In this document: one piece after another, positions 1 to 64,000 of the stretch
How the letters are laid out: each line of letters starts with the position of its first letter
How positions within the stretch are numbered: position 1 is the stretch's first letter
From: Acidobacteriota bacterium
GTDB lineage: Bacteria > Acidobacteriota > Terriglobia > Acidiferrales > UBA7541
Direction: 5' to 3'
Assembly: GCA_003223315.1 (NCBI GenBank)
Contig: QHYR01000253.1
Coordinates: 53,288-117,287, forward strand
Length of the DNA: 64,000 bases
The notes under the pieces: model-generated
What the model was told of the DNA's origin: nothing
The model's input: only the letters and a program-made list of their open reading frames with translations
The model's database searches: none
Made by a program: the position numbers and the translations under genes

Positions 1-407
1 AGGAACTCGGCAAGCGGGCCCTAGCGAACGTGGAGATCGAATCGGCTGGATTCCACCAACTGGAGGGCAGGCGCTCCCCGCAGAACATCATATCTGCGGC
101 GAGCAGAATGGGCATAGATCTGGCACATTCCAGCTCGCGTTGCGTTACAAAACAACAAATCGAACGCGCGGATCTCATCGTTGTCATGGACGCTAACAAC
201 TATGACGATCTGATCCGCAGGTATCCTAAAGCTGCAAATCGAACGCTCCTCTTAGGACTGTTCTTGGAAAGACCGACTATCAATATTCCTGACCCGTACG
301 GGGCCTCTGAAGAAAAAGCCTGGGATGTAGTGAGTCAGATTAATCACGCAATTAATGCGTTCGCGCACCGACTGCGCAAAGAAGTAGCAGACGAATCGCA
401 CGTTTGA
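1..407 (+). CDS. Low-molecular-weight protein-tyrosine phosphatase, 5'-partial (runs off window start)
   Basis: Frame is open from nt 3 to TGA 405-407. Translation ...VEIESAGF...ADLIVVMD...INIPDPYGAS... matches the LMW-PTP core including the DPYG acid loop. The CX5R P-loop must lie upstream of the window. Confidence 0.8.
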   Translation, partial: ELGKRALANVEIESAGFHQLEGRRSPQNIISAASRMGIDLAHSSSRCVTKQQIERADLIVVMDANNYDDLIRRYPKAANRTLLLGLFLERPTINIPDPYGASEEKAWDVVSQINHAINAFAHRLRKEVADESHV

Positions 408-408
408 A

Positions 409-1380
409 GTGGAACGGATACTAAAATCGGCAGCCCGGCGGTTGTTCCACTGCGCCGGAGGACTCCATCTAGTACGGGTAAAGAACCGCAACGCAGCCCG
501 TATTCTCATGTATCATCGGTTCAGCGATCCGACGTCGCTCAAAGCGCAGTGTACTTACCTCAAGCACCACTACGAACTGCTCTCAATGCTAGAACTGTCC
601 GAATGCCTGCGATCTGGGCGGCCGTTTCCTCCTAATGCGGTGGTCATCACAATCGACGATGGCTATCGTGACTTCCTGAAGATCGCATTTCCGATCTTTT
701 CAACGTATAGCATTCGGGTTACTGTCTTTCTGGTTACGGATTTTCTCGACAGGAAGCTGTGGTTGTGGCCGGATGTCGTGAAGTACGCTTTCGGGCATAC
801 GCCTTACACTGCAGCCGAGGTTGACATTCCGAATGGACGGCGCCTTTCGTTGCCCCTTGACTCCTCTACCCTTCGACTCCAGGCGGCCCGAGTGACAATT
901 GAGGAAGCGAAAACGCTGACTAATCAGGACCGATTATTTCTTTTGGAGTGCCTCATGGAGCGGCTACAGGTGAAACTACCTCGGGAAATACCCGAGCACT
1001 GCCAGCCGCTACGCTGGGACGAGGTGCGCAGTTTGGCGCAATCGGGGGTCGAATTCGGGGCTCACACTAAAACACATTCGATTTTATCGAGATTATCGGA
1101 CAACCAAGAGCTGAGCAACGAGATAGTGGGTTCTAAGAAGCGAATCGAAGAGCAGCTCAATGCTCCTGTGTTGCATTTTTGCTATCCAAATGGCCGAGCT
1201 GCGGATATAAGCGACTCTGCGGTTGCAACGGTTCGAGCCGCAGATTTCCGGACTGCCGTCACCACAGAGCACGGTCTGAACCTAAAATCGAGCAACAGAT
1301 TTCTGCTTCGAAGGATAGGCGTGGAGCCGAACCTCCCAGACTTATATTTTCGTCAATGCGTAGCAGGTTTTCGCGTGTGA
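409..1380 (+). CDS. Polysaccharide deacetylase (NodB homology domain), EPS/PEP-CTERM-locus type
   Basis: 323-aa ORF with a GTG start 1 nt after the upstream stop. Motifs ...VVITIDDGYRDF..., ...FGAHTKTHSIL... and ...FCYPNGR... are typical of NodB-type deacetylases. Confidence 0.8.
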   Translation: MERILKSAARRLFHCAGGLHLVRVKNRNAARILMYHRFSDPTSLKAQCTYLKHHYELLSMLELSECLRSGRPFPPNAVVITIDDGYRDFLKIAFPIFSTYSIRVTVFLVTDFLDRKLWLWPDVVKYAFGHTPYTAAEVDIPNGRRLSLPLDSSTLRLQAARVTIEEAKTLTNQDRLFLLECLMERLQVKLPREIPEHCQPLRWDEVRSLAQSGVEFGAHTKTHSILSRLSDNQELSNEIVGSKKRIEEQLNAPVLHFCYPNGRAADISDSAVATVRAADFRTAVTTEHGLNLKSSNRFLLRRIGVEPNLPDLYFRQCVAGFRV

Positions 1381-1397
1381 CTGCTGCATTACTCGCC

Positions 1398-2498
1398 ATG
1401 CTGCCACCCAAGCCAACGATAAGGAAGATTCTTCAGATCGGGAACTACCCGCCGCCGATGTGCGGTTGGGCCGTTCAAACTGTGCTACTGAACAAGGAGC
1501 TACGCCGCCGCGGGCACATTTCCGAAGTGCTTAACGTCAATGAAAGCCGAAAGAAGAAGTCGTCCCAGTACGTCGATGTGCAAAACGGCTTTGACTTCGT
1601 CTGGAAGGTGTTATGGTTTTCGGCGCGTGGATATCATATTCACGCCCATTTGAATGCAGAGTCACTCAAGTTGTATCTGTTAGACCTTATGGCGCTGCTG
1701 TGGGCAAGAGTCATCGGTCACCCGGCGATACTCACCTTTCACGGTGGCATCCCACAAAAGTTTTTTCCCAAACAACGCCCGCGGTGGACACGGTATGCAT
1801 TTCAGCTGATATTTCGCTTAGCTGGTCGAATGACTTGCGATAACGAGGAGATCAAAGAAGCCATCGTCTCCTACGGAATCCAACAGAGGCGAATCGCGGC
1901 TATTCCGTGCTTCTCGGCTGAACTGCTCGAATTTCATTCGAGACCACTACTCGAAGAGGCAGGGGCCTTCCTAGCCTTTCATCATCCTGTATTTCTATGC
2001 TACATATCATTCCGGCCGGAATACCGCCTGCCGGTGTTGCGACGAGCAATGGCACAGTTTCGTGAAAGGTTTTCCGAAGCGGGTTTTATCTGGCTGGGCT
2101 TCCCCGTGAAGGAGATGGCTCCGGCCCACGCTTATATCGAAGATTGGCAGCCGAATGAAAAAAGCGGACTGTTGCTGTTAGGTAATCTGGCACACGACGA
2201 CTTCCTGAGTCTCCTGTCGCGTTGTTACGGTTACTTGCGTACACCAGCCTGTGACGGTGTCAGTGCGTCTGTCCTGGAGTCGCTGGCACTTGGCGTACCA
2301 GTGGTAGCGAGCGAAAATGGGCGTCGTCCGCCAGGGGTAGTCACCTATGCTGAGGACGATTCGGCAGATCTCTGCGATAAGCTCAGTTACGTAGTACGTA
2401 ATTACCTCGAAGTTAAACGGTATACGCGTCTGGAGCTACCTGCCAAGAACACGGAACGGATGGCGGACTGGGTTCTCGGTGAATACAGTTCATGTTAG
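1398..2498 (+). CDS. Glycosyltransferase family 4 (GT-B fold)
   Basis: ORF is 1179-2498, but its first 219 nt overlap the deacetylase gene. In-frame ATG 1398 (MLPPKPTIRKILQIGNYPPP...) is preferred. C-terminal ...ESLALGVPVVASENG... is a GT1/GT4-type motif. Confidence 0.75.
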   Translation: MLPPKPTIRKILQIGNYPPPMCGWAVQTVLLNKELRRRGHISEVLNVNESRKKKSSQYVDVQNGFDFVWKVLWFSARGYHIHAHLNAESLKLYLLDLMALLWARVIGHPAILTFHGGIPQKFFPKQRPRWTRYAFQLIFRLAGRMTCDNEEIKEAIVSYGIQQRRIAAIPCFSAELLEFHSRPLLEEAGAFLAFHHPVFLCYISFRPEYRLPVLRRAMAQFRERFSEAGFIWLGFPVKEMAPAHAYIEDWQPNEKSGLLLLGNLAHDDFLSLLSRCYGYLRTPACDGVSASVLESLALGVPVVASENGRRPPGVVTYAEDDSADLCDKLSYVVRNYLEVKRYTRLELPAKNTERMADWVLGEYSSC

Positions 2499-4852
2499 TT
2501 AGTCTGAACCAGTACAGGGATCGGCTGCGTCATGTAACTTGGGACGAGTGCCGTGTCCGAGTGGGCCAGGAACTTGCCAAGCGCTGGGACGCTCTGCTTT
2601 TCAGCCGACTGCCGCGCACAATTGGTTTTCAGGCCGAAAGCTCCGGCAATTTTTTCTTTTCAGCCGAACAATTAAGTCCGATCGTCACTTTTCTTCGGCA
2701 GCGGATGCCCGAAGCGATAGAAGCGACGATCGTCCAGGCAGAGCGCATTTGCCGACACGAATTCGATCTCTTGGGTTATGAGGGGTTGCACTACGGCCCG
2801 GAGATCGACTGGCACTTGGATGCGGTCAGCGGTAAGAGTGCTCCACGTAAGCTGTGGTTCAAGATCCATTATTTGGATTACTCCGAGGTGGGAGACGTAA
2901 AAGTTACTTGGGAACTCAACCGGCACCAGCACCTGGTGACATTAGCGAAAGCATATTGCTTTACCGGCGATGATCGATATGTTCTGGAATTGATCCGCCA
3001 ATGGTACGCCTGGCAACAGAACAACCCCTACCCAATTGGCGTCAACTGGGCAAGTAGCCTGGAAGTGGCCTTCCGTTCTTTGTCTTGGCTTTGGATTCTT
3101 CATTTGCTGCAGAGGTGCCCACTGGCCACATCCCAGTTCAGATGTGATTTGCAGCGTGGCTTAGCGCTGGGGGGGCGCCACATCGCACGTTATCTTTCAA
3201 CTTACTTCTCACCCAACACGCATCTGCTCGGTGAAGGCGTAGCTCTTTTTTTTCTTGGTGTGTTGTGCAACAGCAAGTCAAGCGCCCAATGGCAACAGCG
3301 GGGGTGGGATATCGTGCTCGCTCAGGCGAAACGTCAGGTGCAGCTCGACGGAATGCACTTCGAGCAATCTACGTACTACCACGTGTACGCTTTGGACCTG
3401 TTTTTGCACGCGCGTATTTTGGCGACCAGGAACCGAATTTACGCTCCGGAGAAATTCGATCGTGTGCTACGGAGCATGCTGGAGGCGCTTTGTTTCATGA
3501 GCCGTGGCGGCATGCCACCATGCTTCGGCGATGACGATGGCGGCCGGCTATTCGACCCTCGTCGCAACAGAGTTGAACAGCTTCTTGATCCGCTCGTTAC
3601 AGGGTCCCTTCTGTTTGGTTGCTCGGACTTCAAAGCTGCCAAACCAGACTTGGTGGAGGAAACGGTTTGGCTGCTCGGCCCTCAAAAGGCACTGGGATTC
3701 GATGCCACGTCCATCTCGGCGCCGCCGCAACTCGAGTCGGTCGCATTCCGCTCAAGCGGACTATACCTGATGATGTTCTCAGGCAAACCGACAGCTCGGT
3801 TAACCATTGATGCGGGACCTCAAGGTGCTGGTGGTGGCGGGCACAGCCATGCCGACGCACTCAGCATTCAAGTCGCAGTTGAGGGCCGGGACGTGCTCGT
3901 AGATCCGGGAACGTTTGTGTATGCCGGCGCTGGTCCTGAACGGCAAGTGTTTCGCGGAACCGCATATCATAATACACTTCAAGTTGACGGTATTGATCAG
4001 GCCGAACCGGCTGGCCCTTTTCCTTGGCGGAGTCTCCCTGATGTCCACGTCGAGAAGTGGACAGCGGGCAGTTCTTTCGACCTTCTCGTCGCAAGGCATC
4101 GCGGGTATGCGCGCTTGCCGGATCCCGTCATACATCGCCGCTACGTATTTGGCCTTAAATCCCACTTTTGGCTTGTACTGGACGAGCCTGAAGGAAAAGG
4201 AAACCACCGTGCCGATGTGCTCTGGCATTTGGCATCGAATCTCCACTGGCGGCTTCAGTTAGGTTCAGCGCTGGCTACTTGGGATGAAGGAGGACTGGCC
4301 CTCCTGTTTGCAGACACTAAAGGTTGGGTTCCTCACATTGAAGAAGGCTGGTACTCTCCGGTTTATGGGAATCGGAAGAGAAGCGAAGTGCTGGTTTTTC
4401 GCCACGAAGGTAAGCTGCAGGAAAGTTTCGCCACGGTTCTGCTACCGCTCGGATCCTCCAGTCACAATCTAGGTATCCTGACGCGCGTTCATCAGAGCTC
4501 ATCAAACAATCGCTTGCGCGTGTACCGATATGACCGCTCGGCAGAATCGCATTTTTTCTTTTTTCCCCTACATCAACCATGGCGGTATCGGGAATTGGGC
4601 AGTGATGGCGAGTTCCTCTACTATTCAATATCCGAGTCTGGCAACAAGAGATTGATCGTCTGTGGGGCAACTTACGTAAAGTTTGCGGGAGAGACGGTAA
4701 TGTCCAGTTCCCGCGCGCTCTCCAGTCTCGAATGGTCGGCGAAAAATGGTGACGCCTCGTTTTCTTGCTCGGATGAAAGCGCAATTTGTTCCACTTCCTG
4801 GCATCACTTGACGAGTCTGGAACGCTTGGAGGCAGAAGTATCGACAGTCTAG
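2492..4852 (+). CDS. Heparinase II/III-like (alginate-lyase-like) family protein
   Basis: 786-aa ORF that overlaps the GT stop by 7 nt. ...NWASSLEVAFRSLSWLW... and ...GGGGHSHADALS... resemble heparinase II/III family signatures. Confidence 0.7.
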   Translation: MLVSLNQYRDRLRHVTWDECRVRVGQELAKRWDALLFSRLPRTIGFQAESSGNFFFSAEQLSPIVTFLRQRMPEAIEATIVQAERICRHEFDLLGYEGLHYGPEIDWHLDAVSGKSAPRKLWFKIHYLDYSEVGDVKVTWELNRHQHLVTLAKAYCFTGDDRYVLELIRQWYAWQQNNPYPIGVNWASSLEVAFRSLSWLWILHLLQRCPLATSQFRCDLQRGLALGGRHIARYLSTYFSPNTHLLGEGVALFFLGVLCNSKSSAQWQQRGWDIVLAQAKRQVQLDGMHFEQSTYYHVYALDLFLHARILATRNRIYAPEKFDRVLRSMLEALCFMSRGGMPPCFGDDDGGRLFDPRRNRVEQLLDPLVTGSLLFGCSDFKAAKPDLVEETVWLLGPQKALGFDATSISAPPQLESVAFRSSGLYLMMFSGKPTARLTIDAGPQGAGGGGHSHADALSIQVAVEGRDVLVDPGTFVYAGAGPERQVFRGTAYHNTLQVDGIDQAEPAGPFPWRSLPDVHVEKWTAGSSFDLLVARHRGYARLPDPVIHRRYVFGLKSHFWLVLDEPEGKGNHRADVLWHLASNLHWRLQLGSALATWDEGGLALLFADTKGWVPHIEEGWYSPVYGNRKRSEVLVFRHEGKLQESFATVLLPLGSSSHNLGILTRVHQSSSNNRLRVYRYDRSAESHFFFFPLHQPWRYRELGSDGEFLYYSISESGNKRLIVCGATYVKFAGETVMSSSRALSSLEWSAKNGDASFSCSDESAICSTSWHHLTSLERLEAEVSTV

Positions 4853-4859
4853 GCTCACT

Positions 4860-6803
4860 ATGTGCGGAATCTGCGGCGTGTTCAATTTTGATAGGAAGCG
4901 TGAGGTCCAGCGTTCATGGCTGGACAGCATGAACCGTCAAATTGTGCACCGCGGTCCGGACGACGATGGATTCTTCGTTTCCGAGAACGTGGGCCTGGCT
5001 ATGCGCCGCTTGAGCATCATTGACCTCGAGACCGGGCATCAGCCGCTCAGCAACGAGGACGGGGCTATCTGGGTAGTGTACAACGGCGAGATCTATAACT
5101 ATAAGGATCTGCGAAGCAAACTGCTGAATCGTGGCCACACCTTTCGCAGCAACACTGATACGGAGGTGATCGTTCACCTCTACGAGGAGTATGGCCGGAA
5201 TTGTGTCGAACACCTGAGGGGCATGTTCGCTTTCGTGGTCTGGGATAAAGGGCGCCGACGCTTGTTCGCCGCCCGGGACCGCCTTGGTATTAAGCCGTTC
5301 TATTATCGCCTTACCGATCGAGAGTTTATTTTTGCCTCAGAGATTAAGTCCTTGCTGGAATTTCCTGGGGTCAAGCACGAACTTAACCGCGCCTCACTTC
5401 CCGAATATCTGGCGTTCGGTTATCTCACGAGTCAAGAGACGCTCTTTAGTGGGATCAACAGCCTTCCGCCGGCACGCTGGCTTGAGCTGGACGAGTCCGG
5501 CAACGCATCGCTACAGGAATATTGGGACTTGCACTTCGAAGTGGAAAGGGAGCACCCCGAAAAGTGCTATGTCGAGACCTACCGTACACTGTTCGAGGAA
5601 TGCGTTGCCTCGCACCTCATGAGCGATGTGCCCGTGGGTGTATTCCTGAGTGGCGGCCTCGACTCCAGTGCGGTAGCTGCCATGACGGCGAAGCACAGTC
5701 GCGAACCGCTCCAGACTTTTTCGGTTGGTTACGATGAATCCTGCTTTTCTGAACTGCCGTATGCACGTGCGGTGGCTGAACATATCGGTTCTCAGCATCA
5801 CCAAGTGGTGGTTCGTTGTGAAGACTTCTTTGCCGCTTTGCCTCGGCTCATCTGGCACGAGGACAAGCCCATCGCCTGGCCCTCAAGTGTTGCTCTGTAC
5901 TCCGTGGCTCGGTTGGCGCGTGAGCATGTCGTCGTGGTGCTAACCGGAGAAGGGAGCGACGAAACCCTAGCTGGTTATTCACGCTATGTCTGGACACTAT
6001 GGAACGCCCGCTTCGATTCTGTGTATCGGTGGGTTCTGCCTCGGTCGCTCCGCTCGTTCGCACACGACTTTATTTCGAACACTGCATTACTGAACGCGGA
6101 CACGCGCCGCAGACTCCAACATACGTTTGTGGGCCGCAACGGCGATTCCTGGAATTCGTTGTATTTGGAGACTTTTCTCTGCGCCTTTGGGCGACGCGAG
6201 CGGGATGAATTGTTGCTCGAAGCGGGAGGCGACTTTTCGCGGGATCCTTACCGCAACTATACTTCTTTTTGGGAATCCAAGTCAGGCGATTTGCTCAGCC
6301 GCATGCTATATGCGGACATCAAAACCTACCTGGTTGAGTTGCTCATGAAGCAGGATCGCATGAGCATGGCAGCTTCTGTGGAAAGTCGCGTACCGTTTCT
6401 GGATCACGTCTTGGTGGAGTTCGCTGCCCGCGTCCCGTCTCGCTACCGAATCCATAGATTAGGGGGAAAGAACATTCTCAGGTCCGCCGTCCGTGATCTA
6501 TTACCGTCCTCCATCATCGACCGCCGTAAGATGGGATTCCCCACGCCATGGTCCGCTTGGCTCTCGGGACCCAAGGCGATATGGATCGAGCAGCTCTTGA
6601 CTGAACCTCGCAGTCGCGCACGAGGGTTGTTCAAGCCGGAAACTGTACGCCAGATCCTGCACGAACACAATGCCGGCCGACGCGACCACACGGACCACCT
6701 CTGGAGGCTGCTGAACCTGGAGTTGTGGCACAGGATATTTGTCGATGCCGATCCTGATTATCTCGTACAAATCGAATCAGTATCTGCTCCTGTGCGGAGC
6801 TGA
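4860..6803 (+). CDS. Asparagine synthase (glutamine-hydrolysing) family amidotransferase, exosortase-locus type
   Basis: N-terminal MCGICGVF (Ntn Cys2), a SGGLDSS PP-loop, and 647 aa. AsnB paralogues are standard members of XrtA/EpsH EPS loci. Confidence 0.9.
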   Translation: MCGICGVFNFDRKREVQRSWLDSMNRQIVHRGPDDDGFFVSENVGLAMRRLSIIDLETGHQPLSNEDGAIWVVYNGEIYNYKDLRSKLLNRGHTFRSNTDTEVIVHLYEEYGRNCVEHLRGMFAFVVWDKGRRRLFAARDRLGIKPFYYRLTDREFIFASEIKSLLEFPGVKHELNRASLPEYLAFGYLTSQETLFSGINSLPPARWLELDESGNASLQEYWDLHFEVEREHPEKCYVETYRTLFEECVASHLMSDVPVGVFLSGGLDSSAVAAMTAKHSREPLQTFSVGYDESCFSELPYARAVAEHIGSQHHQVVVRCEDFFAALPRLIWHEDKPIAWPSSVALYSVARLAREHVVVVLTGEGSDETLAGYSRYVWTLWNARFDSVYRWVLPRSLRSFAHDFISNTALLNADTRRRLQHTFVGRNGDSWNSLYLETFLCAFGRRERDELLLEAGGDFSRDPYRNYTSFWESKSGDLLSRMLYADIKTYLVELLMKQDRMSMAASVESRVPFLDHVLVEFAARVPSRYRIHRLGGKNILRSAVRDLLPSSIIDRRKMGFPTPWSAWLSGPKAIWIEQLLTEPRSRARGLFKPETVRQILHEHNAGRRDHTDHLWRLLNLELWHRIFVDADPDYLVQIESVSAPVRS

Positions 6804-7565
6804 CGAAATAAATATATACCTAGGCTGGTATTAACAGATGAGCACATTTTTTCCATCGATCGAGGTTGGCACAAGCCGGAATTTGGGCGGACCCTGCGGA
6901 CCCCGCCGGCATTGCTGCGGGCTTATTGCGGGTATGGAGCTGCCGGGTGTCTCTCCGGAAGAGGCGGAGCGGCGCTGGAGCAGCCAGTTCCACTTCCGGT
7001 CCCTGACTGCGCAGTTGGCAGGATGGATTCGTCGACTGGCGGCCCAGCGCTCGACAGGCACCCAGTCCACCGGCGCTCGGACATAGCGTTCTCCGCGCAG
7101 CCTCGGCATTCGGAACTTTTTGAGCACTAGCACTATGTGCGAGCGCGGGTGGTTTCCTCCATTCTCACCATCACCCCCTTTCCCCGCTCTCGAACGGCGG
7201 TCGCGTGCGCAACCGCGGGTTGGCGACCGGCCTTGCCCGGGCCGGGGGCAACGGTTCACGTGCTTTTTCCCTGGCAAACGGAGTACCGCAGAAGGACTTC
7301 CAACACGGCGGCATCACCTGCCGTCCGCATAGCTGGGCGGCGAACGTCACGCCTGCGAACTTGGGAGACCGACTCCTTCTGCCGATCGAAGTTAAGAGGG
7401 AATTCCTTCGACACGCTCGGTGAAACAACACGCGCAACAAATCACTGAAGCTCGGCCTGCTGTAGCCAAAAGCACATCAGCCTGCACCAAATTCGCGGAA
7501 GAACCCAAATCAAGTTGTTAAACGCATCGAACTCTTGTGCAGAGCCGAAACAACCCCCAAATGAC

Positions 7566-9551
7566 ATGAAAAGCTGTTCGAAACATAAACGGTTAATAAC
7601 GCTAATAGCCGTAATACTGGTTGTAAGTTGTGCCACCGTCTCTTCTCCTTTGGCCGGTGCCGAGGCTGTTCCGCTTGGTGCGCCCTCTATTACTGCAACG
7701 GTCAAAGGGCCCGATCAAATTGATCTTGTGTGGTCCGCTGTCTCGAATCCGGGCTACGGTTACTTAGTCGAGATCCAGTCGGCCGGTGACAGCCGCTATT
7801 CTTCTTGGACAGGGCTGCAACCCGTCCCAACGGCAGGAGGCTACAGTTGCGACAACACTATCGTTTGGAACGGCGGTTCCTGCAACATTAGCGACCCCTC
7901 GGGCATTCACGTCTACAACCCTCGTAAGCACGGTATTCCCTACTGGGTGACCGATGCTAACTACATCGATCCTCAAGACGGATCGGCGGTTCAATTCATT
8001 GTTTGGGGGCTGAGACCGAATACTACCTACCGCTTCCGTGTCAGAAGCTACTCCGGGGACTCGTCATCTATTTTCGGCGTCTACTCCAACACCACGACTG
8101 CGATGACTGCAAACTATATCTTGCGCTACGTTTCGCCGACCGGCAACGACTCAAATGACGGCACCGGCCCGGAGAATTCCCATGCCTGGCGCACGCTATC
8201 TCACGCCTCCAGTGCCATCCGTTGTGGCCAGGAGCTGATCGTGATGGAAGGCAGCTACGCCAGCGACAACATCAGTATGGGGCAAACCTGTTCCGCGGAA
8301 AAGAAAGCTGTGGTAATGGTCAATCCTGGTGACATAGCGATCATTACTTCTTTGCCCGCCCGGGCTAACCAATCGCTTCTTCTAAGCGGCACTTATATTG
8401 TAATTGACGGCCTCGTTTCGGCAGCATCATCGAGCGAGATAGGAGAATATGCCGGTGTGATCACTGGCAATCACGATGCACTTCTCGATGTGGAATTTCA
8501 CCCCCCGGTCGTTCCGACGTTTGTTGGCGGTCTGATAGTGTACGGCGATCACAACCTTTTGTATCGTTCCTACATACATGACTACGGGAGCCCGGATGCG
8601 ACACAGAACCCGGGCGGAAACAGCGGTTTTGTCCTTGCGGTCTACGGTAGGGGCGCCACGAACAATGTTATTTGGAGCAATCACCTAACACGCGGTGGTC
8701 ACGATGAAAGCCTCTGCAAAGCCGGGTGCAGCTACAACCGTTGGTTGAACAATGTCATGGATGGCGGCTGGGGACAGGGCTGGAACGTCATTTATGGCGA
8801 CAATGCCGTCTCCGAGCACAATTTGGTCGAGGGCAATTTCATATACGATGTCGGCCAGTTGGTGACCTTCTACAAACCTTCCATCCAACTGTCTCAAGGC
8901 AACAACACAGTGAGGCGCAATATAGCCGTGAACGGGAAGAGCTACGCTTTAGAGGAGAGCTATCTATACGGCGGAACGGCGGCCAACAACCTGGTCTACA
9001 ACAACGTCTTCTATGACCATGCGATGTGTTTTTTCCAATCAGCTAACGGCGGACCTTCTGCTTATAACAACGACATCTTTGCCAACAACATCTGCTACAA
9101 ACTGCACGCTAGAGCCACCAATATCTACCTTAACGACACGACCAATCAGATCGGCTACAATGACATGCTGTACGTTGACGCTAACGACAGGCCGCGGCCG
9201 AATCAGGCCATAATTATTTGGAACCACGCTGCCCAAGGTTCTTACCAATATCCACAGACGCTTTCGTATGCAGATAGAAACTATAGCCCCCCCTTTTCCC
9301 ACAACAAAGGTCTGGACGTGAATCCGAAGTTCGTGGACGAAACAAACTTCGATTTCCATCTGACTGTAAATGGCTCGCTCATCGCTGCTGGCATCGATGT
9401 AGCGGACGCTCAGTGGGGTCCAACGGATGGAACAGTCGGTCTGGGAGCTTTTGGGATCAATGTGTCTCAGCACCGCTCCTCCTCGCCTAGCCCGGCAGGA
9501 AGCGGATACTCCCAAACTCGTCGCTACCAAACGGGGACGATTTCACATTGA
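7566..9551 (+). CDS. Secreted FN3 + right-handed beta-helix repeat protein (putative polysaccharide lyase/hydrolase)
   Basis: ORF is 7515-9551. The second ATG at 7566 gives a signal peptide, MKSCSKHKRLITLIAVILVVSCATVSSPLAGAEA. An FN3-like segment (...DLVWSAVSNPGYGYLVEIQS...YRFRVRSYSG...) is followed by Asn/Gly-rich beta-helix-like turns. Confidence 0.55.
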   Translation: MKSCSKHKRLITLIAVILVVSCATVSSPLAGAEAVPLGAPSITATVKGPDQIDLVWSAVSNPGYGYLVEIQSAGDSRYSSWTGLQPVPTAGGYSCDNTIVWNGGSCNISDPSGIHVYNPRKHGIPYWVTDANYIDPQDGSAVQFIVWGLRPNTTYRFRVRSYSGDSSSIFGVYSNTTTAMTANYILRYVSPTGNDSNDGTGPENSHAWRTLSHASSAIRCGQELIVMEGSYASDNISMGQTCSAEKKAVVMVNPGDIAIITSLPARANQSLLLSGTYIVIDGLVSAASSSEIGEYAGVITGNHDALLDVEFHPPVVPTFVGGLIVYGDHNLLYRSYIHDYGSPDATQNPGGNSGFVLAVYGRGATNNVIWSNHLTRGGHDESLCKAGCSYNRWLNNVMDGGWGQGWNVIYGDNAVSEHNLVEGNFIYDVGQLVTFYKPSIQLSQGNNTVRRNIAVNGKSYALEESYLYGGTAANNLVYNNVFYDHAMCFFQSANGGPSAYNNDIFANNICYKLHARATNIYLNDTTNQIGYNDMLYVDANDRPRPNQAIIIWNHAAQGSYQYPQTLSYADRNYSPPFSHNKGLDVNPKFVDETNFDFHLTVNGSLIAAGIDVADAQWGPTDGTVGLGAFGINVSQHRSSSPSPAGSGYSQTRRYQTGTISH

Positions 9552-9655
9552 AGCGGTTGGCGGAGTGCTGGCATTCTCCGAGCGGAGCGCTAGCGACACA
9601 CCGACCTGTGAGGTACAGCGGGTCATATCCATCCAAGTAACTGAACGAGAGCATC

Positions 9656-10288
9656 TTGTTGCAAAACACGATAGCAGGACGGTTGGTTCGTGGTCTCAGT
9701 GCAGCCCTGGCGAGCTTGGGTGCGCTGCTCCTGATCGTGACGGTTACTCCGCTAGTTTCCTGGTGTGCAAGAACATTAGCAGGTCCCTGGGACGACCCGC
9801 GTGGAGAAGTTCTAATAGTATTGGCGGGCTCTTCGACGAACGACGGAGTTATTGGAGGGAGTTCATACTGGCGCAGCGCCTACGCGGTGTTCGCCTATCA
9901 CGAAGGTGGAGTTCGGCAGATCATCGTCACCGGCGGTAGTAACACACCGACTCCGACGGCAGTTTCCATGGGCACGTTTCTGGAGTGTGAAGGCGTCCCC
10001 GCCAGAGTTATTTCTCTGGAAACTCGATCGACGAGCACACGGGAAAACGCACTCTACACGCAGCCTCTTCTGTCCGCTGGTATCGGTCGCCCGGTTCTTC
10101 TGACAAGCGACTTCCACATGTTTCGGGCGCGACGCGTGTTCCAAAGACTGGGAATCAACGTATCGCCGAGGCCAATTCCGGACGTGGCTAAGCGTGCCTC
10201 AACGTGGACAGGGCGTTGGCCCGCTTTCCTGGATCTGATTTCGGAGGGCGTAAAAATCGTGTACTACTCCGCGCGCGGCTGGATTTGA
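9656..10288 (+). CDS. YdcF/ElyC-like DUF218 family protein
   Basis: TTG start and an N-terminal TM segment. ...VLIVLAGS..., ...IIVTGG...STSTRENALYT... and ...LLTSDFHMFRARRVF are DUF218 hallmarks. Confidence 0.75.
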   Translation: MLQNTIAGRLVRGLSAALASLGALLLIVTVTPLVSWCARTLAGPWDDPRGEVLIVLAGSSTNDGVIGGSSYWRSAYAVFAYHEGGVRQIIVTGGSNTPTPTAVSMGTFLECEGVPARVISLETRSTSTRENALYTQPLLSAGIGRPVLLTSDFHMFRARRVFQRLGINVSPRPIPDVAKRASTWTGRWPAFLDLISEGVKIVYYSARGWI

Positions 10289-10545
10289 GATCGCCGAAGC
10301 ATTAGTCCAATCGTCCATTAAAGCCCTTGACCTGACCAGTGTTCCTCTCAGGTGGATTCTCTCACTCTCCCTGGTCCAAAAACTCGGTCTGGTCCCTTAA
10401 TGGAGCGCGGATGGGAAGATGGGAAGATTACATCTTTCGACCATTGGGAAAAGAGGTCTAACGAACAATAGGCGACATTAGAAAAACATCGTTAACAAAC
10501 AGAAGTCTTACCACCGGAGTCCCGGAGCACGCCCTGCTCCTACTG

Positions 10546-11115
10546 CTACAAGGCAGTGCAACTTGTCCGCTGATCTCTAACCTGGTTTAGCTTTTGTCCC
10601 TGCATAAAATGTGTCGACCGTCGCATGGGAAGACACGTCAATCCAACTCGTTTCATCGCTTTCACGATCCTGCCGACCGTCTGGAAGGTTTCTTTGCGAC
10701 CAAGAAATGAAATCTGGATTCCAAGGCAGTTAAACAACGTTCCGTTCAGCAGAACATAGCTACAAAATACGACATCCTTCAGTTGCCACCCCAGGCTGAG
10801 CGCTTGGCCCTTGAGAATACCATTGATGCGGGATGAAGCGCCAACCAAAGATCTCCACCACCCTTTAGAACACGAGAGATTTCCCGCAACGCCTTGTTTA
10901 TATCCATGTAGGGAAGCGCTACTCGAGAAAACACGAGGTCGAAATACTCATCCTCGAAGGGAAGGTCTTCCCCTCTAGCGGACACCAGCCCAATGTTGGG
11001 AGGAGCAAGGCGACGCCCGGCCTCAATCGCTTCTATGTCGCAATCCACTCCATATCCTTGGACATCGCTTGGGAGCTGAGCGGCGAGCAATGACTGGCCG
11101 ATGCCGCAGCTACAT
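10546..11115 (-). pseudogene. Class I SAM-dependent methyltransferase, N-terminally truncated and frameshifted
   Basis: SAM motif I (DTGCSCGIG) follows an in-frame TAA directly, with no start codon. Frame a (10779-11090) ends ...LALHPASMV. Homologous sequence continues in another frame (10546-10848: ...ILKGQALSLGWQLKDVVFCSYVLLNG...FQTVGRIVKAMKRVG). Confidence 0.55.
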
Positions 11116-11487
11116 CCAGTATCCGCTTGTGCTTAGTGGGAAGAATTGGAGGGAGGAAACGGCCGGAGCCGAAGATGCGGAAGAAGAGTCATACCCAGGA
11201 GCAAATTCTGCAGGCGCTCCGGCAGGCAGAAGGCGCATCATCTTTTTCTCTAGATAGATCAAGCCCTATGCAGCCTGTTCAAGAGAATACGGGCAGTTCG
11301 ATGATGCAAGACCTGTGTGCGCTGTTGCCAAAAGAGGAGGATCTTCTCGAAAGACTGGAGCAGCGCGTCGGGCGAGTGCATGCACACCAGCGACTCGGTA
11401 TGGAGAAGGATTACGAGGACAGATTCAATGGCCGCATCAACTTCCTGCACCCTGACAAATGGTATTCCGTACATTCTGTTTTCACCC

Positions 11488-12153
11488 ATGCATCTAAGTG
11501 ACTTGCACGTGGATATGAACCCCGGTGCCATGCATCGAATGACGGAGCTCATTGCCACGCTGGAATACGATATTTGCGTGTTGACCGGTGACTTTCGCGG
11601 AAAGGTATTTGGCCCGTTCGACACAACTCTACTGGGAATGACGCGCGTGCGCTCACAATTAAGCGAATCAGTTTACGGCGTGCTTGGCAATTACGATACT
11701 GTGCGCATGCTTCCCGAGTTGGAAGCTATGGGCATCCGCATGTTGCTCAACGAATCGGAAACGATTGTGCGCGGCAACCAACGTATTCATTTGGCAGGCG
11801 TCGATGATGCCCACTATTACGGGGCAGCTAACCTCGAAAAGGCTGCATCCAGAATCCCGCGCGGCGAATTTTCGATTCTGCTTTCACATACACCAGAGAT
11901 CTACAAGCAAGCGGCGTATGCTGGCTTTAAACTGTTCCTGAGCGGCCACACACACGGAGGCCAAATCTGTTTGCCAGGATCGATTCCTGTGACTCTATCT
12001 TCATCTTCGAATCTGCCAAGACATATGGGAGCTGGTCCATGGAGCTACCGCACGATGACTGGTTACACGTCTGTTGGGGTCGGATCGTCCGTAGTTCCCG
12101 TAAGGTTTAACTGCCCTCCGGAGATTACTCTCCATCATTTGCAATGCATCTGA
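11488..12153 (+). CDS. Metallophosphoesterase (calcineurin-like); conservative start at MHLSDLHVD, N-terminal region displaced into another frame
   Basis: Motifs are HLSDLHVD, VLTGDF, GNYD, GVDD, LSHTPE and SGHTHGGQ. An upstream homologous N-region (...INFLHPDKWYSVHSVF) lies in the 11127-11501 frame and stops just before, suggesting a deletion or frameshift. Confidence 0.7.
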   Translation: MHLSDLHVDMNPGAMHRMTELIATLEYDICVLTGDFRGKVFGPFDTTLLGMTRVRSQLSESVYGVLGNYDTVRMLPELEAMGIRMLLNESETIVRGNQRIHLAGVDDAHYYGAANLEKAASRIPRGEFSILLSHTPEIYKQAAYAGFKLFLSGHTHGGQICLPGSIPVTLSSSSNLPRHMGAGPWSYRTMTGYTSVGVGSSVVPVRFNCPPEITLHHLQCI

Positions 12154-12390
12154 AGCACGCGGCCGGGAGCCACGCATTATAAAACCGTGCCCCTTATGGA
12201 GTAGGTGTTGAGCGCTGGTATGCCGATGAAAAGGTTCAAACCGGAGCAAATCGTAATGCTGCTGCGGCAGATTGAATGGAGATCGCAAACGGGGAAACCA
12301 CTTGAAACCTCCGAATATCTTGGTGCCTCGAGACGGATCCAAAAACCTAGTTGTTTCCATGATAAGGGAGCCAAGAGGCACACCAAGCAC

Positions 12391-12654
12391 TTATCCGTGC
12401 GTTAGGGAGTCTTGCTCGGCGTCTTTCCCTTGTCGGTGAGCTTTCTCGTGACACGTGGCACAAAGGGCTATCAGATTCTCGGCTGTGTCATCGCCCAGTA
12501 AGCTCCGCGGCTGAATGTGATGTACTTGAAGACTCTCCGTTCGCCCACAGATTTGGCAACGCCAACCATCCCGCTCTAGAACCTTGCGGCACAGCTGACC
12601 GTAAGCTTCCGGATCAAGCATTAAGCGTGGCCGTTTCGTGCGAATCCGCGTCAA
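12391..12654 (-). CDS. HNH endonuclease (87 aa), cassette copy 1
   Basis: ...DGWRCQICG...LQVHHIQPRS...NLIALCATCHEKAH gives a Cys4 zinc site plus the HNH catalytic His. The DNA is close to the copy at 16197-16460. Confidence 0.85.
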   Translation of the reverse strand: MTRIRTKRPRLMLDPEAYGQLCRKVLERDGWRCQICGRTESLQVHHIQPRSLLGDDTAENLIALCATCHEKAHRQGKDAEQDSLTHG

Positions 12655-12830
12655 CGGGCTACCTGAACGCTTTCAAGTAATTGCTTCCTCTGCGGCATCG
12701 GAAGACCGAGGACCAGCCGAATGAGGGAGGGCAGCAGACCATCTTGGTTACCGGTCGCTAGTGTCGCACCGCCAAGGAAATCTGTGCAGATCATCTCCAG
12801 ACAGTAGCATTGGGATTTGTCGCCTAACAT
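12391..12830 (-). repeat. HNH cassette repeat, copy 1 (~440 bp)
   Basis: Aligns by eye along its whole length, with scattered substitutions and small indels, to 16197-16640. Confidence 0.7.
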
Positions 12831-12881
12831 CAGCTCCGCTAGTGAAATGACCTCGAGATCAGATTGAAGAAAATGTTTCAC
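12651..12881 (-). pseudogene. 3' remnant of the 230-aa gene that is intact at 16465-17154
   Basis: ...CYCLEMICTDFLGGATLATGNQ... aligns with ...GYCLEMICADFLAGATLETGNQ... of the full copy. Similarity ends near 12830, so only the C-terminal ~60 codons are homologous. Confidence 0.5.
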
Positions 12882-13099
12882 GGCACTCTTTCGTAAGCGT
12901 CAAGACCGTCCGGGCGGGACACGCGACCGGTTGGTGAAGCTGCGCACACGCTGACGAACAAGGTGAACGACCCGCTGTGGGGCCCCGCAGCATCGAGGAC
13001 AGACGTCATAAGATTCGTAGGGCGTAAAAGTGTTTCAGGTTACTTCTACCAAGACTTCTCGACCTTTTACGATGTGTATTTTCCTGATCACCCTCCCAA

Positions 13100-13984
13100 G
13101 TGGAGATTGGCATGATTGCGGAGCATTTTCTGGTTTCAGCTTCAAAGCGCGCGGTTAGGTGGTGGACGTCTGAATCGTCAGCCCTCGCCCTGCGCGCAAA
13201 ACAGATGACAGCTGCCGTGCTTCCGGAGTCTCTTCTGATTGCTATCAAGAAGCGCTATTACACAATGCTTCTCCGGACGTCACGACTCGATTCAGTAGAA
13301 GGAGACACGGATGCGCTCCCTCACATCGTGAAACGGGGCGATTTCGTGATTGATATCGGCGCGTTTGTTGGGTTCTATACGAAATCGCTATCCTCTCTCG
13401 TTGGACCCTGCGGTAAAGTCTGGAGCACTGAGCCAGTCCCTCAAACCTTCCAAATTCTTTCATATACGACCCACAAGCTGCGTCTGAAGAATGTCGAGCT
13501 GTTCAACTGTGCCATTAGCGATTCAGAGGGGCTAGTCACAATGGAGGTTCCTCGCTACCGCGGAGGCGGAGAAACATGGTACGATGCTCGGATTGTCCGT
13601 GGGCGAAAGAGCACTCAACACACGGTCTTTAACGCATCGGCAAGAACTCTTGACTCGCTCACCGGTGGCGTAAATCGCTCCGTTACCTTTATTAAATGTG
13701 ATGCCGAATTCCACGAGCTGTTCTGTGTGCGCGGAGCCTTAAAAACGATTCGTCGTTGGAAACCCGCGCTGCTGATCGAGATGCTGGAGAGTCCTGATCA
13801 TGGTGCCGACCAGCGGAAGCTTGTAGAGCTTCTCCCCGATCTCGGCTATATGCCTTACTGGTTTGATGGCAGTCCCTTTCATCTGCGGCAGTCCGGACAA
13901 AACAGCCAAAACTACTTTTTCTTTTCGAACGATCATCGCACGATCCTGGAAAACAGCCATCGTCTGGCAGCTTATTCCGGATAG
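13100..13984 (+). CDS. FkbM-family methyltransferase
   Basis: ...GDFVIDIGAFVGFYT... is the FkbM/Methyltransf_21 motif. The start is uncertain: GTG 13100 or an internal Met such as MTAAVLPE. Confidence 0.7.
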   Translation: MEIGMIAEHFLVSASKRAVRWWTSESSALALRAKQMTAAVLPESLLIAIKKRYYTMLLRTSRLDSVEGDTDALPHIVKRGDFVIDIGAFVGFYTKSLSSLVGPCGKVWSTEPVPQTFQILSYTTHKLRLKNVELFNCAISDSEGLVTMEVPRYRGGGETWYDARIVRGRKSTQHTVFNASARTLDSLTGGVNRSVTFIKCDAEFHELFCVRGALKTIRRWKPALLIEMLESPDHGADQRKLVELLPDLGYMPYWFDGSPFHLRQSGQNSQNYFFFSNDHRTILENSHRLAAYSG

Positions 13985-14449
13985 AAAAAGTTGAATGCTA
14001 TCGTGTTTAGCCAATATCTCAACGATGCCACTCTAATTTTCTAGGTCTTGATGGCAAGTGATGAAGTTACGAACCAACCGCTGATACGTGCTCGGATGCA
14101 ATCGCAGGATTCGTGGAAGCATGCCACCCTCCTGGAGAGAGTATGGCATGTTGGAGGATTTATGTCCCTTTAATTATGCGCGTATGTATAGCTCGTTGGG
14201 CAAAGCACAAGAAAGATCAGCAGAAGAGAGAATAAGCTACAAACGGAAACGGTTTTCGTCAAGGCGCCGGATTTCCACTGCTAGGACAGCTATTATAAGA
14301 ATCATGCTCACGTTCGCGTTAGAACTCCGACAAGATCGAGCGGCAATAATTCCGTTGAGATTTGCCACTCAAGCCTACTTGAATGGCGCGAGCGAGATGA
14401 GATCACGCTGGCAATGCCATAGAGATTATGTTAGTGAGTCAAGCATAGA

Positions 14450-15244
14450 GTGAAATCGGTGCGAAGCATTCTTATTTGCCACCATGACGAGCCACTGAAC
14501 AGATTCGGCCTCGCACGATGGCTTGCGTCCTTTACCGAGTTAACCGCTATAGTCGTTGTGCACGAGCCGCCAGCTCGTCTCTTGCGACGCGTCCGTCGCG
14601 AGATCCGGCGAGTGGGGATGCTGCGGTTCTTCGACGTCCTTGCCTTCCGCATATACTACAGGTTAGCGCTTGCCGGGTCTGACGGCGCTTGGACAAACGC
14701 AATGCTGAAGGAACTGCTCCTGCGATATGCCGACATACCCATAACGTGCCGCGTCCTTGACACCTCCAGTCCAAATAGTGCCGAGGTTTTGAGGCTGCTG
14801 CAGGAGGTTCAGCCGGACCTCGTTCTGGCGCGATGCAAGAACATACTGCGGGAAGAGGTGTTCAGAATTGCGTTGAGCGGTACGTTTGTTATGCACCCAG
14901 GTGTGTGCCCAGAATACCGTAATGCGCACGGCTGCTTCTGGGCGCTCGTGCGCAGGGACCTGAAAAAGGTAGGGATGACGCTCCTGCGGGTTGATGCCGG
15001 CGTAGACACCGGCCCCGTGTACGGCTACTATTCCTGCTCTTTTGACGAGTTGCAGGAGTCACACGTCGTGATTCAGAATCGAGTTGTGTTCGACAACCTG
15101 GACTCGTTACGTGCCAAATTTGAAGAGATTATGAGAGGGAGGGCCCCGACGATCGAAGTGTCGGATCGAAGGTCGCAGGCCTGGGGCCAGCCTTGGCTCA
15201 CAAGCTACGTGCGTTGGAAGCGCGCGGCCCGCCGGATGGTTTGA
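14450..15244 (+). CDS. Formyltransferase-family protein (Formyl_trans_N-like)
   Basis: ...PDLVLARCKNILREEVF...GTFVMHPGVCPEYRNAHGCFWAL...VDAGVDTGPV resembles the HPxxLPxxRG formyltransferase core. GTG start. Confidence 0.6.
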   Translation: MKSVRSILICHHDEPLNRFGLARWLASFTELTAIVVVHEPPARLLRRVRREIRRVGMLRFFDVLAFRIYYRLALAGSDGAWTNAMLKELLLRYADIPITCRVLDTSSPNSAEVLRLLQEVQPDLVLARCKNILREEVFRIALSGTFVMHPGVCPEYRNAHGCFWALVRRDLKKVGMTLLRVDAGVDTGPVYGYYSCSFDELQESHVVIQNRVVFDNLDSLRAKFEEIMRGRAPTIEVSDRRSQAWGQPWLTSYVRWKRAARRMV

Positions 15245-15250
15245 GCGAAT

Positions 15251-15995
15251 ATGCGTGCAGTTACACTCCTATTTCATGATGTGGTGCCGGCAGGCCGCTG
15301 GGAATTGAGCGGCTTCCGAGGTGCGGACGCGGACCTGTACAAATTGGATTGCGCCAAGTTCCGTCAACACTTTATGGCGATCTCCCAGAGCCTCCGCAGC
15401 CAACCGACCACTGGACCTGAGGTGCTCGTCGGGCCGTCAGATGACCACCCAGTCCTGCTGACGTTTGACGACGGCGGCGTGAGCGCGTTGCTATACGTTG
15501 CGGACATACTCGACGAGTTTGGGTGGAAGGCGCACTTCCTGATTACGGTCGTCACACCCGACACGCATGGCTCATTGTTCGAAGGCGGAACTAAATATCG
15601 AATGGAAACGAAGCGTGCTCTCGTTGACCGAAATCCTCGGCGAACCGATACAAGTGGCCTCTGTGCCCGGTGGGTACTATTCGCGCCCTGTTGCCTTCGC
15701 TGCGGCAACGGCTGGCATCAAACTGCTGTTCAACTCGGAGCCAGTGACCAGGTCGCACGCCGTTGATGGTTGCTTGGTCCTAGGGCGCTTCATCGCGAAA
15801 CAGTGCACTCCCCCAAGCTGGTCGGGGGCCATAGTTGCAGGCCACCGGCGGCCGCGGATCCGGGAGTACTTTTTCTGGAACGGCAAGAAAGTGGCCAAGG
15901 CGCTCTTAGGAAAGATGTGGTTACGAGCAAGAGTCTTTCTCTTGGCGCGCCGTGCACAAACTACCTCGCAGTGGCCTGGAGCAGATTCGCGCTAG
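15251..15995 (+). pseudogene. Polysaccharide deacetylase, internal deletion plus frameshift
   Basis: The N-part (15251 frame) reads ...VLLTFDDGGVS...GWKAHFLIT. The C-part (15567 frame) reads ...EWKRSVLSLTEILGEPIQVASVPGGYYSR.... The expected His-His block between them is absent and the frame changes near 15560-15600. Confidence 0.65.
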
Positions 15996-16196
15996 TGACT
16001 TGTGCAGTCGACCGTTGCCGGCTTGCTGGTTAGATCACTACCAACCACGACTGTAAGCATTATCCCGGATACGAATATTGCTTTAAGCGTGAACCAAAGC
16101 GGATTCGAAAAGAAGTGGAAGAGATCGTTAGTGGCGGGGGAAAAAGGGGCCAGATCCCTCCACTCGGGGCGGCCACGCTGCCGAGTGGATCGCGCC

Positions 16197-16460
16197 TCAG
16201 CCGTGCCTCAGAGAATCCATCTCAGGATCTTGGCTTCGCCGGTGAGCTTTCTGGTGACAAAGGAGACAAAGAGCGATCAGATTCTCGGCCCTGTCATGGC
16301 CGAGGCGGCTCCGCCGCTGGATATGATGGACTTGAAGACTCTCCGTTCCCCCACAGATTTGGCAACGCCAACCATCGCGCTTTAGAACCTTGCGGCACAG
16401 CTGGCCGTAAGTTTCAGGATCAAGCATTAAGCGTGGCCGTTTCGTGCGCATCCGCGTCAA
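16197..16460 (-). CDS. HNH endonuclease (87 aa), cassette copy 2
   Basis: MTRMRTKRPRLMLDPETYGQLCRKVLKRDGWRCQICG...LQVHHIQRRS...LIALCLLCHQKAH. It is the last gene of a tightly packed minus-strand operon. Confidence 0.85.
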   Translation of the reverse strand: MTRMRTKRPRLMLDPETYGQLCRKVLKRDGWRCQICGGTESLQVHHIQRRSRLGHDRAENLIALCLLCHQKAHRRSQDPEMDSLRHG

Positions 16461-16640
16461 GGGGCTATCTGAACGCTTTCAAATAATTGCTTCCGCTGCG
16501 GCATCGGAAGCACCCAGGACCAGCCGAATCAGGGAGGGCAGCAGACCATTCTTGGTTACCGGTCTCCAGTGTCGCACCCGCCAGGAAATCCGCACAGATC
16601 ATCTCCAAGCAATAGCCTCTGGATTTATCACTTCCCAGCA
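16197..16640 (-). repeat. HNH cassette repeat, copy 2
   Basis: See copy 1. Here it is embedded in the intact operon context. Confidence 0.7.
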
Positions 16641-17154
16641 TTAGGGCCGCTGTCTCCAGCGCCTGTTCGATCACCGGCAGTTGACTCTTGTACACCTTGA
16701 AATAGACGATCTCCCACGGCTCGGTCTCCCGCCCCGTCAGGTGTTTCTCCACCTCTCTTTTGAACTCTTCCTTCGGGAGCTCCCTAGCTTTGTGCAACCA
16801 GGTTGCACAGTCAAACTGTTCCCGATCTCTGCGGGCCACCTTCACCAGTTCCGTCGCTTTGCTCCATCCCACCAGCTTTAGATCGGGCTTGGGGATCTTT
16901 GGTAGATGTTCGTGAATGGCCATCAGGTAGTAAGCCTTACGCCTTGATTCCGGGAACTTCCTTTCCAGGTATTCATCAAACGACCTCAGGTTATCCAGCC
17001 GCCAATATTGCCCTGCCCGCACTTCACAGAGGTAACGGCCCAGTTCCACGAATTGCGTGTCGCGCTCCCGGTCTGAGCTCTTCTCCCAGCCCAGGATCTC
17101 ATCGATTTTCGACAGCACGAGTGAGGCTCGTTTGGAGTTGAGCTTTGGCGGCAC
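16465..17154 (-). CDS. Hypothetical protein (230 aa), phage/plasmid-type, function unknown
   Basis: The long ORF 16465-17595 overlaps the nuclease gene in its 5' 440 nt. GTG 17154 is preceded by AAGAGG at 6-nt spacing, 10 nt after the nuclease stop, so it is preferred. The product is rich in charged helices (...FVELGRYLCEVRAGQYWRLDNLRSFDEYLERKF...). Confidence 0.55.
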   Translation of the reverse strand: MPPKLNSKRASLVLSKIDEILGWEKSSDRERDTQFVELGRYLCEVRAGQYWRLDNLRSFDEYLERKFPESRRKAYYLMAIHEHLPKIPKPDLKLVGWSKATELVKVARRDREQFDCATWLHKARELPKEEFKREVEKHLTGRETEPWEIVYFKVYKSQLPVIEQALETAALMLGSDKSRGYCLEMICADFLAGATLETGNQEWSAALPDSAGPGCFRCRSGSNYLKAFR

Positions 17155-17164
17155 GAGAGGCCTC

Positions 17165-17744
17165 TTAATCCACAAGGTCGTTAAGCCAATCAAAGTCGCT
17201 GGCTCCAGGACGGCGAATGAGCTTTGATTCAATGAGCTGCTGGTTACCAAGACAGAGCCCGAGATGTGGGCAGCTGATGCAGCCGTTCTGCGGGAACCGG
17301 ATGCCGCTGTGCGGCAGGAACTCGCCACTTTCGATATGGCTGGCCGTCGCCTCGACCATACGGCCAAACTCTTCCCTCTGTTGGTCGGTGATGGTGGTCT
17401 TGAGGTATTGAACCTCGCAGAAACGCTTCCTAACAAACGCGACCAAGGCCACCTCCGAGATTCCGCTGATCCAGGAGTAACAGACGAGCTGAGGATCAAG
17501 AGCCAGCAGGCCTTTAGGTTCTTCTGGATAGCGAGAGGTCGTGGTCTTCCATTCCAATAAGCAACGATTGCCATCCAGTCTGCCAATGCCGTCAATATAG
17601 GCGACGAAATCGCTTCCGTTTGGAAGCGAACGCACTAGCTTGGTCTGCATGTTGCGGCTGGGTCGGCTGATCTCGATGCGATCGTCCTGTGCCAGCCTCT
17701 CCGGTAGCTGAACGCCTTGGCGAAACATGCGTTCCCAACTGTCT
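17165..17744 (-). pseudogene. PD-(D/E)XK (Cas4/RecB-like) nuclease, C-terminal fragment split by IS21 insertion
   Basis: ...YIDGIGRLDGNRCLLEWKTT... is a D...ExK core, with a C-terminal Cys cluster ...GCISCPHLGLC. It joins in frame to 20071-20232 when the IS and one ACTGTCT copy are removed. Confidence 0.75.
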
Positions 17745-17751
17745 CCATGTC

Positions 17752-19229
17752 TTGAGTGAAGAAAAGAAACAACAAGTCATCGCACTGGGGAAGCTCGGAT
17801 GGCCCTTGCGGCGCATTGAGCAAGCCACTGGTGTCCGTCGAGAAACAGCGAGCGCTTACCTGAAGGCAGCCGGGATCGCGGTGCGACCGCCAGGTTCGTG
17901 GGGACGGCGAGGGCCGGCAAAACCGGCCAACGAGGTGACCACCGACCCGGGTGCGTCACCTTCCGGAAACCAAGGACCACCTGCGGACCGTCCCGACCGG
18001 TCCGCCAGTTCATGTGAACCGTATCGCGAGCTAATCGAGCAGGGACTGGGTCGTGGCCGGAATGCCATGGCCATCTGGCAGGACCTAGTTTCGGATCACG
18101 GCTTTGCGGGCGGCTATCAGGCGGTGAAGCGTTTTGTTCGCAAGCTTCGGGGATCGGAGCTGCCAGCCGCGGCGGGCATCATCCTCACCGCCGCGGGAGA
18201 AGAAGCGCAGGTCGACTACGGCAGTGGCCCGATGGTACGCGACCCGCAGAGCGGCAAGTACCGAGCGCACGCATCTGGGCCGAGCTCCATGAGAAAGCTT
18301 TTCGCCGACTCGGAGGGTGTCCCCGGGTCGTGGTTCTCGACAATCTGAAAGAGGGAGTGGCGGCTCCCGATATCTACGATCCCACCCTCAATCCCCTGTT
18401 TCGGGATGTGCTCGCGCACTACGGCGTGGTGGCGCTGCCTTGCCGGATCAAAGATCCCGATCGCAAAGGGAAAGTGGAGTCCAGCATCGGACACACGCAG
18501 AAAACACCGCTCAAAGGGCTGCGCTTCGAGAGCCTGGAAGAAGCACAGACTTATCTGGATCGCTGGGAACAGCGGTGGGCCGATACGCGCATCCATGGCA
18601 CGACAAAACGGCAGGTCGGGGCCATGTTCGCCGAAGAAAAACCGCACTTACTCCCACTGCCCATCGAACCCTTCCGGTATTACCAATACGGAGAGCGCGT
18701 CGTCCATCTGGACGGTTGCGTGGAGGTCGAGGCCGCCTATTACAGCTTGCCACCAGGATGGATCGGGCGACCGGTGAAGGTGCAATGGGATGCGCTGCAC
18801 GTGCGTATCCTGCATCCGAACACGAACCAACTTCTTCGCGAGCACCTCCGCCGGAAACGCGGCGGGTATCGCATCAAGGAAGAAGATCACCCGAAGAAAA
18901 TGCCGCTGAGCACGGCTCAGCTCTTGCGGCGTGCCGGCCACGCCGGAACCCAGATCGGCAAACTCTGCGAGTTCATCTATCACCAGCAGGGACAGACTGG
19001 CATCCGTCGCATCCTGGGGATCCTCTCCCTGGCGAAGAAATACGGTACGGCAGCGGTCGAAGATGCCTGCACGACCGCTCTCGACATCGGCGTGCATGAA
19101 TACCGCTTCGTTCGCCGTTATCTCGAGCGCCGCCCGCAACTGTTTCTACGACAAATCGATCCCCTGATTCGTGAACTCACCGAGTATCGCGATCTCATCA
19201 ATCTCAAAATCAAGGAGCAACCGGAATGA
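17752..19229 (+). pseudogene. istA: IS21 transposase IstA with internal deletion and frameshift
   Basis: The N-part reads (TTG)SEEKKQQVIALGKLGWPLRRIEQATGV...EAQVDYGSGPMVRDPQSGKYR. The second frame reads WAELHEKAFRRLGGCPRVVVLDNLKEGV...GTTKRQV.... The usual segment between ...GKYR and ...WAELHE is missing, around 18255-18275. Confidence 0.75.
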
Positions 19230-19981
19230 ATCTGATCGAGTTAAATCGCGCCTTACGACAACTGCGTCTCGGCGGCATCGCTGCCGTGCTCGAGACGCGT
19301 CTGCACCAAGCGCAAGCGGAACCGATGGCGCCCATCGATTTCCTCTCCTGTCTGGTGTCCGACGAACTGACTCGTCGCGGCGAGCGGCTGCTGGAACGAC
19401 GACGGAAGCAAGCGCAATTTCGCGACCCGCAGAAAACGCTCGATAACTTCGATTTCAACTTCAACAAGAAAATGAATCGGAGCCTGGTCTTCGACCTGGC
19501 CACGGCCACGTTCGTTGCCCGCCATGAGGACGCTCTGTTTTTAGGTCCGCCCGGCACCGGGAAAAGTCACTTGGCCCAGGCCATCGGACAGGCGGTCATC
19601 GGGCAGGGCTATCGTGTGATTTACCGCGAGGCCCACATCTTGCTCGAGGAAATCTCCGAAGCGGCTCTCGACGGAAAACGAAAAGAGCACATGGAACTGC
19701 TGGCCACCGTGCCCCTGCTCATCATCGATGACTTGGGCATGCGCAAGTTAGCGCCCACAGCAGCAGAGGAGCTGCTGGAGATCGTCATGCGCCGTTACGA
19801 ACGTGCCAGCACGCTGCTAACCTCCAACCGCCCTGTGGAAGATTGGGGCAAACTGCTGGGCGACAGTGCGGCCGTCACCGCCATGCTCGACCGCCTTCTC
19901 CACCATGGCCACATCCTCAAGTACGGGCCGCGGAGCTGGAGGACAAAAACAGACTTGCCCGATCAGGTGAAAACGGGATAA
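19226..19981 (+). CDS. istB: IS21 helper ATPase IstB
   Basis: 251 aa with Walker A GPPGTGKSHLA and Walker B LLIIDDLG. An ATGA overlap links it to the istA stop. Confidence 0.9.
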   Translation: MNLIELNRALRQLRLGGIAAVLETRLHQAQAEPMAPIDFLSCLVSDELTRRGERLLERRRKQAQFRDPQKTLDNFDFNFNKKMNRSLVFDLATATFVARHEDALFLGPPGTGKSHLAQAIGQAVIGQGYRVIYREAHILLEEISEAALDGKRKEHMELLATVPLLIIDDLGMRKLAPTAAEELLEIVMRRYERASTLLTSNRPVEDWGKLLGDSAAVTAMLDRLLHHGHILKYGPRSWRTKTDLPDQVKTG

Positions 19982-20070
19982 AAGAACCAGGTTCCGGGCC
20001 ATCTCCGTTGGCCGGTTTTGCCCTGACCACCGTTGGCCGGTTTTGAAGTGACCACTGAGGGCGCCGCACT

Positions 20071-20232
20071 ACTGTCTTCCCTGCGGAAGTAAGCACCGAG
20101 AGCCTGCTCGAAGCAACGGCCGAACAGGAGGGTTGCCCGACTATCCTTCTCTTTCCAGCCATCGAGATACCGATAGCGATAGCTTCTCGGGCAGCGCAGG
20201 TACTGAGCGATTTGGGTATAGCTATAGGTCAT
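20071..20232 (-). pseudogene. PD-(D/E)XK (Cas4-like) nuclease, N-terminal fragment
   Basis: MTYSYTQIAQYLRCPRSYRYRYLDGWKEKDSRATLLFGRCFEQALGAYFRREDS, then the IS21 right end. Confidence 0.7.
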
Positions 20233-20650
20233 GGCTAACTTCCTGGTTCGTTGAAGGGGCAAACTCTTCCCAATCATCAGCAGGAGCGAATCCGTCGAAA
20301 TTGAGGAAGCAATGCCCGTTCAGTACGGTGTGTGAGACGCGGACGATGCCCTGCAGGCCAAGCAGGGCTTTTTCATCCAGTTCATCTCGGCCTAGCAGAT
20401 CGTTGTTATAAGCGAAATCTCGAAGGAACCAACTCAGCCGCCAGAGTGCTTTGGGTGTGCAGTAGATCCGGCCAGCCAGTGAATGGCCACGGTGCTGTTT
20501 AGGCTCGAGAACCGCGAAGCGCAGGAGGTAAAAAGGTCTCGTTGGATGCCAGCGATAGAAGGCTCGATCCACACGGACGAGGAAGACACCTTCAAGTTCA
20601 TCGGAGCCATTTCCGCTTTCGCGATGCAGGCCGGGAATGTGGCGTGTCAT
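20222..20650 (-). CDS. Hypothetical protein (142 aa)
   Basis: ATGA start/stop overlap with the upstream gene at 20647-20650, and an overlap with the nuclease start. No motif recognised. Confidence 0.5.
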   Translation of the reverse strand: MTRHIPGLHRESGNGSDELEGVFLVRVDRAFYRWHPTRPFYLLRFAVLEPKQHRGHSLAGRIYCTPKALWRLSWFLRDFAYNNDLLGRDELDEKALLGLQGIVRVSHTVLNGHCFLNFDGFAPADDWEEFAPSTNQEVSHDL

Positions 20651-21414
20651 GAGCTGACCTCGTGCGGTGCGCCATAGCTGTTGAGCTTGCAGAGAAGGGC
20701 TGGACGGTCTTTCGTCGCCCAGTCAGTCAGGTTCGTAATGAAGTTTTCGATCTGTTCTCGAGAGGCATCTCGCAAGTTAGGGGTACCGCAGAAATCGGCG
20801 GCATAAGCTTTGACCAGATTGGCATCGAGTTGATGCTGGCGGATCAAGAGGCAAAGGCGATCGCGGAGTCGGGTGTGACCGTTCTGATGACCAGCGTTGA
20901 TTGCGGAGGCAGTGGGTCTCTGCGGATCGGATGGACCATAGGGCTTCGGTTCCCAGCCGAGTTCCTCGACCGAACAGAGGCCGATACCGTAAGCTTTCCG
21001 AAGAGCGCGATTGACGGCTCGGGTTTCAGCCATGCGCATTTCGGCACCCCGAACGAGAGGAGAAACATTAGAAGGATCAGCATCACCATAACCCGTGAAT
21101 CCACGGGAACGTGGCGATTTGTAGACTGTAGCCCTAAAAACCCAGCGGCTCTCTGACGCTTCGGAAACTTTGTGCTGCAAGGTCGTGTGAATACCGCAGC
21201 ACCGGTTCTCGCAAGCGATGCGTAGAAGACCTCGATGCGTTATGTACCATGCGCCATTTAAAAAGATGAGGTCACCAGCCTCGACCCCGAGCAAGTAGTC
21301 CTGTGTTAGAGTTTTCAGGGTCTGTCTCGTCGCACGTGAGAGATGACCCCATCTCGCCTGTGCCGCTGAAAGACTCCGGCGAAATACACGGTCTGTTGAC
21401 TTGGAAGGCTTCAT
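20647..21414 (-). CDS. Hypothetical protein (255 aa); possible single-strand-annealing/recombination protein
   Basis: First gene of the operon divergent from the XRE gene. The motif ...GYGDADPSNV...MAETRAVNRALRKAYGIG... resembles phage annealase cores. The assignment is tentative. Confidence 0.5.
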   Translation of the reverse strand: MKPSKSTDRVFRRSLSAAQARWGHLSRATRQTLKTLTQDYLLGVEAGDLIFLNGAWYITHRGLLRIACENRCCGIHTTLQHKVSEASESRWVFRATVYKSPRSRGFTGYGDADPSNVSPLVRGAEMRMAETRAVNRALRKAYGIGLCSVEELGWEPKPYGPSDPQRPTASAINAGHQNGHTRLRDRLCLLIRQHQLDANLVKAYAADFCGTPNLRDASREQIENFITNLTDWATKDRPALLCKLNSYGAPHEVSS

Positions 21415-21520
21415 AATGTGGCGCTCCCGGCTCTCGTTCCACTCAGTAGGTCACGAAAGAGCGTTTTGGGGCCCGAGGCCTATATCCATATAGAGCTATA
21501 GTATCTATATACGGATTACT

Positions 21521-21763
21521 TTGTCAAGAACAACTACAGTTCGGAAATCTGACTCGGTCGACTGGAAGGCAGTAGGCCGGCGGATTCGAGAACTACGAGG
21601 TATAGATTTAACTCAACGCGAATTCGGCGCCCGAATCGGAGTGAGTCAGAATTATTTGTCAACGATGGAACATGGCAAGGTTCAAGTGGGAGCAGAGATT
21701 CTCTTGAAAATTGGCAGAGAATTCGGCCGATCAATAGAGTGGCTCCTTACCGGAAAAGAGTAG
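21521..21763 (+). CDS. XRE/Cro-CI family HTH transcriptional regulator
   Basis: ...IRELRGIDLTQREFGARIGVSQNYLSTMEHGKVQV... is a classic HTH_3 motif. The gene is divergent from the recombination operon across a 106-bp intergenic region. Confidence 0.85.
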   Translation: MSRTTTVRKSDSVDWKAVGRRIRELRGIDLTQREFGARIGVSQNYLSTMEHGKVQVGAEILLKIGREFGRSIEWLLTGKE

Positions 21764-22034
21764 AAGGCACGAAGCCTCACCGATCTCTCGGGTAAAAACA
21801 AGGCTCTGCGGAGCAGCGTCGCGAAATCGCCCGCAAGGCTGTTCTAGCTCGTTGGGCAAAGCACAGGAAAGATCAGCAGAAGCCAGAATAGACTACGAAA
21901 TCGCAAAGACCTCTAATCACAGCACCGTTGCGATTCCGTCGCACCTTCCTTAAGTCTCAGGTAGCAGGTTAATGAGAAGAGATAGAAGGAAAATTACAAA
22001 ACGAACTCGGATACTTTTCGGCCGCCCCTTCCAA

Positions 22035-23234
22035 TCAGGGCAACTCCACGTCGCAAGTGCGAACCTTCGTCGACGACAAGTTGCTGCGCTCACTCTCGAA
22101 CCGGTCCAACAGTCCAAGAGTCATGGCCAGTATGAGGGCGAGCAAAGGATCAGTGATCTCGGCCACCCTGCCCGGAAGGTGAATTTGAATCACCTCGATT
22201 GCGCCGAGCAACACCGCCACGGCAACAGCGGCATGGATTAGCCGCCAGCCGGCCGCGCGCAACAGCCAGACGGCCGATCCATACCAAAAGCACTTCTGAA
22301 GAAGGGTCAGTAGGCCAAAATCCCACTCAGCTCGAAGAAATCCACCGAACGGCACCCAAGAAAATGGATTTGCAATACGGCTCCAATGATACGGAACGAG
22401 TCCGCGCACGATCAGCAACGAGACGATCAGGCCGCCCACAACCGCCGTGCGCCTTCGATCTCCGCTTAAGAAGTACCAGCAGATGCATGCGAGCACTGCA
22501 CCGGCGAGCTCGGACCAGGTGACGATCCTACCGGCCACTAGGAGCTTGGCCGCCAACACCAGCAGCAGCAGCGGCGGCGGGAGCAATCGGCGGGTGCGAT
22601 TTGCGCCGAGCACATTTTCTAGCAGTTGGGCCACGACCAACCACTCGACGAAATAGCTGAATGTCTCGAGCGGAGAGATCGACACGGCCACGAAGAGGTA
22701 ACGAAATTTGTCGTCCAGCCTGGTGCGGCTGAGTACCGTGAAGAGAGGAAATCCTTGGTATGCAAGCCAGGTATAGAAGAGCAGCACTGCGCCGGACGGA
22801 TACAGAACCTTGGCACTTTCCGTTCGGGCGAAGAAGCGCTTTAACCATTGCTGATGGACGTAGCCAAGTGCTACACCCAGCACCGTGCCACTCACATTGC
22901 AGAGCACGTCAAAAGCGTTGCATTCGCGTGCATCGTCGAATAATTGAGCCGTCTCGATGCTGCTCGACAATGCCAATGCGAGCAACACCGTCACAGTCAC
23001 AGCAAATGGCGTATGAAACTTCTGGCGGAGTGCGAGCAAGCCAAAGACGCCAACCGGAATGTAGATCACTACGTTGACCGCGATATCGCGGAACAGGAAT
23101 CGGTCAATGTGGTCCGGCCAAGAATGAATCAGAACCCAGAGTGGGCTCGCGGCTAGTTGTGTGGAGTGGAAATCCCAGGGATACAGGGATCCGTACACGA
23201 TTAGCACAATCACGATTATGAGAATGCGATACAA
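22035..23234 (-). CDS. VanZ-like family integral membrane protein with extended C-terminal TM domain
   Basis: MYRILIIVIVLIVYGSLYPWDFH... is a VanZ-like N-terminus. The 399-aa product has multiple hydrophobic segments throughout. Confidence 0.6.
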   Translation of the reverse strand: MYRILIIVIVLIVYGSLYPWDFHSTQLAASPLWVLIHSWPDHIDRFLFRDIAVNVVIYIPVGVFGLLALRQKFHTPFAVTVTVLLALALSSSIETAQLFDDARECNAFDVLCNVSGTVLGVALGYVHQQWLKRFFARTESAKVLYPSGAVLLFYTWLAYQGFPLFTVLSRTRLDDKFRYLFVAVSISPLETFSYFVEWLVVAQLLENVLGANRTRRLLPPPLLLLVLAAKLLVAGRIVTWSELAGAVLACICWYFLSGDRRRTAVVGGLIVSLLIVRGLVPYHWSRIANPFSWVPFGGFLRAEWDFGLLTLLQKCFWYGSAVWLLRAAGWRLIHAAVAVAVLLGAIEVIQIHLPGRVAEITDPLLALILAMTLGLLDRFESERSNLSSTKVRTCDVELP

Positions 23235-23394
23235 GTTAGACCTGACTCGCTCCGCATGGGAACCAGCAGCGGTTGTTCGATTGCCGGTGACATCATAATA
23301 CGCAGCTGCAAACTCCTCTGCACTTCGAGTTTGCTTGTGACCTCCGCCCGGCCGCTTTGAACGCGTCAGAGAGTTCCGTTCGGTGTCTTGTCGT

Positions 23395-23690
23395 TGCCGG
23401 AGCTTCTTGGTGGCACATTACACAAAGAGCTACCGGATTCTCGACCGCGTCATCGCCCAAGCGGCTCCGCGGCTAAATGTGATGGATCTGCAGACTTTCC
23501 ATTCGCCCACGGGCTTGGCACGACCGGCCGTCTCGCTCTAGGACCCCACGGCAGAGTTGGCGATAGGCTTCCGAGTCAGCTAAATCGCGGACGTTTGGCG
23601 TAGACCCAAAGCGCCACCTGGCCGCCTTTGAGGAGCTGCTTCCTCTGCGGAGGCGGCTGGCACGCCCAAGTCGTTGAAAACCCGGGTGTG
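23395..23690 (-). pseudogene. HNH cassette copy 3, degenerate
   Basis: ...ADSEAYRQLCRGVLERDGRSCQARGRMESLQIHHI, then an in-frame TAG (23473-23475), then PRSRLGDDAVENPVALCVMCHQEA. Two zinc Cys residues are lost (WRCQICG becomes RSCQARG). About 40 nt of the upstream-gene tail (PQRKQLL...) is retained. Confidence 0.65.
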
Positions 23691-23917
23691 TATAGCTCAT
23701 CGCGCTAGAACCGGAGTAAGTGTAAAAGAATCTATAGACTCGTCGCGAGGCAGGGATCTGCCGACAGAACACCGAGGGCCAAGTAACCATCTATCGCTTC
23801 ATGAGGTTGTGTTCTTGAGCATCGGTTTCAAACACTTGGAACTCTAATTGCGACATTGATCCGGGATTGATCGTGCCGACGCCTTGGTGTGGTCATAGGT
23901 TCTGGGAGATTTCGCAC

Positions 23918-24895
23918 ATGAACAAAAGCGGATTCACCGCGGTCGATGGGAGCAAAGATTGCCTTAGTCGCGGGCTAATCTTTCTGGCGTTCTTTGCGAT
24001 GATCTTCGAATGCAGCGCGACCTACGCGAGCAGCTTTGTTATCGTCCCAACCTACGACAGCACAATCACCAGCGATTCCAACGCCGCTACCATTGAGGCG
24101 ACAATCAACTCGACGATTGGAGTCTACGAAGCAACCTTCACCGATCCGATCACTGTCAATATCACGTTCCAGGAGATGAACAGCGGGCTCGGGCAAAGCT
24201 CGACGTTCTTCGATACCATATTGTACTCTTCGTACCTCACGGCACTCACGGCCGATAAGAAAAGCAGCAACGACGCAATCGCCCTCGCTCATCTCGGGGC
24301 AGGCCCGAACAACCCTGTAAATAACAATCCGAACATAAACGTCAAGCTCCCCAACCTCAGGGCTGTAGGAATCATGGAGAGTCCGCTCCTAGGACAACCC
24401 GACGGCACGATCGGGTTAAATACGTCAATTATGAATCTTTCGCGCGCGGGTCAACAGAACCCCAGCAAATACGATCTCATGGCGGTGGTCTCGCATGAAA
24501 TTAACGAGGTCCTCGGCCTCGGCTCGGCCCTCCCCAACCCTCCATCGCGGACCATATTCCCGGAGGATCTCTTCCGCTATGCCTCAAACGGCGCCCGAAC
24601 GTTTACTACCAGCGGTGACAACGCCTACTTTTCCATCGATGGCACCAACGACTTGGCCCGATTCAACCAAGACAGCGGCGGCGACTACGGCGATTGGTGG
24701 TCCACAGGTGCCCACACGCCTCAAGTCCAGGACGCGTTCGGCACTGCCGGTGCGCAACCGAACCTGGGGGTTGAGGTGACGGCCCTCGATGTCATCGGTT
24801 ATGATGTCGCGCCGGAGCCCGGGACGGTGATCCTCCTTGGCACGGGGCTTGTGATCGCCGGGTTACGGCGACGGAGAGGCCGGCAGGCACGCTAG
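23918..24895 (+). CDS. PEP-CTERM-anchored putative zinc metalloprotease
   Basis: Signal peptide runs from ATG 23918. HExxH is present (VVSHEINEVLG). The C-terminal sorting signal is APEPGTVILLGTGLVIAGLRRRRGRQAR. Confidence 0.75.
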   Translation: MNKSGFTAVDGSKDCLSRGLIFLAFFAMIFECSATYASSFVIVPTYDSTITSDSNAATIEATINSTIGVYEATFTDPITVNITFQEMNSGLGQSSTFFDTILYSSYLTALTADKKSSNDAIALAHLGAGPNNPVNNNPNINVKLPNLRAVGIMESPLLGQPDGTIGLNTSIMNLSRAGQQNPSKYDLMAVVSHEINEVLGLGSALPNPPSRTIFPEDLFRYASNGARTFTTSGDNAYFSIDGTNDLARFNQDSGGDYGDWWSTGAHTPQVQDAFGTAGAQPNLGVEVTALDVIGYDVAPEPGTVILLGTGLVIAGLRRRRGRQAR

Positions 24896-25208
24896 GCTCT
24901 TCCGCAACCGACAGGGGCGCCATCCTCCCTAGAATCCAAGGCAAGTCATATTGTGCCCATCGCCCGAGGAACTAGAGAGGCCAGATCTATATGGGCCTGC
25001 AGCAATTCTAGAGAACGTTAGACATTCTAGATCACGTAAGCCCTACGCTACGTGGTAGGCGCCCACGTTTTTTCTAACACACTTGTTTTCAGTTCCTTGG
25101 AAGAGATCTCGGGTACCTTTCAAGATGCCCTTCGGCCCCGTGCTTGCTAGAAATGCACTCAGTGCGTGGTCTGCTTAAACGCGGGCCGGTGCACGGGACT
25201 ACTTTTTC

Positions 25209-26087
25209 ATGAGCACGATGGCGCAAACAGCGGCGAGAGCAGATCGGCTGGAACTATCTCTTCCCAAGGGTTTAGTGATAGCTGGTTTGGTCGCCGGGCT
25301 ATACGGACCAGTGCTGATCCGGATGATCGTGCAATGGTGGCAAGACCCAGACTACAGCCACGGGTTCGTCGTACCTCTGTTCGTTGGTTACGTACTCTAT
25401 CAGCAGAGGCACCAGCTGCGGCAGGTTGCGCTTGAGCCGAGCAACCTGGGCCTGCCTGTGATGGTTGGGGCAATCGGACTTTTGCTCGCCGGGTCACTTG
25501 GCGCGGAATTGTTCGTGGCTCGTTTCTCGTTTCTCTTTTTGTTGGGTGGAATGCTTCTCTTTTTCGCGGGTTGGAAGATGCTGTGCGCCGTGGCGTTTCC
25601 GCTGGCTTTTCTCGCGCTGATGATTCCGCTGCCGGCGATCATCTACAACCAGGTAACATTCCCACTCCAGCTCTGGGCGTCGCGACTTTCTTCGAGCTGC
25701 TTAGAGTTACTTGGAGTGCCTGTCTTGCGGGAAGGAAACGTTCTCGTCCTTCCGAACTACTCCCTTGAAGTCGTGGAAGCATGCAGTGGCATCCGCTCGC
25801 TCATGTCCCTGATCGCGTTGGCTGTCGCGTATGGTTACTTTGCTGAGAAGCGCCATTGGGTACGAATCACCTTGGTCGTGCTGATGCTGCCCATCGCTGT
25901 CGCGAGCAACGCGATGCGCGTGGTGGGCGCTGGCGTGCTCACGTACTGGTTTGGGCCACACGCAGCGGAAGGTTTTTTCCATTTGTTTCAGGGCTGGCTG
26001 ATTTTTGTGTCCGCTGTGGCGTGCATGCTGCTCGTGCACTGGTTGCTGTCCCACTTAACCCCACTGAGGAGGAAGGTGATCGCGTAG
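25209..26087 (+). CDS. Exosortase (EpsH/XrtA-like)
   Basis: Polytopic membrane protein with the catalytic-region motif ...VVEACSGIRSLMSL... and ...ASNAMRVVG.... Confidence 0.85.
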   Translation: MSTMAQTAARADRLELSLPKGLVIAGLVAGLYGPVLIRMIVQWWQDPDYSHGFVVPLFVGYVLYQQRHQLRQVALEPSNLGLPVMVGAIGLLLAGSLGAELFVARFSFLFLLGGMLLFFAGWKMLCAVAFPLAFLALMIPLPAIIYNQVTFPLQLWASRLSSSCLELLGVPVLREGNVLVLPNYSLEVVEACSGIRSLMSLIALAVAYGYFAEKRHWVRITLVVLMLPIAVASNAMRVVGAGVLTYWFGPHAAEGFFHLFQGWLIFVSAVACMLLVHWLLSHLTPLRRKVIA

Positions 26088-26091
26088 TCAT

Positions 26092-26724
26092 ATGTGTGGG
26101 GTTCGATTCCTAATCACCGTAGGCACTCTGGTGGCCGGCATTGTGCTTCTTCACAGCGTGAGCCATGGAGAACCCGTGCCGTTGCGTCAACCGCTGGGGC
26201 AGCTCCCGCTGCTTATGGATGGTTGGCTGGGCCACGATGACCCAATGGAGGGGCAGATCGTAAGTGCGCTGGGCGTTAGCGACTACGTGAACCGCTCCTA
26301 TGTGAACCTTGGGGGAGAGCGAGTCAATCTGTACGTCGGTTATTACCAAAGCCAGCGCTCTGGCGAAACCATTCACTCGCCCAAGAACTGTCTGCCCGGG
26401 GCTGGTTGGGAGGCCGTGCGCGCGGGTCATCTGGTGATCCCCATGACCGCTATGCCAGCGATTGCTGTGAATGAGTATTTGGTGGAGAAGGGGCTTACGC
26501 AGTACTTGGTTCTCTACTGGTATCAAGCTCACGGACGGGTGATCGCAAGCGAGTACAGCGGAAAGGCATGGCTCGTGTTTGATGCAATTACTCGAAACAG
26601 GACGGATGAGGCCCTTGTGCGAGTATTGACTTCAACAAGAGACGGGGAGGATCAAGCCAGGGCTCGCGCCGCGCAGTTCGTGCAAGGGCTTTATCCACGC
26701 TTGAGTAGCTTCATTCCGGATTGA
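26092..26724 (+). CDS. epsI: EpsI-family exosortase-associated protein
   Basis: N-terminal TM segment, then ...IHSPKNCLPGAGWE..., the EpsI signature. It lies immediately downstream of the exosortase. Confidence 0.85.
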   Translation: MCGVRFLITVGTLVAGIVLLHSVSHGEPVPLRQPLGQLPLLMDGWLGHDDPMEGQIVSALGVSDYVNRSYVNLGGERVNLYVGYYQSQRSGETIHSPKNCLPGAGWEAVRAGHLVIPMTAMPAIAVNEYLVEKGLTQYLVLYWYQAHGRVIASEYSGKAWLVFDAITRNRTDEALVRVLTSTRDGEDQARARAAQFVQGLYPRLSSFIPD

Positions 26725-26752
26725 GCCAGACCATCGGGTCAGGGAGGAAAAC

Positions 26753-29038
26753 ATGTTCGTCGGAAGTGGACGATTGAAAGTAGCCGCAGCATTGCTGGTT
26801 TTCTCACTGGCCGCCATGCTGGGTGGTTGTTCACTTGACCCGCAGAAGGGGAAGGTGAAATACCTCGAGAGCGGGAAGCGTTATCTGAAGGCGGGCAAGT
26901 ACCAGGAAGCCAGCATTCAATTTCGGAACGCCCTCAAGCTGGATCCGCGTTTCGCAGAAGCCTATTACCAACTGGCCCAAGCCGATTTGTCGCTCAAGCA
27001 GTGGAATGGTGCCGTTGCCGCGCTTCGTCAGACGATCGACCTAGATCCGCAACGAGTGGATGCCCGCGTCGATATGGGACGCCTCTACCTTGCATCCAAG
27101 GACTACCAAAAGGCTGATGATGAAGCCTCCTTTATCCTGGAGCGTGAACCTGACAACGCATCGGCCTACCAATTACGCGGCGCGGCGATGCTGGCTCGTC
27201 AGGAGCCAGAGAAGGCATTGCAGGCGTACATCAAACTCACCCAGTTGCTGCCGCAGGACCCCATGCCTTATACCGACTTGGCACTTGTGGAGTCCAATCT
27301 AAAGCGCTTCCCAGAAGCAGAACAGCATTTGCGGAAAGCAATCGAAGTGGCCCCTCTTGCGGTCCCAAGCTACATCAACTTGGCAAATTTCTACCGCCTG
27401 CGGCAGCAACTCCCCGAAGCCGAGCAAGTTCTGAAAGACGGAGTAGACCGCATTCCCGACGCAGCCCCCCTTTACATCAACTGGGCGGATCTACTCTACG
27501 CGCAACAAAAAACGGAGGCTGTTACGGGGGTTCTCGACAAACTGCGAAGCCGGCAGCGGAATTCGGCGGAGGTCGCAATCGCTATCGGTGACTTCTATTT
27601 CCAGAGGGGGCAAACCGAGCCAGCCTTGACCGAATACCGACGCGGGTTGGAAGCGGCTCCGAAGAATGCGGAGATCCAGAAGCGCATGGTGGAGCTGTTT
27701 CTGATCACCGGACGCTATGACGAAGCAGCCAAGTTGAATGACGGGGTATTGCGTCAAGGGCCGAAGGATCTCGCTGCCCACATCGCTCGCGGCCGCATTT
27801 TGCTAGGGCAAGGCAAGCGTGATGAAGCCATTTCTGAGCTGCGTCAGCAGGCGACTGAGGCGCCTGACTCGCCTCAGGCCCACTATTATCTGGCCCTTGC
27901 TCATTGGCAGAACGGCAATACTGCTCAAGCCAAGAGTGAATTACAAGAAGCCTTGCGCGTCGCTCCGACCATGATTCTAGCGTTGAACAGCTTGGCTGAA
28001 CTGAATTTGTCGCTCGGAGATCTTACTGTGGCGCAGGAATATGTTCAGCGCAGCGTGCAGCAAAACCAGGCGAACCCCGCGAGTCGACTTCTGTCGGGCA
28101 GGGTTCTGGCCCAAGGGGCTCAATGGAAGGCTGCCGAAGAGCAGTTCCGCATTGCCCAACGGCTGTCACCTGGCGACCCGGCTCCGCATGTGAACATGGG
28201 TGTGACCTACGCCCGCCAGCGGCAATGGCCCAAGGCGGAAGAGGAGCTCGAAACAGCCCTGCGTTTGGCCCCTCGATCTGCTGAGGCACTGGCCCAGCTT
28301 GCGGGTCTCTCGCTGGCGAGAAACGAGCGACCAAAGGCCGTCGCGCGCGTTCAGCAGTATTTGACGACCTACCCGGAAGACGCGCTTGGCCACCTCATCT
28401 TGGGAGGAACCCAGTTCAGTGGGAAAGAATACGACGCTGCCCAGTCGGAATTCGAGCGGGCCATAGAACTGAACCCGAGTCTAACACAAGCCCACCTCCA
28501 ATTGGCGCGGGTATATCACGCAAAGGGACTAACCCAGGCCGCCATCGCCCAATATGAAGCGGCGCTATCGGTTCAACCGCGGTCTGCGAATCTAATCACG
28601 GTAATTGCCTCTCTTTATGAGGCGATAGGAAATTTGGATGCCGCGCGAAAGTACTACGAACAAGCGCTGGCCATTGATCCGAGCAGTGCGGTCGCGGCGA
28701 ACAACCTCTCTTTTCTCTATGTCAAGCAAGGTGGCAATCTTGACGTGGCTTTGGGTTTGGCCCAGAAAGCCAAGCAGCTCATGCCGGAAATCAACACCAT
28801 AACCGATACGCTGGGCTGGGTGCTGTACAAGAAGGGAGATTACGCCGGCGCGCTGCCTTTGTTGCAGGAATGCGTCGAGAAAGAACCCAACTCGCCTGCG
28901 TACCGCTACCACTTGGGCATGGTCCTTGCGGCGGTTGGGCAAAAGGAGAAAGCAAAGGACGAATTGGAGTCTGCCTTGCGCATGCGTTTGGTGGGTGAGG
29001 ACGCAGAACAGGCCAAGCAGGTGATTGCGCGCAATTAA
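26753..29038 (+). CDS. PEP-CTERM system TPR-repeat lipoprotein (PrsT-like)
   Basis: Lipobox ...AAMLGGCS is followed by about 20 TPR units across 761 aa. An AGGGAGG RBS precedes the start. Confidence 0.8.
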   Translation: MFVGSGRLKVAAALLVFSLAAMLGGCSLDPQKGKVKYLESGKRYLKAGKYQEASIQFRNALKLDPRFAEAYYQLAQADLSLKQWNGAVAALRQTIDLDPQRVDARVDMGRLYLASKDYQKADDEASFILEREPDNASAYQLRGAAMLARQEPEKALQAYIKLTQLLPQDPMPYTDLALVESNLKRFPEAEQHLRKAIEVAPLAVPSYINLANFYRLRQQLPEAEQVLKDGVDRIPDAAPLYINWADLLYAQQKTEAVTGVLDKLRSRQRNSAEVAIAIGDFYFQRGQTEPALTEYRRGLEAAPKNAEIQKRMVELFLITGRYDEAAKLNDGVLRQGPKDLAAHIARGRILLGQGKRDEAISELRQQATEAPDSPQAHYYLALAHWQNGNTAQAKSELQEALRVAPTMILALNSLAELNLSLGDLTVAQEYVQRSVQQNQANPASRLLSGRVLAQGAQWKAAEEQFRIAQRLSPGDPAPHVNMGVTYARQRQWPKAEEELETALRLAPRSAEALAQLAGLSLARNERPKAVARVQQYLTTYPEDALGHLILGGTQFSGKEYDAAQSEFERAIELNPSLTQAHLQLARVYHAKGLTQAAIAQYEAALSVQPRSANLITVIASLYEAIGNLDAARKYYEQALAIDPSSAVAANNLSFLYVKQGGNLDVALGLAQKAKQLMPEINTITDTLGWVLYKKGDYAGALPLLQECVEKEPNSPAYRYHLGMVLAAVGQKEKAKDELESALRMRLVGEDAEQAKQVIARN

Positions 29039-29331
29039 CTTCAGATCAGAGGTCCACCGCCTCACACGACGGCTCTGACAGGTTTGTTGTAGAGAGTGTA
29101 TACGAACCTATAGATCGTAAGGCTGATTCCGAGAGGACCGCAATGAGATCTTCTTTATCTCCTTTAGTCTCAGTTCGATTTAGCCATCACCGAATCTCGG
29201 CCGAGTGGCATGTCAATTGCAACTTGCTAGCGAGACGAGGGGCGGGTCGAAGCGGCCCTAAGAGGTAGGGACTGTTTGCAGAGATTGAGTCCGAGCTTGG
29301 ATCGCTCGCGGTACTTTAAGGAGAAAATGAC

Positions 29332-29982
29332 ATGAGATTGCGGAACTTTGCGTTGGCTGTTAGTTTGTTGCAGGTGTGTTTCATGTTAGCAGTTCGGTCT
29401 GCTAAGGCGGACACTATCACAATTGTTGACACCACCGACACCACCACGGTAACGTTGACGGGAGGCAACGACACGTTCTTGGGGGGCGGCACCGTTTTCA
29501 CTTGCGCTGAAACCGCCCCTTGCATAATTGACATACGTAGAGCGGGGGCTACACAAGTAAGAACATCTCTTAACTTCTTATTAAGTTACACTTTGGCCGA
29601 GCCCTCGACCCCAACCCAAGAGAGTGACACTCTCGATACATCTACAGTAGGGGCAGGACCTGAGTTTACCTTTAATTCCGACCGTCCACCTGTGGGTGGG
29701 ACGGAGGCGACTCTAGGACCTTGTCCTAGCGTCGCTGGCGTCCCCACGTGCAGTGCTACAGAGGCCGCAAACGGAAACCTGGTTCCCGGCTTCATTCTTT
29801 GGGAGGACTCCAACGGTATTCCCGTCGGACCTTCTGATACTGTTATCGTCCAGTCGGATATCGAGGCAGGCGGGCAGGTTCCAGAGCCGTCGAGCCTGAT
29901 TTTGTTGGGTTCTGGTCTTGCCATCGCAGGGGGATTCCTCCGGCGGCGTCGGAGAGTGGTGATGCCTTCGGTCGTTGCGTGA
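29332..29982 (+). CDS. PEP-CTERM sorting-domain secreted protein
   Basis: Signal peptide is present. The C-terminus is VPEPSSLILLGSGLAIAGGFLRRRRR. An AAGGAG RBS precedes the start. Confidence 0.8.
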   Translation: MRLRNFALAVSLLQVCFMLAVRSAKADTITIVDTTDTTTVTLTGGNDTFLGGGTVFTCAETAPCIIDIRRAGATQVRTSLNFLLSYTLAEPSTPTQESDTLDTSTVGAGPEFTFNSDRPPVGGTEATLGPCPSVAGVPTCSATEAANGNLVPGFILWEDSNGIPVGPSDTVIVQSDIEAGGQVPEPSSLILLGSGLAIAGGFLRRRRRVVMPSVVA

Positions 29983-30489
29983 AAGCGTGAAGGCACCGAG
30001 AGCGTAACATTTGCTTGGGCCAGCCGCGTGGGTTTTGTGAGGGCTCCTTGCGACGTAGGCTATTGCGGGGTGACCGACTACTTCAACCAGAACTGGGAGG
30101 AGCGGTCTCAATGACCAAAAGTCCAGAAAACTCCTTGCATTACCCGAGAGGCAGCGCTTTTCTCATCGACAGGTTTGACAAAGAGTAGATGAGTCTGCGA
30201 TCTTGCGGCGCTTTCGCGAGCCCCGCTTAGAAATCAAGAATTGCTCCTCCCTTGAGGATACCCATCCGCACATGTTTTAGCTTTTCGTCCCGCCCGGAGG
30301 AAGTCGAGTAATGTCCAGTTTTTCCAGGCCCGCGCCCAGAGGAGCTGGGACTCTGGAAGCTGGCAGCGAAGGCGACTCGGTCGCCCGTGCGGCGAGGGGC
30401 GCAAGGAACAACGCCCCTGCCGACATAGGAAGGGCCGCACGGGGCGGCGCGTAGTCAACCTCGTAGGGAGTTAGTCTAGGTACCCGGCA

Positions 30490-30735
30490 TGATTGTGGTG
30501 CACCGATCAGCAGACTTCAAATGCCCGGCATCGACGTAAATGGCACGCTGTCTAGGAACACGAAGCTGGCACCGCTCACGCCGAGGGGACATGCACGGCG
30601 GGGAAATCGCCACTTAACAGCAGATCGAGCAACAACTGCGCGTCGCGTCGGTCGTTCTTCTGTCGCCGCCGGGCGAACTGACGGATCGCTTGGGCATCTC
30701 CGACGACCAACTGATGGCCGGTCTCTCCTGTGAAT
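30490..30735 (-). pseudogene. IS110-family transposase fragment
   Basis: Minus-strand translation ...GHQLVVGDAQAIRQFARRRQKNDRRDAQLLLDLLLSGDFPAVHVPS resembles the IS110 N-domain segment. It is bounded by stops and a frameshift, with no DEDD N-terminus or C-domain. Confidence 0.45.
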
Positions 30736-30906
30736 CAGACGCTCCAGAGCACTAAGGGAAACACCTGTCCCGATATTACGGTGTTCCGTGGGTTGTCAAG
30801 TAAGCGGGTCAATTATATGCAATTGCTGAGATGCGCCGGTTACAGGACTTCTAGGACGGAGACCCATTCCAGTGAGTAAAATCTTCCGTACTTGAAGGCA
30901 GACGCT

Positions 30907-31239
30907 ATGCCATTCGACCCCAGCCCAAAGAAGCAAAGCCAGATCCCTGCCCAAGACCTCCGGTCAGAAGAGCGGATTTCAGCGAACGAACCGGTGCAGC
31001 TGTCCAGCGTGGATCAGTCGGTCACTGAATCTACTCGCACGCAAGACATCAGTCCTCATGGCGCTCGCGTGATCACCCACCGGATTTGGCGGCCGGGAGG
31101 CCGCCTGCTGATCCGCTCTCTCAGAAGCGACTTCTGGGCTGAGGCGCGTGTGGTTTACTGGCGGTCCTTCGCAAGCAGCACATTTGCGATTGGAGTGGAG
31201 TTCCTCAAACAGGCAGGTAATTGGCAGACGCAGTATTAG
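30907..31239 (+). CDS. PilZ-domain protein (putative c-di-GMP receptor)
   Basis: RSEER (RxxxR) and DISPHG (DxSxxG) lie at the canonical spacing. The product is about 110 aa. Confidence 0.7.
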   Translation: MPFDPSPKKQSQIPAQDLRSEERISANEPVQLSSVDQSVTESTRTQDISPHGARVITHRIWRPGGRLLIRSLRSDFWAEARVVYWRSFASSTFAIGVEFLKQAGNWQTQY

Positions 31240-31448
31240 CGGCCGGCCAGGGAGACGAAGAAACTGACGCGCCAGACGGCACTTCCACAATTCGGTTGTG
31301 TCCGGATGATGACATAACGACGCCGGCCTCGCGACGGTCCGAGTAGGTGCCCAACATCGCCAACGTTTGCTGGCGAGTGTGCAAGTCACATTATAATTTG
31401 CATCTCGGCCTCCTTCGGTCCGAGCGCTGACTCACGCGCCTGTGCATC

Positions 31449-31655
31449 TCAGTCTAATTCGATTTTCACCAAGCCTTCCAAACCAAGGTCGCGGAGGGCT
31501 TGGCGTAATTCCATCTCAACGTGGCGGACATCTTGTGAACGCACCATCAATGAGGCATTCAGACCAAGTATTAGGTCCTGGCCAGACGAACGCAGCTTCG
31601 GTAGCAGCTTGGTGCCGAGTTTGTTCCACTGCTCTGGCGGGATAGATCCTCGCAA
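31449..31655 (-). other. Orphan C-terminal ORF fragment (68 codons), unknown family
   Basis: The reading frame opens only about 15 codons upstream, after a TGA. ...LSLRGSIPPEQWNKLGTKLLPKLRSSGQDL...LRQALRDLGLEGLVKIELD looks like the tail of a larger protein. Confidence 0.3.
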
Positions 31656-31723
31656 CGAAAGACGAACGAGTCGCAGGAAGGATGTTTGATCTCAGGGGTC
31701 GGTGTCTGAGGTCAGGACGCGGT

Positions 31724-32305
31724 TCACTTGTGCTGGCTAACGGCGCCACAGCGTTCACAGATAAAAGACCGATCCCACTGCGCGTATTGTCGCGGGTAGC
31801 TAGAGTGGTTGTGCTTCCAATAGACAAGAAAAAGGACAACAAAAACACCAGCAGAGAGCAAAGAATAGATCGTCAAAGGAACTGAAGAAACAGACGAAGC
31901 ATTCCTCGTAATGGTATTTACATAAAACACTATCCAACCGACCAATAAGAACACCAAGACCGACCAACCAAAAAGCCTTAGATAGGACCATTTCTTCGGG
32001 GGAGTAAGCGCTCTCGAGATCTCCGTCTGCTGTGTCCCTTTCGTTGTCGCTCTGCCCACAACCACATCAGGCCCCTCAGTCCCGACCACGACGCCGCGTA
32101 CTCGCGTGCGCGTGCTCACGCGCTGAAGTCCCTCTTGGTAAGCCAGAGATACTTTCTTGAGGTCAGTGCTATTGCAATTCGGGCAGTGCAAGTCCATCTT
32201 GTCACCCCTTGCTGCCCCATTCCGATATGGGTCTATACCCATTCTGATTACTTCTCTGCGCACGCGGTTGCCCGTATACTCCGCGCTCTTAGACAAGGTC
32301 CGCAT
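31724..32305 (-). CDS. Membrane protein with N- and C-terminal zinc-ribbon motifs
   Basis: CPNCNS near the N-terminus, two TM segments, and CERCG near the C-terminus. The start overlaps the XRE stop as TAATG, which suggests coupling. Confidence 0.55.
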   Translation of the reverse strand: MRTLSKSAEYTGNRVRREVIRMGIDPYRNGAARGDKMDLHCPNCNSTDLKKVSLAYQEGLQRVSTRTRVRGVVVGTEGPDVVVGRATTKGTQQTEISRALTPPKKWSYLRLFGWSVLVFLLVGWIVFYVNTITRNASSVSSVPLTIYSLLSAGVFVVLFLVYWKHNHSSYPRQYAQWDRSFICERCGAVSQHK

Positions 32306-32703
32306 TACAGCTTTCCTCCTTGGCGACCAGCAACGTGTCGGGACATTTTCTGAGCCATGAAGAGGAGTAGCCGCCGGTCCCCCTCATCCATACGGCTGAG
32401 CTGTCGGCGGAGTTGGTTGAAGAGGCGAGCATCTTTGCCGGAGCTGCCCCAGGCAATGTGATCTGCCGTCCGCCGCTTCGGAAGATTTGGGAGCGGCGGC
32501 GGCTCCTCGCCGTCGTAGAACAGTTGATAAAGGGGAACTTCGAGCGCCCGCGCCATCTTTTCCAAGGTCTCGATGGCCGGAACCGTGTGGCCGTTTTCAA
32601 CACGAGAAATGTAGCAACGAAGCAAGCCCGTCCGCTTTTCGATGTCCCCTTGGGAGAGTTTCTTCTCTTCACGTACAGCACGTAAGCGGTCACCGATAAT
32701 CAT
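32305..32703 (-). CDS. XRE-family HTH regulator
   Basis: MIIGDRLRAVREEKKLSQGDIEKRTGLLRCYISRVENGHTVPAIETLEKMARAL.... ATG 32703 was chosen over the longer ORF start. Confidence 0.85.
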   Translation of the reverse strand: MIIGDRLRAVREEKKLSQGDIEKRTGLLRCYISRVENGHTVPAIETLEKMARALEVPLYQLFYDGEEPPPLPNLPKRRTADHIAWGSSGKDARLFNQLRRQLSRMDEGDRRLLLFMAQKMSRHVAGRQGGKL

Positions 32704-32959
32704 CTTGACCCTACTTTCTTGCTCCGACCACTCCACGGAAGATGACTGTAACTCTGCTCGAAACATCTCTCAACAAATTTCGGCTGACCATCAGGCGACG
32801 CTTTGGTTCGTCCTCCTCTTCTCGTCGCTTCGAGATTGCCGCGTCCCGGCGTGAAAGACGCCCGCCTCCGGTCTCCACTAGCACGCTTCGCACCACGAAA
32901 AACCTGTGTCACTCACGCGTGCGGCTCGTTCCGCCCTGGACGCGCCAATCTCTCCGCTT

Positions 32960-33034
32960 CTGTCCTCTGTTTCGCGTCCTTGCTCCCTCGGCGCGGGGTG
33001 AAGGGAGCAAGGACTCCCCGAAACAGGAGGACAG
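32960..33034. promoter_or_regulatory. 75-nt imperfect palindrome covering the ardC ribosome-binding site
   Basis: The inner perfect 13-bp stem is GTCCTTGCTCCCT (32976-32988) / AGGGAGCAAGGAC (33002-33014). The outer arms are CTGTCCTCTGTTTCG (32960-32974) / CGAAACAGGAGGACAG (33019-33034) with a 1-nt bulge. AGGAGG at 33025-33030 lies inside the right arm. Confidence 0.6.
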
Positions 33035-33039
33035 AAAAC

Positions 33040-33172
33040 ATGAAAGTCGAACAAGCAAAGCAGATCGCAAGCAAGGCCATCGAGCAACTCAGTCAGGCCC
33101 TCGAAAGGGGCCACAGTGAGACGCTGAGGGAATACCTCGCTGCAATGGCGCGGTTCCATCGCTACAGCTTGC
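33040..33172 (+). pseudogene. ardC: ArdC-like antirestriction protein (ssDNA-binding N-domain + metalloprotease), 5' part, interrupted
   Basis: MKVEQAKQIASKAIEQLSQALERGHSETLREYLAAMARFHRYSL, then unrelated sequence. It continues at 38182. Confidence 0.75.
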
Positions 33173-33339
33173 TATGTGTTCCTCAACATAGAAACGAGAA
33201 TGTGAATAGCTGGACTATGTGAATTCAGCTTCAAGGTCACTCCGGAACGCCCACTCAATTCGACGTATCTGCGTTGCAGCGATTGACATAATCCGGCCAC
33301 ACTTCTCCGGCTCGGCAGCTAGCCGAGAGGAGGAGCGCG

Positions 33340-34257
33340 ATGAATCAGTCCATCACTACCGGTTGTTCCATCCCAGATTTCTGCTCGCAGTATGGAGACT
33401 ATCTTTTTCGTGTTCGCGGATTGGCGGCTTCCACCCGGAAGCTGCATCGACACGTCGTTTGCAGGTTCCTCACGTTTCGATTTCCAGACGGAAAAATCAT
33501 CGTGAGCGACCTTCGGTTCAGTGACCTTGTGGATTTCCTGAAAGAGGAGTTCGCACGGCTATCAAGCCGGGAGACTCAGAGAGCTTGGCTGATGATTCTG
33601 AGAAGTGTGCTCCGGTATCTCTCAGAAGCCGGACAGATTCCCAAAGGCTGGGAAGGAGCTTTACCCAAAGTCGCCAATCATAGTTATGCACGTCTACCAA
33701 AGAATCTCTCGCAGGATCAGGCTAACGCTCTTCGTGCCGCATGCCGCGGGGGAAAACCGAGACACTTTCGCAACCGAGCTCTATTGCTTTTGTTTTTGCG
33801 TCTCGGACTACGCGTGCAGGAGGTGGCTGGTCTTACTCCGAGCGACATCGACTGGAAAAATGGCTACCTGAAAGTTCGCTGCACGAAAACGTACAATGAT
33901 CGCATCCTCCCTCTTCCGCAGGATGTGGGCCGAGGGCTCGTCGCTCATCTACGCAAGTGTCGCAGCCACCCCGAACGAATATTTGAGCCGCTGAGGCCGC
34001 CGTTCACGGCAGAACGCAGCTACACCCATGTTCTCAACTCAATTCGCTACGTTTTTGGGCTGGCGGGTATCAATGACCACGGTGCGCATTCTCTTCGCCA
34101 CACCGCTGCCACAGAGATGGTGAACGCCGGCGCATCTTTCAAGGATGTCGCTGACGTGCTCGGGCATAAGTCCGTCACGACAACATTCATCTACGCCAAG
34201 CTCGATATGAAATCATTGATGCGCGTCGCACTGCCCTGGCCCGGAGGTGCGCGATGA
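33340..34257 (+). CDS. Tyrosine recombinase, first of trio
   Basis: 305 aa, with ...HSLRHTAATEMVNAGASFKDVADVLGHKSVTTTFIYAK. Confidence 0.85.
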   Translation: MNQSITTGCSIPDFCSQYGDYLFRVRGLAASTRKLHRHVVCRFLTFRFPDGKIIVSDLRFSDLVDFLKEEFARLSSRETQRAWLMILRSVLRYLSEAGQIPKGWEGALPKVANHSYARLPKNLSQDQANALRAACRGGKPRHFRNRALLLLFLRLGLRVQEVAGLTPSDIDWKNGYLKVRCTKTYNDRILPLPQDVGRGLVAHLRKCRSHPERIFEPLRPPFTAERSYTHVLNSIRYVFGLAGINDHGAHSLRHTAATEMVNAGASFKDVADVLGHKSVTTTFIYAKLDMKSLMRVALPWPGGAR

Positions 34258-35243
34258 ACATCACGAATTTGTCGGCATACCTGGAAGAGTTCTTGGCGTT
34301 AAAACGTACGATGGCCGAGGCGGAACCGCATTACGATGCGTTCGACCGCAGATCGCTACGCCACAAAGAGAAACTTCTCAGGAACTTCCTTGCTTTCTGG
34401 AATCATCATGGCTGTCCCTGGCCGATTCGTGCCGCACATGTTCTCGATTGGCTAGCTGCCGAGAGTCATCCGCAGCATCCATACCGAGGCCAACATCGTT
34501 TCTATGTCCTGCGGGCATTCTTACAACAAGTACGCGCTTTCGAACCTGAGACGGAAGTGCCAGACAAAATATTCAAGTTCCGACGGCCTCGACGGACACC
34601 CCACATATTCTCTGAGCGCGAAATTGTGCTGTTGATGCGGGCAACGCGGCATCTCCGCCTATTTGAGACTTTTCGTCCGCTGACTCTCCGCACCATGATT
34701 GGGCTGTTGGCGAGCACCGGTCTGCGCATTGGGGAAGTCCTCAGACTCAAAAGCGAGGACGCCAAGTTAACAGCCAATCCGCCCTTTCTGTTGATCTATG
34801 AAACGAAGTTTGGCAAGTCGCGAAATGTTGCTCTGCATCCAACAACGGCCCACCGCTTGAGAAGATATCTCGTCAAACGAGGAGAAGTTTTAGAGAACCG
34901 ACTGGCCAAGACCTTCTTCACAAATGTCTCAGGCAAGCCGCTTGGGTACGCCTCAACCCGCTCCACGTTTCGGAGGTTGCTGAAGCATGCCGGTATTCAG
35001 TCGGTTCCAGGACAGCGAGCTCCGTCGCTTCATTCGTTTAGGCACACGTTCACGGTAACGAGGCTCACAAGATGGCATCTTGAACGGAGAAATGTCCAGG
35101 AGTTGCTACCTCATCTGTCGGTGTACCTCGGCCATGTTGGACCGGAAAACACCTATTGGTACATGACCGCTACACCAGAACTACTCCAAACAGCTGCTGC
35201 GCTCTTCGATCGGCAGCAAAGCCAAGGAGCAGCCAACCCATGA
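34254..35243 (+). CDS. Tyrosine recombinase, second of trio
   Basis: 329 aa, with ...HSFRHTFTVTRL...YLGHVGPENTYWYM. ATGA overlap with the first gene. Confidence 0.85.
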   Translation: MNITNLSAYLEEFLALKRTMAEAEPHYDAFDRRSLRHKEKLLRNFLAFWNHHGCPWPIRAAHVLDWLAAESHPQHPYRGQHRFYVLRAFLQQVRAFEPETEVPDKIFKFRRPRRTPHIFSEREIVLLMRATRHLRLFETFRPLTLRTMIGLLASTGLRIGEVLRLKSEDAKLTANPPFLLIYETKFGKSRNVALHPTTAHRLRRYLVKRGEVLENRLAKTFFTNVSGKPLGYASTRSTFRRLLKHAGIQSVPGQRAPSLHSFRHTFTVTRLTRWHLERRNVQELLPHLSVYLGHVGPENTYWYMTATPELLQTAAALFDRQQSQGAANP

Positions 35244-36238
35244 CCACACCCGCCCTTGTCGGACCATATCTTCAGCTCTTCTTCACGGACCATCTCGTTG
35301 CGCAAAGACGCCTCAGTCCGCAGACGATTGCGAGCTATCGTGATACCTTTCGCTTGCTGCTGCAATTTGTGCACCGTGAAGCGCGTATCGAACCAGCATC
35401 CCTGTCGATACCGGAACTGCATGCGGACAGAATCCTAGATTTCCTCGACTACGTAGAGAAGGAACGCAATAACACAATTGCCTCGCGCAACTTGCGGCTT
35501 ACAGCGATACGCTCGTTTTACCGTATGGTTGCCCTCCGCGACCCGGCGAGTGTGGGAATCGTAACGCGCGTACTCGCGATTCCGCTCAAGCGTGCGGACA
35601 CCAAAGTGCGCTCGTACTTAACGCGCGAAGAAATGGATTCGATCCTTACAGTGTTGGACCGAAACCAATGGTGTGGGCGACGAGACTATGCCTTGCTTCT
35701 CACCATGTACAACACGGGCGCTCGTGTCTCAGAAATATCCTTTCTTCACCAGAATCAAGTGAACTTCGGAACAAAGAGCTACGTTCAGTTGCATGGCAAG
35801 GGACGGAAGGAGCGCTTGATCCCCCTCTGGCCCAGGACTGCCCGAATTTTGAAAGAGTGGTTCCGGGAGACTGGCCCGCGGGATAGTGCCGTCGCATTTC
35901 CCAATGTTCGTGGCGAACCGCTTTCAAGGTTTGCTATCCACCTCTTACTCCGCAAAGCAGCCCATCAAGCTGCCTCCCATTCTGTAAGCCTCAAACGAAA
36001 ACGAGTCTCTCCTCATGTGGTCCGGCACGGGACGGCGATGGCGCTACTCCAGTCGGGTGTGGATATTGCTGTCATCGCGCTCTGGCTGGGCCACGAAAGT
36101 ATAGAAACAACCAACGCCTACTTGCATGCAAATCTCGCGATGAAGGAAAAGGCCCTTGAAAAGGTCCTGCCGATGGATACACCATTCAGACGATTCCATG
36201 CAGACGACCGCTTGTTGGCGTTCTTGGAATCGATCTAA
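35240..36238 (+). CDS. Tyrosine recombinase, third of trio
   Basis: ATG 35240 overlaps the preceding stop as ATGA. MTTPALVGPYLQLFFTDHL...SYRDTF...HVVRHGTAMALLQSGVDIAVIALWLGHESIETTNAYLHA. Confidence 0.85.
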   Translation: MTTPALVGPYLQLFFTDHLVAQRRLSPQTIASYRDTFRLLLQFVHREARIEPASLSIPELHADRILDFLDYVEKERNNTIASRNLRLTAIRSFYRMVALRDPASVGIVTRVLAIPLKRADTKVRSYLTREEMDSILTVLDRNQWCGRRDYALLLTMYNTGARVSEISFLHQNQVNFGTKSYVQLHGKGRKERLIPLWPRTARILKEWFRETGPRDSAVAFPNVRGEPLSRFAIHLLLRKAAHQAASHSVSLKRKRVSPHVVRHGTAMALLQSGVDIAVIALWLGHESIETTNAYLHANLAMKEKALEKVLPMDTPFRRFHADDRLLAFLESI

Positions 36239-36250
36239 CGACATTGACTG

Positions 36251-36272
36251 AGGGGCGCGAAACCGTGCGCCC
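36251..36272 (+). terminator. Possible terminator hairpin after the recombinase trio
   Basis: GGGGCGC-gaaaccgt-GCGCCCC lies 13 nt after the stop. Only a weak T tract (AACTTT) follows. Confidence 0.35.
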
Positions 36273-36431
36273 CAACTTTCATGTCTCGCAGCAGGTTAAT
36301 AGACACTTCGCGACTAGGCGCGGTCTATTTCCCCCAGCCCCGTTGGGGGCCGGCGACGGGCACTTGTCCGGTTAGACTCCACAGGAGTTGGCAAAGACTG
36401 CCCGGGCATTGAATAGCCATCGCGGGGAACA

Positions 36432-37788
36432 CTAGCGCCGAACTTCCAAGCGGTTGAAGGGGTACTCCGCGATCCAGTGGAAGCGGGAATTCGCGAGGAG
36501 GAACTTGTTGCGGTCAACTAAACGGAGTTGCATGTGTATCATGTGGTTGTCCACCTCGCCATCGAGGGTCAGTTGATCCGGCGCGGGGCGTTGGAAGGTG
36601 AACTTGGCCCTCCAGTCCTTATCGTTGGTCTTTGTTAGCGCGATGGTTCTGTCGTTGAGGTTGATCGTGGCGCCGTAGCCGACGAACGAATCGTCCATGC
36701 GCTGAAAGTTTACGCTGGCGGGAAAGTCAAAGATGACGCGACGCCAGCGGTCATAATCGGTGAGGAGCGGCGAGCGGACTTGACCGTTAACGGAGAGCTG
36801 GTCCACGTTCCAGATGCCGTAGAACGACGATTTGGGACGTCCGCCGCCGTAAGCGTACCAAATGCTCCAACTCGTGTAGATATTCGTTCCCACAAGATAG
36901 ATAGCAAAGATGAGCTGCGCGCCCAGCGCGATACGGTTAGCGCGGCGCGTGCGGAAGAGTTGCGGCTGCGCGGAAGAGTTGCGGCTGCATGGAAGGTTCG
37001 ACGGGCCGATTTAGGAAGAAGAAGTTAACGAGACGCGGAAGCTCGGGAACAAGAAGGAACAAACACATCAGGATCAGGTGGAACGAGAGGAGTTTTACGG
37101 GGACGTCATAGGTCATGTTGAGCAGGAACACGTATGTCAGGTCGGCCAGGCAAATTAGCATCCCGAGCATCGTCGCACCAGGGACAATCAACAGAATTCC
37201 ACCCAGCATTTCAGCGCATCCGGCGAAGATTTCATAGACAGGAGAGGCACCGACGAAATTCCAGAGGACGCCCATAGGCGAGAAGTTGCCGAAAGGCTCG
37301 ACGAATCTAGTGAGAAATGGGAAGGGCATTTGTTGTGGAAAGACCTTAACCATTCCGTAGGAGAACATTGCGGAGGCAAGGGCAAAGCGAATGAAAAGGC
37401 GAAACCATTTGTCCAGCGTGACGTAATTGTCGCGCTGGCGGTCAAGAACAGACCAGATGCCGGTTGCCAGCACCACAAGGACCAGCAGGCAGAATGTTTC
37501 CACCCAATTGAAGGTTTTGTCGCCGCTTCCACTGCCCGTGTAAACCAGTGGGTGCGTGATGCCGAAAATATGCGCGGCGGTCCAGAGGGTGATCTGGCGC
37601 ATTGGCCACAGCGTAGCGGGGTCAACCGAAAACTTGGTGATGAGAAACAGTCCGCCGAGGATTTGAGAGGTGAGGCAGTACAGTCCAAAGTACGAAAAGC
37701 AGAAGCGGGAGGTGAGCCGCTTCACGAAGCTCCAATGCGGAACCTGCGTTTCTCGCGAGCGTTCTTCGATCTGGCTCTGAGTGCCCAT
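36432..37788 (-). pseudogene. DoxX-like polytopic membrane protein with C-terminal soluble domain, frameshifted by a 19-bp tandem duplication
   Basis: ORFs 36937-37788 (membrane part) and 36432-36893 (C-domain) fuse in frame (...PQLFRTRRANRIALGAQLIFAIYLVGTNIYTSW...) if one copy of the 19-bp duplication is deleted. Confidence 0.7.
36951..36988. repeat. Perfect 19-bp tandem duplication GCGGAAGAGTTGCGGCTGC x2
   Basis: 36951-36969 is identical to 36970-36988. Because 19 is not a multiple of 3, the duplication creates the stop at 36937. Confidence 0.95.
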
Positions 37789-38181
37789 GGGACCTCCATG
37801 ACCGGACCAAGTGACAACAGTCAGTCTACATCACAGCTACGGACGCCATAACTGCCGAGAAACGCGCAAACAGGCCAAGTGAAATCGAGCCGAATGCCCC
37901 AGAGGTCCCGTTGCGGAAGGTGAAGAAATCGATGGTTCCGCACGATGGGTCCTCGCCGACGCGGCAGTGTTGATTGACCGCTCGCTGCTACTTCGCGGAA
38001 AGTCGATGTGCTAGAAAAGATCGCCGATAAGTATGGCTCTACAACTCTCGGGTTCATCTCACAGATTGCCAACGTTCTTGAGATCCCTCTCACTACGTTG
38101 ACCCTGGAGCGCAAAAAGATGCACGCTACCTTCCTTTTCTTTCTCCAATTAACATAGTAGGGCAATTCACATTCAGCTTGC

Positions 38182-38849
38182 ACAACATTATGCTCATCGC
38201 ATCCCAGAGGCCAGACGCTACCCACGTCGCCGGATTTCAGACCTGGAAGCAACTTGGACGTTTCGTAAAGAAGGGCGCAAAGGGAATCTTGATTCTTGCG
38301 CCGGTGCTGCTGCACAAGGACGCGGAGGCATCCGACCGAGAGGAAGGCACCGAAAGGCCAGTGGTGCACTTTCGCGCGGTTTACGTGTTCGATGTTGCCG
38401 ATACAGACGGTAAGCCACTGCCCGAACTCGGAAATGCTGACGGCGATCCGTCCGGCCACACGGAACGGCTAAAGGAATTCATCGCGAGCCGTGGAATCCA
38501 ACTTGAATACTCAGACACGATCTATCCGGCGCAGGGTCAATACTCACCTGGAAAGATTGTGCTGCTGCCCGGTCAATGTGCGGCAGAGGAATTTGCTACG
38601 TTGGCCCATGAGACGGGACACGCGCTCCTTCACGGCCAGGATCGACGCAGCTAGACGACGAAGCGTGTCCGTGAGACAGAGGCGGAAGCCGTTGCATTTG
38701 TCGTCTGCGAAGCCATCGGCCTCAAAGCCCAAAATTCCGCTGACTACATCCAACTCTATTCCGGCGACAAGGAGACGCTGGCAGAATCGCTGGAGCACGT
38801 ACAGCGTGCCAGCGCAGAGATTCTTGCCGCTATCACGCCGACCGACTAA
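38182..38849 (+). pseudogene. ardC: ArdC-like protein, 3' part, with additional in-frame TAG
   Basis: HNIMLIASQRPDATHVAGFQTWKQLGRFVKKGAKGILILAP...LAHETGHALLHG (HExxH). TAG at 38652-38654 is followed, in the same frame, by ...RETEAEAVAFVVCEAIGL... to TAA 38847-38849. Confidence 0.75.
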
Positions 38850-39220
38850 ACCAACTTGCAAGTGGGAGGCTCGCTTCGGCGAGCCTCCCGTTATCCCTTG
38901 CTCACTCGGGTGCGCCTGGCTCGCAGTTTTCGCCTCCCTTTGACGCGAGAGCCTTGTCTGGGGGCACGCTGGACGATGTTTGCTTCCCACGAGCGGTGCT
39001 TTGGCGTTACCGGTCTCTGACACAGACGTGTCACGCTTCGCGCCGGGCCTCCGCTCGCAAACTCTCGCGCCAGCCGTAAACACGTCTCCTGTCACTCGCG
39101 TTGCCATCCGCTTCGCCCCAGACCAGCAGCGCCTCCGCAGACAGTTCTTTCCGTGCCGGAATTTGTTCCCTCTGTCTTCGCGTGAAGGGAAGCAAATCCG
39201 ACACGAAAGAGAGAACTAAA

Positions 39221-39895
39221 ATGAATATAGAGCAGAGCAAACAATCCACCAGCGAGCCGCAGCCGAATACAGCCTTGCAAGGCGATTGCGTCGAAGTCAT
39301 GCGGCAGCTGCGCAGTTGCAGCGTTGATTTCGCGCTGACCGATCCGCCGTACCTCGCACACTATTGCTCGCGTGACGGTCGAAAAGTCGCCAACGATGGT
39401 GATGCCACTTGGCTGAAACCCGCGTTCGCTGAAATCTTTCGTGTGTTGCGCCGCGACTCGTTCTGTGTGAGTTTCTACGGATGGCATCAGGCGGACAAAT
39501 TCATCGCTGCGTGGCGCGGCGCAGGCTTCCGGCTTGCTGGGCACTTGACGTTCACAAAGCAGTACCCTTCAACGGAGCGGTTTCTCCGCTATCACCACGA
39601 GAACGCATACTTGCTCGCGAAGGGCAATCCGACGCAACCGACACAACGGATTCCCGATGTGCTCGAATGGAAATATTCCGGCAACAAGTTGCACCCCACG
39701 CAAAAGCCGCTCTGCATTCTCACGCCGCTGATTCAGTCCTTCTCGCGCCCCGGCGATCTCGTGCTCGATCCATTCTGCGGCTCCGGCTCGACGCTGCTAG
39801 CTGCAAAGCTCCAAGGCCGTCGCTTCATAGGCATCGAGCTCGATGGTGCATATTGCGATGTCGCGCGTCACCGGCTCGTGCCAAGAGCCGCCTGA
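39221..39895 (+). CDS. Orphan DNA methyltransferase (DPPY motif; N6-adenine/N4-cytosine, beta class)
   Basis: ...GDCVEVMRQL...FALTDPPYL... (motif IV), then ...HPTQKPLCILTPLI...VLDPFCGSGSTLLAA (motif I). No adjacent restriction endonuclease gene. Confidence 0.85.
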   Translation: MNIEQSKQSTSEPQPNTALQGDCVEVMRQLRSCSVDFALTDPPYLAHYCSRDGRKVANDGDATWLKPAFAEIFRVLRRDSFCVSFYGWHQADKFIAAWRGAGFRLAGHLTFTKQYPSTERFLRYHHENAYLLAKGNPTQPTQRIPDVLEWKYSGNKLHPTQKPLCILTPLIQSFSRPGDLVLDPFCGSGSTLLAAKLQGRRFIGIELDGAYCDVARHRLVPRAA

Positions 39896-40164
39896 CGGGG
39901 TGCGAAAGCCGAATCGAACGCAGTCTTCGTTGTCTCTCACCGTGCGAGTTAAGAAATCTAAAACGACTAGGAGGAGAAAGACAACGAAGGTGTCCCTAGT
40001 ACCAAGGCAGTACTACAGTACTATTGAAGCAATAATATCCGAGGAAACCATCGCCCTTCTCACCGCATCCACATCTGCAACAGGTTTGCGGCGGCCAAAG
40101 GTTGGGGGTCCAATGGACCCGAGGCGAGAAGCAAAACCCAGTCCCCGGTTCTTGCTAAACTCGG

Positions 40165-40689
40165 TTGACCTCTTGGGTAGAGAGATCGATCCCGCCGTAT
40201 TGTCCGTTGCCCAACAAATCGCTCCCTCGTGCAGTCCCGCATGGCGAAAGGCTTCTCCGCGATCCGGCCTTGGCGCTCAGCCTCTTTGAACAGGCCGCTG
40301 CGACCGTTTCAAAAATCCTCAAAGAAAAGGCAGCGTCGGGCAAACCCGGAATACGGGATATGCGCCGCTATCTTTTCCGCACGTATTTGAGGCGAATCAG
40401 TGTCGAAAGGAAAGCCAGTCTTGCGTTGGATGATGCGACCGAGGAGGAGTGGCAGAAGCATGCACGGCAAACCGATGACAGCGATGTCGAGCGCCAAATT
40501 CTAGTGAAGGAACTGCTGGAAACCTGTGATACATTGACGCGAGAAATCCTGTATCGCAGGTTGGAAGGCTTTTCGTGGAGAGAAATCGAGAAATCCTGCG
40601 GCGTTCCGGTGAATGCCGCCAATTTGCGATTCAGCAAGGCTCTTCGGCGTCTCCGAAAGGCAGTTCGGGCAACAGGGCGTTATAGCTGA
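40165..40689 (+). CDS. Sigma-70 family (ECF-like) sigma factor
   Basis: Region 4 HTH reads ...REILYRRLEGFSWREIEKSCGVPVNAANLRFSKALRRLRK. A region-2-like segment reads ...RRYLFRTYLRRI. The start is uncertain. Confidence 0.55.
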   Translation: MTSWVERSIPPYCPLPNKSLPRAVPHGERLLRDPALALSLFEQAAATVSKILKEKAASGKPGIRDMRRYLFRTYLRRISVERKASLALDDATEEEWQKHARQTDDSDVERQILVKELLETCDTLTREILYRRLEGFSWREIEKSCGVPVNAANLRFSKALRRLRKAVRATGRYS

Positions 40690-40705
40690 GGAGGTTCCTG
40701 GGACC

Positions 40706-41032
40706 TTGCCGCTGGCAAGCAAAAGGCGAAAGAAGACTGGGCCAAAATCCCCGACCGAGAAAGCCTTACTCAGGTATCTGAAGCGGAGCCTCTGGAACGA
40801 TTTTCCCAACCCCAAACGAATCGGATGTCCTTCCCTGGAAGCGCTCGAACGCAACGCGAATGACCCGACCCACGCAGACGAATCCGTTAGCAAGCACGTC
40901 GGGAGCTGCTCTCCTTGCTATCGTGCATACAGCCGCCTGCTCCGGCAGGGGCTCGCCCGGATGCGTCAGAAAGCTCCCCGGCCCAACTCCAAGCGGCGCA
41001 CCCAAAAGAAAATTAAGAAAGTTGTGAAATAG
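40706..41032 (+). CDS. Putative zinc-binding anti-sigma factor (ZAS, HxxxCxxC)
   Basis: KHVGSCSPC matches H-x3-C-x2-C. TTG 40706 lies 11 nt after GAGGAGG. The tail is basic with no TM segment. The ORF as listed starts at 40613, overlapping the sigma gene. Confidence 0.5.
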   Translation: MPLASKRRKKTGPKSPTEKALLRYLKRSLWNDFPNPKRIGCPSLEALERNANDPTHADESVSKHVGSCSPCYRAYSRLLRQGLARMRQKAPRPNSKRRTQKKIKKVVK

Positions 41033-41055
41033 CCGGACAGATTTTGCCGGAAAAA

Positions 41056-41082
41056 CCCCTCTATATAAGTGAGGGGAGTTTT
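41056..41082 (+). terminator. Possible rho-independent terminator
   Basis: CCCCTC-tatataagt-GAGGGG followed by AGTTTT, 24 nt after the anti-sigma stop. Confidence 0.45.
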
Positions 41083-41357
41083 CACCGAATTCTCCCGTAA
41101 GCCTGGTGGGGCCGTCCCACTTCGGTAAACCGCCTGGCCGAGTAGCGTGCCGCTCGATGGTCCCGAGCCGGACGCGAAAGCAGAAACCCTCTGGACGGAG
41201 CTAGTGCTCCAAGTGCGCCTTGAATCGGATCAAGGCCAAACCTTACCAGCAGAGCGGCCCTTGTTTCGCGTTCGTGATTCGAACCTGCCAGACGCGGGCG
41301 CGGTGAGAACTCCCTCGGACTTAAGAAAGCCAAATCCAGCGAAGGAGACGAACGGAC

Positions 41358-41672
41358 ATGAAAACACTCTGGCGCAGGGTATCCCAGCTTATATACGCGC
41401 CCCGGACGCTCGCGGCGGTCGCCGTGGGTTTGCTTCTCGCGGCACCCGCATTTGCTCAGCAAGGGAATTCTCCTTGGGAAAACGCGGTCAACGTTCTTGA
41501 GGCGGCTTTCACCAGCACGATTGCACGCGGCCTGTCACTCGTCGCGATTGTCGTGGCCGGGCTGACGTTCGCCTTCGGCGAGGGCGGATCGAAGCGCATT
41601 CTCGCGGGCGTGCTCTTTGGTGTCGGCATGGCCATAGCCGCCGTGAACTTCATGGCCTGGCTCTTCCCGTGA
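41358..41672 (+). CDS. virB2: T4SS pilin VirB2/TrbC family
   Basis: 104 aa with a signal peptide ending ...APAFAQQ and two hydrophobic helices. A GAAGGAG RBS precedes the start. Confidence 0.8.
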   Translation: MKTLWRRVSQLIYAPRTLAAVAVGLLLAAPAFAQQGNSPWENAVNVLEAAFTSTIARGLSLVAIVVAGLTFAFGEGGSKRILAGVLFGVGMAIAAVNFMAWLFP

Positions 41673-41710
41673 GGTAGAGCTGAACAAGCCGCTCTTCTTA
41701 GGGGTCTCCG

Positions 41711-42010
41711 ATGTCGAATGCCAGACGGGTAAACATGGTTCATCGCTCGCTCTCACGGCCCCTCACCATCCTCGGAGCCGAGAGGAAACTGTTTTTCTTT
41801 GCGATGTGCGTGGGCGCGGGAACCTTCAATCTGCTCGACAGCTTGTTAGGCGGGCTGCTGATCTTCTTTCTGCTCTACTTCGTCGCGCGTTGGGCGACGC
41901 AGACCGACCCGCAGATTCTGCGGTTCCTGCTCACGGCGGCGAACCTTCGCACCCAATACGACCCGGCAAAATTCAGCCCGGTCTCGATACGCAGGATCAG
42001 TGATGCTTAA
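41711..42010 (+). CDS. virB3: T4SS VirB3/TrbD family protein
   Basis: 99 aa, with ...LSRPLTILGAERKLFFFAMCVGAGTFNLL.... It overlaps the virB4 start. Confidence 0.75.
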   Translation: MSNARRVNMVHRSLSRPLTILGAERKLFFFAMCVGAGTFNLLDSLLGGLLIFFLLYFVARWATQTDPQILRFLLTAANLRTQYDPAKFSPVSIRRISDA

Positions 42011-44450
42011 ACTTCAACGGATTTTCAAGAATTACCAGGAAACCGGCGCATTCAACGAACAGGTGAACCTGTATGGGTTTGTCGATTCCAATGTTTTTCT
42101 CACGAAATCAGGGGAACTCGGCGTCATCCTCGAAGTGCGCGGCGTTGACTACGAGTGCCTCGATGACGCCTCGATTGACGGCCTCACGAAGAGGCTCGAA
42201 TCCGCACTGAAACTGTTCGACGAAAACTACCGCATCTATCAATACCTCTTCAAACGAAACAACGAAGCTATCCCCTACAAACTCTATGGCAATCCCGTCG
42301 TAGACACCGCCATCAAAAACCGCATCGCGTACCTGGCTGGCAAGGCCGACACCCTCTTCTCGCTTTCGGTTTATTACGTGATCCTCTTCGATGGTTCACG
42401 TCCGAAGCGCAAGATCGGAAGCGCGCTCCAGAACTTTCCCGAGCAGCCAGCGAAGGCGCTCGGCGAGCTCTGGGCGTACTTCTCAACCAGAAAACAGGTT
42501 GTCTTCCTCGACCGGGAGATCTCGAAGGCCCAGGCCACGCTACTTCAGAAGGCCGAGAGTTTCATCCTGCAGGTCAGCGACTTCCTGACGGTCCGGCTCC
42601 TCGATAAGCAGGAAGCCTTCCGAATCCTGAAAAAGACGCTCAACTTCGCCCCGGACAAGCTCGAACTGGCGAAACTCAAATACGACACCTTTCTTGACTA
42701 TTATCTATGCGAGTCGCATCTCGAATGCCACCGGGGACATCTCCGTCTCGACGATTACTACGTCAAGGTCCTCACGCTCAAGGAGCCATCCGCGCAGAGT
42801 TTTCCCCTCATCTTCAAGCGCCTACTGGAAGTCCAGGCGAACTACTACGTCGTCACTGAATGGAAGAAGGAAGACTCGGGCAAAACCCGGCGGATCATTC
42901 AGGCCAAGCGCCGCCACTTCCACAACACCAAGCGTTCGTTCTTCAGCCAAGTCAATCTGAACGACGCCGCACCTCAGGATGTTCTTCTCGATGATTCAAA
43001 GGAGTCGCAAGTCCGGGAACTCGGCGAGGGCATCAAGGAGATCGAACTTCATGGGAATTATTTCGGTCAATTCTCACTCACCGTCGTCATCTACGACCTC
43101 GACCCCACCAAAGTGAACCGGGCGTGTGCGGAGTTTTACAAGGTCTTCAGCGTTCACGATGCGCAGCTTTACGAAGAGAAATATAACCTGCTGAACGCAT
43201 TCCTCGCGGCGGTTCCCGGCAATCACATCTTCAACCTTCGCTACCTCTACCTGCTCAACACGAACTACGCCGACTTTTCGTTCCTCTTTACCCTCCACTG
43301 TGGCGAGCCTCGCAACCGGCACCTCCGGCAAGAATATCTCGCGGTTCTTGAGACGAATCACCACACGCCGTACTTCCTGAACCTTCATTATCGGGATGTC
43401 GCGCACACGATGATTCTGGGACGGACCGGCGCGGGCAAATCATTCCTGCTGAACTTCTTGATCACGAACCTCCAGAAGTACGCGCCGCATACGTTCATCT
43501 TCGACCTCGGCGGTAGCTTTGAAAGCCTCACGCATCTTTTCGGCGGCTCCTACGTTCGTGTCGGACTCGAATCCGAGGATTTCAGACTCAACCCATTCTC
43601 ACTGCCGCCTACGAAAGAGAACCTCGATTTCCTAGCGCTCTTTGTGAAGGTTTTGCTTCAGGGCTCCAGGACGCCAGAGATTGATCCCGCGACAGAGCGC
43701 GACCTCTACCACCAGATCGAGAATCTTTATGCGGTCGATCCCGCATTGCGCACGCTCGGTGTGCTCACGAATACGCTCGGCCATGAAATGTCCGACCGGT
43801 TGGCGAGATGGACTCGCGGCGGGCAATTCGGCTTTCTCTTCGACAATTCGGAAGACACGATCTCGTTCTCACAGTTCCAGTGTTTTGACTTTCAGGGGAT
43901 GAGCCAGTACCCGGAACTCCTTGAACCGCTGCTCTTCTATATCCTCCACCGGGCCAACGCCGTCATCGCCGACCGGCAGATCACCCAAGTCTTCAAAGCC
44001 TTCTTCATCGATGAAGCATGGGTGTTCCTGAAGAACCCGAGCATCCAGCGGTACGTTGTGGAAGCGCTGAAGACCTGGAGGAAGCACAACGCCGCGATGG
44101 TGCTCTCGACGCAGTCGCTCGACGAACTGCGGCGCTCGGACATCCTCGACGTGATTATCGAAAGCTGCGCCACAAAAATCTTCCTAGCGAATCCTGACAT
44201 GGACCGCGAACTTTACCGCAGGCAGTTCCACCTGAACGAAAACGAAGTCGAGCTGATTTCGAACCTGATCCCGAAACAGCAGTTCCTCATCAAGACGCCC
44301 GAGCTGGCCAAAGTTGCCAACCTCACCGTGGACCGGAAGAGCTACTGGCTCTACACGAACGATCCCTATGACAACCGGAAGCGGAGGGAAGCCTTCGAGA
44401 CCTATGGTTTCGAGCGAGGACTCGAAGTACTGGCAGGAGAGCACGCATGA
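42000..44450 (+). CDS. virB4: T4SS ATPase VirB4/TrbE
   Basis: 816 aa with Walker A GRTGAGKSFLLNFL and Walker B-like FFIDEAW. Confidence 0.9.
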   Translation: MMLKLQRIFKNYQETGAFNEQVNLYGFVDSNVFLTKSGELGVILEVRGVDYECLDDASIDGLTKRLESALKLFDENYRIYQYLFKRNNEAIPYKLYGNPVVDTAIKNRIAYLAGKADTLFSLSVYYVILFDGSRPKRKIGSALQNFPEQPAKALGELWAYFSTRKQVVFLDREISKAQATLLQKAESFILQVSDFLTVRLLDKQEAFRILKKTLNFAPDKLELAKLKYDTFLDYYLCESHLECHRGHLRLDDYYVKVLTLKEPSAQSFPLIFKRLLEVQANYYVVTEWKKEDSGKTRRIIQAKRRHFHNTKRSFFSQVNLNDAAPQDVLLDDSKESQVRELGEGIKEIELHGNYFGQFSLTVVIYDLDPTKVNRACAEFYKVFSVHDAQLYEEKYNLLNAFLAAVPGNHIFNLRYLYLLNTNYADFSFLFTLHCGEPRNRHLRQEYLAVLETNHHTPYFLNLHYRDVAHTMILGRTGAGKSFLLNFLITNLQKYAPHTFIFDLGGSFESLTHLFGGSYVRVGLESEDFRLNPFSLPPTKENLDFLALFVKVLLQGSRTPEIDPATERDLYHQIENLYAVDPALRTLGVLTNTLGHEMSDRLARWTRGGQFGFLFDNSEDTISFSQFQCFDFQGMSQYPELLEPLLFYILHRANAVIADRQITQVFKAFFIDEAWVFLKNPSIQRYVVEALKTWRKHNAAMVLSTQSLDELRRSDILDVIIESCATKIFLANPDMDRELYRRQFHLNENEVELISNLIPKQQFLIKTPELAKVANLTVDRKSYWLYTNDPYDNRKRREAFETYGFERGLEVLAGEHA

Positions 44451-44686
44451 GCACGCCGCTTATTCTCGTCGCGACCCTCTGTTTTATCGAACCCGGATTC
44501 ACGTTCCTTCTGCGACGTTTGCAATATCAAGTCTGCTTGAAGCCTTTGCTCGTGTCTTGGCTTCCGTTGCTAGTGGCAGCGGTTGCGACGGCTCTGGTTA
44601 TCGCGGTGAATTCTCTCATTCAAAGCATGTGCCAGGAAGACGGCCTTTCCCCGAATGACAAATCCCAATTCAGGAGTGAACAATGA
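44447..44686 (+). CDS. Small membrane protein in the T4SS operon
   Basis: 79 aa with ATGA overlaps at both ends and two hydrophobic segments. No lipobox. Confidence 0.45.
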   Translation: MSTPLILVATLCFIEPGFTFLLRRLQYQVCLKPLLVSWLPLLVAAVATALVIAVNSLIQSMCQEDGLSPNDKSQFRSEQ

Positions 44687-45534
44687 AAGACAGAATCTCA
44701 GCTCTTACCCAGCACGCCCGTATTCAAATCGCCGCTTTAGCGGTCCTTTGTCTCTTAGGCGTGGGCTCGACACCGGCGCGCGCCGGCGCGGATGCGGCGC
44801 GCGTCGTGAAGTATTCCAACGAAGACATCGTCCCCGTCCGGGCGAAGCTCCGCTTTTCAACCCTCATCGTCCTCCCCGAGAGCGAAGAGATTCTGGACTT
44901 CACGACCGGCGACAAGGAATTCTGGATCATTAATGGCACGCACAACCTCTGCTACGTGCATCCCGCCCAAGCGGGCATTCGCAGCAATCTGAATCTCATC
45001 ACCGCAAGCGGGCACGTGTACTCGTTCCTACTGATTGAGATCAGCAAGGAGCCGAATGCCGAACCGGACCTGAAGCTATTCATCGAGCCGAAGGGCGAAT
45101 CCGGGATTGCCGGGAGCACCGGCTTGCATGGTTATGTCCGCGTGGGCGAGGCTGAAGCCTATAAGAAAGAACTCGAAGCCCTGCGTGCGCAGACCGACCA
45201 ACAGGTCCGCAGTGCCCAGGCGCAGGCCGCCGAACAGATCAACAAGTTTCGCGCCGATTACCAAGCGAAGCTCCAGTTCGACTACACACTCGACTCGAAG
45301 GCCCCGCGCGCGCCGTTCCTGGTTTCGGCGATTTACCACGACGACGCCTTTACTTACGTCAAGTGCGCCGCCCGCGAAAAGCCGACGCTGTATGAAATGA
45401 AAGACGGCAAACCCAATCTCATCAACTTCCAATTCGATAACAGCGTGTATATCGCCCCGAAAATCCTCGACAGCGGATATCTGGTTGTCGGCAAGAAGAA
45501 ACTCACATTCTCACGGCAAGTTTCCTCGAATTGA
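44683..45534 (+). CDS. virB9: T4SS outer-membrane core protein VirB9/TrbG family
   Basis: Signal peptide, then ...VVKYSNEDIVPVRAKLRFSTLIVLPESEEILDFTTGDKEFW...NLNLITASGHVYSFLL. Confidence 0.75.
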   Translation: MKDRISALTQHARIQIAALAVLCLLGVGSTPARAGADAARVVKYSNEDIVPVRAKLRFSTLIVLPESEEILDFTTGDKEFWIINGTHNLCYVHPAQAGIRSNLNLITASGHVYSFLLIEISKEPNAEPDLKLFIEPKGESGIAGSTGLHGYVRVGEAEAYKKELEALRAQTDQQVRSAQAQAAEQINKFRADYQAKLQFDYTLDSKAPRAPFLVSAIYHDDAFTYVKCAAREKPTLYEMKDGKPNLINFQFDNSVYIAPKILDSGYLVVGKKKLTFSRQVSSN

Positions 45535-45544
45535 GAGGCAAGTC

Positions 45545-46840
45545 ATGAACGAACCGATCCAGGAAAAGGCACCCAAGCCACCCGGTCTCGTACCGAAAAA
45601 CGTTCAATCGTGGCTTCTCATCGGTCTGGCCCTCTTGATGGTCACCATCATGTGGCTCACAGGCGGAAAGAAGCCGCAGTCCGCCATCAAAACCGCGAAC
45701 CCAACTTCCCCCGCACAGGCCCCTCTGGAAATCAACGAGACCCAGATCACCGAACTTCAGAAGCGTATCCAGGAATTGCAGCGCCAGCAGCTCGTCGCCC
45801 AAAGCGCTCTCGCGCAGCAGACCCGCTTGCTCGGGGCCATGCCCCAGGACTCCCAGCCTGGCCAGCAATCGAACGCCTCGGGCAATCAACCACCGGAACG
45901 CGCCGAAGACGCCATTCAGTCTGAGCGGAAAAAGCGTGAGTACCTGTCCCTGTTCGCGTCAAATGTCGCCCTGAGCTACCGCAAGTCTACGGGCACTCCA
46001 ACGCCGACGGTGACAGAACCAAGCTCGAACCCCACAGTTGCAAACTCCCCGTCTGAGGGTCCAGATGCCGCACAACTCGCACAGCTTCTGAAGGAGTTGC
46101 AGCCGATTGCCCCTCCGCAAACGGCGGCACCGCCGCCTGCTTTTTCCATCTCCACCCCAACGCAAAACGTTGCTTCGGAAACAAATAACGACAGAAAGGA
46201 GGGAGGCCCACGCCCTGCCGCCGCGCCAAGTGGGACGCATAACGCGGCGGCAGGGAAAACCTATGTTCTATTTGAGGGAACTGTTCTTGAAACGGTTCTT
46301 ATCAACCGGCTCGAAGGGCAGTTTTCCGGTCCCGTCGAATGCCTGCTCTCGACCGATGTCTATTCACATGACCGCCAGCACCTTCTGATCCCCGCCGGGA
46401 CGAAACTCCTCGGCGAGACCCGCAAGGTTGATAACTCCGGCCAGACCCGTCTCGCCGTTGTCTTCCACCGGCTCATCATGCCGGATGGTTACTCGGTGAA
46501 CCTCGATCAGTTCAAGGGCCTCGACCAGATCGGCGACACTGGTCTTCGCGACCAAGTCAACAACCACTACCTACGAATCTTCGGCGTTTCTCTTGCCGTT
46601 GGTGCTCTCGGAGCAGTGGCCCAAGCCGGTAACGGCAGCGCACTCACGGCATCCGGCAGCGACCTCATGCGCCAGGGATTCGCGTCGAGCACGGCACAGT
46701 CCTCGGCGCAAATCCTGGACAAATTCCTGAACATCATGCCCACCGTCACGATCCGCGAGGGCCACCGACTCAAAGTGTATCTCTCGGGCGATCTTGCATT
46801 GCCCGATTACAACAACCACGAGATGCCTTCAAATCTCTGA
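45545..46840 (+). CDS. virB10: T4SS core protein VirB10/TrbI family
   Basis: N-terminal TM segment, a Pro/Gln-rich linker, then ...GTVLETVLINRLEG...LLIPAGTKLLGE...RLAVVFHRLIMPDGYSV...GLRDQVNNHY. Confidence 0.85.
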   Translation: MNEPIQEKAPKPPGLVPKNVQSWLLIGLALLMVTIMWLTGGKKPQSAIKTANPTSPAQAPLEINETQITELQKRIQELQRQQLVAQSALAQQTRLLGAMPQDSQPGQQSNASGNQPPERAEDAIQSERKKREYLSLFASNVALSYRKSTGTPTPTVTEPSSNPTVANSPSEGPDAAQLAQLLKELQPIAPPQTAAPPPAFSISTPTQNVASETNNDRKEGGPRPAAAPSGTHNAAAGKTYVLFEGTVLETVLINRLEGQFSGPVECLLSTDVYSHDRQHLLIPAGTKLLGETRKVDNSGQTRLAVVFHRLIMPDGYSVNLDQFKGLDQIGDTGLRDQVNNHYLRIFGVSLAVGALGAVAQAGNGSALTASGSDLMRQGFASSTAQSSAQILDKFLNIMPTVTIREGHRLKVYLSGDLALPDYNNHEMPSNL

Positions 46841-46867
46841 AGGCGACAAAAAAAAGGAAGGAATCCG

Positions 46868-47689
46868 ATGAAAAGGAAAATTCCAGCAGTTCTCTTGGTT
46901 CTGATTCTCTGCGTTGGTACTGCCTCTGCGCAATTCGGGAGCGGTATCGTGTACGACCCGACCAACTACCACAACGCGCTGTTGCGCTACTACCAGTTGC
47001 AGCAGCACCTCATTCAATTACAGAAGAGCTACGCCAAGATCACGGGCCAGCTCAACCTCGCTATGCAGATGGCGAGGTTCGTCCAAAACATGCCCGCTCG
47101 TTACCGCGCTGTGTTTTCGCAATGGAGAAATGTGACCTCGTTGAACACTTTCGGAAACACCGGCTCTTGGATCAGCGGCATCAACTCGGGCCTCCTTCCC
47201 AACATCAACACCGGCTACCAGAGGTCTACAACCCAACTGCTCCCGTACACCGCGAACCAACTCTCAGGCATGAACGCCTTGGAACTTGCGCGCGTGCAGT
47301 CCCAGTACGCGTCCGTGGAACTCGCGGACGGCGCGAACATGAACGCGATGGCCACCATTGGCTCGATCCGCGGCAACGCCGATAGTGTCCAGACTCAAAT
47401 CGCAAACCTTGAACACGACTCGTTCTCGGATGACCCAGACCTCAACACGGAAGTTTCCGTCCTGAACAAGATCAATGCGGCGGGAGTCTTGACGCTACGC
47501 ACGCTCCAGGATTCAAACAAGCTCCTGGCGTCGCTTCTCGAACAGCAAACCATCCTCGCCAAGCAGCAACGCGAGGCCACGACTAACGCCATCAACGCCG
47601 ACATCGAGCGGCGCGCGAACCTCGCCGGCAACATGGCCCAGGTCACGAGCACGCTGACGAGTTCGCTTCAGAGTTTTCGGATGCCGTAG
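46868..47689 (+). CDS. TrbJ/VirB5-like T4SS protein
   Basis: Signal peptide, then ...GIVYDPTNYHNALLRYYQLQQHLIQLQKSY..., a TrbJ-type coiled-coil N-terminus. Confidence 0.65.
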   Translation: MKRKIPAVLLVLILCVGTASAQFGSGIVYDPTNYHNALLRYYQLQQHLIQLQKSYAKITGQLNLAMQMARFVQNMPARYRAVFSQWRNVTSLNTFGNTGSWISGINSGLLPNINTGYQRSTTQLLPYTANQLSGMNALELARVQSQYASVELADGANMNAMATIGSIRGNADSVQTQIANLEHDSFSDDPDLNTEVSVLNKINAAGVLTLRTLQDSNKLLASLLEQQTILAKQQREATTNAINADIERRANLAGNMAQVTSTLTSSLQSFRMP

Positions 47690-47725
47690 AGCAAGCCACC
47701 CAGCCGCGTCAAGGGAGCCGCAGCC

Positions 47726-48562
47726 ATGCAAACCGACTATCTGCAGTTCATCTTTCAGGCGATCAACAATCTCCTCACTCAGAATCTCGGCTTCTTCGAC
47801 GCGATGGGCCAGAACCTTTTTCGGATGTTCGCGACGATTCTCGTTGTCTGGTACGGCGTGAAGTCCGCGCTCTCCGCCGCCAGCGGCAAACACTTCCTTC
47901 ACTTCGACAACTTCGCGGCCCTTTTGCTGACGATCAGCTTCGGATTCGGGATGGTCAACTACTACAGCACTCCACTTCCCGGCATCGGCGTGAGCTTTCA
48001 CAGCCTCATTACCAACGAGTCCCAATTCCTTGCGAATAAAATCAATCAAACAGAATTGCAAACCGTTGAAGAGACAGTTGCGGACTTTGAAACTCGCATG
48101 GACTCACCCGGTTTCGGCGACATTCTGGGAACAGCCGAATATATCGTCATTACCATCCTGCTCGCGGCAGCCCAGGCCATCGCCATTGTTGTTATCGCCT
48201 ACGGATTTATCGCCACCGCAGTCTGCGTCCTGGTGGGGCCGGTCTTTGTGCCGTTCTTCATCGTTCCGAAATTGGAGTGGCTGTTCTGGGGCTGGTTCAA
48301 GGCTTTCATCCAATACGCCTTCTATCAGGTCATCGCAGCAGCGGTTGTGTACGTCATCGGGAACCTCATTCTGGGCATCCTCGACCTCGAACCGAAAGGC
48401 ACCATTTCGATAGTGCAACTCATCGAGGCTTTTCCCGTCCTTTTCATCACGTTCTTAGCTGCGATCTATGCGCTTTTGAAGATTCCCGCGCTCACCAACC
48501 ACATCTTCAGCGGCACATCGGGAGGCTCTTCGGCGGCAATTCTGGAAAAGGTGTTCGGATGA
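47726..48562 (+). CDS. virB6: T4SS inner-membrane protein VirB6/TrbL family
   Basis: 278 aa with about 6 TM segments. Its position between trbJ-like and virB8 is typical. Confidence 0.7.
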   Translation: MQTDYLQFIFQAINNLLTQNLGFFDAMGQNLFRMFATILVVWYGVKSALSAASGKHFLHFDNFAALLLTISFGFGMVNYYSTPLPGIGVSFHSLITNESQFLANKINQTELQTVEETVADFETRMDSPGFGDILGTAEYIVITILLAAAQAIAIVVIAYGFIATAVCVLVGPVFVPFFIVPKLEWLFWGWFKAFIQYAFYQVIAAAVVYVIGNLILGILDLEPKGTISIVQLIEAFPVLFITFLAAIYALLKIPALTNHIFSGTSGGSSAAILEKVFG

Positions 48563-49191
48563 ACAACGACGCGAGCTTTCAAAGTGCCAAACGCCTCTAT
48601 CTCGAACAGTACGGTGATCCCATGGTGACGAACACCTATCTCAAGATTGCGCTGGTTCTCGTCTCCCTTGTGGCCATCGGCCTGGCTCTCATGGACTTGC
48701 GCACCATTCGGACGTTCCAGAACTTCAGGCCGCTGGTGATCCGCATTGACCAACTGGGGCGGGCCGAGGCGCTCGACTATCACAATTTCGATTACAAGCC
48801 TCAGGATGCCGAGGTGCGGTACTTCCTGACCCAGTTCTGCACGCTCTACTACCGCCGGAATCGCTACACGATTCAGAACGATTTTTCGAAGTCGCTGTAT
48901 TTCCTCGACGGGAGCCTCGCGAACAGCGTCTTCGATGCCTACAAGAAGGGCGACATCATCAAGAACTTCCTCACGAACTCCTCAGCGCCTGAGATCGACA
49001 TTGATGTCAAAAACGTCGCGCTCGAAGGATTGCAGAACCCGCCTTACCGCGCTCGCGTGGACTTCGACATGGTTTATTACTCGCCCGCCGATCACAGCGA
49101 GATCAAACGCGACCTCTATACCGCCAACTTCGTGTTCCTTTTCAGGAGCCAGGTTCCCAACGCACTCATCCCCATCATCCGCTTGGAATGA
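48559..49191 (+). CDS. virB8: T4SS VirB8 family protein
   Basis: ATG 48559 overlaps the preceding stop. One TM segment, then an NTF2-like domain (...LVIRIDQLGRAEALDY...RYFLTQFCTLYYRRNRYT...). Confidence 0.75.
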   Translation: MNNDASFQSAKRLYLEQYGDPMVTNTYLKIALVLVSLVAIGLALMDLRTIRTFQNFRPLVIRIDQLGRAEALDYHNFDYKPQDAEVRYFLTQFCTLYYRRNRYTIQNDFSKSLYFLDGSLANSVFDAYKKGDIIKNFLTNSSAPEIDIDVKNVALEGLQNPPYRARVDFDMVYYSPADHSEIKRDLYTANFVFLFRSQVPNALIPIIRLE

Positions 49192-49225
49192 CGATCACCT
49201 ATTTCCGGGAAGACGAGGCATTCAA

Positions 49226-50023
49226 ATGAAAAACAGGATTCGCTTTTTGCGTGTGGAAAGGGGATGGACCCAGCAATCTCTGGCCAACCGCGTCGGGATA
49301 ACTCGCATGATGATCAGCCTCTTTGAACACTGGAGGCGCGACCCGAGCTTGGCGCTCGCCTACCGCTTCGCCGATGCGTTCGAAAAGAGGATTGACGAGG
49401 TATTCCCCCACGAACCGGAGACTCTCCGACCGGAGGAGCCAGAGGCAACGGCATCCGAACTGGAGCTCTCCTCAATCGAAACAACCCGCCCGAGACAAAA
49501 CCTCGTCCGCGCCTTACGAATCGCCAAACGTTGGTCCCAAAGAGAACTGGCGGAACGAGTGGGCGTCTCCGTGTGCACCATGAACGCCATCGAGAGGGGT
49601 TCGTGTAAACCGAGTCTCGCGCTCGCGTATGGCATTTCGCAAGTGTTGGGCGCGAGCGTTCTTGAGATCTTTCCACCCGATGCTTTCAGGAAGGTGATGC
49701 CACCTGCAGCTTCGAGCGAGGAAGCCCCCATGATTGCGAATGCTCTGATCCTGACCATCGCCATCCTGCTCGGATACGGCTTCTGGCTCATGGACCAGGT
49801 GAAGTTCATGGCCTCTTACAAGGCCGTCATCTTCCATGCCTACGGGCCGGTGCTTCTGACTGCGGTTGCCGTCCTGTTCCTGAACGTTTTTGGCGCTGCT
49901 CTGGCCATCAACCGGAGGTTCTTCCTTAAAGACACAGGACGCAAACTCTCGCACCTCGACAAACAGTTCAATGTTGGACAGACGGAGATGCCCGCTCCCT
50001 CCGACGACGAGGAGCCGAATTGA
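49226..50023 (+). CDS. Membrane-anchored regulator with two XRE-type HTH domains
   Basis: HTH 1 is LRVERGWTQQSLANRVGITRMMISLFEHWRRDPS. HTH 2 is LRIAKRWSQRELAERVGVSVCTMNAIERGSCKPS. Two C-terminal TM segments follow. Confidence 0.75.
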   Translation: MKNRIRFLRVERGWTQQSLANRVGITRMMISLFEHWRRDPSLALAYRFADAFEKRIDEVFPHEPETLRPEEPEATASELELSSIETTRPRQNLVRALRIAKRWSQRELAERVGVSVCTMNAIERGSCKPSLALAYGISQVLGASVLEIFPPDAFRKVMPPAASSEEAPMIANALILTIAILLGYGFWLMDQVKFMASYKAVIFHAYGPVLLTAVAVLFLNVFGAALAINRRFFLKDTGRKLSHLDKQFNVGQTEMPAPSDDEEPN

Positions 50024-50024
50024 G

Positions 50025-50960
50025 ATGTCCCGCGATTTCTATTCCTACGATCCGCAAGACACGCGGGATACAACCCCTCGCCGTCCTCACAGGGAGCACG
50101 AGGCGGATGTCTCTGAAACGCGCACAAACAGAGGTTCGGGAGATGCACCCCACAATGGCCGTGAAGCCCCGGAAACACTTGACCGGAATGTTCTGAAGCC
50201 CGAACGCGAAGATTCCCCTCGCGCTTACTATGTGCGCGACCGTGCGTATCTCCTCCGCGAATCTGAAATCCATACACTCAGCGAAGTGGGCCGGTTCCGC
50301 GTTGTTGCTCCGCCTGACCTCGCAAAGTACGGCTACGCCCGCGACAGTGCCCGCATGGAGCGGGATATCAGGCGGCTAAAAGAGCAGTCTCTGCTTACGG
50401 ACAAAACCCTTGAAACCTCGCAAAGACAGACGTTGCGCGTCCTCACCCTGACCAAGCAGGGGCAGCGGCTTCTCAAGAAGACGAACCGGCTCCACGAAGA
50501 CCAAGCCATCTACCACGGTTTGGTAAAGCCGCGAGAGGCAAAACACGACGCCGATTTGTATCGCCTTTATCACAAGGAAGCCGCCCGGATCGAACGCGCT
50601 GGCGGCAGGCCGGTGCGCGTCATTCTGGACTACGAACTGAAGCGAGACCTCAATCGAGACCTAGCCGCGCTCGGGCCAGACAAAGACGACCCTGATGCGA
50701 AGGAATTGATCGCCGAAAAGCACAGGCTTCGTGTCGTCAACGGCAAGATTCCCGTGCCCGACGTTCGCATTGAGTACGAGACCGCACAGCGTGAACTCAG
50801 CCGCGTGGACCTGGAACTGGCAACGAGCCACTACCGGCCTCGGGGATTGGCTGCAAAAGCCAAGGCGGGATTCTCCCTCTACAGCCGCCCCGAAGACGCA
50901 TCCCGTCTGCGCCGCATTCTGAACGACCAGGACCTTACCGCAGGAATCCTTGCGCTATGA
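50025..50960 (+). CDS. Replication-relaxation (Replic_Relax)-like protein
   Basis: 311 aa. ...LLRESEIHTLSEVGRFRVV...LKEQSLLTDKTL... looks like a wHTH, and ...KHDADLYRLY...VPDVRIEYE... looks nuclease-like. The family call is from memory of PF13814 features and is tentative. Confidence 0.45.
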   Translation: MSRDFYSYDPQDTRDTTPRRPHREHEADVSETRTNRGSGDAPHNGREAPETLDRNVLKPEREDSPRAYYVRDRAYLLRESEIHTLSEVGRFRVVAPPDLAKYGYARDSARMERDIRRLKEQSLLTDKTLETSQRQTLRVLTLTKQGQRLLKKTNRLHEDQAIYHGLVKPREAKHDADLYRLYHKEAARIERAGGRPVRVILDYELKRDLNRDLAALGPDKDDPDAKELIAEKHRLRVVNGKIPVPDVRIEYETAQRELSRVDLELATSHYRPRGLAAKAKAGFSLYSRPEDASRLRRILNDQDLTAGILAL

Positions 50961-51964
50961 ACATCTCTTCTTCCCATCTCAACGCCTTGAAAGCATTCGG
51001 CTACACCGAGGACGAAGCGCGGTTTCTTTACATCGTTGCGACCCACTCGGGCTACTTTGTGGCGCGTCAATTCCTTGCCTTCACCGAAGCTCATTGGGGC
51101 AAACGAACAACCACCTTTTGGGACAAACTCCACACGAAGAAACACGCCCGCACGGAATGTTTTCCGAAGAGCGGAGTCATCTATCACCTCTTCTCGCGGA
51201 AGCTCTACCGCCAGATCGGACGAGAGAACCTTCGCAACCGCCGCGAACATGAAATCGAATTCATCCGGCAACGCATCGCAATCCTCGATTTTGTCCTCGC
51301 AAATCAACAGCGGACGTACCTCGAAACCGAGCCAGAAAAGGTCCGCTATTTCTGCGATCAACTGAAGGTGCCCAATCACTTTCTGCCCGCGAAAACCTAT
51401 CACGGACAGCGAACCTCCCAGCCAACCGTTCGCTATTTCGTGGACAAGTTCCCGATGTCCCTTGGCAATGAAGTCTCCTCCTCCCCTGTGGTGACGTTCA
51501 CATACATCCAGGGGGCCGAGGCAAGCCTGACCGATTTTGTTCACCACCTGGAAGCCTACCTGCCGCTCTTCCGGCAGCTTTCCGAGTTCCGATTCCTGTA
51601 CCTCGCCCGGACAGATTCCCACTTCGAAAAGGCAAAGGAACTGTTCGACTCCCTCATCACAATTCCGCTCGAATCCGACGCGACGAAGGACATCCTCCGG
51701 TACTTCCACATTCGCAAGGCTTGGGATCTCAAGCAATACCCTACCCTGACCGAAGGTGACCTGATTTTCCGAAATGACGCCAAGGGGCGGTTCGCCGGGG
51801 ATCGATTCGAGCACCTGTATCGCGGATGGAAGGCCGCGCGAGTGACAGAGGCGAACATCCGTCAGGAGTTCGGCGGAGACGGCCTCCATCACACGGTGCA
51901 TTTTGCCGTGCAAGTCCTTGGACGGGTCGCCGCAGCGGACGGCGAACCCACCGAAAAAGGGTGA
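50957..51964 (+). CDS. Hypothetical protein (335 aa), possibly a second Replic_Relax-like protein
   Basis: ATGA overlap with the upstream gene. ...LNALKAFGYTEDEARFLYIVATHSGYFVARQF.... Confidence 0.45.
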   Translation: MNISSSHLNALKAFGYTEDEARFLYIVATHSGYFVARQFLAFTEAHWGKRTTTFWDKLHTKKHARTECFPKSGVIYHLFSRKLYRQIGRENLRNRREHEIEFIRQRIAILDFVLANQQRTYLETEPEKVRYFCDQLKVPNHFLPAKTYHGQRTSQPTVRYFVDKFPMSLGNEVSSSPVVTFTYIQGAEASLTDFVHHLEAYLPLFRQLSEFRFLYLARTDSHFEKAKELFDSLITIPLESDATKDILRYFHIRKAWDLKQYPTLTEGDLIFRNDAKGRFAGDRFEHLYRGWKAARVTEANIRQEFGGDGLHHTVHFAVQVLGRVAAADGEPTEKG

Positions 51965-52007
51965 AGAGGATAGAAACGATGTGCTGCACCTTTTTCTTCA
52001 CCACTTT

Positions 52008-52199
52008 CTGCACCCTGGGTGCAGCGAAGTCTTTGACCGAGAGAGCAATAGAAACGCAGCAAGGAGAAAAGACGCCGTGGAAAAAACACCAAATCGGGCG
52101 GGAGCGACCCCACTTTTTCGGCCTTCAGCCGCCCAAGTGAACCGTGGGGTCGCTCCCGCCCTCCGGCACAGATGACTGTGCCAGGTGTTTTTTCCACGG
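52008..52199. promoter_or_regulatory. Candidate oriT: cluster of nested perfect inverted repeats
   Basis: Palindrome CTGCACCC-t-GGGTGCAG is at 52008-52024. The outer 16-bp IR pairs 52075-52090 with 52184-52199. The inner 18-bp IR pairs 52096-52113 with 52144-52161. The hairpin GGCACAG-atga-CTGTGCC is at 52165-52182. Confidence 0.5.
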
Positions 52200-52247
52200 T
52201 GACGGAGAAAGGCACAAGGCAAGTCAAAACATCCGAGGAGGAATGAA

Positions 52248-52490
52248 ATGTCCATCATCAAGAAAGCACCGGCAATCAAGACCCGCGAAGTTCATCTCGA
52301 AGAACCCGTCAACGAGCTGCTCGAAGACTATGCCCGGTTCATCGAAAGCACCCCGGACCACGTTCTGAATGCGGCCCTGAAGAAGGTCCTCTGGCGGGAC
52401 CAGGACTACCGGAAGTGGAGAGACCAGCGCCGCAACGCTCAGTCCGGTTCTGAGAAGACACAGCCCGTGGACACAAGGGTAAGGACATGA
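52248..52490 (+). CDS. Small hypothetical protein (80 aa) upstream of the coupling protein
   Basis: A GAGGAGG RBS precedes the start. The stop overlaps an ATG at 52487 as ATGA. Confidence 0.5.
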   Translation: MSIIKKAPAIKTREVHLEEPVNELLEDYARFIESTPDHVLNAALKKVLWRDQDYRKWRDQRRNAQSGSEKTQPVDTRVRT

Positions 52491-52599
52491 TCCAACGGAT
52501 TCTCCATTCGCGCGGCTTTGTCTCGGCTCTGCTGGCGATGGGCACGGGAGTCTTTCTCTATTACACGCACCGTTTCCCGCAGACCAGATCTTCCTGCGC

Positions 52600-54483
52600 G
52601 TGATCGCCATGCGTGCCCCCCATGCCTTCCTGAGCTTCCAGTACCTCTACAACATCGTCCTGTTCACAACGCCGTTCATGGTCTTTTCAGCCGTGCTTTC
52701 GGGCCTCTACATCTTCACGTTGAAAGTCCGTCGGCACATCTCGCCGGGCCGCCTCCCCCGGTATCCCGACCCACGCAAAAGGAACGAGCTTTATCTCACG
52801 GTCGGCGAGGTTCACAACCCTCGCAAACCGGGACCATCCGAGACCCCGCGATGGCTCACCATTCCCGAACGCGGATTGTTCACCGGGATTGCGATTTTCG
52901 GTGCTGTGGGAAGCGGCAAGACGAGCTGCTGCATGTACCCGTTTGCCGAGCAGACTCTTGCCTACAAAGCAGCGGACAAAGAGGAGCGAATCGGCGGTCT
53001 CATCCTCGAAGTCAAAGGAGACTTTTGCCGCAAGGTGAAGGGCATTCTCGACCGCCACGAACGGGGTGAGGATTACATCGAAATCAGCCTCGATTCCGAA
53101 TACCGATACAATCCCCTCCACAACGACCTGGATGCCTACGCGCTGGCCTTCAGCATCGCGTCCCTGTTGAACAACCTCTTTGGCCGTGGCAAGGAACCTT
53201 TCTGGCAGCAGGCGTACACGAACCTCGTCAAGTTCATCATCCTTCTTCATAAGGTCGCCTACAACTATGTGACCCTTTTCGATGTCTACCAGTGCGCCAT
53301 CTCGCCAACGATTCTGGAAGAGAGGATTCGCGAGGCCGAAGAGATCGTCTTGGGACGCCACTATGTGGCCATCAAGCCAGATGTCTTTGGAGCGCGCACG
53401 GCGGACCTCGCTGGACATGGATTCGTTCACGATCCCAAAGAAGACCGCTATCTCGCCCCGGCCACCCCGCAACTCCGCGAGACGCTGCAAAACAGGGGAA
53501 TCGGCTTCGAGTCCCGGAGCGTCCTCGACCCCGCGCAAGCCGACGCCGACAAGCTCGAACAACTGGAAGCCGTCAAGCGTTGGTTCAATGACGACTGGAA
53601 ACGCATCGAGCCGAAGCTGCGGACCTCCATCGTCGAGGGAATCTCCGTCTTCCTTTCTCTCTTCGACGACAACCCGAAAGTGAAGAAAGTCTTTTGCCCG
53701 AAGAAGGAGTGCTACGACCCCGCAAAGAACGTCAACAATATCTATGGCAAGCCCCTTCCTTCATTCTCCTGGCTCATTGAAAAGGGCAAGGTTTGCGCCC
53801 TCAATTTTCCCATCGGGATGAACCCAGGACTCGCGAAGGCTCTCGGCGTCATGATGAAGCTCGATTTTGAACGCGCCGTCCTCAACCGCGTTCCTGAAAT
53901 CGAAGCTCACCCAGAGCGGTATTTCAGGCAGGTCCTCTTCCTCTGCGATGAGTACCAGCACTTCGCAACCGTGGGCGAAAACGACCCCACAGGCGACGAG
54001 AAATTCTTCAGCCTCTCGCGCCAGCCGAAATGCATCCCCATCATCGCCACGCAGAGCATCAGTTCGCTCAAATCCGCCCTGCCGGGGGATAGCTGGCGCA
54101 CGCTCTTGCAAACTTTCCGCACGAAGATTTTCCTCGCGCTTTCGGATGATTTCTCCGCTCGCACTGCGAGCGAGCTTTGCGGACGGGAAGACAAGCTCAA
54201 GGTCAGCTACAACCTCTCGGAGAGCGGCCACGACGCCAGAGTGAGTCTGCTCACCGGGAAGGCCGTCTCACACAAGGCCAACATCACGGCATCGAAGAGC
54301 TACAACACGCAAAGCGACTACCGCTTCGACATGAAGACATTCACCGAGTTGCGCAACGCGCAATCGGTGACGATTGCCTACGACGGCTTGAATCCGATGC
54401 CGCCCATGTTCTGCTACCTGAAGCCCTACTTCAACGATCCGAACAAGTCTTACTTCAAGCAGCTCGCGGAAGGAGGCCTGTGA
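52600..54483 (+). CDS. virD4: Type IV coupling protein VirD4/TraG family (5' end uncertain; see finding)
   Basis: Walker A is FGAVGSGKTSCCMYPF. The 627-aa product is a large NTPase, with ...LFLCDEYQHFAT... as a Walker B-like motif. A likely first TM segment lies in another frame at 52487-52603. Confidence 0.85.
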   Translation: MIAMRAPHAFLSFQYLYNIVLFTTPFMVFSAVLSGLYIFTLKVRRHISPGRLPRYPDPRKRNELYLTVGEVHNPRKPGPSETPRWLTIPERGLFTGIAIFGAVGSGKTSCCMYPFAEQTLAYKAADKEERIGGLILEVKGDFCRKVKGILDRHERGEDYIEISLDSEYRYNPLHNDLDAYALAFSIASLLNNLFGRGKEPFWQQAYTNLVKFIILLHKVAYNYVTLFDVYQCAISPTILEERIREAEEIVLGRHYVAIKPDVFGARTADLAGHGFVHDPKEDRYLAPATPQLRETLQNRGIGFESRSVLDPAQADADKLEQLEAVKRWFNDDWKRIEPKLRTSIVEGISVFLSLFDDNPKVKKVFCPKKECYDPAKNVNNIYGKPLPSFSWLIEKGKVCALNFPIGMNPGLAKALGVMMKLDFERAVLNRVPEIEAHPERYFRQVLFLCDEYQHFATVGENDPTGDEKFFSLSRQPKCIPIIATQSISSLKSALPGDSWRTLLQTFRTKIFLALSDDFSARTASELCGREDKLKVSYNLSESGHDARVSLLTGKAVSHKANITASKSYNTQSDYRFDMKTFTELRNAQSVTIAYDGLNPMPPMFCYLKPYFNDPNKSYFKQLAEGGL

Positions 54484-55317
54484 TGAACGGATTCGAGATG
54501 ATTCTTCCTTTCCTCAAACCTATCGAGCACCTCATCCTCGACGACTCCATCAGCGAAGTCATGGTAAACGGACCGGACCAGGTGTTCATCGAGAAGGCTG
54601 GCTTCCTGCAGCAGGTCAAGGGTGTCTCACTCGGGGAGAAATCTCTAATGGTCGCCGTGAAGAACATCGCCCGGCGTCTGGGCAACGACATCTCGGAATC
54701 GAAGCCTATTCTCGACTCGCGATTGCCGGACGGCAGCCGAGTCGCTGCGGTCATCCCGCCGTGCAGTTTGAGCGGAGTCACTCTGACGATCCGCAAGTTC
54801 AATACGCGGCATTTCGAGATGCAGGACCTCATCAATGCCGGCACGCTCGACCGATCGCTCGCCAACCGTCTTGAGGATTATGTAGTTCATCCCGGAGGAC
54901 CAACGAATCCTTCTCATTGAGGACACGGCTGAGATTCAAATGGTCCAGCCGAACCTTGTCCGGTTCGAGGCCCGGCAAGCACAGAACGGTATCCCGGCAG
55001 TGGCGATCCGCGACCTCCTGAGGGCCGCCCTCCGGCATCGCCCGGACCGCATCATTCTCGGCGAGATTCGTGGGGGCGAGGCCTTCGACCTTTTGCAACT
55101 CCTGAACACGGGCCATTCGGGGACGCTTTCAACCATTCATGCGAACTCCGCTCGGCAAGGACTTGCCCGGTTCACGAGCTGCGTTCTACAGAGCGGAGTG
55201 GACCTGCCTTACCGCGCCATCAAGGCCAACATCGGCGAATCACTCAATGTGGTTATCCAGATCGAACGGAGACCGGGACGCAGGTTCATTTCGGAAGTCC
55301 TAAATCAACGGCTATGA
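54483..55317 (+). pseudogene. virB11: VirB11-type traffic ATPase with internal deletion removing Walker A
   Basis: The N-domain runs MNGFEMILPFLKPIEHL...TLTIRKFN... to ...LEDYVVHPGG. The frame then changes at about 54898-54903 to QRILLIEDTAEIQ...ILGEIRGGEAFDLLQLLNTGHSGTLSTIHAN. The GxGKT segment is absent. Confidence 0.75.
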
Positions 55318-55374
55318 CCCCGACGCCGACCTCTACGACTTCGGCGCTGTCTCCCTGGCAAAGCGAGAGCATAC

Positions 55375-56265
55375 GTGACCGGAGATTCCCAATTCACACC
55401 AAAGCCCCTGTCAGCTTCGGAGTACGCCCTGGCACTCTTCGAGCCTTCGGACAATGTAGCAGTCTTGCTTCGAAATCGCAGGACTGGCCAAACGGTGCAA
55501 CGAATCACAACGGCGGAAACCGTGGCAAGTCCAGAATTCCAATCCTCGCTGAGACGGGAGAACTCCGCTGGCGCGGACATTTTCATAGGAATGAACCCGA
55601 TCAAGGACGGCGCCTACAGCCGGACGAAGAGCAACATCCGGGAAATTCGCCATCTCTATCTCGACCTCGACACGAATGGTCACGAGGCCGTGGAGTCCAT
55701 TCGCAACTCGCCCGAAGTTCCCGCACCGAACTTCATCCTCGATACCTCTCCCGACAAACACCAGGTCGTTTGGAGAGTCGAAGGACTAGACCAAAAGCAG
55801 GCTGAGTCAATGCTACGCACCATGGACGATCAGTTTGGCGGCGATCCTGCAGCGACCGACTCCACGCGAGTTTTGAGGCTGCCGGGTTTCGCCAACAAAA
55901 AGTACGACGAGGAATTCGTTGTTCAGGTCCTCCACGAATCGAACCAGGTTTATCACTCCCGCGATTTCATGGTTCAGGAGGATTCGCCCGACACATCCCG
56001 CCATCTGGGGGACAAATCCGGGCGGAGATTGTCACAGGGACACAAGAGCCAGTCCGAACAGGATTGGGCCTACGCCAAGCGCGCCCTCGCCCGTGGCGAC
56101 GACCCGGCACTCGTCATCCAGCGGATCGCCGACTTCCGCGCCGACGACAAGCAAGACCCCGAATACTACGCACAACACACCGTCGCCAAAGCCCAAGCGC
56201 AAATAGAAAACAACAATGACCACGTGCAACCCGAAATTGCAGAGAGAATCGACGTGAAGCGTTGA
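55375..56265 (+). CDS. RepB-type DNA primase domain protein
   Basis: ...ADIFIGMNPI...IRHLYLDLDTNG...ILDTSPDKHQVVWRV...GGDPAATDSTRVLRLPGFANKKY matches RSF1010 RepB'-like primase motifs. Confidence 0.7.
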   Translation: MTGDSQFTPKPLSASEYALALFEPSDNVAVLLRNRRTGQTVQRITTAETVASPEFQSSLRRENSAGADIFIGMNPIKDGAYSRTKSNIREIRHLYLDLDTNGHEAVESIRNSPEVPAPNFILDTSPDKHQVVWRVEGLDQKQAESMLRTMDDQFGGDPAATDSTRVLRLPGFANKKYDEEFVVQVLHESNQVYHSRDFMVQEDSPDTSRHLGDKSGRRLSQGHKSQSEQDWAYAKRALARGDDPALVIQRIADFRADDKQDPEYYAQHTVAKAQAQIENNNDHVQPEIAERIDVKR

Positions 56266-56277
56266 TTCGTAACTCCT

Positions 56278-56532
56278 ATGCCCATCATGACGTCTCTCTC
56301 AAAAACAACCGCTTCGATATCCAGTGGCGTTCCGCTGCTCACTCCCGGTGAGGTCGCCCAGATTACGGGCCTGTCAATCGAAACATTGGCACAGTGGCGA
56401 AGTCAGCGCCGAGGCATTCCTTTCGTCAAAGTGAGCCGTAACTGTGTGCGGTATCGTCAATCTGATCTTGACCGCTGGCTTGAAGAACGCATAGTGTCGG
56501 TTGTTGTTGGCACAACAACAGACAGGAGGTAG
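56278..56532 (+). CDS. Excisionase/AlpA-like HTH DNA-binding protein
   Basis: ...LLTPGEVAQITGLSIETLAQWRSQRRGIPFVKVSRNCVRYRQSDLDRWLEE. Confidence 0.75.
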   Translation: MPIMTSLSKTTASISSGVPLLTPGEVAQITGLSIETLAQWRSQRRGIPFVKVSRNCVRYRQSDLDRWLEERIVSVVVGTTTDRR

Positions 56533-56537
56533 ACCTA

Positions 56538-57650
56538 ATGTCGGTATACAAACGCGGGAGTCTCTGGTGGTACAAATTCCAATTTCAGGGACGCTCGATT
56601 CGAAAACCTACAAAGTTCACAAATAGAACGGCAGCCCTGCGAGCTGAGGCTAAGCACAAGGCAGATCTACTCGACCGGCGCGCTGGCCTGTCACAGAAAA
56701 AGATCGCACCAAAGTTTGAAGAATACGTGAAGGAGTTCTTAGCTTGGTCCAAGCAGCACCACAGGCCAAAGACGACAGCACTCCACAGCACAAACTGCGA
56801 CACGTTGCTGCGCTTTTTCAAAGGCCATTGGCTGGACGAAATCGACCAGGCCGCAGTGGAGCGCTACAAATCTGATCGCCTAAAAGAGGATCGCCGCAAT
56901 GCTGACGACGGGAGCAAGGTCACCGGAGCGACGGTCAATCGGTCGCTGACCACACTGAAGTTGATGTTCGGGCGAGCTGAGAAATGCGGTTTTGGCGTCT
57001 CCAATCCGGTTCGTGGTGTAGCCTATTTGCCAGAGTCTACTGGTCGCATCCGGGTCGTCAGCTTCCAGGAAGAGCTAGCCTATCTTTCAAAAGCCAGCCA
57101 GCCGTTACGAGACATCGCACAGACCATCCTAGACACAGGGCTGCGGCCAGAGGAAGTATTTCGAATTCGAGTTGAGAACATCGACTTCGCCGCGCGCACC
57201 ATCTTCAACCCATTTGGAAAGACCAAAGCCGCGCGCCGGACCGTCACGATGACCGAGGCTGTTTGGACCGCGCTGAAGCGACGAGCGAAGATGGCCAAAG
57301 GAAGCTATGTATTTCCGTCTGAGAAACACCCGGATCGACCCATAGGCTGCGTGCGCAAGGGGCACAACGCCGCAATACGCCGTGCTGGTATCAAGCCGCA
57401 TTTTGTCTTGTACGACATGCGTCACACATTTGCAACGCGAGCGGTAACGGCTGGAGTCGATCTCCCAACTCTGAGCGCAATGCTGGGCCACACTTCAATA
57501 ACGATGACCATGCGATACGTTCATCCGGCAGCAGAACAGAAACGGTTGGCCGCTGCGAAGCTGGAGAGCTTCCGCATCAACGGTCTAATTGAGGCCGCAA
57601 GCGAACAAGCAGTGGGTACAAATATGGGCACAGTCGCTCAGGTCAACTAA
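56538..57650 (+). CDS. int: Tyrosine site-specific integrase
   Basis: MSVYKRGSLWWYKFQFQGRSIRK..., ...LRPEEVFRI... and ...YDMRHTFATRAVTAGVDLPTLSAMLGHTSITMTMRYVHP. Confidence 0.9.
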   Translation: MSVYKRGSLWWYKFQFQGRSIRKPTKFTNRTAALRAEAKHKADLLDRRAGLSQKKIAPKFEEYVKEFLAWSKQHHRPKTTALHSTNCDTLLRFFKGHWLDEIDQAAVERYKSDRLKEDRRNADDGSKVTGATVNRSLTTLKLMFGRAEKCGFGVSNPVRGVAYLPESTGRIRVVSFQEELAYLSKASQPLRDIAQTILDTGLRPEEVFRIRVENIDFAARTIFNPFGKTKAARRTVTMTEAVWTALKRRAKMAKGSYVFPSEKHPDRPIGCVRKGHNAAIRRAGIKPHFVLYDMRHTFATRAVTAGVDLPTLSAMLGHTSITMTMRYVHPAAEQKRLAAAKLESFRINGLIEAASEQAVGTNMGTVAQVN

Positions 57651-57680
57651 TGAATCGCTCGGCTAAGTATTTGAAAAGTT

Positions 57681-57726
57681 TGGTCGGGGCGCCGAGATTT
57701 GAACTCGGGACCTCCTGCGCCCAAGG
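57681..57726 (-). tRNA. tRNA-Pro(UGG) 3' fragment, anticodon loop to CCA; not an intact gene (likely att core)
   Basis: The reverse complement is cCTTGGGC-GCAGG-AGGTC-CCGAG-TTCAAAT-CTCGG-CGCCCCG-A-CCA. That gives an anticodon loop with UGG, 3' anticodon stem, variable loop, T arm and acceptor 3' strand. The 5' anticodon stem, D arm and CGGGGCG acceptor 5' strand are absent upstream. Confidence 0.7.
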
Positions 57727-57862
57727 ATCCTGTATCACGGTTTAGGGCGGTTTTCGGCGGCTATTGTTCCCAAATTGTTCCCATTTTGGTGAGGTGAACC
57801 CCTAAAATGGCACAACTTTTTTGGACACAGCTTCCGCTTTCCTAAAAGCGTTCTTGCATCTC

Positions 57863-58825
57863 CTAGCAGGAGAAGGGGTCTGGGGAAGGGGACGGCATTT
57901 GAGTCTCCTTCCCCAGCAGTCCTTTAGAAGTCTTTTTGTTGTTCTCTTCGTTCTCAAAAAACTCCATCGTCGCGCTTCGAGATGCGGCCTGGCACTCAGC
58001 CTTTCGCTCGAATTCTTCCGGAGATCGATAGCCCAACGCCGAGTGCAACCGCTGCCGATTGTAATACCGCTCCATGAACTCTTCGATGTTCGTCCGTAAA
58101 TGTTCTAGGTTCTCGTACTTGTTGGTGTAGATTTCTTCCCGCTTCAGCGTCTTGATGAAGCTTTCGCAGCTGGCATTGTCGTAGGGGTTCGCCGGCCGAC
58201 TCATGCTCGGAATCATGTGGTACTTCTCGAGGATGGCTATATATTCCGCGCGAGCGTATTGAAACCCCCGATCCGAGTGATGCACCAGGCCGGGTTCGGG
58301 CTGTCGGCACTCGATGGCTTGCTCCAGCGCCCCGATCGTTAGTCGAATGGCCAAAGTTCGATCCAGTGCCCAGCCCACCACTTTGCGTGAGAACCCATCG
58401 AGGATCACCGCCAAGTAGACAAATTCCGCCTTCAGCCGAATGTAGGTGATGTCCGCTACCCACAGCTGATTGATCCCGCGCAGCTTCATCCGAGCAGCTA
58501 AGTTCAGATATACCTCGAACTTGTGGTTCGAGTCCGTGGTGACCTTGAACCGCTTCGGCTGTAGGGCCAGCAGGTTATCTTCCCGCATGATCCGCACCAC
58601 CCGTTTGTGGTTTATCTGCATTCCTCGACGGCGCAGCTCCGCGGTGATTCGCCGATAGCCGTAGCGGCGGCGATGCTCCAAGGCAATTTGTTGGATCGCA
58701 GATCGCACTTCCATCTCTTCCTCAACAGGTTGCTGTTCCTGCAGCGACCGGTAAAAGCCCCGGCGGCTGACCGGCACCATCTGACACATGCGCCCGATAC
58801 TCAGGCTGCCTTGCAATGACATCAC
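57863..58825 (-). CDS. IS3 transposase OrfB (DDE integrase core), probably expressed as an OrfAB fusion by -1 frameshift
   Basis: ...WVADITYI...HHSDRGFQY...NASCESFIKTLKRE.... The -1 frame is open from the T TTT TTC heptamer (reverse complement of 58909-58915) in orfA. Confidence 0.85.
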   Translation of the reverse strand: MMSLQGSLSIGRMCQMVPVSRRGFYRSLQEQQPVEEEMEVRSAIQQIALEHRRRYGYRRITAELRRRGMQINHKRVVRIMREDNLLALQPKRFKVTTDSNHKFEVYLNLAARMKLRGINQLWVADITYIRLKAEFVYLAVILDGFSRKVVGWALDRTLAIRLTIGALEQAIECRQPEPGLVHHSDRGFQYARAEYIAILEKYHMIPSMSRPANPYDNASCESFIKTLKREEIYTNKYENLEHLRTNIEEFMERYYNRQRLHSALGYRSPEEFERKAECQAASRSATMEFFENEENNKKTSKGLLGKETQMPSPSPDPFSC

Positions 58826-59163
58826 TTCTCGGATCTGGTCGTAGATGCCATTTCGCCAGAGCCGCTGTTGCGCTGGCGTCGAGCCTCGATTTTTTGCAAG
58901 GCACCTTTGAAAAAATCCACCTCCAGGGTCTTCTCTGCCAAAAGCTGCTTCAAGCGATGGATTTCCTTGCGGTGAGCTGACGCGTGCGTGCTGGGCCGCG
59001 ATGCTTCTTGTCCTGCTTCAACCATCTCCAGCTTCCTACGCCACTTGTAGAGGCACCTCGGTCGTACCCCGAGTTCTCGCGCTAACTCACCGACATCTTC
59101 ACAAGTCTCCATCCGTGCGACAGCCATTCGCTGAAATTTCCGGGAGTATCGCTTTCTCTCCAC
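58822..59163 (-). CDS. IS3 transposase OrfA (HTH)
   Basis: MERKRYSRKFQRMAVARMETCEDVGELARELGVRPRCLYKWRRKLE..., followed by a leucine-zipper-like tail. Confidence 0.85.
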   Translation of the reverse strand: MERKRYSRKFQRMAVARMETCEDVGELARELGVRPRCLYKWRRKLEMVEAGQEASRPSTHASAHRKEIHRLKQLLAEKTLEVDFFKGALQKIEARRQRNSGSGEMASTTRSEK

Positions 59164-59648
59164 TGTGGTTCCTTTCCCGGAAACTGTGCCCCATTTTTAT
59201 GTGTCAGTTCAAGGGTTCACTCCATTGGGGGTGAATGAATCCTGCGAGAATCAACAGATCGATTTTACGTGGTAGTTGGCAAAGAGCTCAGTAGCGAGCC
59301 TGCCTTGGGCGCGTACCGACCGACTCCAACGGCTCCATTCAGCACTTTGACTTCTCTGTGTTTTCATTAATTTGGGGAACCTGCTTTTCGCTCAAAGCTA
59401 ACCCCAATAGCTCGAACAGATGGCATGCTGGCACAGTTTTGGCACAGCTCGGCCTTCGGCAATGAGGGGCAACGAGCGCTGGCGGCCGACGGTAGCCCTC
59501 TGCTGACTGACGTATTTCGGCTGGGTTTACAGCGAATACGAGCCTTGCGCCGCATCGCATGAACCCACTGAATATTCTTCATCGCGCGAATTGGCGGGCC
59601 TTGTTTCCCACCCTTCCGCCAAATGTCAAACTCGTTTCCGATAACAAC

Positions 59649-60731
59649 TCAGCCGGACCAAGTATTGCGGCGGAGGTCCTTCCAGGGACCGCCATCCGCG
59701 TAGCGCTCCGGATATAGGACCCTAGAACGCGGGTCTTCCGCAGTGTCAAGCTGAAGGACCATCCACTTCGGATACGGAACGCCTGGATCCGACGCTGCGT
59801 CCAAGAGCTGGACTTCGTCGTCCGAGAGTCGAAGGTCGACAGCACGAATGTTATCCTCCAGTTGCTCGATCTTCCGGCCGGCGACGATCACACTGCTGAC
59901 GGCTGGCCGTCCCAGCACCCACGAAAGCGCCACGCGGGCCGGGCTTGTATCATGTCGGCCCGCGACTTCCTTCAGCGTTTCCACGACGCGGTAGCCCATC
60001 TCCTTGTCGAAGGGCACGAACGAACCTGCCTCCGCGAATCGAGTGCCGACAGGAGCGGGGTTAGTGCGGCTGTACTTCCCTGTAAGGAAGCCGCCGGCAA
60101 GCGGGCTCCAAACCAGGATGCCGATATTGTAGTACTCCGCGAACGATTGGAACTCGTATTCGAGACCGCGACCGACGAGGCTGTAGTACATCTGCGCCGT
60201 TACGTATCTTTCCAACCCAAGGTGCTCCTGGAGCATAACCGCGGTTGCCGCTTGCCATGACATCAAGTTGGAGAGCCCGATGTAGCGGACCTTACCCTGG
60301 CGGACAATATCGTCGAGGGTTCTCAGCGTCTCCTCGAGTGGCGTGTTGCTGTCCCATCCATGCACCTGGTAAAGATCAATGTAATCGGTCTGCAGTCGTT
60401 TTAGACTGCCCTCTACTTCGCGCATGATGTTCACGCGGGTCGCGCCACTTCGGTTGAAATTCTCGCTCATGGGGAGCCGGACCTTGGTCGCTAAAACGAT
60501 CTCTTGCCTCACATCCCTCAAGGCATTACCCACCAGAGTCTCGCTTTCTCCAAGGCTGTATACGTCCGCTGTATCGATGAAGTTGATTCCGCTGTCGAGG
60601 GCTACCTTCACCATCCGCATTGCGTCCTCTTGACCGAGGTTGCCCATATTCATCCTGCCGCCAAACTGCATCGTGCCAAGGGCCACTTCGCTCACGATCA
60701 GCCCGGTATTCCCCAGTTTTCTATACCTCAT
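59649..60731 (-). CDS. Aldo/keto reductase
   Basis: MRYRKLGNTGLIVSEVALGTMQFGG...DTADVYS...YIDLYQVH..., 360 aa. Confidence 0.9.
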   Translation of the reverse strand: MRYRKLGNTGLIVSEVALGTMQFGGRMNMGNLGQEDAMRMVKVALDSGINFIDTADVYSLGESETLVGNALRDVRQEIVLATKVRLPMSENFNRSGATRVNIMREVEGSLKRLQTDYIDLYQVHGWDSNTPLEETLRTLDDIVRQGKVRYIGLSNLMSWQAATAVMLQEHLGLERYVTAQMYYSLVGRGLEYEFQSFAEYYNIGILVWSPLAGGFLTGKYSRTNPAPVGTRFAEAGSFVPFDKEMGYRVVETLKEVAGRHDTSPARVALSWVLGRPAVSSVIVAGRKIEQLEDNIRAVDLRLSDDEVQLLDAASDPGVPYPKWMVLQLDTAEDPRSRVLYPERYADGGPWKDLRRNTWSG

Positions 60732-60811
60732 CTTCCATACTCCTTCCGCTGCAAACGACCAACGTCAAGGGATAGCGCCTATCGCCCGCCTAGACCGATC
60801 CAGTGCTGGTC

Positions 60812-60997
60812 TCAATCATGTGAGACGGCCGTAGGCTTGCCACTGTCAATACTCGAGGCCGTCTGTTCTCGGCGCCCCAAGGCAGGATCGACCTTGACCG
60901 TTAGAGTGTTGCCGTATATCACCAAAACCAACAGCACGGCGGTGATCGTACCCCAAGAGATCAGCAGCAAAGCTAATGTAGTCGGCATTCCGTTCAT
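60812..60997 (-). CDS. Small single-TM protein (uncertain)
   Basis: MNGMPTTLALLLISWGTITAVLLVLVIYGNTL.... No family recognised. Confidence 0.3.
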   Translation of the reverse strand: MNGMPTTLALLLISWGTITAVLLVLVIYGNTLTVKVDPALGRREQTASSIDSGKPTAVSHD

Positions 60998-61078
60998 GAC
61001 ATCCTCCTTTTGAGTTCGAAAGTGCAAGTGACTTGGCATGACTTCTTCTCCTTACGAAATCGAGACGACGAAGGAAAA

Positions 61079-62122
61079 CTATCTCCGACCGCCGCCTCCG
61101 TGAAAACCGCCTCCGCCATGGAACCCTCCGCCACCGTGAAACCCGCCACCAAAACTCGCGTGACCTCTGGAGGAGTTCGACCTGGCTATGCCACCGTGGT
61201 CAAAGCCGCTGAAGGCACCAGAGTGCGTGCCGGGCTGAATGTGTTGCGGCGAGAACCCGTGGTGCGCGCCCGCAAATCCTCTCGTGTCTAGACTCCCATG
61301 GAAATCGCTGGCGTGACGACCGAGAACGCCGCGATTGATGAACGTCCTGCTGTGGGAAATGTAGGTGTTGTGGTTATAGATGACCGCGCGGTTATGCCAG
61401 TCGAATCCCCAGTGATGCCATCCCCAACCAAAGCCGCCGAAGTAGCCGATTCCGAAACCTACACCGAACCCAATCGCCGGGCCGCCGATGAAAATGCCGG
61501 GAACCGGATACCATCCAGGCCACACCGGTAGAGGCGCGCCGTACACGAGCCAAGGATCGTATGCGGGCACATAGACCACGTCTGGATTGGCTGGTTCTAT
61601 GACGATGGTCTGTCCTTTCGTTCTGACAGTCTGCTGAGGCGTGTTCGTCAGATTTCCCGCCCGCTGTGCACGGCGGCGCATAACCTGAACGGCATCCATC
61701 ACCTGCTGCTGCTGATTTACATAGGCGTCTCCCAGTGATGAGGTCCAGGAGAGATTCTTGTCGAGATTGGCGAGCACCGACGGAAACTGCGTAAGTGCCT
61801 TAACACTAGGATCCCAGGGTTGCTTATCTACCTCATCACCCAGTTGCTTAGCCTTCAAATCGGGGTGCTGTAGCATCCAACGATCTGCTTCCACAATTTC
61901 AGTGGGATATGTTGAGGCCGCAAGAATCTGCGCAACCAACGCATCTGGGTAGAGTGCAATGGGCGCTACCAGTTGCTGCAATTGCTCGGGAGTTCGCTCC
62001 GCGGGTTGAACCGGCGCAGACGTCGTAGAGTCATCTGTCTGATAAGCGAATCCCGCTGGCGCCGTGGCTAACACGAGCGAAAGAATTAATGACAATGCCA
62101 AACTTTGTTTTACCGATTTCAT
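61079..62122 (-). CDS. DUF3300-family secreted protein with Gly/His/Phe-rich C-terminal repeats
   Basis: Signal peptide, then ...LVAPIALYPDALVAQILAASTYPTEIVEADRW..., and the tail GGGFHGGGGFHGGGGFHGGGGRR. Confidence 0.8.
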   Translation of the reverse strand: MKSVKQSLALSLILSLVLATAPAGFAYQTDDSTTSAPVQPAERTPEQLQQLVAPIALYPDALVAQILAASTYPTEIVEADRWMLQHPDLKAKQLGDEVDKQPWDPSVKALTQFPSVLANLDKNLSWTSSLGDAYVNQQQQVMDAVQVMRRRAQRAGNLTNTPQQTVRTKGQTIVIEPANPDVVYVPAYDPWLVYGAPLPVWPGWYPVPGIFIGGPAIGFGVGFGIGYFGGFGWGWHHWGFDWHNRAVIYNHNTYISHSRTFINRGVLGRHASDFHGSLDTRGFAGAHHGFSPQHIQPGTHSGAFSGFDHGGIARSNSSRGHASFGGGFHGGGGFHGGGGFHGGGGRR

Positions 62123-62188
62123 GGTAGATTCTCCTGACTCACAGATGTTTTCCCCGATGCGGATTTATTATGAGAGTTTATGGTTTCC

Positions 62189-63017
62189 TCACTGCGCCTG
62201 ATGCCAGGTGGATTCCGGGTCGTACGTGGTCATCGCTTCTGCAAGCTTTGTGGTGTCGGGACCGAGGTCCTTTTCGTAAATAACTCCCGATGCGTTAACG
62301 ATGAACGTCATTACACCTGAGGAGCGGTAGTCCGCAGGGTAGCCAACAAAAGCGAACCCCGCGGTCATTTTTCCATTGACGACATAATTCTTGGCTCCGC
62401 CTGGCGCATGAGGCCCTTGGCTAGTGAGGATGCGGAAAAAGTAGCCATTGAATGGATACTGATCGCCGCCTTGGTCACTTGGGCTCTTCCCGTACGCATA
62501 AGCGACGAGAGGGTTGATTGGGCTGTCGAAATCGTTGGAAGCGCCCTGCCAGTACAGCCCGTTGTGCCGGCCCTCATCGCTGACTAATTTCTGTGCGAAT
62601 TGCTTGGAGAGGTTTCCCGCCGGCCGCGCAAAATATTGCTTCTGCGCTGCAACCAAGTCGCGGCACGCGTCCATGGCAGTAATTTCATTAGTGCCTATGC
62701 GGCGAAAGAGGATCTCGTCTCTGCCCACGAGCGTGTCGAAATACCAAGCACCGTGGTTGTTTACCAAGGGAATCGGAAAGGGCCAGTTCTCGGCGCCGAC
62801 AACCAGCGTGACCGTGCCGTTCGGTTCTGTCACGAACCGATGCATCTCCTGGTACTTGACGACGAAGCTCAGGAGACGCAAAAGTCCGTTGTCCCGGCTG
62901 CTGGGCAAATGCTGGCGCAAACCAGGAGCCCACGAAAAGTGCGAATAGAATCACGGCAGCAAATCGAGCAAAGCTCTTCTTCTGAAAGTAAACTGCGATC
63001 GACTTTCTCTGCGGCAT
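62189..63017 (-). pseudogene. DUF2950-family secreted protein, apparent frameshift after the signal peptide
   Basis: The signal peptide MPQRKSIAVYFQKKSFARFAAVILFALFVGSWFAPAFAQQPGQRTFASPE is in one frame. The body ...FVVKYQEMHRFVTEPNGTVTLVVGAENWPFPIPLV... is in another. The frames switch at about 62866-62872. Confidence 0.6.
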
Positions 63018-63146
63018 GGCGTTCCTCTCATTTCTTTGAGTAATCCGTTCGCTTCAAAACCATTGCCGAACAACTTCGTAACTTTCCTCATAGCCGTCCG
63101 TCCCTGCGTGCGACCGATTGGCCGCACGCAAAGAACGGGACAAGCG

Positions 63147-63674
63147 TTATTTCTTGGGCTCTGGAGGGAATTTCTTAATCATTTTCTCGACGCCCTTGTC
63201 GAGGTTGTCGATATTCTTTTCGGACTTGTTGGAAAGCGTGTCGCTGGCCGATCCGCGCCACACTAGCTGCTTTGTGTTTGTATCGAATAGGTCGACGACG
63301 AGGGTTCCGACCTTGTAATTCTCTGTCGTTGTAGTGGCATCTCCAAATCCGCCCCAGCGCCAGCCTCCGCCGAAACCGTTATAAAACGTGTCGAGCGTCT
63401 GCTGATTCTTGGTTGTCTCCATGGCCACGAGGGTGAGGTCCCCACCTGACGAAACTTCCGTGAAACCCTTCGCCGCCAAAGCGCCATTCACTGCGCTCTT
63501 GATCCGGTTGACCATCAGCGGATCCTGTGTCTGGACTTGTCCCCACGAGTAGGTCTTGTATTGGGTAAAGTTTGCGTTGCGATCGTAGTCGGTCTTCACG
63601 TCTTGAGCTGACGACCTGCCTGCGAGCAGCAACATCATTCCCATCAAAACGAGTACGACTCTTGGAAGTTTCAT
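63147..63674 (-). CDS. DUF4136-family lipoprotein/secreted protein
   Basis: Signal peptide, then ...DVKTDYDRNANFTQYKTYSW.... Confidence 0.75.
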   Translation of the reverse strand: MKLPRVVLVLMGMMLLLAGRSSAQDVKTDYDRNANFTQYKTYSWGQVQTQDPLMVNRIKSAVNGALAAKGFTEVSSGGDLTLVAMETTKNQQTLDTFYNGFGGGWRWGGFGDATTTTENYKVGTLVVDLFDTNTKQLVWRGSASDTLSNKSEKNIDNLDKGVEKMIKKFPPEPKK

Positions 63675-63762
63675 ATTTCCTCCTTTTGGAACTCTCGAGC
63701 TGAATTTCTTGCGCGAGATAAAGCGGCCTGCTCGCGCTCAGGCGATTGCTGTTGAGCGATCC

Positions 63763-64000
63763 TTACCTTCCCTGTTGCTCCTGGTGATATGCAGGTACGT
63801 GTTCCTGGGCTTCCTGTGTCGCCTGGCTGACCCTCTTCTCGTACTGGGATTCGGGCACTTTGCTGCCGTCCGGATTGCCTTCGTCAAAAATCTTGGCAAG
63901 GAAATAGCGATTGCCGTACTTGTTGAAGATCAATTCGTTCTTAGGCGGAACGGTGTTGGACTCTGCGTTCTCGACTTCGAAAAGAGCAGAGGTGGAGCCG
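63763..64000 (-). CDS. Hypothetical protein, 5'-partial (runs off window end)
   Basis: The minus frame is open from the window end to TAA (reverse complement of 63763-63765): ...ALFEVENAESNTVPPKNELIFNKYGNRYFLAKIFDEGNPDGSKVPESQYEKRVSQATQEAQEH.... It is absent from the ORF track because it has no Met. Confidence 0.5.
   Translation of the reverse strand, partial: GSTSALFEVENAESNTVPPKNELIFNKYGNRYFLAKIFDEGNPDGSKVPESQYEKRVSQATQEAQEHVPAYHQEQQGR

Follow-up and report, generated by a model that had tools for sequence, protein, structure and literature searches.

A RIT element in ardC of an acidobacterial conjugative element: end structure and core segments at a recurrent insertion site

Related elements and the locus

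Among the proteobacterial Recombinase-In-Trio (RIT) elements, ritA2B2C2 of Cupriavidus metallidurans CH34 is located in radC of CMGI-2/Tn6054, the trio of Bordetella petrii GI3 likewise in radC, and ritA1B1C1 in tnpA of IS66 (PMC2864759, PMC3414803). RIT elements terminate in short inverted repeats of about 28-34 bp, and one of the ends also has a palindrome (PMC3414803, PMC10214605); their RitA was described with two core-binding domains and their RitC with an extra C-terminal helix (PMC8138268), and Dinoroseobacter shibae DFL 12 is a named host (PMC3414803). We analysed a 64-kb stretch of DNA (the window) from a soil acidobacterium of the Terriglobia, the closest MAG being Candidatus Sulfotelmatobacter, in which an insert of ~5.0 kb splits an ardC gene. 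The comparisons given below support that this insert is a RIT element cleanly inserted in ardC.

Similar to the proteobacterial RITs, it combines three tyrosine recombinase genes, ordered A-B-C and overlapping by ATGA, with short inverted repeats at its termini, a palindrome at one of the two ends, and a location in a gene of an ICE or other mobile element. It differs in its acidobacterial host, in RitA, RitB and RitC being about 35-40% identical to theirs, in its target, a defined codon of ardC, and in the cargo between ritC and the right inverted repeat, which comprises 1.9 kb here and 5-6 kb, with differing content among copies, in relatives.

Tn554- and SE-type elements are also tyrosine recombinase transposons. 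They are highly target-specific, do not truly duplicate their target, and move a 6-bp segment from the previous to the new site. However, theirs are two active recombinases and a non-catalytic helper (TnpC; Tfp and Srap) with insertion in one orientation, whereas the RIT of the window has three active-looking recombinases and inverted repeats with a central palindrome, and its type occurs in both orientations. Membership in the Tn554 family (two recombinases, one of them large, plus TnpC, inverted repeats not being needed) was considered and rejected, the third gene being a full tyrosine recombinase and no TnpC-like ORF being found in the insert. Conjugative transposons of the Tn916 and CTnDOT type are excised and integrated through an overlap of 6-7 bp for which a match is not required, and their junctions may mix donor and target bases. 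The present element appears to share such a coupling-sequence type overlap of 6-7 bp, but in contrast to these large, self-transmissible elements with one integrase plus Xis and a loose target choice, it is small, non-conjugative and codon-specific. In the GInt genomic islands (PMC5385486, described in PMC10214605), one end of the integrative element likewise has several consecutive tyrosine recombinase genes; four genes are needed, one encoding a catalytically dead recombinase-fold protein and ginD no recombinase. Identity with GInt or SE elements was discarded, since all three Rit proteins have the catalytic residues and the insert has neither a dead recombinase-fold protein (GinC/Tfp) nor a fourth conserved gene (GinD/Srap).

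The interrupted ardC gene and the recombinase trio

The genes of the locus are as follows (base positions in the window).

33040-33171, plus strand: ardC N-terminal part, codons 1-44 (..RFHRYSL); from sequence, ORF list and the ArdcN match across the junction
33340-34257, plus strand: ritA, tyrosine recombinase of 305 aa (R158, HSLRH 250, Y285; Phage_integrase)
34254-35243, plus strand: ritB, tyrosine recombinase of 329 aa (R158, HSFRH 260, Y303; Phage_integrase)
35240-36238, plus strand: ritC, tyrosine recombinase of 332 aa (R162, HVVRH 259, Y294; Phage_integrase)
36432-37788, minus strand: cargo, one membrane-protein gene, 445 aa when repaired; from ORFs and duplication mapping
38181-38849, plus strand: ardC C-terminal part, codons 45-266 (HNIMLIASQ.. 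HETGH ..); from sequence, ORF list and ArdcN
42000-44450: VirB4
52600-54483: coupling protein
56538-57650: integrase

The ATG of ardC is located at 33040 and the last base of codon 44 (TTG) at 33171; the frame is picked up again by CAC at 38181 and ends with TAA at 38847-38849. A preliminary description of this DNA had placed the split at 33172/38182. The interruption is real, but these positions are one base off (33171/38181) because the shared C is ambiguous. Deletion of the insert gives a continuous in-frame ardC, as had been claimed: the rejoined ArdC comprises 266 aa, Pfam ArdcN matches residues 7-114 across the junction with 45.9 bits (cut-off 22.6), and a weak match of Peptidase_M78 covers HETGH. 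Homologous ardC genes run continuous across the junction, so that the concern that they might lack it does not apply. The C-terminal part is interrupted by an in-frame TAG (38652-38654) in place of the GAG or GAA of relatives, and this nonsense codon is fixed in six contigs. Split by the insert and carrying the TAG, ardC of the window is a pseudogene; it does not present the intact frame of an ArdC anti-restriction protein, i.e., ArdcN followed by a zincin-like HExxH domain.

Genes for VirB4, CagX/VirB9, TrbI/VirB10, a coupling protein, a RepB primase and an integrase are situated at 42-57.7 kb, and TrbC and VirB3 also occur in the conjugation block. Type IV secretion genes, coupling protein and integrase in one block identify an integrated conjugative element (ICE), with ardC at its left edge.

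All three Rit ORFs match Phage_integrase (E 1e-20 to 1e-30) and retain the catalytic R, HxxR and H...Y residues (3/3). As reported before, the genes are in tandem with ATGA overlaps at 34254 (ritA/ritB) and 35240 (ritB/ritC); all are on one strand, in agreement with the adjacent same-strand recombinase genes with overlaps of 4-8 bp by which RITs are recognised. When the three proteins and the trios of D. shibae pDSHI03 and Cupriavidus oxalaticus were compared by BLASTP, all against all, same-position pairs reached 102-389 bits and different-position pairs at most 66 bits. RitA, RitB and RitC of the insert each paired with their positional counterpart in both reference trios, i.e., three distinct subfamilies in the order A-B-C, which upholds the proposed RIT-type identity and answers the suggested RitA/B/C assignment against these two trios. 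By their dN/dS values against relatives (ritA 0.13-0.14, ritB 0.21-0.24, ritC 0.17-0.19), all three genes are under purifying selection. Only about 120 residues precede the catalytic domain of RitA, and two core-binding domains are therefore doubtful in this protein. After the catalytic Tyr, 38 residues follow in RitC, 26 in RitB and 20 in RitA. Apart from the three tyrosine recombinases, no transposase was found in the insert using the ORF list, Pfam and NCBIfam.

A 19-bp sequence duplicated perfectly in tandem (36951-36988) breaks the cargo gene into ORFs of 283 aa and 153 aa. Neither ORF gave a Pfam or NCBIfam match and the family is unassigned; DoxX (PF07681) scored below its cut-off of 23.6 for the repaired 445-aa protein (E = 0.12, 13.5 bits). 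Thus the previously assumed DoxX-like cargo gene with about 350 bp of unassigned sequence is replaced by one frameshifted gene.

Ends of the element and its insertion site in related loci

The order of features is ardC N-part, O1, H, O2, IR-L, ritA-ritB-ritC, cargo, IR-R, O3, ardC C-part, and the inserted unit is 33172-38180 or, equivalently, 33165-38173.

33165-33171, plus strand: O1, left 7-bp repeat CAGCTTG (third base of the Tyr codon followed by the codons for Ser and Leu); from sequence
33172-33191, no strand: H, 20-bp palindrome CTATGT-GTTCCTCA-ACATAG (6-8-6); from pattern search
33192-33198, minus strand: O2, inverted third core copy AAACGAG; from comparison with the cores of relatives
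33199-33225, plus strand: IR-L, left inverted repeat, in which ATGTGAAT is directly repeated (33200-33207, 33217-33224)
37959-38146, no strand: conserved right-end segment outside the inverted repeat (~220 bp at 37959-38177 overall); from identity of relatives
38147-38173, minus strand: IR-R, right inverted repeat with ATTAACAT at 38148-38155 and ATTCACAT at 38165-38172
38174-38180, plus strand: O3, right 7-bp repeat CAGCTTG; from sequence

Identical 8-bp copies of CAGCTTGC flank the insert at 33165-33172 and 38174-38181, as had been described, but in the relative L017 the eighth base is C at the left and G at the right. Compared in this way, the match of the eighth base is coincidental and the repeat comprises 6-7 bp, here 7 bp. 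CAGCTTG occurs seven times on the plus strand of the window, and its two copies at the exact borders are therefore not due to chance. The presumed ends, ATGTG termini with a 27-nt inverted repeat, stand with respect to the repeat, which extends over 28 nt (33198-33225 versus 38147-38174, 82% complementary), but the left end is more complex, O1 being followed by the 20-bp palindrome, a second, inverted core copy and only then the inverted repeat. The pattern of H has one match in the window, and ATGTGAAT was correctly noted twice at the left end, occurring on that strand nowhere else in the window. The right-end segment shows 85-91% identity among relatives with different cargo, and a 49-aa ORF called in it is not conserved as coding sequence; this segment is probably non-coding and cis-acting.

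The comparison set comprises about 110 related loci, mostly from metagenome assemblies that may be chimeric, as L023 appears to be. The proposed search for other copies revealed relatives at the same ardC codon in many genomes: about 20 independent copies occur in divergent ardC genes at one and the same pair of Ser-Leu/Phe codons. Junctions were mapped for 11 copies at codon 44 (12 with L035) and N-junctions for 17 copies plus L052 at a secondary site; these copies are split at residue 44/45. Towards L011, L017, L024 and L021, the element core is 87.5-92% identical over about 3 kb, whereas the ardC flanks are 64-83% identical or unalignable and the neighbouring genes differ. The protein encoded by the L017 target is ArdC-like with 30% identity, and its match to ArdcN crosses the junction. 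The rit genes are oriented as ardC in the window, L011, L017, L024, L034, L037, L039, L041, L043, L057 and L058, and opposite to it in L021, L031, L032, L035/L082, L036, L038 and L040. In either orientation H is located at the ardC N-junction, adjoining the N-part in the 17 tabulated copies, and never at the C-junction. L052, inserted in a gene that is not of ArdC type, where the sequence (..AACTAT TCGCTG) resembles the ardC site, has H as well. H follows the lineage of the element and not the target. L052 thus indicates specificity for DNA sequence that is not absolute. On the basis of these copies, the family is site-specific for Ser-Leu/Phe codons 43-44 of the FH(R/N)YS(L/F) motif of ardC.

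Near-identical copies at different sites were observed for the family, the window copy being found at one site. A single RitB protein sequence occurs in the two contexts of L017 and L021, and L034 and L035/L082 of a Granulicella MAG are the same element (99.78% identity over 3149 bp), oppositely oriented and located in different alleles of ardC. The layout O-H-O-IR recurs in sister clades, whose targets are a DUF6908 gene and an IS1380-type transposase gene, and in a second RIT family, for which the HExxH codons of ardC are the insertion site. An H-like 6-8-6 palindrome followed by 7 nt and the inverted repeat is found in the RIT of C. oxalaticus, and of two copies in Granulicella rosea one carries H at each end, the other lacking it.

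In the relatives, O1 tracks the local ardC allele (CAGCCTG, CAGCATC, CAGCTTC, TTCCTTC). Over the two Ser-Phe/Leu codons (6 nt), O1 equals O3 in 7 of 12 copies; the remaining five (L036, L037, L043, L057, L035) show differences at a total of 6 positions, all of them synonymous third positions. The reverse complement of O2 reads Ser-Phe/Leu/Trp codons in 19 of 19 rows for codon 44 (18 in ardC plus L052), with a Ser codon family different from that of O1/O3 of the same copy. In the window it reads CTCGTTT, C plus the Ser-Phe codons of another ardC allele, and equals O1 of L032. A search for uninterrupted ardC genes, as had been suggested, yielded empty sites with one core 7-mer each (CTCGTTG, CTCGTGG or CTCACTG), none of those found having exactly CAGCTTG. 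One such contig of about 90% identity in runs X1-X3 has the sequence ..CGCTAC-TCGC-TGCACAAC.. (RYSLHN), and four metagenome contigs contain the same 13 + 20 nt flanks around one 7-mer. CTCGTGG is O2 of L017 as well as the empty-site core of L112/L113, and CTCGTTG is O3 of L021. In the Granulicella pair, L035 retains O3 of L034 (GTCCTTC, beside IR-R) as its internal O2, and AAGCTTC, the internal core of L034, is now situated at the L035 junctions. O copies and target alleles are exchanged. Judged from the synonymous O1/O3 differences, the O2 alleles and the empty-site cores, our answer to the earlier question, duplication or shared crossover core, is a crossover or coupling segment with a length of 6-7 bp and not a fill-in duplication. 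In the RIT literature other than Ricker et al. 2013, as far as examined, neither the attachment-site anatomy (O-H-O-IR ... IR-O) nor the core exchange is described; both are worked out here.

Insertion mechanism and rival readings

We assign a probability of roughly 0.8 to conservative, site-specific integration of the RIT by its tyrosine recombinases at a fixed ardC site (codons 43-44), which provides a poorly understood element class with a defined, testable insertion site. Recombination of O1 with O3 would excise a circle and restore ardC, and since all O variants encode Ser-Leu/Phe/Trp, the coding sequence would survive excision. The circle junction (IR-R, O, H, O2, IR-L) would be a near two-fold symmetric double site, in which H is flanked on both sides by a crossover core, the two cores being equivalent. 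The choice of core would result in the two orientations, H always being joined to the ardC N-arm, and the unused core would retain the sequence of an earlier target. Between O2 and O3, which are mutually inverted, recombination would flip the body in place. With a conserved, dispensable ICE gene as target, the element could travel by conjugation. Heterology in the middle of the overlap blocks many tyrosine recombinases, and its tolerance by RIT recombination is an assumption of this model. Neither a circular form nor an excision product was detected among the assembled contigs, and the depth of the element equals that of its flanks. A joint in a relative that was considered as a circle turned out to be an insertion in opposite orientation.

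A true target-site duplication by staggered cut and fill-in (DDE-like), with loose targeting that reached ardC by chance, would account for O1 being equal to O3 in the window, L011 and L017 and tracking the local allele. It is extremely improbable considering the independent copies at one codon of divergent ardC genes, the purely synonymous O1/O3 differences in five copies, the other alleles in the third, inverted core copy, and the lack of a transposase gene besides the trio; moreover, tyrosine recombinases are not known to make fill-in duplications. Very unlikely as well is a single ancient ardC insertion inherited vertically with the ICE, the trio now being an immobile passenger. The exact copy at one site only, the decayed ardC (TAG) and the frameshifted cargo would fit, but element cores are far more alike than ardC flanks and neighbours differ, both orientations occur, one RitB sequence is found in the contexts of L017 and L021, the 99.78% identical element is present in two alleles of one MAG, and purifying selection acts on all three rit genes.

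The element may also be considered as a reversible switch comparable to regulatory prophages, precise excision restoring ardC when anti-restriction is needed, e.g., during transfer: ardC was hit repeatedly, and with Ser-Leu/Phe/Trp coding kept by the O variants excision would leave no scar in the protein. We regard this as unlikely, since no polymorphism of empty and filled sites was seen for the same ICE, the targets of the sister clades (transposase gene, DUF6908 gene) fit hitch-hiking better than regulation, and the nonsense mutation fixed in six contigs implies that ardC has long not been needed. A minor chance is given to H being a separate loxP/dif-type site with crossover in its 8-nt spacer, serving dimer or cointegrate resolution or inversion. 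This reading rivals one part of the integration model only. It agrees with the 6-8-6 layout of a classical core site, the spacer, which points either way with respect to the ends (window versus L024; L036/L038 versus L040), and the G. rosea copies with H at both ends versus none. Nevertheless, H always stands between O1 and O2 at the ardC N-junction, and target-derived O copies on both sides place the crossovers outside H.

All 18 contigs with identical RitB that were read (10 displayed) contain the same site or the element only. Due to the nonsense codon of ardC, the frameshifted cargo and the single site in these contigs, the window copy is probably old, with no recent movement in the 18 contigs, and it may no longer be mobile. 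Its ritABC genes and both element ends are intact.

Recombinase trio and interrupted ardC gene

RIT (Recombinase-In-Trio) elements were named around 2009-2010 and are present in many phyla. The insert that splits ardC in the window (33172-38180) is a genuine RIT element, cleanly inserted in this gene. Three Phage_integrase ORFs lie inside it (RitA, 305 aa; RitB, 329 aa; RitC, 332 aa), with ATGA overlaps at 34254 and 35240, and the catalytic R, HxxR, and H..Y residues are kept in all three. For RitB, the middle protein, 4811 relatives were obtained at E <= 1e-20, and its plasmid matches belong to tyrosine-recombinase trios in Rhizobiales, Burkholderiales, Sphingomonadales, and Dinoroseobacter. 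Gene overlaps of 4 bp are also seen in the trios of D. shibae pDSHI03 and C. oxalaticus, and D. shibae DFL 12 is named among the RIT hosts (PMC3414803). In an all-against-all BLASTP comparison with these two reference trios, same-position pairs scored 102-389 bits and different-position pairs at most 66, i.e., window proteins 1, 2, and 3 pair with proteins 1, 2, and 3 of both. Overlapping trio, positional pairing, and catalytic residues thus bear out the RIT identity proposed in the preliminary description. Tn554-type and GInt/SE-type organisation was ruled out, as no non-catalytic partner is encoded. NCBIfam contains no Rit-specific model, and all Xer and integron matches fall far under the cut-offs. 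With dN/dS values of 0.13-0.24 (versus the related loci L011 and L021), all three rit genes are under purifying selection.

Parts of the interrupted ardC gene
33040-33171, plus strand, N-part from the ATG to codon 44 (TTG), ending ..RFHRYSL
38181 to TAA at 38847-38849, plus strand, C-part, in which the frame resumes with CAC AAC ATT (HNI..)

The rejoined ArdC of 266 aa matches Pfam ArdcN over residues 7-114 (45.9 bits; cut-off 22.6), and both the rejoined frame and this match span the junction, as expected for the precise interruption that had been proposed. The position of the junction given previously was right, but the exact base was one off, because a C is shared by both junctions. An in-frame TAG is situated in the C-part at 38652-38654, where L111 and L114 have GAG and L021 has GAA. 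Since it is fixed in six of six metagenome contigs of the window locus, ardC has decayed since the insertion.

Genomic surroundings of the insert
18317-19981, IS21-type element with IstB at 19226-19981, in the exopolysaccharide region
about 32.3 kb, minus strand, HTH regulator
39.2-39.9 kb, N6/N4 DNA methylase, after the interrupted ardC
downstream of the methylase, TrbC and VirB3, then VirB4 at 42000-44450
after VirB4, VirB9, VirB10, and coupling protein (52600-54483)
after the coupling protein, RepB primase and tyrosine integrase (56538-57650)
57863-58825, IS3-type transposase (rve), just past the integrase

This gene order places ardC at the left border of an approximately 26-kb integrated conjugative element (ICE). 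Left of 31 kb, an exopolysaccharide/exosortase (PEP-CTERM) region with the IS21-type insertion is found. The window sequence is present in soil metagenomes; among genomes, it matches a Candidatus Sulfotelmatobacter MAG most closely, and the wider family stems overwhelmingly from Acidobacteriota.

In the window copy, ritABC and both ends are intact. Minimal family members measure 3.16 kb (L034, L039, L041), so the window element has gained about 1.9 kb, situated between ritC and the conserved right-end segment of approximately 220 bp. The cargo gene is broken by a perfect 19-bp tandem duplication at 36951-36988 (two copies of GCGGAAGAGTTGCGGCTGC) that causes a frameshift; removal of one copy fuses ORFs of 283 and 153 aa into a single membrane protein of 445 aa. 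A Pfam check of this repaired protein led us to reject the earlier label "DoxX-like", and no family match was obtained. Short contigs from four soil metagenome runs (X1-X4) lack 79 bases of the cargo gene, position 36482 being joined to 36562 with unknown letters in between; these contigs probably represent a diverged cargo-gene homologue.

Target site, ends, and exchanged core

Among the 18 contigs read, elements with an identical RitB occur at the same ardC site or as element-only contigs, and RitB proteins of 88-90% identity occur in other contexts. L011/L014 contain an 8.3-kb element with different cargo and HipA/HTH neighbours, and L017/L019 a 9.4-kb element with ABM, EthD, hydrolase, SDR, and sigma factor genes as cargo. 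Over 3067 nt, their cores share 91-92% identity with the window, and the flanks are 64-72% identical or not alignable. Nevertheless, the left flanks end with ..FHRYSL or ..FHNYSI and the right flanks start with HN.. or GN... The rejoined L017 target is ArdC-like with 30% identity to that of the window, and its ArdcN match crosses the junction. A tblastn search with ArdC in 80 genome loci, taken from a RitB profile search, revealed the split at residue 44/45 also in L034-L043, L057, L058, L069, and L082, with a RitB identity of 55-61%; L032 (RitB 66%) was assigned by its flank motif alone. Taken together, the comparison argues for codon-level site specificity of this ardC-44 family. An exception is given by L052 (position 8921; RitB 67%), with a RIT in a secreted/membrane-protein gene that has no Pfam match and is not ArdC. 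Its DNA (..CGCAACTAT-TCGCTG) resembles the target, so this is a secondary site, and recognition is of DNA sequence rather than of a gene.

Segments at the ends of the window element
33165-33171, O1, left copy of the core repeat, CAGCTTG
33172-33191, H, palindrome, CTATGTGTTCCTCAACATAG
33192-33198, O2, internal inverted core, AAACGAG
33199-33225, IR-L, left terminal inverted repeat with two ATGTGAAT motifs
38147-38173, IR-R, right terminal inverted repeat, inverted copy of IR-L
38174-38180, O3, right copy of the core repeat, CAGCTTG

The terminal inverted repeat of the window element comprises 28 nt with 82% complementarity. Along ardC, the order ardC-N, O1, H, O2, IR...IR, O3, ardC-C is observed in every ardC-44 copy, with 6-7 nt for O1, 7 nt for O2, and a 20-bp palindrome of the form [C/T]TATGT-N8-ACATA[G/A] for H. 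The rit genes run in the same direction as ardC in 11 independent copies and opposite to it in at least seven (L021, L031, L032, L035/L082, L036, L038, L040). In either orientation, H adjoins the ardC N-part, and the C-junction always reads IR-O3-ardC-C without H. In L035, the whole body is reversed relative to H, including the distinguishable IR-R with its unique neighbouring sequence, which places the turning points at O2 and O3 and not inside the IRs. The right-end segment (37959-38146; alignment 37959-38177) is 85-91% conserved across copies with different cargo and may represent a cis-acting site or an RNA. A 49-aa ORF at this end was discarded as an excisionase-like gene, since it is disrupted in L011 and the changes between window and L017 are mostly non-synonymous.

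The preliminary description had reported an 8-bp direct repeat and had left it between a target duplication and a shared crossover core. A repeat, CAGCTTGC, is indeed present at both borders (33165-33172 and 38174-38181), but its length of 8 bp does not hold, as the core comprises 6-7 bp. On the left, the eighth base (C 33172) already belongs to H, which it opens, and is paired with G 33191; the C on the right belongs to a His codon; and in L017 the eighth base is C on one side and G on the other. In 7 of 12 copies with both junctions, O1 and O3 agree in all 6 nt of the Ser-Phe/Leu codons. The remaining five differ at six positions in total, all of them synonymous third positions (probability by chance (1/3)^6, approximately 0.001).

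Copies with different core repeats (O1 / O3)
L036: AGCTTC / AGCTTT
L037: AGCTTC / AGTTTC
L043: AGCTTT / AGTTTC
L057: TCCTTC / TCTTTC
L035: AGCTTC / AGCTTT

Furthermore, the reverse complement of O2 encodes Ser-Phe, Ser-Leu, or Ser-Trp in 19 of 19 ardC-44 rows (18 in ardC and the secondary-site L052), often with a different Ser codon family than O1/O3 of the same copy (TCG-TTT versus AGC-TTG in the window, AGC-TTC versus TCC-TTC in L034, TCC-TTC versus AGC-TTY in L035). Such a switch of codon family is not explained by point mutation. A scan with the exact 13 + 20 nt flanks of the window and a free 7-mer revealed uninterrupted ardC alleles, as had been envisaged, in four contigs with a single 7-mer each (L111 CTCGTTG, L112/113 CTCGTGG, L114 CTCACTG). 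None of them is more than 89% identical to the window, and none carries CAGCTTG. CTCGTGG equals O2 of L017, CTCGTTG equals O3 of L021, and O2 of the window (CTCGTTT) equals O1 of L032. The exchange is most evident in one Granulicella MAG, where copies of a single element (99.78% identical over 3149 bp), L034 and L035/L082, occupy different ardC alleles in opposite orientations. The O3 of L034, GTCCTTC, which adjoins IR-R, is retained beside IR-R in L035 as the internal O2, and the internal core that adjoins IR-L in L034, AAGCTTC, recurs in L035 at the new junctions.

Wobble differences, O2 alleles, and this swap show that O segments are exchanged with targets and carried along. The comparison of copies therefore favours an exchanged crossover or coupling segment of 6-7 bp over an 8-bp duplication. 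This is comparable to the coupling sequences of Tn916. The likeness to Tn554 and SEs lies in a 6-bp segment that is carried along (PMC10214605).

Several relatives are altered. In L031 (1071-2845), the closest genome relative from the Candidatus Sulfotelmatobacter MAG (92-94%, opposite orientation), an insertion of approximately 1.8 kb interrupts ritA; in L017-L020, ritA is split into ORFs of 83 and 222 aa; and in L010, ritC is apparently deleted. L023 (ERZ27253151) combines the left flank and recombinases of P0004 type, with one ardC allele, with cargo, right end, and right flank identical to those of L017. It is probably an assembly chimera or a natural recombinant of two RITs and was left out of the O1/O3 comparison.

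Predicted circle junction and proposed integration

If O1 recombined with O3, the element would leave as a circle and ardC would be restored. The predicted circle junction has the order IR-R, O, H, O2, IR-L, in the window version ..AATTCACATT CAGCTTG CTATGTGTTCCTCAACATAG AAACGAG AATGTGAAT.., and would form a large palindrome that is asymmetric only in the 8-nt spacer of H. It would hold two equivalent sites, each [IR arm]-O-[H arm]. If either of them recombines with [ardC N-arm]-O-[ardC C-arm], H would join the N-arm and IR the C-arm. We propose that the equivalence of the two sites accounts for insertion in either orientation and for the constant position of H on the N-side, and that the unused core records the earlier target. 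Recombination of the inverted O2 and O3 would flip the element body in place, which could account for the mixed orientations of H spacer and body (window versus L024; L036/L038 versus L040). The end architecture derived from the family comparison thus predicts insertion in both orientations. TATGT/ATGTG motifs occur six times in the predicted junction, two per IR and one in each H arm. It is tempting to speculate that RitA, RitB, and RitC divide IR motif, H arm, and target arms among themselves; to our knowledge, nobody has explained the need for three recombinases in RITs.

No circle or excision joint was detected in assembled Logan contigs of eight soil runs compared with the window. The sole joint spanning the element stems from an uninterrupted ardC paralogue of 90% identity, and the depth of the element equals that of its flanks. 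A joint of L034 that "goes back 3170" was rejected as a circle junction, because it continues into reverse-complemented ardC-N, i.e., an opposite-orientation insertion of L035 type. In runs X1-X3, a second, uninterrupted ardC allele of approximately 90% identity (TAC TCG CTG CAC) aligns to window 33002-33165 and 38179-38303, and other contigs diverge upstream of 33002, so a RIT-free related ICE coexists in the same soil samples.

Other RIT clades and their targets

In a sister clade (RitB approximately 53%; L044-L049 and L055, Granulicella), the RIT is located in a DUF6908 gene adjoining ardC, at ..PFY|W, with a perfectly palindromic H, and the rejoined DUF6908 protein matches the whole Pfam model. 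Another clade (RitB approximately 51%; L050, L051, L053) occupies the gene for an IS1380-type transposase (DDE_Tnp_1_4), with the insertion at ..FFHGY|YG. The O-H-O-IR layout is shared by both clades. A second, distant RIT family with RitA/B/C of 28-40% identity occurs in the same ardC genes. In L041 (3831-7351), its insertion directly follows the codons of the HELSH metalloprotease motif (residue ~191), and the junctions, as read, show an H of its own and the repeat TCTCAC; L043 (12530-17146) has the same break and H. By trio position, further members are found in L042 close to the break at residue 191 and in L035 (2447-5266) within the C-part of ardC. Two RIT lineages strike ardC, each at a different conserved motif. 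L035 (6329-8936) and L082 also contain, in the same ardC, an element encoding a large serine recombinase (ORF of ~700 aa), inserted roughly 10 codons downstream from the RIT site. The proteobacterial C. oxalaticus RIT displays TTATGC-N8-GCATAA, then 7 nt, then the IR; a flanking repeat was not found at its ends, and the ends of the D. shibae RIT were not recognisable. In the literature, two related RITs are described from the radC genes of ICEs, and further ones from genes for transposases (PMC2864759, PMC3414803). Our literature search found no report linking RITs with ardC.

Codon-precise, site-specific integration may be a general trait of RITs, with an excised form carrying a two-fold symmetric IR-core-20-bp palindrome-core-IR double site of which either core is usable, with clades tuned to different mobile-element coding motifs, and with three kinds of half-sites as a possible reason for three recombinases. 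We assign this reading a probability of roughly 0.45, slightly short of even. If it is true, use of either core would explain both orientations, the in-place inversion, and the record of the last two target alleles; the targets of RitABC clades are ardC codons 43-44, ardC HExxH codons, the DUF6908 gene, and the IS1380-type transposase; and radC and IS66 tnpA from the literature fit the same clade-specific scheme.

Target specificity, excision, and mode of movement of RITs are listed as untested (PMC10214605, Table 1). The value of the locus lies in the family comparison, i.e., codon specificity, exchanged core, and end architecture. Together with its relatives, it supplies a defined target, exact ends, a predicted circle junction, and natural filled and empty alleles for experiments, and cultured carriers of sister clades are available with Granulicella rosea DSM 18704, G. 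paludicola DSM 22464, and Granulicella sp. L60. In abundant Acidobacteriota of soil, small recombinase elements repeatedly inactivate an anti-restriction gene that conjugative elements carry, which bears on spread and competition of layered mobile elements. Integrases that combine codon specificity with tolerance of core variation may also be of interest to builders of recombinase tools.

In G. rosea DSM 18704, two RIT copies (L047 and L048; see also L055) are located approximately 128 kb apart on one contig. One carries H at either end, with an intact ardC on each side, the two ardC copies being inverted, and the other is without H. This distribution looks like the outcome of a chromosomal inversion via recombination of two inverted RIT copies.

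Follow-up and report, generated by a model that had tools for sequence, protein, structure and literature searches.

Gene content of the element

The 64-kb stretch of Acidobacteriota DNA that was analysed (the window) includes an integrative conjugative element (ICE) of a compact family (~15-17 kb) that is very common in Acidobacteriota, in a copy that has suffered damage. The genes from virB2 to the integrase gene are all on the + strand. An MPF_T-like type IV secretion system (T4SS) block occupies 41358-49191 and consists of virB2 (41358-41672; Pfam TrbC), virB3 (41711-42010; VirB3), virB4 (42000-44450; P-loop_TraG/CagE_TrbE_VirB), a small orf (44447-44686), virB9 (44683-45534; CagX), virB10 (45485-46840; TrbI), a gene in the VirB5 position (46868-47689), virB6 (47726-48562; TrbL) and virB8 (ending at 49191; VirB8), in an order that is repeated in related loci. 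Between virB8 and virD4 lie two genes, P1 (50025-50960, encoding 311 aa) and P2 (50957-51964, encoding 335 aa), preceded by a gene (49226-50023) for a protein with two HTH_3 domains (Pfam) and a C-terminal membrane segment. The C-terminal part of that protein has a tblastn match in 76 of the 80 loci compared below, and many relatives possess merely a membrane protein of ~97 aa in its place. Downstream of P2 come an intergenic region with strong predicted structure, the gene of an 80-aa protein (52248-52490), virD4 for the coupling protein (52487-54483; TrwB_AAD_bind, TraG-D_C), virB11 (54480-55317) and a RepB'-type primase gene (55375-56265). An excisionase gene (56278-56532; HTH_17) adjoins the gene of a normal phage-type tyrosine integrase (56538-57650; Pfam).

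The Pfam matches within the element (VirB2/TrbC, VirB3, VirB4, VirB9/CagX, VirB10/TrbI, VirB6/TrbL, VirB8, VirD4-type coupling protein and VirB11/T2SSE, besides the RepB_primase protein, the HTH_17 excisionase and the tyrosine integrase) bear out the initial annotation of a nearly complete T4SS as far as gene families are concerned, but this copy is damaged in virB11 and virD4. In virD4, a 1-nt deletion near 52570 (relative to the loci L014, L007 and L006) cuts off the first ~38 codons, beginning with the ATG at 52487, from the intact orf at 52600-54483; the gene of the relatives encodes 665 aa and starts at the stop of the 80-aa gene. In virB11, the T2SSE match is split into two fragments that differ in frame and leave out profile positions 133-196; alignment to L014 reveals the loss of 74 nt at 54883/54884 and of 2 nt near 55300, lesions that recur in the comparison with the three closest relatives, and the protein of the relatives is intact at 332 aa. 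With inactivating lesions in both genes, the copy in the window cannot itself prove function.

The integration module (56278-57650) is variable: homology to L014 and L007 stops at ~56200-56270, and the module is absent from the closest relatives. A search for attL/attR direct repeats around the element found none, and the 64-kb window contains no tRNA genes. Genes of the leading-region type (an ArdC-like gene and an orphan methylase) are present, and multiple copies of the element occur within single MAGs (L008/L009/L011, L026/L032/L064 and L015/L018).

Gene order was compared across 80 loci from GTDB species representatives. The succession of P1, P2, an intergenic region of ~280 nt, the small gene, virD4, virB11 and the primase gene is kept in nearly all of them, with virD4 syntenic in 68, and the same order is seen in JGI/NCBI contigs. 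The arrangement that had been proposed as a DNA-processing module is therefore a conserved one, and the neighbours in the compared loci contain no relaxase domain.

Search for a canonical relaxase

A T4SS locus is usually classed as conjugative or 'MOB-less' by means of relaxase profiles. The canonical classes are understood here as MOBF/P/Q/V/H/B (HUH or HD), MOBT (Rep_trans) and MOBM (tyrosine recombinase-like), and the domains sought were Relaxase, TrwC, MobA_MobL, Mob_Pre, TraI_2 and Rep_trans, or an HUH motif with a catalytic tyrosine signature. Among the scanned orfs of at least 60 aa at 29-62 kb, which cover the element and its flanks, no Pfam match to HUH families, Rep_trans or TcpA/FtsK-type proteins was obtained; a six-frame translation of the variable left arm (36.4-41.3 kb) and the precomputed Pfam annotation of the neighbours in L001-L003 were equally devoid of canonical relaxase domains. 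The earlier observation that the element has no recognisable relaxase thus holds against Pfam scans, six-frame scans and the annotation of relatives, and no confident canonical MOB-family match that would contradict it came to light.

Sequence and predicted fold of P1

P1 starts with an ATG at 50025, one base past the stop of the upstream gene and preceded by AGGAG, and ends with a TGA at 50958-50960. Its homologues number more than 3538 (more than 3,500 clusters at 90% identity, 1,355 at 50%) and are named 'hypothetical', or by some sources 'PadR family transcriptional regulator'. Searches of Pfam, NCBIfam and PHROGs with P1 gave nothing past weak winged helix-turn-helix (wHTH) matches, and tblastn of P1 and P2 against 72,556 plasmids gave no match. 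The AlphaFold (AF2) model is of high confidence (pLDDT 84.7, core >90) and comprises a disordered N-terminal tail (residues 1-60), a MarR/PadR-like winged helix (~66-153) and a PD-(D/E)XK-like alpha-beta-beta-beta-alpha-beta domain (169-301).

Several comparisons identify the winged helix: Pfam detects PadR in seven of 49 homologues and MarR_2 in two, residues 93-158 have PDB sequence-profile matches to MarR/PadR, and Foldseek aligns PadR proteins of the PDB over ~80 residues (rmsd 2-3 A, TM 0.6-0.67). In the C-terminal domain, the predicted elements are helix 169-191, strands 195-201, 247-252 and 258-266, helix 272-280 and strand 284-287. The invariant or near-invariant residues of P1 are H174, D175, Y179, E204, P245, D246, E250, Y251, E264, Y270 and K278; the conserved H174, E204, D246, D262/E264, Y270 and K278 are placed on these elements. 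Winged-helix regulators fill the list of 50 PDB Foldseek matches, which includes no solved PD-(D/E)XK nuclease; a nuclease fold is nonetheless suggested by the predicted topology, by residue conservation and by the match to a predicted Replic_Relax structure described below. The initial description of P1 as a wHTH-like N-terminal domain joined to a nuclease-like core agrees with the AF2 model and the wHTH matches, and the KHDADLY and VPDVRIEYE motifs that it quoted are near-invariant.

Relationship of P1 to Replic_Relax and MOBC proteins

When the P1 model was compared with BFVD by Foldseek, the best matches were four viral proteins aligned over their full length (270-330 columns, probability 1.00, E = 3e-7 to 6.5e-6), two of them named proteins of Bacillus phages (phage G and phage JL). 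The match to phage G gp146 has E=6.6e-7, probability 1.00, 274 aligned columns and TM 0.47/0.53, and gp146 itself matches the Pfam family Replic_Relax (PF13814) with 89.4 bits (E=4.1e-25); gp146 and the JL protein belong to PF13814 / PHROG 9381, 'replication initiation by nicking'. The conserved residues of P1 occur in the order H174, E204, P245-D246, D262-x-E264, Y270, K278, which parallels H134, E157, P-D174, E191-x-D193, K204-205 of gp146 and also H102, E129, D152, E170-x-E172, K176, Y181 of the MOBC relaxase TraX. The TraX residues H102, E129, D152, E170, E172, K176 and Y181 were reportedly found by Francia in 2013 to be needed in that enzyme, and they are present at the same positions of the pTEF1 TraX-like protein. 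In the register of a P1-TraX hhalign match that is itself insignificant, the PD of P1 falls on D152, DLE on EIE and Y270 on Y181, and TraX K176 is paired with a serine of P1 (S268) and so goes unmatched.

Sequence profiles carry a fainter signal. Neither P1 nor P2 matches the PF13814 HMM at E<=0.1, a search in which the pTEF1 TraX-like protein (E=2e-6) and gp146 (E=4.1e-25) served as positive controls; of 49 diverse P1 homologues scanned singly, one matches marginally (E=0.0099), and concatemers of 17 P1 or 13 P2 homologues do not match. Comparison of the P1 family with the Enterococcus TraX family by hhalign is insignificant and confined to the wHTH (probability 8%, E=0.0043), and comparison with the phage Replic_Relax family gives a weak match (probability 15%, E=0.0018) over the wHTH and the His helix; the control comparison of TraX with the phage family gives probability 88.6% and E=2.7e-6. 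The CloDF13 record (NC_002119) is old and frameshifted, and yielded no usable MobC sequence.

PF13814 is the MOBC relaxase superfamily (PMC5357655), and MOBC relaxases are PD-(D/E)XK-related enzymes with an N-terminal wHTH, for which no covalent intermediate has been reported (PMC12857230). Predicted structure and the weak profile-profile signal together suggest that P1 belongs here, in which case it would be a cryptic, very divergent variant of a known, non-HUH kind of relaxase and not the new kind of machinery that had been envisaged. The notion of tandem Replic_Relax-like genes at 50025-51964 accordingly survives for P1, with its full-length structural match to a PF13814 protein; for P2 all comparisons are insignificant. 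Not every Replic_Relax protein is a relaxase: those of phages carry the annotation of replication nickases.

P2, the coupled partner

P2 is a constant partner translationally coupled to P1, its ATG at 50957 overlapping the P1 stop (TGA, 50958-50960) in the ATGA that had been noted at 50957-50960. It follows P1 in 77 of the 80 loci, and the pairing persists where P1 is just ~31-35% identical. All 3255 homologues are named 'hypothetical', and Pfam, NCBIfam, PHROGs and PDB sequence profiles assign P2 to no known family; profile-profile comparisons are insignificant throughout (E=0.17-0.6), and P2 lacks an HUH motif as well as any signature of Rep_trans or recombinases. A recurring match to a DUF6822 fragment was set aside as arising from non-independent copies. 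Thirty-six residues are invariant, including H98, D111, E123, E125, K128, D163 and several tyrosines; in L091, whose P2-like protein is a distant one, other residues stand in place of H98, E123 and D163. The N-terminus is predicted with low confidence to have a wHTH-like helix-helix-helix-strand-strand pattern, and the AF2 model as a whole is of low confidence (pLDDT 41; the homologues used are all at least 73% identical).

The intergenic region and the 80-aa gene

The intergenic region (51965-52247) has a DNA minimum free energy of -69.6 kcal/mol (z = -7.5), equalled by none of 200 shuffles, and with its nested perfect inverted repeats it is as strongly structured as initially thought. Two kinds of repeat are present. 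The first is an iteron-like array (51960-52024) of the heptamer YTKCACC, to which the wHTH of P1, of P2 or of both may bind and in which three direct copies phased at 12 nt (51984-51990, 51996-52002 and 52008-52014) are flanked by inverted copies (51960-51966 and 52018-52024); these 65 nt contain five heptamers, compared with 37 in the whole window. Of 63 loci, 33 have a 12+12-nt phased triple repeat in this position, as against one of 315 shuffles; the position is kept while the heptamer sequence is clade-specific.

The second is a set of nested inverted repeats (52075-52199), a candidate oriT (nic region) and/or single-strand initiation site, with an outer perfect 16-bp repeat (52075-52090 / 52184-52199) and an inner perfect 18-bp repeat (52096-52113 / 52144-52161) that encloses a conserved 30-nt loop. 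A small third hairpin (52165-52182) with a T-run also fits, and scores as, an intrinsic terminator. The nested repeats are kept in ~65 loci with a conservation above that of the flanking proteins, and their arms covary: in 19 pairs, 106 cells are changed on both sides, a figure reached by none of 500 shuffles and 3- to 13-fold lower in slid controls. Wobble cells of the two kinds, G:T (55) and A:C (64), are equally frequent and thus without strand bias, and a reading of the inverted repeats as RNA was discarded on this ground; an Rfam scan of 49-58.5 kb found no family. In pAD1, direct repeats bound by TraX lie 70-120 bp from nic (PMC12857230). The heptamer array and nested inverted repeats fit this layout and therefore resemble an oriT-like cis site; together they are probably the transfer origin of the element.

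The 80-aa gene (52248-52490) is coupled to the coupling protein region as initially annotated, its stop overlapping the ancestral virD4 ATG at 52487. It is kept in 70 of the 80 loci with invariant E14, Y28, F31, I32, D37, H38, N41, W57 and R58, and its product has no match in Pfam, NCBIfam, PHROGs or PDB sequences. A strand-helix-helix pattern in the sequence makes it a candidate ribbon-helix-helix (RHH) protein and a candidate relaxosome accessory protein.

Possible functions of the module

The reading that appears most likely, and that is put forward with moderate confidence, is that P1, as a far-diverged member of the Replic_Relax/MOBC superfamily, acts as the relaxase of the element in a module with P2, the cis site and the 80-aa protein. 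The 12-nt-phased heptamers at 51960-52024 would be recognised by the P1 winged helix, with or without help from P2, and the nuclease domain (H174, E204, D246, D262/E264 and K278, with Y270 at the position of TraX Y181) would nick a single strand within the nested inverted repeat (52075-52199) or next to it, ~60-115 nt from the heptamer array. The RHH-like 80-aa protein and P2 might then assemble the complex and pass it to VirD4, roles that are suggested for both with caution, and the RepB'-type primase would prime complementary-strand synthesis, possibly on the same hairpins. An unlikely extension is that P1 and P2 constitute an obligate two-protein relaxase of a type not yet described, with P1 as the PD-(D/E)XK nickase and P2 as a partner of new fold, and that this separate MOB family stands behind thousands of apparently relaxase-less T4SS elements of soil Acidobacteriota. 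P2 would then supply what MOBC enzymes are not known to have, such as a means of holding the 5' end, covalently or not, or a signal recognised by VirD4. Because no covalent intermediate has been reported for MOBC, such a system could reveal the way in which a relaxase of restriction-nuclease type guides DNA through a T4SS.

The same features might instead, or besides, serve replication, with P1/P2 as a nicking initiator, the wHTHs on iteron-like heptamers and the hairpins as an origin or as ssi sites at which the RepB'-type primase acts to keep the excised circle; relaxase function would be a second job, as for the MOBT protein NicK of ICEBs1, or absent. The phage proteins to which P1 is structurally related carry the annotation 'replication initiation by nicking', and hairpins are possible on both strands, given wobble pairs without strand bias. 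The oriV of RSF1010 likewise combines direct repeats and a large palindrome near a RepB'-type primase, and in L091 the RepB primase gene comes straight after a P1 fusion and a P2-like gene, without an intervening coupling protein gene. This reading is nevertheless rather doubtful: in ~70 of the 80 loci the module lies within the T4SS operon just upstream of virD4, whose start is overlapped by the small gene, the genes of the element include no RepA-type helicase or RepC-type initiator, and an ICE with a complete T4SS and coupling protein needs a relaxase, for which there is no other candidate. The two roles are not exclusive.

Two further assignments have little likelihood. P2 could be the catalytic relaxase, of novel fold, with P1 binding oriT in an accessory or specificity role; P2 equals P1 in conservation, is always paired with it, matches no known family and has His, Asp, Glu, Lys and several Tyr among its invariant residues. 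It is P1, however, that keeps the full acidic/His/Lys/Tyr set in Replic_Relax order, whereas three of the 'invariant' P2 residues are replaced in L091, and P2 lacks the HUH, Rep_trans and recombinase signatures and has a model of pLDDT 41. It is just as improbable that P1 and P2 are PadR/MarR-type regulators of the T4SS/virD4 operon, with the intergenic region as operator and terminator/attenuator and a T4SS that is MOB-less or served by a relaxase in trans. The direct database matches of P1 are PadR/MarR regulators only, in keeping with the names of some homologues, and the hairpin at 52165-52182 with its T-run scores as an intrinsic terminator, but a regulator would have no use for a 140-residue C-terminal domain with an invariant H/E/PD/DxE/Y/K set and a full-length match to Replic_Relax nickases, the inverted repeats do not have an RNA-like strand bias, and a multi-copy family with integrase, coupling protein, primase and anti-restriction genes has the character of a self-transmissible DNA element.

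Comparison with known systems

On the preferred reading of P1 as the relaxase, the nearest parallels are the MOBC relaxases TraX of Enterococcus faecalis pAD1/pTEF1 and MobC of CloDF13, which P1 resembles in its modelled combination of a MarR-like winged helix with a PD-(D/E)XK-type domain, in the residue order His helix, Glu, (P)D, acid-x-acid, Tyr/Lys, in the adjacency of the gene to that of a VirD4-type coupling protein, and in a nearby cis region where short direct repeats are separated by tens of bp from a large inverted repeat. P1 differs from them in having no PF13814 match, an hhalign probability of 8% against the TraX family, a disordered N-terminal tail of 60 aa and no residue matching TraX K176 in register. 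It also comes with the obligatory coupled 335-aa P2, a counterpart of which has not been described for MOBC systems, and it resides in Gram-negative-type MPF_T ICEs of Acidobacteriota. The phage Replic_Relax proteins (gp146, SPO1 gp27.3 and JL gp149; PHROG 9381) are the best structural matches, full length and with the same motif order, but are 9-12% identical to P1, belong to phage genomes, where they presumably function in replication, and adjoin a large P-loop NTPase gene and not a T4SS.

A very large family whose annotation is no more than 'hypothetical' or 'PadR regulator' appears to supply the relaxase that was missing from a compact, widespread and often multi-copy ICE family of the Acidobacteriota, which rank among the dominant, and also among the least tractable, phyla of soil. 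If so, the poorly understood, restriction-nuclease-like MOBC relaxases would extend to diderm MPF_T systems, a P1 profile would reclassify many 'MOB-less' T4SS loci of soil, the intergenic repeats would offer a defined oriT candidate for genetic tools in Acidobacteriota, and the constant partner protein would provide a system in which to study the handover of DNA from a non-HUH relaxase to the coupling protein.

RSF1010/IncQ plasmids possess a RepB' primase, iterons and the ssiA/ssiB palindrome, the ssi sites being a possible counterpart of the palindrome found here. The element is alike in combining a RepB'-type primase with direct repeats and a large palindrome in one intergenic region, and differs in having the RepB_primase domain only, without a MOBQ MobA, a RepA helicase or a RepC initiator. 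The primase, whose position downstream of the module was correctly noted at the outset (55375-56265; PF16793 E=4.8e-28, PF22448 2e-4), consists of a catalytic and a C-terminal helical domain; it is a separate 296-aa protein without fusion to a relaxase, its gene lies three genes downstream, and it is kept in 62 of the 80 loci.

Gene layout and the search for a canonical relaxase

Pfam recognises VirB2, B3, B4, B9, B10, B6, B8, VirB11 and a VirD4-type coupling protein in the element, together with a RepB'-type primase (E=4.8e-28), an HTH_17 excisionase and a tyrosine integrase. Between virB8 and virD4, on the plus strand, lie the genes of P1 (311 aa, ATG 50025 to TGA 50958-50960) and P2 (335 aa, ATG 50957 to 51964); because the P2 start codon begins at 50957 and the P1 stop codon occupies 50958-50960, the ATGA overlap of the two is genuine. 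P1 is also coupled to its upstream gene, the stop codon of which (50021-50023) is one base ahead of the P1 start. A small plus-strand ORF of 80 aa (52248-52490) ends in an ATGA that is the virD4 start in relatives. ORF coordinates, Pfam matches and folding energy thus reproduce the ORFs, the overlap and the structured intergenic region described in the initial annotation. The gene 5′ of P1 (49226-50023; compare 9706-9999 of the related locus L001) encodes a membrane protein of about 97 aa in many relatives, to which two additional N-terminal HTH_3 domains are joined in the window and in some relatives.

The same annotation had proposed that the element lacks a canonical relaxase, and the domain scans bear this out. 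Three sets of sequences yielded no relaxase, Rep_trans or FtsK/TcpA-type domain: the scanned ORFs of at least 60 aa between 29 and 62 kb, the variable left arm (36.4-41.3 kb) translated in six frames, and three related contigs, for which precomputed Pfam annotation was used. The element core (41.0-56.3 kb) is wholly taken up by the genes of the T4SS, P1 and P2, the small protein, VirD4, VirB11 and the primase.

Conservation of the P1-P2 module

More than 3,538 homologues of P1 (at 90% clustering; 1,355 clusters at 50% identity, E<=1e-3) and 3,255 of P2 were found, almost all annotated as hypothetical and none with a precomputed Pfam domain. The 195 loci in GTDB species representatives belong nearly all to Acidobacteriota MAGs (Acidiferrales/Acidoferrales, Terriglobia), several of which carry two or three copies of the element. 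Gene order is near-invariant in the 80 loci compared: virB4-B9-B10-x-B6-B8, a small membrane protein, P1 and P2, then a spacer of about 200-280 nt, the small gene, virD4, virB11 and the RepB primase. This synteny shows the arrangement to be conserved and supports the earlier view of it as a DNA-processing module. P1 and P2 diverge faster than their neighbours (45-95% identity among loci, versus 70-100% for VirB4, VirD4 and VirB11) and are still paired where P1 identity falls to about 31-35%.

One such divergent locus, L091, has a P1-P1 fusion in tandem, a P2-like gene and the RepB primase side by side, followed by two ArdC genes and with no coupling protein between them. The fusion protein (P0342, 506 aa, L091:917-2437) and another from locus L089 (P0252, 600 aa) are natural fusions of two P1-like modules, the first of which is degenerate, having lost the PD and acid-x-acid residues at least in P0252. 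Such tandem fusions with a degenerate first copy are a hint that P1-type proteins may act as (pseudo)dimers.

P1 as a putative divergent MOBC-type protein

Sequence searches with P1 returned a weak MarR/PadR-type winged helix and nothing else. In an alignment of 49 diverse homologues, the invariant or near-invariant residues are G89, F91 and R92 in the wHTH domain and H174, D175, Y179, E204, P245, D246, E250, Y251, E264, Y270, K278, G282, F283 and Y286 in the C-terminal half. A confident AlphaFold2 model built from this alignment (mean pLDDT 84.7, core >90) consists of a disordered segment (residues 1-60), the wHTH domain (66-153) and a C-terminal domain composed of a helix (169-191), a strand (195-201), two inserted helices, two strands (247-252 and 258-266), a helix (272-280) and a strand (284-287). 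The predicted order is the alpha-beta-beta-beta-alpha-beta of PD-(D/E)XK nucleases, with the conserved residues on those elements. MOBC relaxases, the superfamily represented in Pfam by PF13814 or Replic_Relax (PMC5357655), are related to PD-(D/E)XK nucleases and have a wHTH domain at the N-terminus (PMC12857230).

When the model was compared with the PDB by Foldseek, only wHTH regulators were among the 50 matches listed. The BFVD yielded four full-length matches (270-330 aligned columns, E 3.4e-7 to 6.5e-6, probability 1.00), including a protein of phage JL and gp146 of Bacillus phage G (L087:5063-5884, minus strand), the latter a clear-cut member of Replic_Relax (89.4 bits against PF13814, E=4.1e-25). 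Motif order agrees across TraX (pTEF1), a MOBC relaxase of Enterococcus faecalis, gp146 and P1, respectively: the histidine of the His helix (H102, H134, H174), a glutamate (E129, E157, E204), the aspartate of the (P)D motif (D152, D174, D246) and the acid-x-acid pair (E170/E172, E191/D193, D262/E264), followed by a tyrosine in TraX (Y181) and P1 (Y270), with none assigned in gp146. An hhalign alignment of P1 with TraX places the residues in register with an insignificant score. Profile-profile comparison of the P1 family is likewise weak, both with the TraX family (probability 8%) and with an alignment of six phage Replic_Relax proteins (E=0.0018, probability 15%); in a control, the TraX and phage families matched at 88.6% probability (E=2.7e-6). 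We conclude that P1 is, by structure, a putative but very divergent member of the Replic_Relax/MOBC superfamily, too remote for the current Pfam model to detect.

The initial interpretation is upheld in part: a protein with a predicted Replic_Relax-type fold is at the relaxase position of an element without a canonical relaxase. Since the predicted fold is that of a known kind of relaxase, the module appears to be a cryptic, highly divergent MOBC variant with an obligatory partner, P2, rather than a category of its own. Relaxase activity, the identity of the oriT and any part played by P2 or the small protein are what we infer. A role in replication initiation is a serious alternative, and one that does not exclude a role in transfer; gp146 belongs to PHROG 9381, annotated as "replication initiation by nicking", and its phage relatives are annotated as "plasmid replication-relaxation protein".

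In Bacillus phages SPO1 (L092), JL (L093) and Sophrita (L095), the Replic_Relax gene comes immediately after, and in many cases overlaps, a gene for a very large P-loop NTPase (SPO1 gp27.4, JL gp150 "MsbA-like", Sophrita gp248), an arrangement reminiscent of a relaxase and its coupling ATPase.

P2 had no match in Pfam, NCBIfam, PHROGs or PDB sequences, and a structure predicted from a shallow alignment reached a pLDDT of 41. Compared by hhalign with P1, TraX, gp146 and the phage family, it scored E=0.17-0.6; at such scores, two alignments independently put D163 opposite the PD aspartate and the strand VVTFTYIQ at the acid-x-acid strand of the family. On this placement, which is without statistical support, P2 would be a catalytically degenerate paralogue. 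The distant P2-like protein encoded at L091 has other residues in place of D163, H98 and E123.

The intergenic region

The 283 nt between P2 and the small gene (51965-52247) are exceptionally structured (DNA MFE -69.6 kcal/mol, z = -7.5). Five copies of the heptamer YTKCACC, versus 37 in the whole window, occur within 65 nt: one at 51960 (minus), three with 12-nt phasing at 51984, 51996 and 52008 (plus), and one at 52018 (minus). A triple repeat with 12+12-nt phasing is present at the equivalent place in 33/63 loci, compared with 1/315 shuffles. The heptamer varies by clade (CTKCACC, CTYCACC, GTTCACC, CGGTTCA), as would be expected of a specificity site co-evolving with its binding protein.

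Nested inverted repeats start 60 nt downstream of this array: a perfect 16-bp repeat (52075-52090/52184-52199) encloses a perfect 18-bp one (52096-52113/52144-52161), after which comes a 7-bp hairpin (52165-52182) that also scores, together with its T-run, as a terminator. The inner arms, GGGC(G/T)GGAGCGACCCCAC, are conserved above the level of the flanking proteins. Among 46 sequences, pairing is kept in 88% of cells, and 19 pairs covary, with 106 cells altered on both sides, a value reached by 0/500 shuffles (slid controls, 7-28 cells). Because G:T and A:C wobbles are equally frequent (55 versus 64 cells) and no Rfam family matches the repeats, the pattern points to an element acting at the level of DNA rather than RNA. 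The inner hairpin has a 30-nt loop (52114-52143) that is itself conserved (consensus TTTTTCGGCTTTCAGCCGCCCAAAAAG) and can fold a further mini-hairpin, CGGC-TTTCA-GCCG, a plausible candidate for a nick or recognition site. The layout of heptamer array and inverted repeats is paralleled in pAD1, where direct repeats bound by TraX are 70-120 bp from nic (PMC12857230). The hairpins could additionally serve the RepB'-type primase.

Condition and flanks of the element

Homology to the closest relatives spans 41035-56270, with 92.8% nucleotide identity to L014. The window copy carries undamaged P1 and P2 genes and an undamaged cis region. Relative to the three closest relatives, virB11 (54480-55317) has a 74-nt deletion at 54883/54884, removing the Walker A region, and a 2-nt deletion near its end (about 55300); the virD4 N-terminus (52487-52600) is frameshifted by a 1-nt deletion near 52570, and the end of virB8 has a 1-nt deletion at 49177. 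Long-read assembly errors could account for the single-base lesions, less probably for the 74-nt deletion; either the element is in decay or the sequence has assembly errors.

To the left, at about 38140-38950 (plus strand), is an ArdC-like anti-restriction gene (ArdcN and an M78-like peptidase motif) truncated at the N-terminus and interrupted by an in-frame stop; long minus-strand ORFs across it are probably shadows. An orphan N6/N4 DNA methylase (39101-39895) comes next, then a sigma-70 region-4-like protein (40165-40689), and the three together resemble the leading region of a conjugative element. No att repeats were found around the element and no tRNA in the window. A 19-nt unit is perfectly duplicated in tandem at 36951-36988 (GCGGAAGAGTTGCGGCTGC, twice). 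Further left, three tyrosine recombinase genes in a row (33340-34257, 34254-35243 and 35156-36238, plus strand), adjoined by an XRE-type HTH gene (32305-32766, minus strand), may form a recombinase-trio element in their own right or mark where a composite island begins on the left. On the right, an IS3-family transposase gene (HTH_21 and rve; 57863-59163, minus strand) directly follows the integrase of the element, and beyond it are ordinary host genes for an aldo/keto reductase (59649-60731) and a DUF3300 protein (61079-62122).

Follow-up and report, generated by a model that had tools for sequence, protein, structure and literature searches.

The Element and Its Gene Content

The site described here lies inside an integrative conjugative element (ICE) of Acidobacteriota, carried on the 64-kb stretch of DNA that was analyzed and that is referred to below as the window. 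It belongs to a 283-bp gap between the genes for two proteins named here p335 and p80, and the candidate site is a non-coding stretch of about 240 bp within this gap. On the 5' side of the gap the genes are arranged in the order DNA methylase, VirB2, VirB3, VirB4, VirB9, VirB10, VirB6, a double-HTH protein, p311, and p335; on the 3' side they follow as p80, a type IV coupling protein (T4CP), VirB11, a RepB'-type primase, an HTH_17 excisionase, and a tyrosine integrase (Table 1). In the window's copy of the element the VirB11 gene is broken. Relatives of the element are hosted by uncultured Acidobacteriota, mostly "Acidiferrales"; all of the loci found are integrated, and neither blastn nor tblastn returned a plasmid match. 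The hairpin described below was not found in viral contigs.

A sequence-only reading of the same DNA had proposed an origin of transfer (oriT) at this position, between relaxosome genes and the coupling-protein operon. According to our analysis, candidate genes and the T4CP are indeed situated there, but no canonical relaxase, including the HUH type, was detected anywhere in the 64-kb window. The presumed relaxosome genes encode two proteins without a Pfam match, one of which is weakly linked to the MOBC relaxases.

Table 1. Coordinates of the genes and structural features at and around the p335-p80 gap.
Feature	Position	Strand	Remarks
p311 (311 aa)	50022..50960	+	N-terminal winged helix and C-terminal alpha/beta domain with invariant acidic residues
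p335 (335 aa)	50957..51964	+	candidate relaxase; hairpin element 3' of stop codon
Second inverted repeat copy	51960-51966		
Three direct repeats CTGCACC / CTTCACC / CTGCACC (CTKCACC)	51984..52014	+	starts 51984, 51996, 52008
Palindrome, 17 nt	52008-52015 / 52017-52024		half-site CTGCACC again at 51984-51990
Inverted repeat copy	52018..52024	-	gives rise to the 17-nt palindrome
P1 5' arm (outer stem)	52073..52090	.	perfect 16-bp inverted repeat 52075-52090 / 52184-52199; C-G and G.T pairs lengthen the stem to 52073 / 52201; A6 run at 52081-52086
AAATC linker	52091..52095	.	nearly invariant, column conservation 0.93 (49 syntenic gaps)
P2 hairpin	52096..52161	.	nearly invariant core; perfect 18-bp inverted repeat 52096-52113 / 52144-52161; loop 30 nt
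Mini-hairpin CGGC/GCCG, 4 bp	52119-52131		within the P2 loop
P3, 7-bp hairpin, then T6 run	52165..52193	+	hairpin 52165-52182, T6 run 52188-52193; terminator scan
P1 3' arm	52184..52201	.	overlaps the T6 run
p80 (80 aa)	52248..52490	+	conserved GAGGAGG Shine-Dalgarno sequence 52236-52242
Type IV coupling protein, VirD4/TraG-like	52600..54483	+	Pfam TrwB_AAD_bind, TraG-D_C
RepB'-type primase	55375..56265	+	Pfam RepB_primase, PF16793, E 4.8e-28; 3.2 kb downstream

Repeats and Hairpins of the Intergenic Region

The four structures listed by the sequence-only reading, namely a 17-nt palindrome, two nested perfect inverted repeats (P1 and P2), and a 7-bp hairpin (P3), were all found in the gap, together with the additional CTGCACC half-site; the 4-bp mini-hairpin in the loop of P2 was absent from that list. 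The structures of the gap are beyond chance. Folded as single-stranded DNA, the 283-nt intergenic region reached -69.6 kcal/mol on the + strand (z = -7.5) and -72.7 kcal/mol on the - strand (z = -8.9), with a shuffle mean of about -40 kcal/mol. None of 200 shuffles was as stable as the intergenic region, and the margin was about 30 kcal/mol on either strand.

Neither arm sequence has a full-length second copy elsewhere in the 64-kb window. Scans for tRNA and tmRNA gave no match, and a scan with Rfam 15 at gathering and E-value thresholds gave none in the window either, the best sub-threshold candidates being miRNA hairpins with E >1. The statement that no ORF explains the region requires a qualification: mechanically called ORFs do overlap the gap, but the syntenic alignment displays 1-nt indels and a non-coding pattern of conservation.

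The 17-nt palindrome is the last member of an array of CTKCACC direct repeats, which are spaced by exactly 12 bp; the window holds no second array of this kind, and none of 100 shuffles produced one. In 49 relatives the repeat consensus is CTnCACC..CTTCnCC..CTTCACC, and across the corresponding 49 syntenic gaps the repeat motif is kept, whereas the palindrome is not kept as such. Thus, the palindrome noted earlier exists, but what is conserved is the array to which it belongs. We regard the CTKCACC repeats as a candidate protein-binding site.

Conservation and Co-variation among Relatives

A first set of relatives, selected through p335, comprised 80 genome loci with p335 relatives 57-96% identical, and an arm was scored as present with at most 3 mismatches. 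In 66 of the 80 loci both P2 arms were found 136-143 nt past the p335 stop codon; the repeats are therefore conserved in homologous elements, a point on which the oriT proposal had been made to depend. Column conservation was computed from a MAFFT alignment of 49 syntenic gaps. It reached 0.96-0.99 in the P2 arms and 0.93 in the P2 loop, 0.81-0.85 in P1 and P3, 0.77 in the direct repeats, and 0.65-0.70 in the spacers, while the flanking genes had means of 0.76 and 0.80 and best 66-nt windows of 0.82 and 0.88. The conservation of P2 exceeds that of any flanking 66-nt coding window, and therefore the core is more constrained than the surrounding proteins.

In P1 and P3 the sequences vary and the pairing is kept: in the MAFFT alignment, 90% of the cells pair, a share that falls to 43-51% once the partner is slid, and none of 500 shuffles attained the observed pairing values. 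Changes on both sides were recorded in 16 pairs of this alignment, 14 of them in P1 (14 of the 19 P1 pairs); the co-variation of P3 is located at the top of its stem.

A second set was compiled by scanning metagenomes for both P2 arms, which yielded at least 120 contigs with exact arms; this selection is non-circular. Among the matches listed, 52 of 152 distinct instances had an outer stem with 10 or more perfect bp, formed by many unrelated sequences, whereas shuffles gave 0. When the p335-selected set was used to build a covariance model, this model gave full-length, strongly polar matches throughout the hairpin-selected set. In the alignment of the latter, again among the matches listed, changes on both sides affected all 19 pairs of P1, all 7 of P3, and all 4 of the mini-hairpin, with P2 nearly invariant; this alignment was fitted to the covariance model and is biased toward structure.

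Judged from these alignments, selection acts on the sequence of P2 and on the pairing of P1 and P3. The co-variation that the sequence-only reading suggested looking for in the arms is thus found in the outer stem and in the small hairpin, and the inner stem is nearly invariant. Co-variation of inverted repeats would also be expected if one protein bound both arms as duplex DNA, and we count this against an oriT.

Distribution in ICEs, IME-like Elements, and Islands

The T4CP gene lies 3' of the hairpin, in the ICE-type layout, in 53 loci. In about 16 further p335 loci that bear the hairpin, both the T4CP and p311 are missing and the order is p335, hairpin, p80, excisionase, and integrase, which is IME-like. 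One of them, L047, continues from p335 and the hairpin through a p80-like gene, an HTH_17 excisionase, and a tyrosine integrase into the chromosomal PEPCK gene; on its gene order, it has the layout of an integrative mobilizable element. P2 is absent from four ICE-type loci (L056, L064, L066, and L078). In two of these, L056 and L078, P1 and P3 are kept, and P2 was apparently lost through a deletion between GCGG microhomologies. Either P2 is dispensable in the P2-less ICE-type loci or these copies are dead.

Among the matches listed, those instances that had 1.3 kb or more of sequence on each side were accompanied by p335 and p80 in 22 cases, by p80 only in 20, by p335 only in 1, and by neither in 23, and many of the last are extra copies of the hairpin in the hairpin-selected set. 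Most hairpins among the matches listed, including the p335-less ones, have a gene of the p80 family no more than 450 nt downstream. In the hairpin-selected set the association of the hairpin with p80 is closer than that with p335, which also counts against an oriT. The p335-less islands often carry 2-3 tandem, non-identical hairpin units, 250-500 nt apart, beside p80 and an integrase (L089, L135, L146, L149, L154, and L197). The sequence tag GGCGGGAGCGACCCC...GGGGTCGCTCCCGCC retrieves related elements and putative hitcher islands from metagenomes, in at least 120 contigs.

Such a pattern is expected of a cis-acting transfer site that is kept by mobilizable elements and by relaxase-less hitcher islands. 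The MGIs mobilized by SXT/R391 are relaxase-less mobilizable islands that carry only a copy of the oriT. "Minimal hitchers," relaxase-less islands with an oriT copy only, have also been described (bioRxiv 10.64898/2026.01.13.699239). Like both of these, the loci found here include small integrated islands with the hairpin, p80, and an integrase and without p335 or T4SS genes; unlike in them, the putative oriT core often forms tandem sets of 2-3 copies that are not identical.

Proteins Encoded Beside the Site

The p335 family is large, with 3255 homologues and 2169 clusters at 50% identity. p335 itself has no match in Pfam or NCBIfam, and PF13814 was found in none of 52 diverse p335 relatives; searches of the p335 and p311 profiles against PDB sequences returned nothing meaningful. 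The AF2 model of p335, made with close homologues, had a pLDDT of 43 and was unusable. A possible link came from hhalign comparison with the TraX/PF13814 family, built from the plasmid pTEF1: the two profiles are colinear over 194 columns, at an E-value of 0.016 and a probability of 2.8%. With the C-terminal halves only, the E-value was 0.0027 and the probability 11%. Both probabilities are lower than one would trust by themselves, which counts against the oriT reading. The alignment takes in the winged helix as well as three core motifs, pairing RYFVDKFP with KYFVxDF, VVTFTY with INWxFEIELT, and FRLVYVA with A.LIYVTPS. The "ExE..K" motif of TraX has no clear counterpart in p335, and this is counted against the oriT reading. 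On these alignments, p335 is possibly a remote relative of the MOBC/replication-relaxation proteins and a candidate relaxase. As regards CloDF13, the database record is poorly annotated and apparently frameshifted, and no MobC sequence was taken from it.

The homologues of p311 are all 311 aa long, and the gene is restricted to the T4SS-bearing (ICE) versions and missing from the loci without a T4CP. No Pfam match was obtained for p311, nor was PF13814 found in 30 of its relatives. The AF2 model had a pLDDT of 82-93 in the C-terminal domain, and Foldseek retrieved only winged-helix regulators with it, in the form of PadR/MarR winged helices. In a comparison of p311 with TraX only the winged helix aligned, and no significant link emerged.

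When compared end to end with ribbon-helix-helix (RHH) domains, the p80 profile scored an E-value of 0.042 with PutA and 0.39 with CopG. p80 is probably an RHH protein, which is the fold of most relaxosome accessory proteins (PMC12857230), and it is a candidate for an accessory protein of the relaxosome or for a DNA-binding protein associated with the hairpin.

Comparison with Known Transfer Origins

The plasmid pTEF1 resembles pAD1, a pheromone plasmid of Enterococcus faecalis, and is assigned to MOBC by MOB-suite typing; its relaxase (TraX) is annotated as "replication-relaxation," PF13814. In pTEF1 the gap between the T4CP and relaxase genes contains 5 direct repeats with 12-bp spacing, an inner perfect inverted repeat of 25 bp whose 27-nt loop holds a small hairpin, and an outer one of 18 bp with 106 nt between the arms. 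Set against this pAD1-type oriT2, the window has 3 direct repeats with the same 12-bp spacing, an inner repeat of 18 bp with a 30-nt loop, and an outer repeat of 16 bp with 93 nt between its arms. In both cases, therefore, repeats with a 12-bp period precede nested perfect inverted repeats that cover some 125-140 bp and whose inner loop holds a small hairpin, and the gap adjoins a coupling-protein gene and a relaxase gene (a candidate one in the window). The two differ in several respects: the DNA sequences are dissimilar and so is the gene order, the window has a diderm host and a VirB-type system, the repeats are separated from the outer stem by 57 nt compared with about 18 nt in pTEF1, the window has the extra hairpin P3 within the outer stem, and p335 lies below the PF13814 threshold.

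Work by Francia and Clewell in 2002 reportedly located the nic of pAD1 inside a large inverted repeat, which is said to be common to pAD1 and pAM373, with the direct repeats setting the specificity. This pattern would parallel the invariant P2 and the variable direct repeats of the window. TraX has been described as a PD-(D/E)XK-like protein with an N-terminal winged helix, and its binding site as 5 direct repeats at a distance of 70-120 bp from nic (PMC12857230). By analogy with this distance, nic would fall in the interval of about 52084-52134, from the 5' arm of P1 to the P2 loop. The architecture of the site in the window resembles that of MOBC-type oriTs, a likeness short of proving family membership.

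The classical oriTs of HUH relaxases (RP4, R388, and RSF1010/R1162), in which an inverted repeat adjoins the nic site, share with the window an intergenic cis site by mobilization genes, a conserved inverted repeat with maintained pairing, and a (probable) RHH accessory protein encoded alongside. Unlike them, the window encodes no HUH relaxase, its inverted repeat is far larger and nested, and no nic consensus can be recognized.

A Candidate Origin of Transfer

Taking these observations together, we give slightly better than even chances to the interpretation that positions 51984-52201 are the oriT of an Acidobacteriota ICE, with a terminator-like hairpin inside. The site is located between p335 and the p80-T4CP pair in an element with VirB, T4CP, and integrase genes, as a cis-acting oriT would be; the hairpin accompanies p335, including in the approximately 16 loci without the T4CP and p311; and an array of direct repeats lies beside a large nested inverted repeat, as in the MOBC type. 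The earlier proposal of an oriT is thus partly supported. Conservation, co-variation, position, and the pAD1-type layout speak for it, whereas its details concerning the palindrome, the small hairpin, and the relaxase had to be corrected.

We infer the following sequence of events, in which the binding, the position of nic, and the identity of the cutting protein are all predicted. A winged-helix protein, most likely p335, would bind the three CTKCACC repeats spaced by 12 bp, and the nested inverted repeat would extrude or refold into the hairpins P1 and P2. One strand might then be nicked in the invariant P2 core or next to it, p80 serving as an accessory protein, and the coupling protein encoded downstream would feed this strand into the VirB-type secretion system. 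P3 with its T-run may in addition terminate the p311-p335 transcript.

Alternative Interpretations

A first alternative is that the region is a transcriptional element, that is, a terminator or attenuator between the p311-p335 and p80-T4CP operons, in which the direct repeats would be the operator of an HTH regulator and an RNA or a DNA-level roadblock would control read-through into the transfer genes. The evidence bearing on this is divided between the stems. P3 followed by T6 has the form of a consensus intrinsic terminator on the + strand, and in 123 non-overlapping instances among the matches listed the G.T appositions exceed A.C on this strand in P3 (30 vs 5) and in the mini-hairpin (10 vs 2), although a single loop-closing position supplies most of the signal in P3 and this signal is not phylogenetically independent. 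The wobble bias and the terminator form of P3 point to a transcriptional role for part of the structure, which counts against a pure oriT; P3 with its T-run looks like a + strand terminator of the p311-p335 transcript nested in the element. The 7-bp hairpin of the sequence-only reading is accordingly present as described, but with the T-run it behaves like a terminator. Furthermore, A6 and T6 runs flank the hairpins in the style of a bidirectional terminator, about 45 nt separate the end of the element from the Shine-Dalgarno sequence of p80, a gene to which the element shows tight linkage, and the P2 core was found in metatranscriptome contigs, which have neither strand information nor clear ends; this last finding, too, is counted against the oriT.

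On the other side, P1, P2, and the direct repeats are unaccounted for by a terminator. P1 has 39 G.T vs 42 A.C in the MAFFT alignment and 107 vs 136 in the 123 non-overlapping instances among the matches listed, and P2 has 9 vs 12 and 16 vs 22, respectively; the lack of a wobble bias argues against a one-strand RNA for these two stems. As far as the substitution pattern goes, this balance fits DNA hairpins, a cruciform, or the use of both strands. A 66-nt stem-loop that remains about 95% identical while its neighbors drift to 57% protein identity is unlike terminators, and tandem arrays of 2-3 copies would be unexpected for one; an Rfam match is lacking as well. Since L056 and L078 retain P3 with its T-run although they lack P2, P2 is not required for termination. 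As an explanation of the whole region, we therefore regard a transcriptional element as rather unlikely. A single-strand promoter similar to Frpo was also considered and dropped, as a scan found no -35/-10 hexamers in the region and none were seen in the stems.

According to a second alternative, the region is a signal for single-strand priming or replication, with the direct repeats as iterons for p335 as the initiator and the hairpins as initiation sites for the RepB'-type primase, used in replication of the excised circle or in complementary-strand synthesis in the recipient. The model for this would be the IncQ oriV, with its iterons and ssiA/ssiB, and there is a certain likeness: direct repeats beside a large inverted repeat form an origin-like layout, the element encodes a primase of the appropriate type not far downstream, and the family name of PF13814 is "replication-relaxation." RepB' of RSF1010 needs complex hairpin sites, which it uses as inverted repeats on opposite strands (PMC8567376), and the absence of a strand bias in P1 and P2 is what would be expected if both strands were used. 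However, the repeats of the window are 7-mers on a 12-bp period as opposed to iterons of about 20 bp, the arms of P1 and P2 do not fold into hairpins of their own, unlike the 40-nt ssiA and ssiB, and RepC- or RepA-like genes were not found in the window. In addition, the hairpin persists in islands that have no primase and no p335 within reach, and the integrated state of all loci, with no plasmid match, does not favor a replicative function. We consider a priming signal unlikely.

A third alternative, which seems to us very improbable, is a different kind of protein-binding DNA site belonging to a recombination or maintenance module, such as a p80/excisionase site, a resolution site, or a MITE-like repeat. 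In relaxase-less islands the hairpins adjoin p80, the excisionase, and the integrase, their copy number varies from 1 to 3, and the outer stem resembles terminal inverted repeats; but in the window and in the 53 ICE-type loci the hairpin is more than 4 kb from the integrase, with the T4CP, VirB11, and primase genes in between, its position is strictly syntenic, and copies in viral contigs are lacking. Of the specific forms, an attP arm was rejected because of this same distance of more than 4 kb in the ICE versions, and a MITE was rejected because the element is syntenic, occurs as a single copy in 64 kb, and has no target-site duplication at its ends.

Implications

Acidobacteriota are among the most abundant phyla in soil, and to our knowledge conjugation in this phylum is essentially unstudied. 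The locus offers a concrete candidate oriT of about 240 bp together with three candidate relaxosome proteins that have no Pfam family. As a broader proposal, which we put forward tentatively and at somewhat less than even chances, p335 would found an undescribed family of relaxases with a winged helix and a nuclease-like domain, remotely akin to MOBC and abundant, with thousands of clusters, in soil Acidobacteriota. The oriT of this family would consist of repeats with a 12-bp period and a near-invariant hairpin, which has been copied, often as 2-3 tandem variants, into many relaxase-less islands that would hitch-hike on these elements. If p335 is a relaxase, current MOB-typing tools would miss a large class of the conjugative and mobilizable elements of soil. 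The locus opens conjugation in Acidobacteriota to direct testing.

Variation of the Hairpin Module Among Related Loci

The hairpin unit of the candidate oriT recurs in divergent form at several of the related loci (L-numbers). In the second copies carried by L043, L044, L048 and L045, the stem sequence of the inner hairpin, P2, was kept, while the loops were larger, quite different in sequence and furnished with small hairpins of their own. The outer stem of these copies in L044 and L048 was also different (GCGGCCAAAACA), as was the 7-bp hairpin P3. In L045 the arrangement resembles a tandem duplication of a module made up of the hairpin and the gene for p80, the probable ribbon-helix-helix protein of 80 aa. 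Tandem hairpin units, in two to three non-identical copies spaced 250–500 nt apart, were also found in small islands having neither the gene for the candidate relaxase p335 nor type IV secretion system genes; a p80-like gene, and often also an integrase gene, adjoins the units there.

P2 was absent from four natural variants, namely L056 and L078 (in both, the gap 3' of p335), L064 and L066. P2 appears to have been excised in L056 and L078 between GCGG microhomologies, with retention of the outer stem P1, P3 and the T-run. The loci lacking P2 are either dead copies or a sign that P2 is dispensable.

About 1.9 kb downstream, within the coupling-protein gene, lies GGGCGAAAACGACCCCAC, a near-copy of the 5' arm of P2 with three mismatches that codes for GENDPT. 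Near-copies with 1–3 mismatches occupy the equivalent place in relatives (e.g., L021 9015 and L010 9019), and 0.06 of them would be expected per window by chance. This near-copy may be a coincidence kept by coding constraint.

Locations of hairpin copies and other features
Feature	Locus	Position
Second hairpin copy	L043	8035-8100
Second hairpin copy	L044	7548-7620
Second hairpin copy	L048	7540-7610
Second hairpin copy	L045	2050-2370
Tandem-hairpin island	L089	1714-2519
Tandem-hairpin island	L135	3962-4588
Tandem-hairpin island	L146	2236-2829
Tandem-hairpin island	L149	10012-10810
Tandem-hairpin island	L154	232-1039
Tandem-hairpin island	L197	895-1700
P2 5' arm near-copy	window	53973-53990
Broken VirB11 ATPase gene	window	54484-55317 (junction at about 54886, second lesion at about 55302)
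Tyrosine recombinase genes	window	33340-36238
Insertion sequences	window	18330-19981; 57863-58825
Methyltransferase and small-protein genes	window	39101-39895; 40165-40689
Host flank	window	1-30000

Genomic Context and State of the Window Copy

The host flank is an exopolysaccharide/exosortase locus encoding glycosyltransferases, a heparinase II/III-like protein, asparagine synthase, EpsH exosortase, DUF3485, a large TPR protein and PEP-CTERM proteins. Upstream of the conjugation genes, tyrosine recombinases of 305, 329 and 360 aa are encoded by three successive genes, which may represent a separate recombinase-trio element inserted nearby. The window also contains two insertion sequences, an IS21-like pair (a Mu-transposase C-terminal/rve_3 fragment and an IstB ATPase) and, immediately 3' of the element's integrase, an rve-family transposase on the minus strand. 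At the head of the VirB operon are genes for an N6/N4 DNA methyltransferase and for a small protein that has a sigma-70 region 4-like domain and also matches DUF6362.

Compared with L001, the VirB11 gene of the window has undergone a 74-bp deletion, by which the Walker A motif (SGGTGTGKTT) was lost and the frame shifted, and a further 2-bp deletion toward its 3' end. The element in the window has thus probably lost the ability to transfer itself, although its putative oriT is intact.
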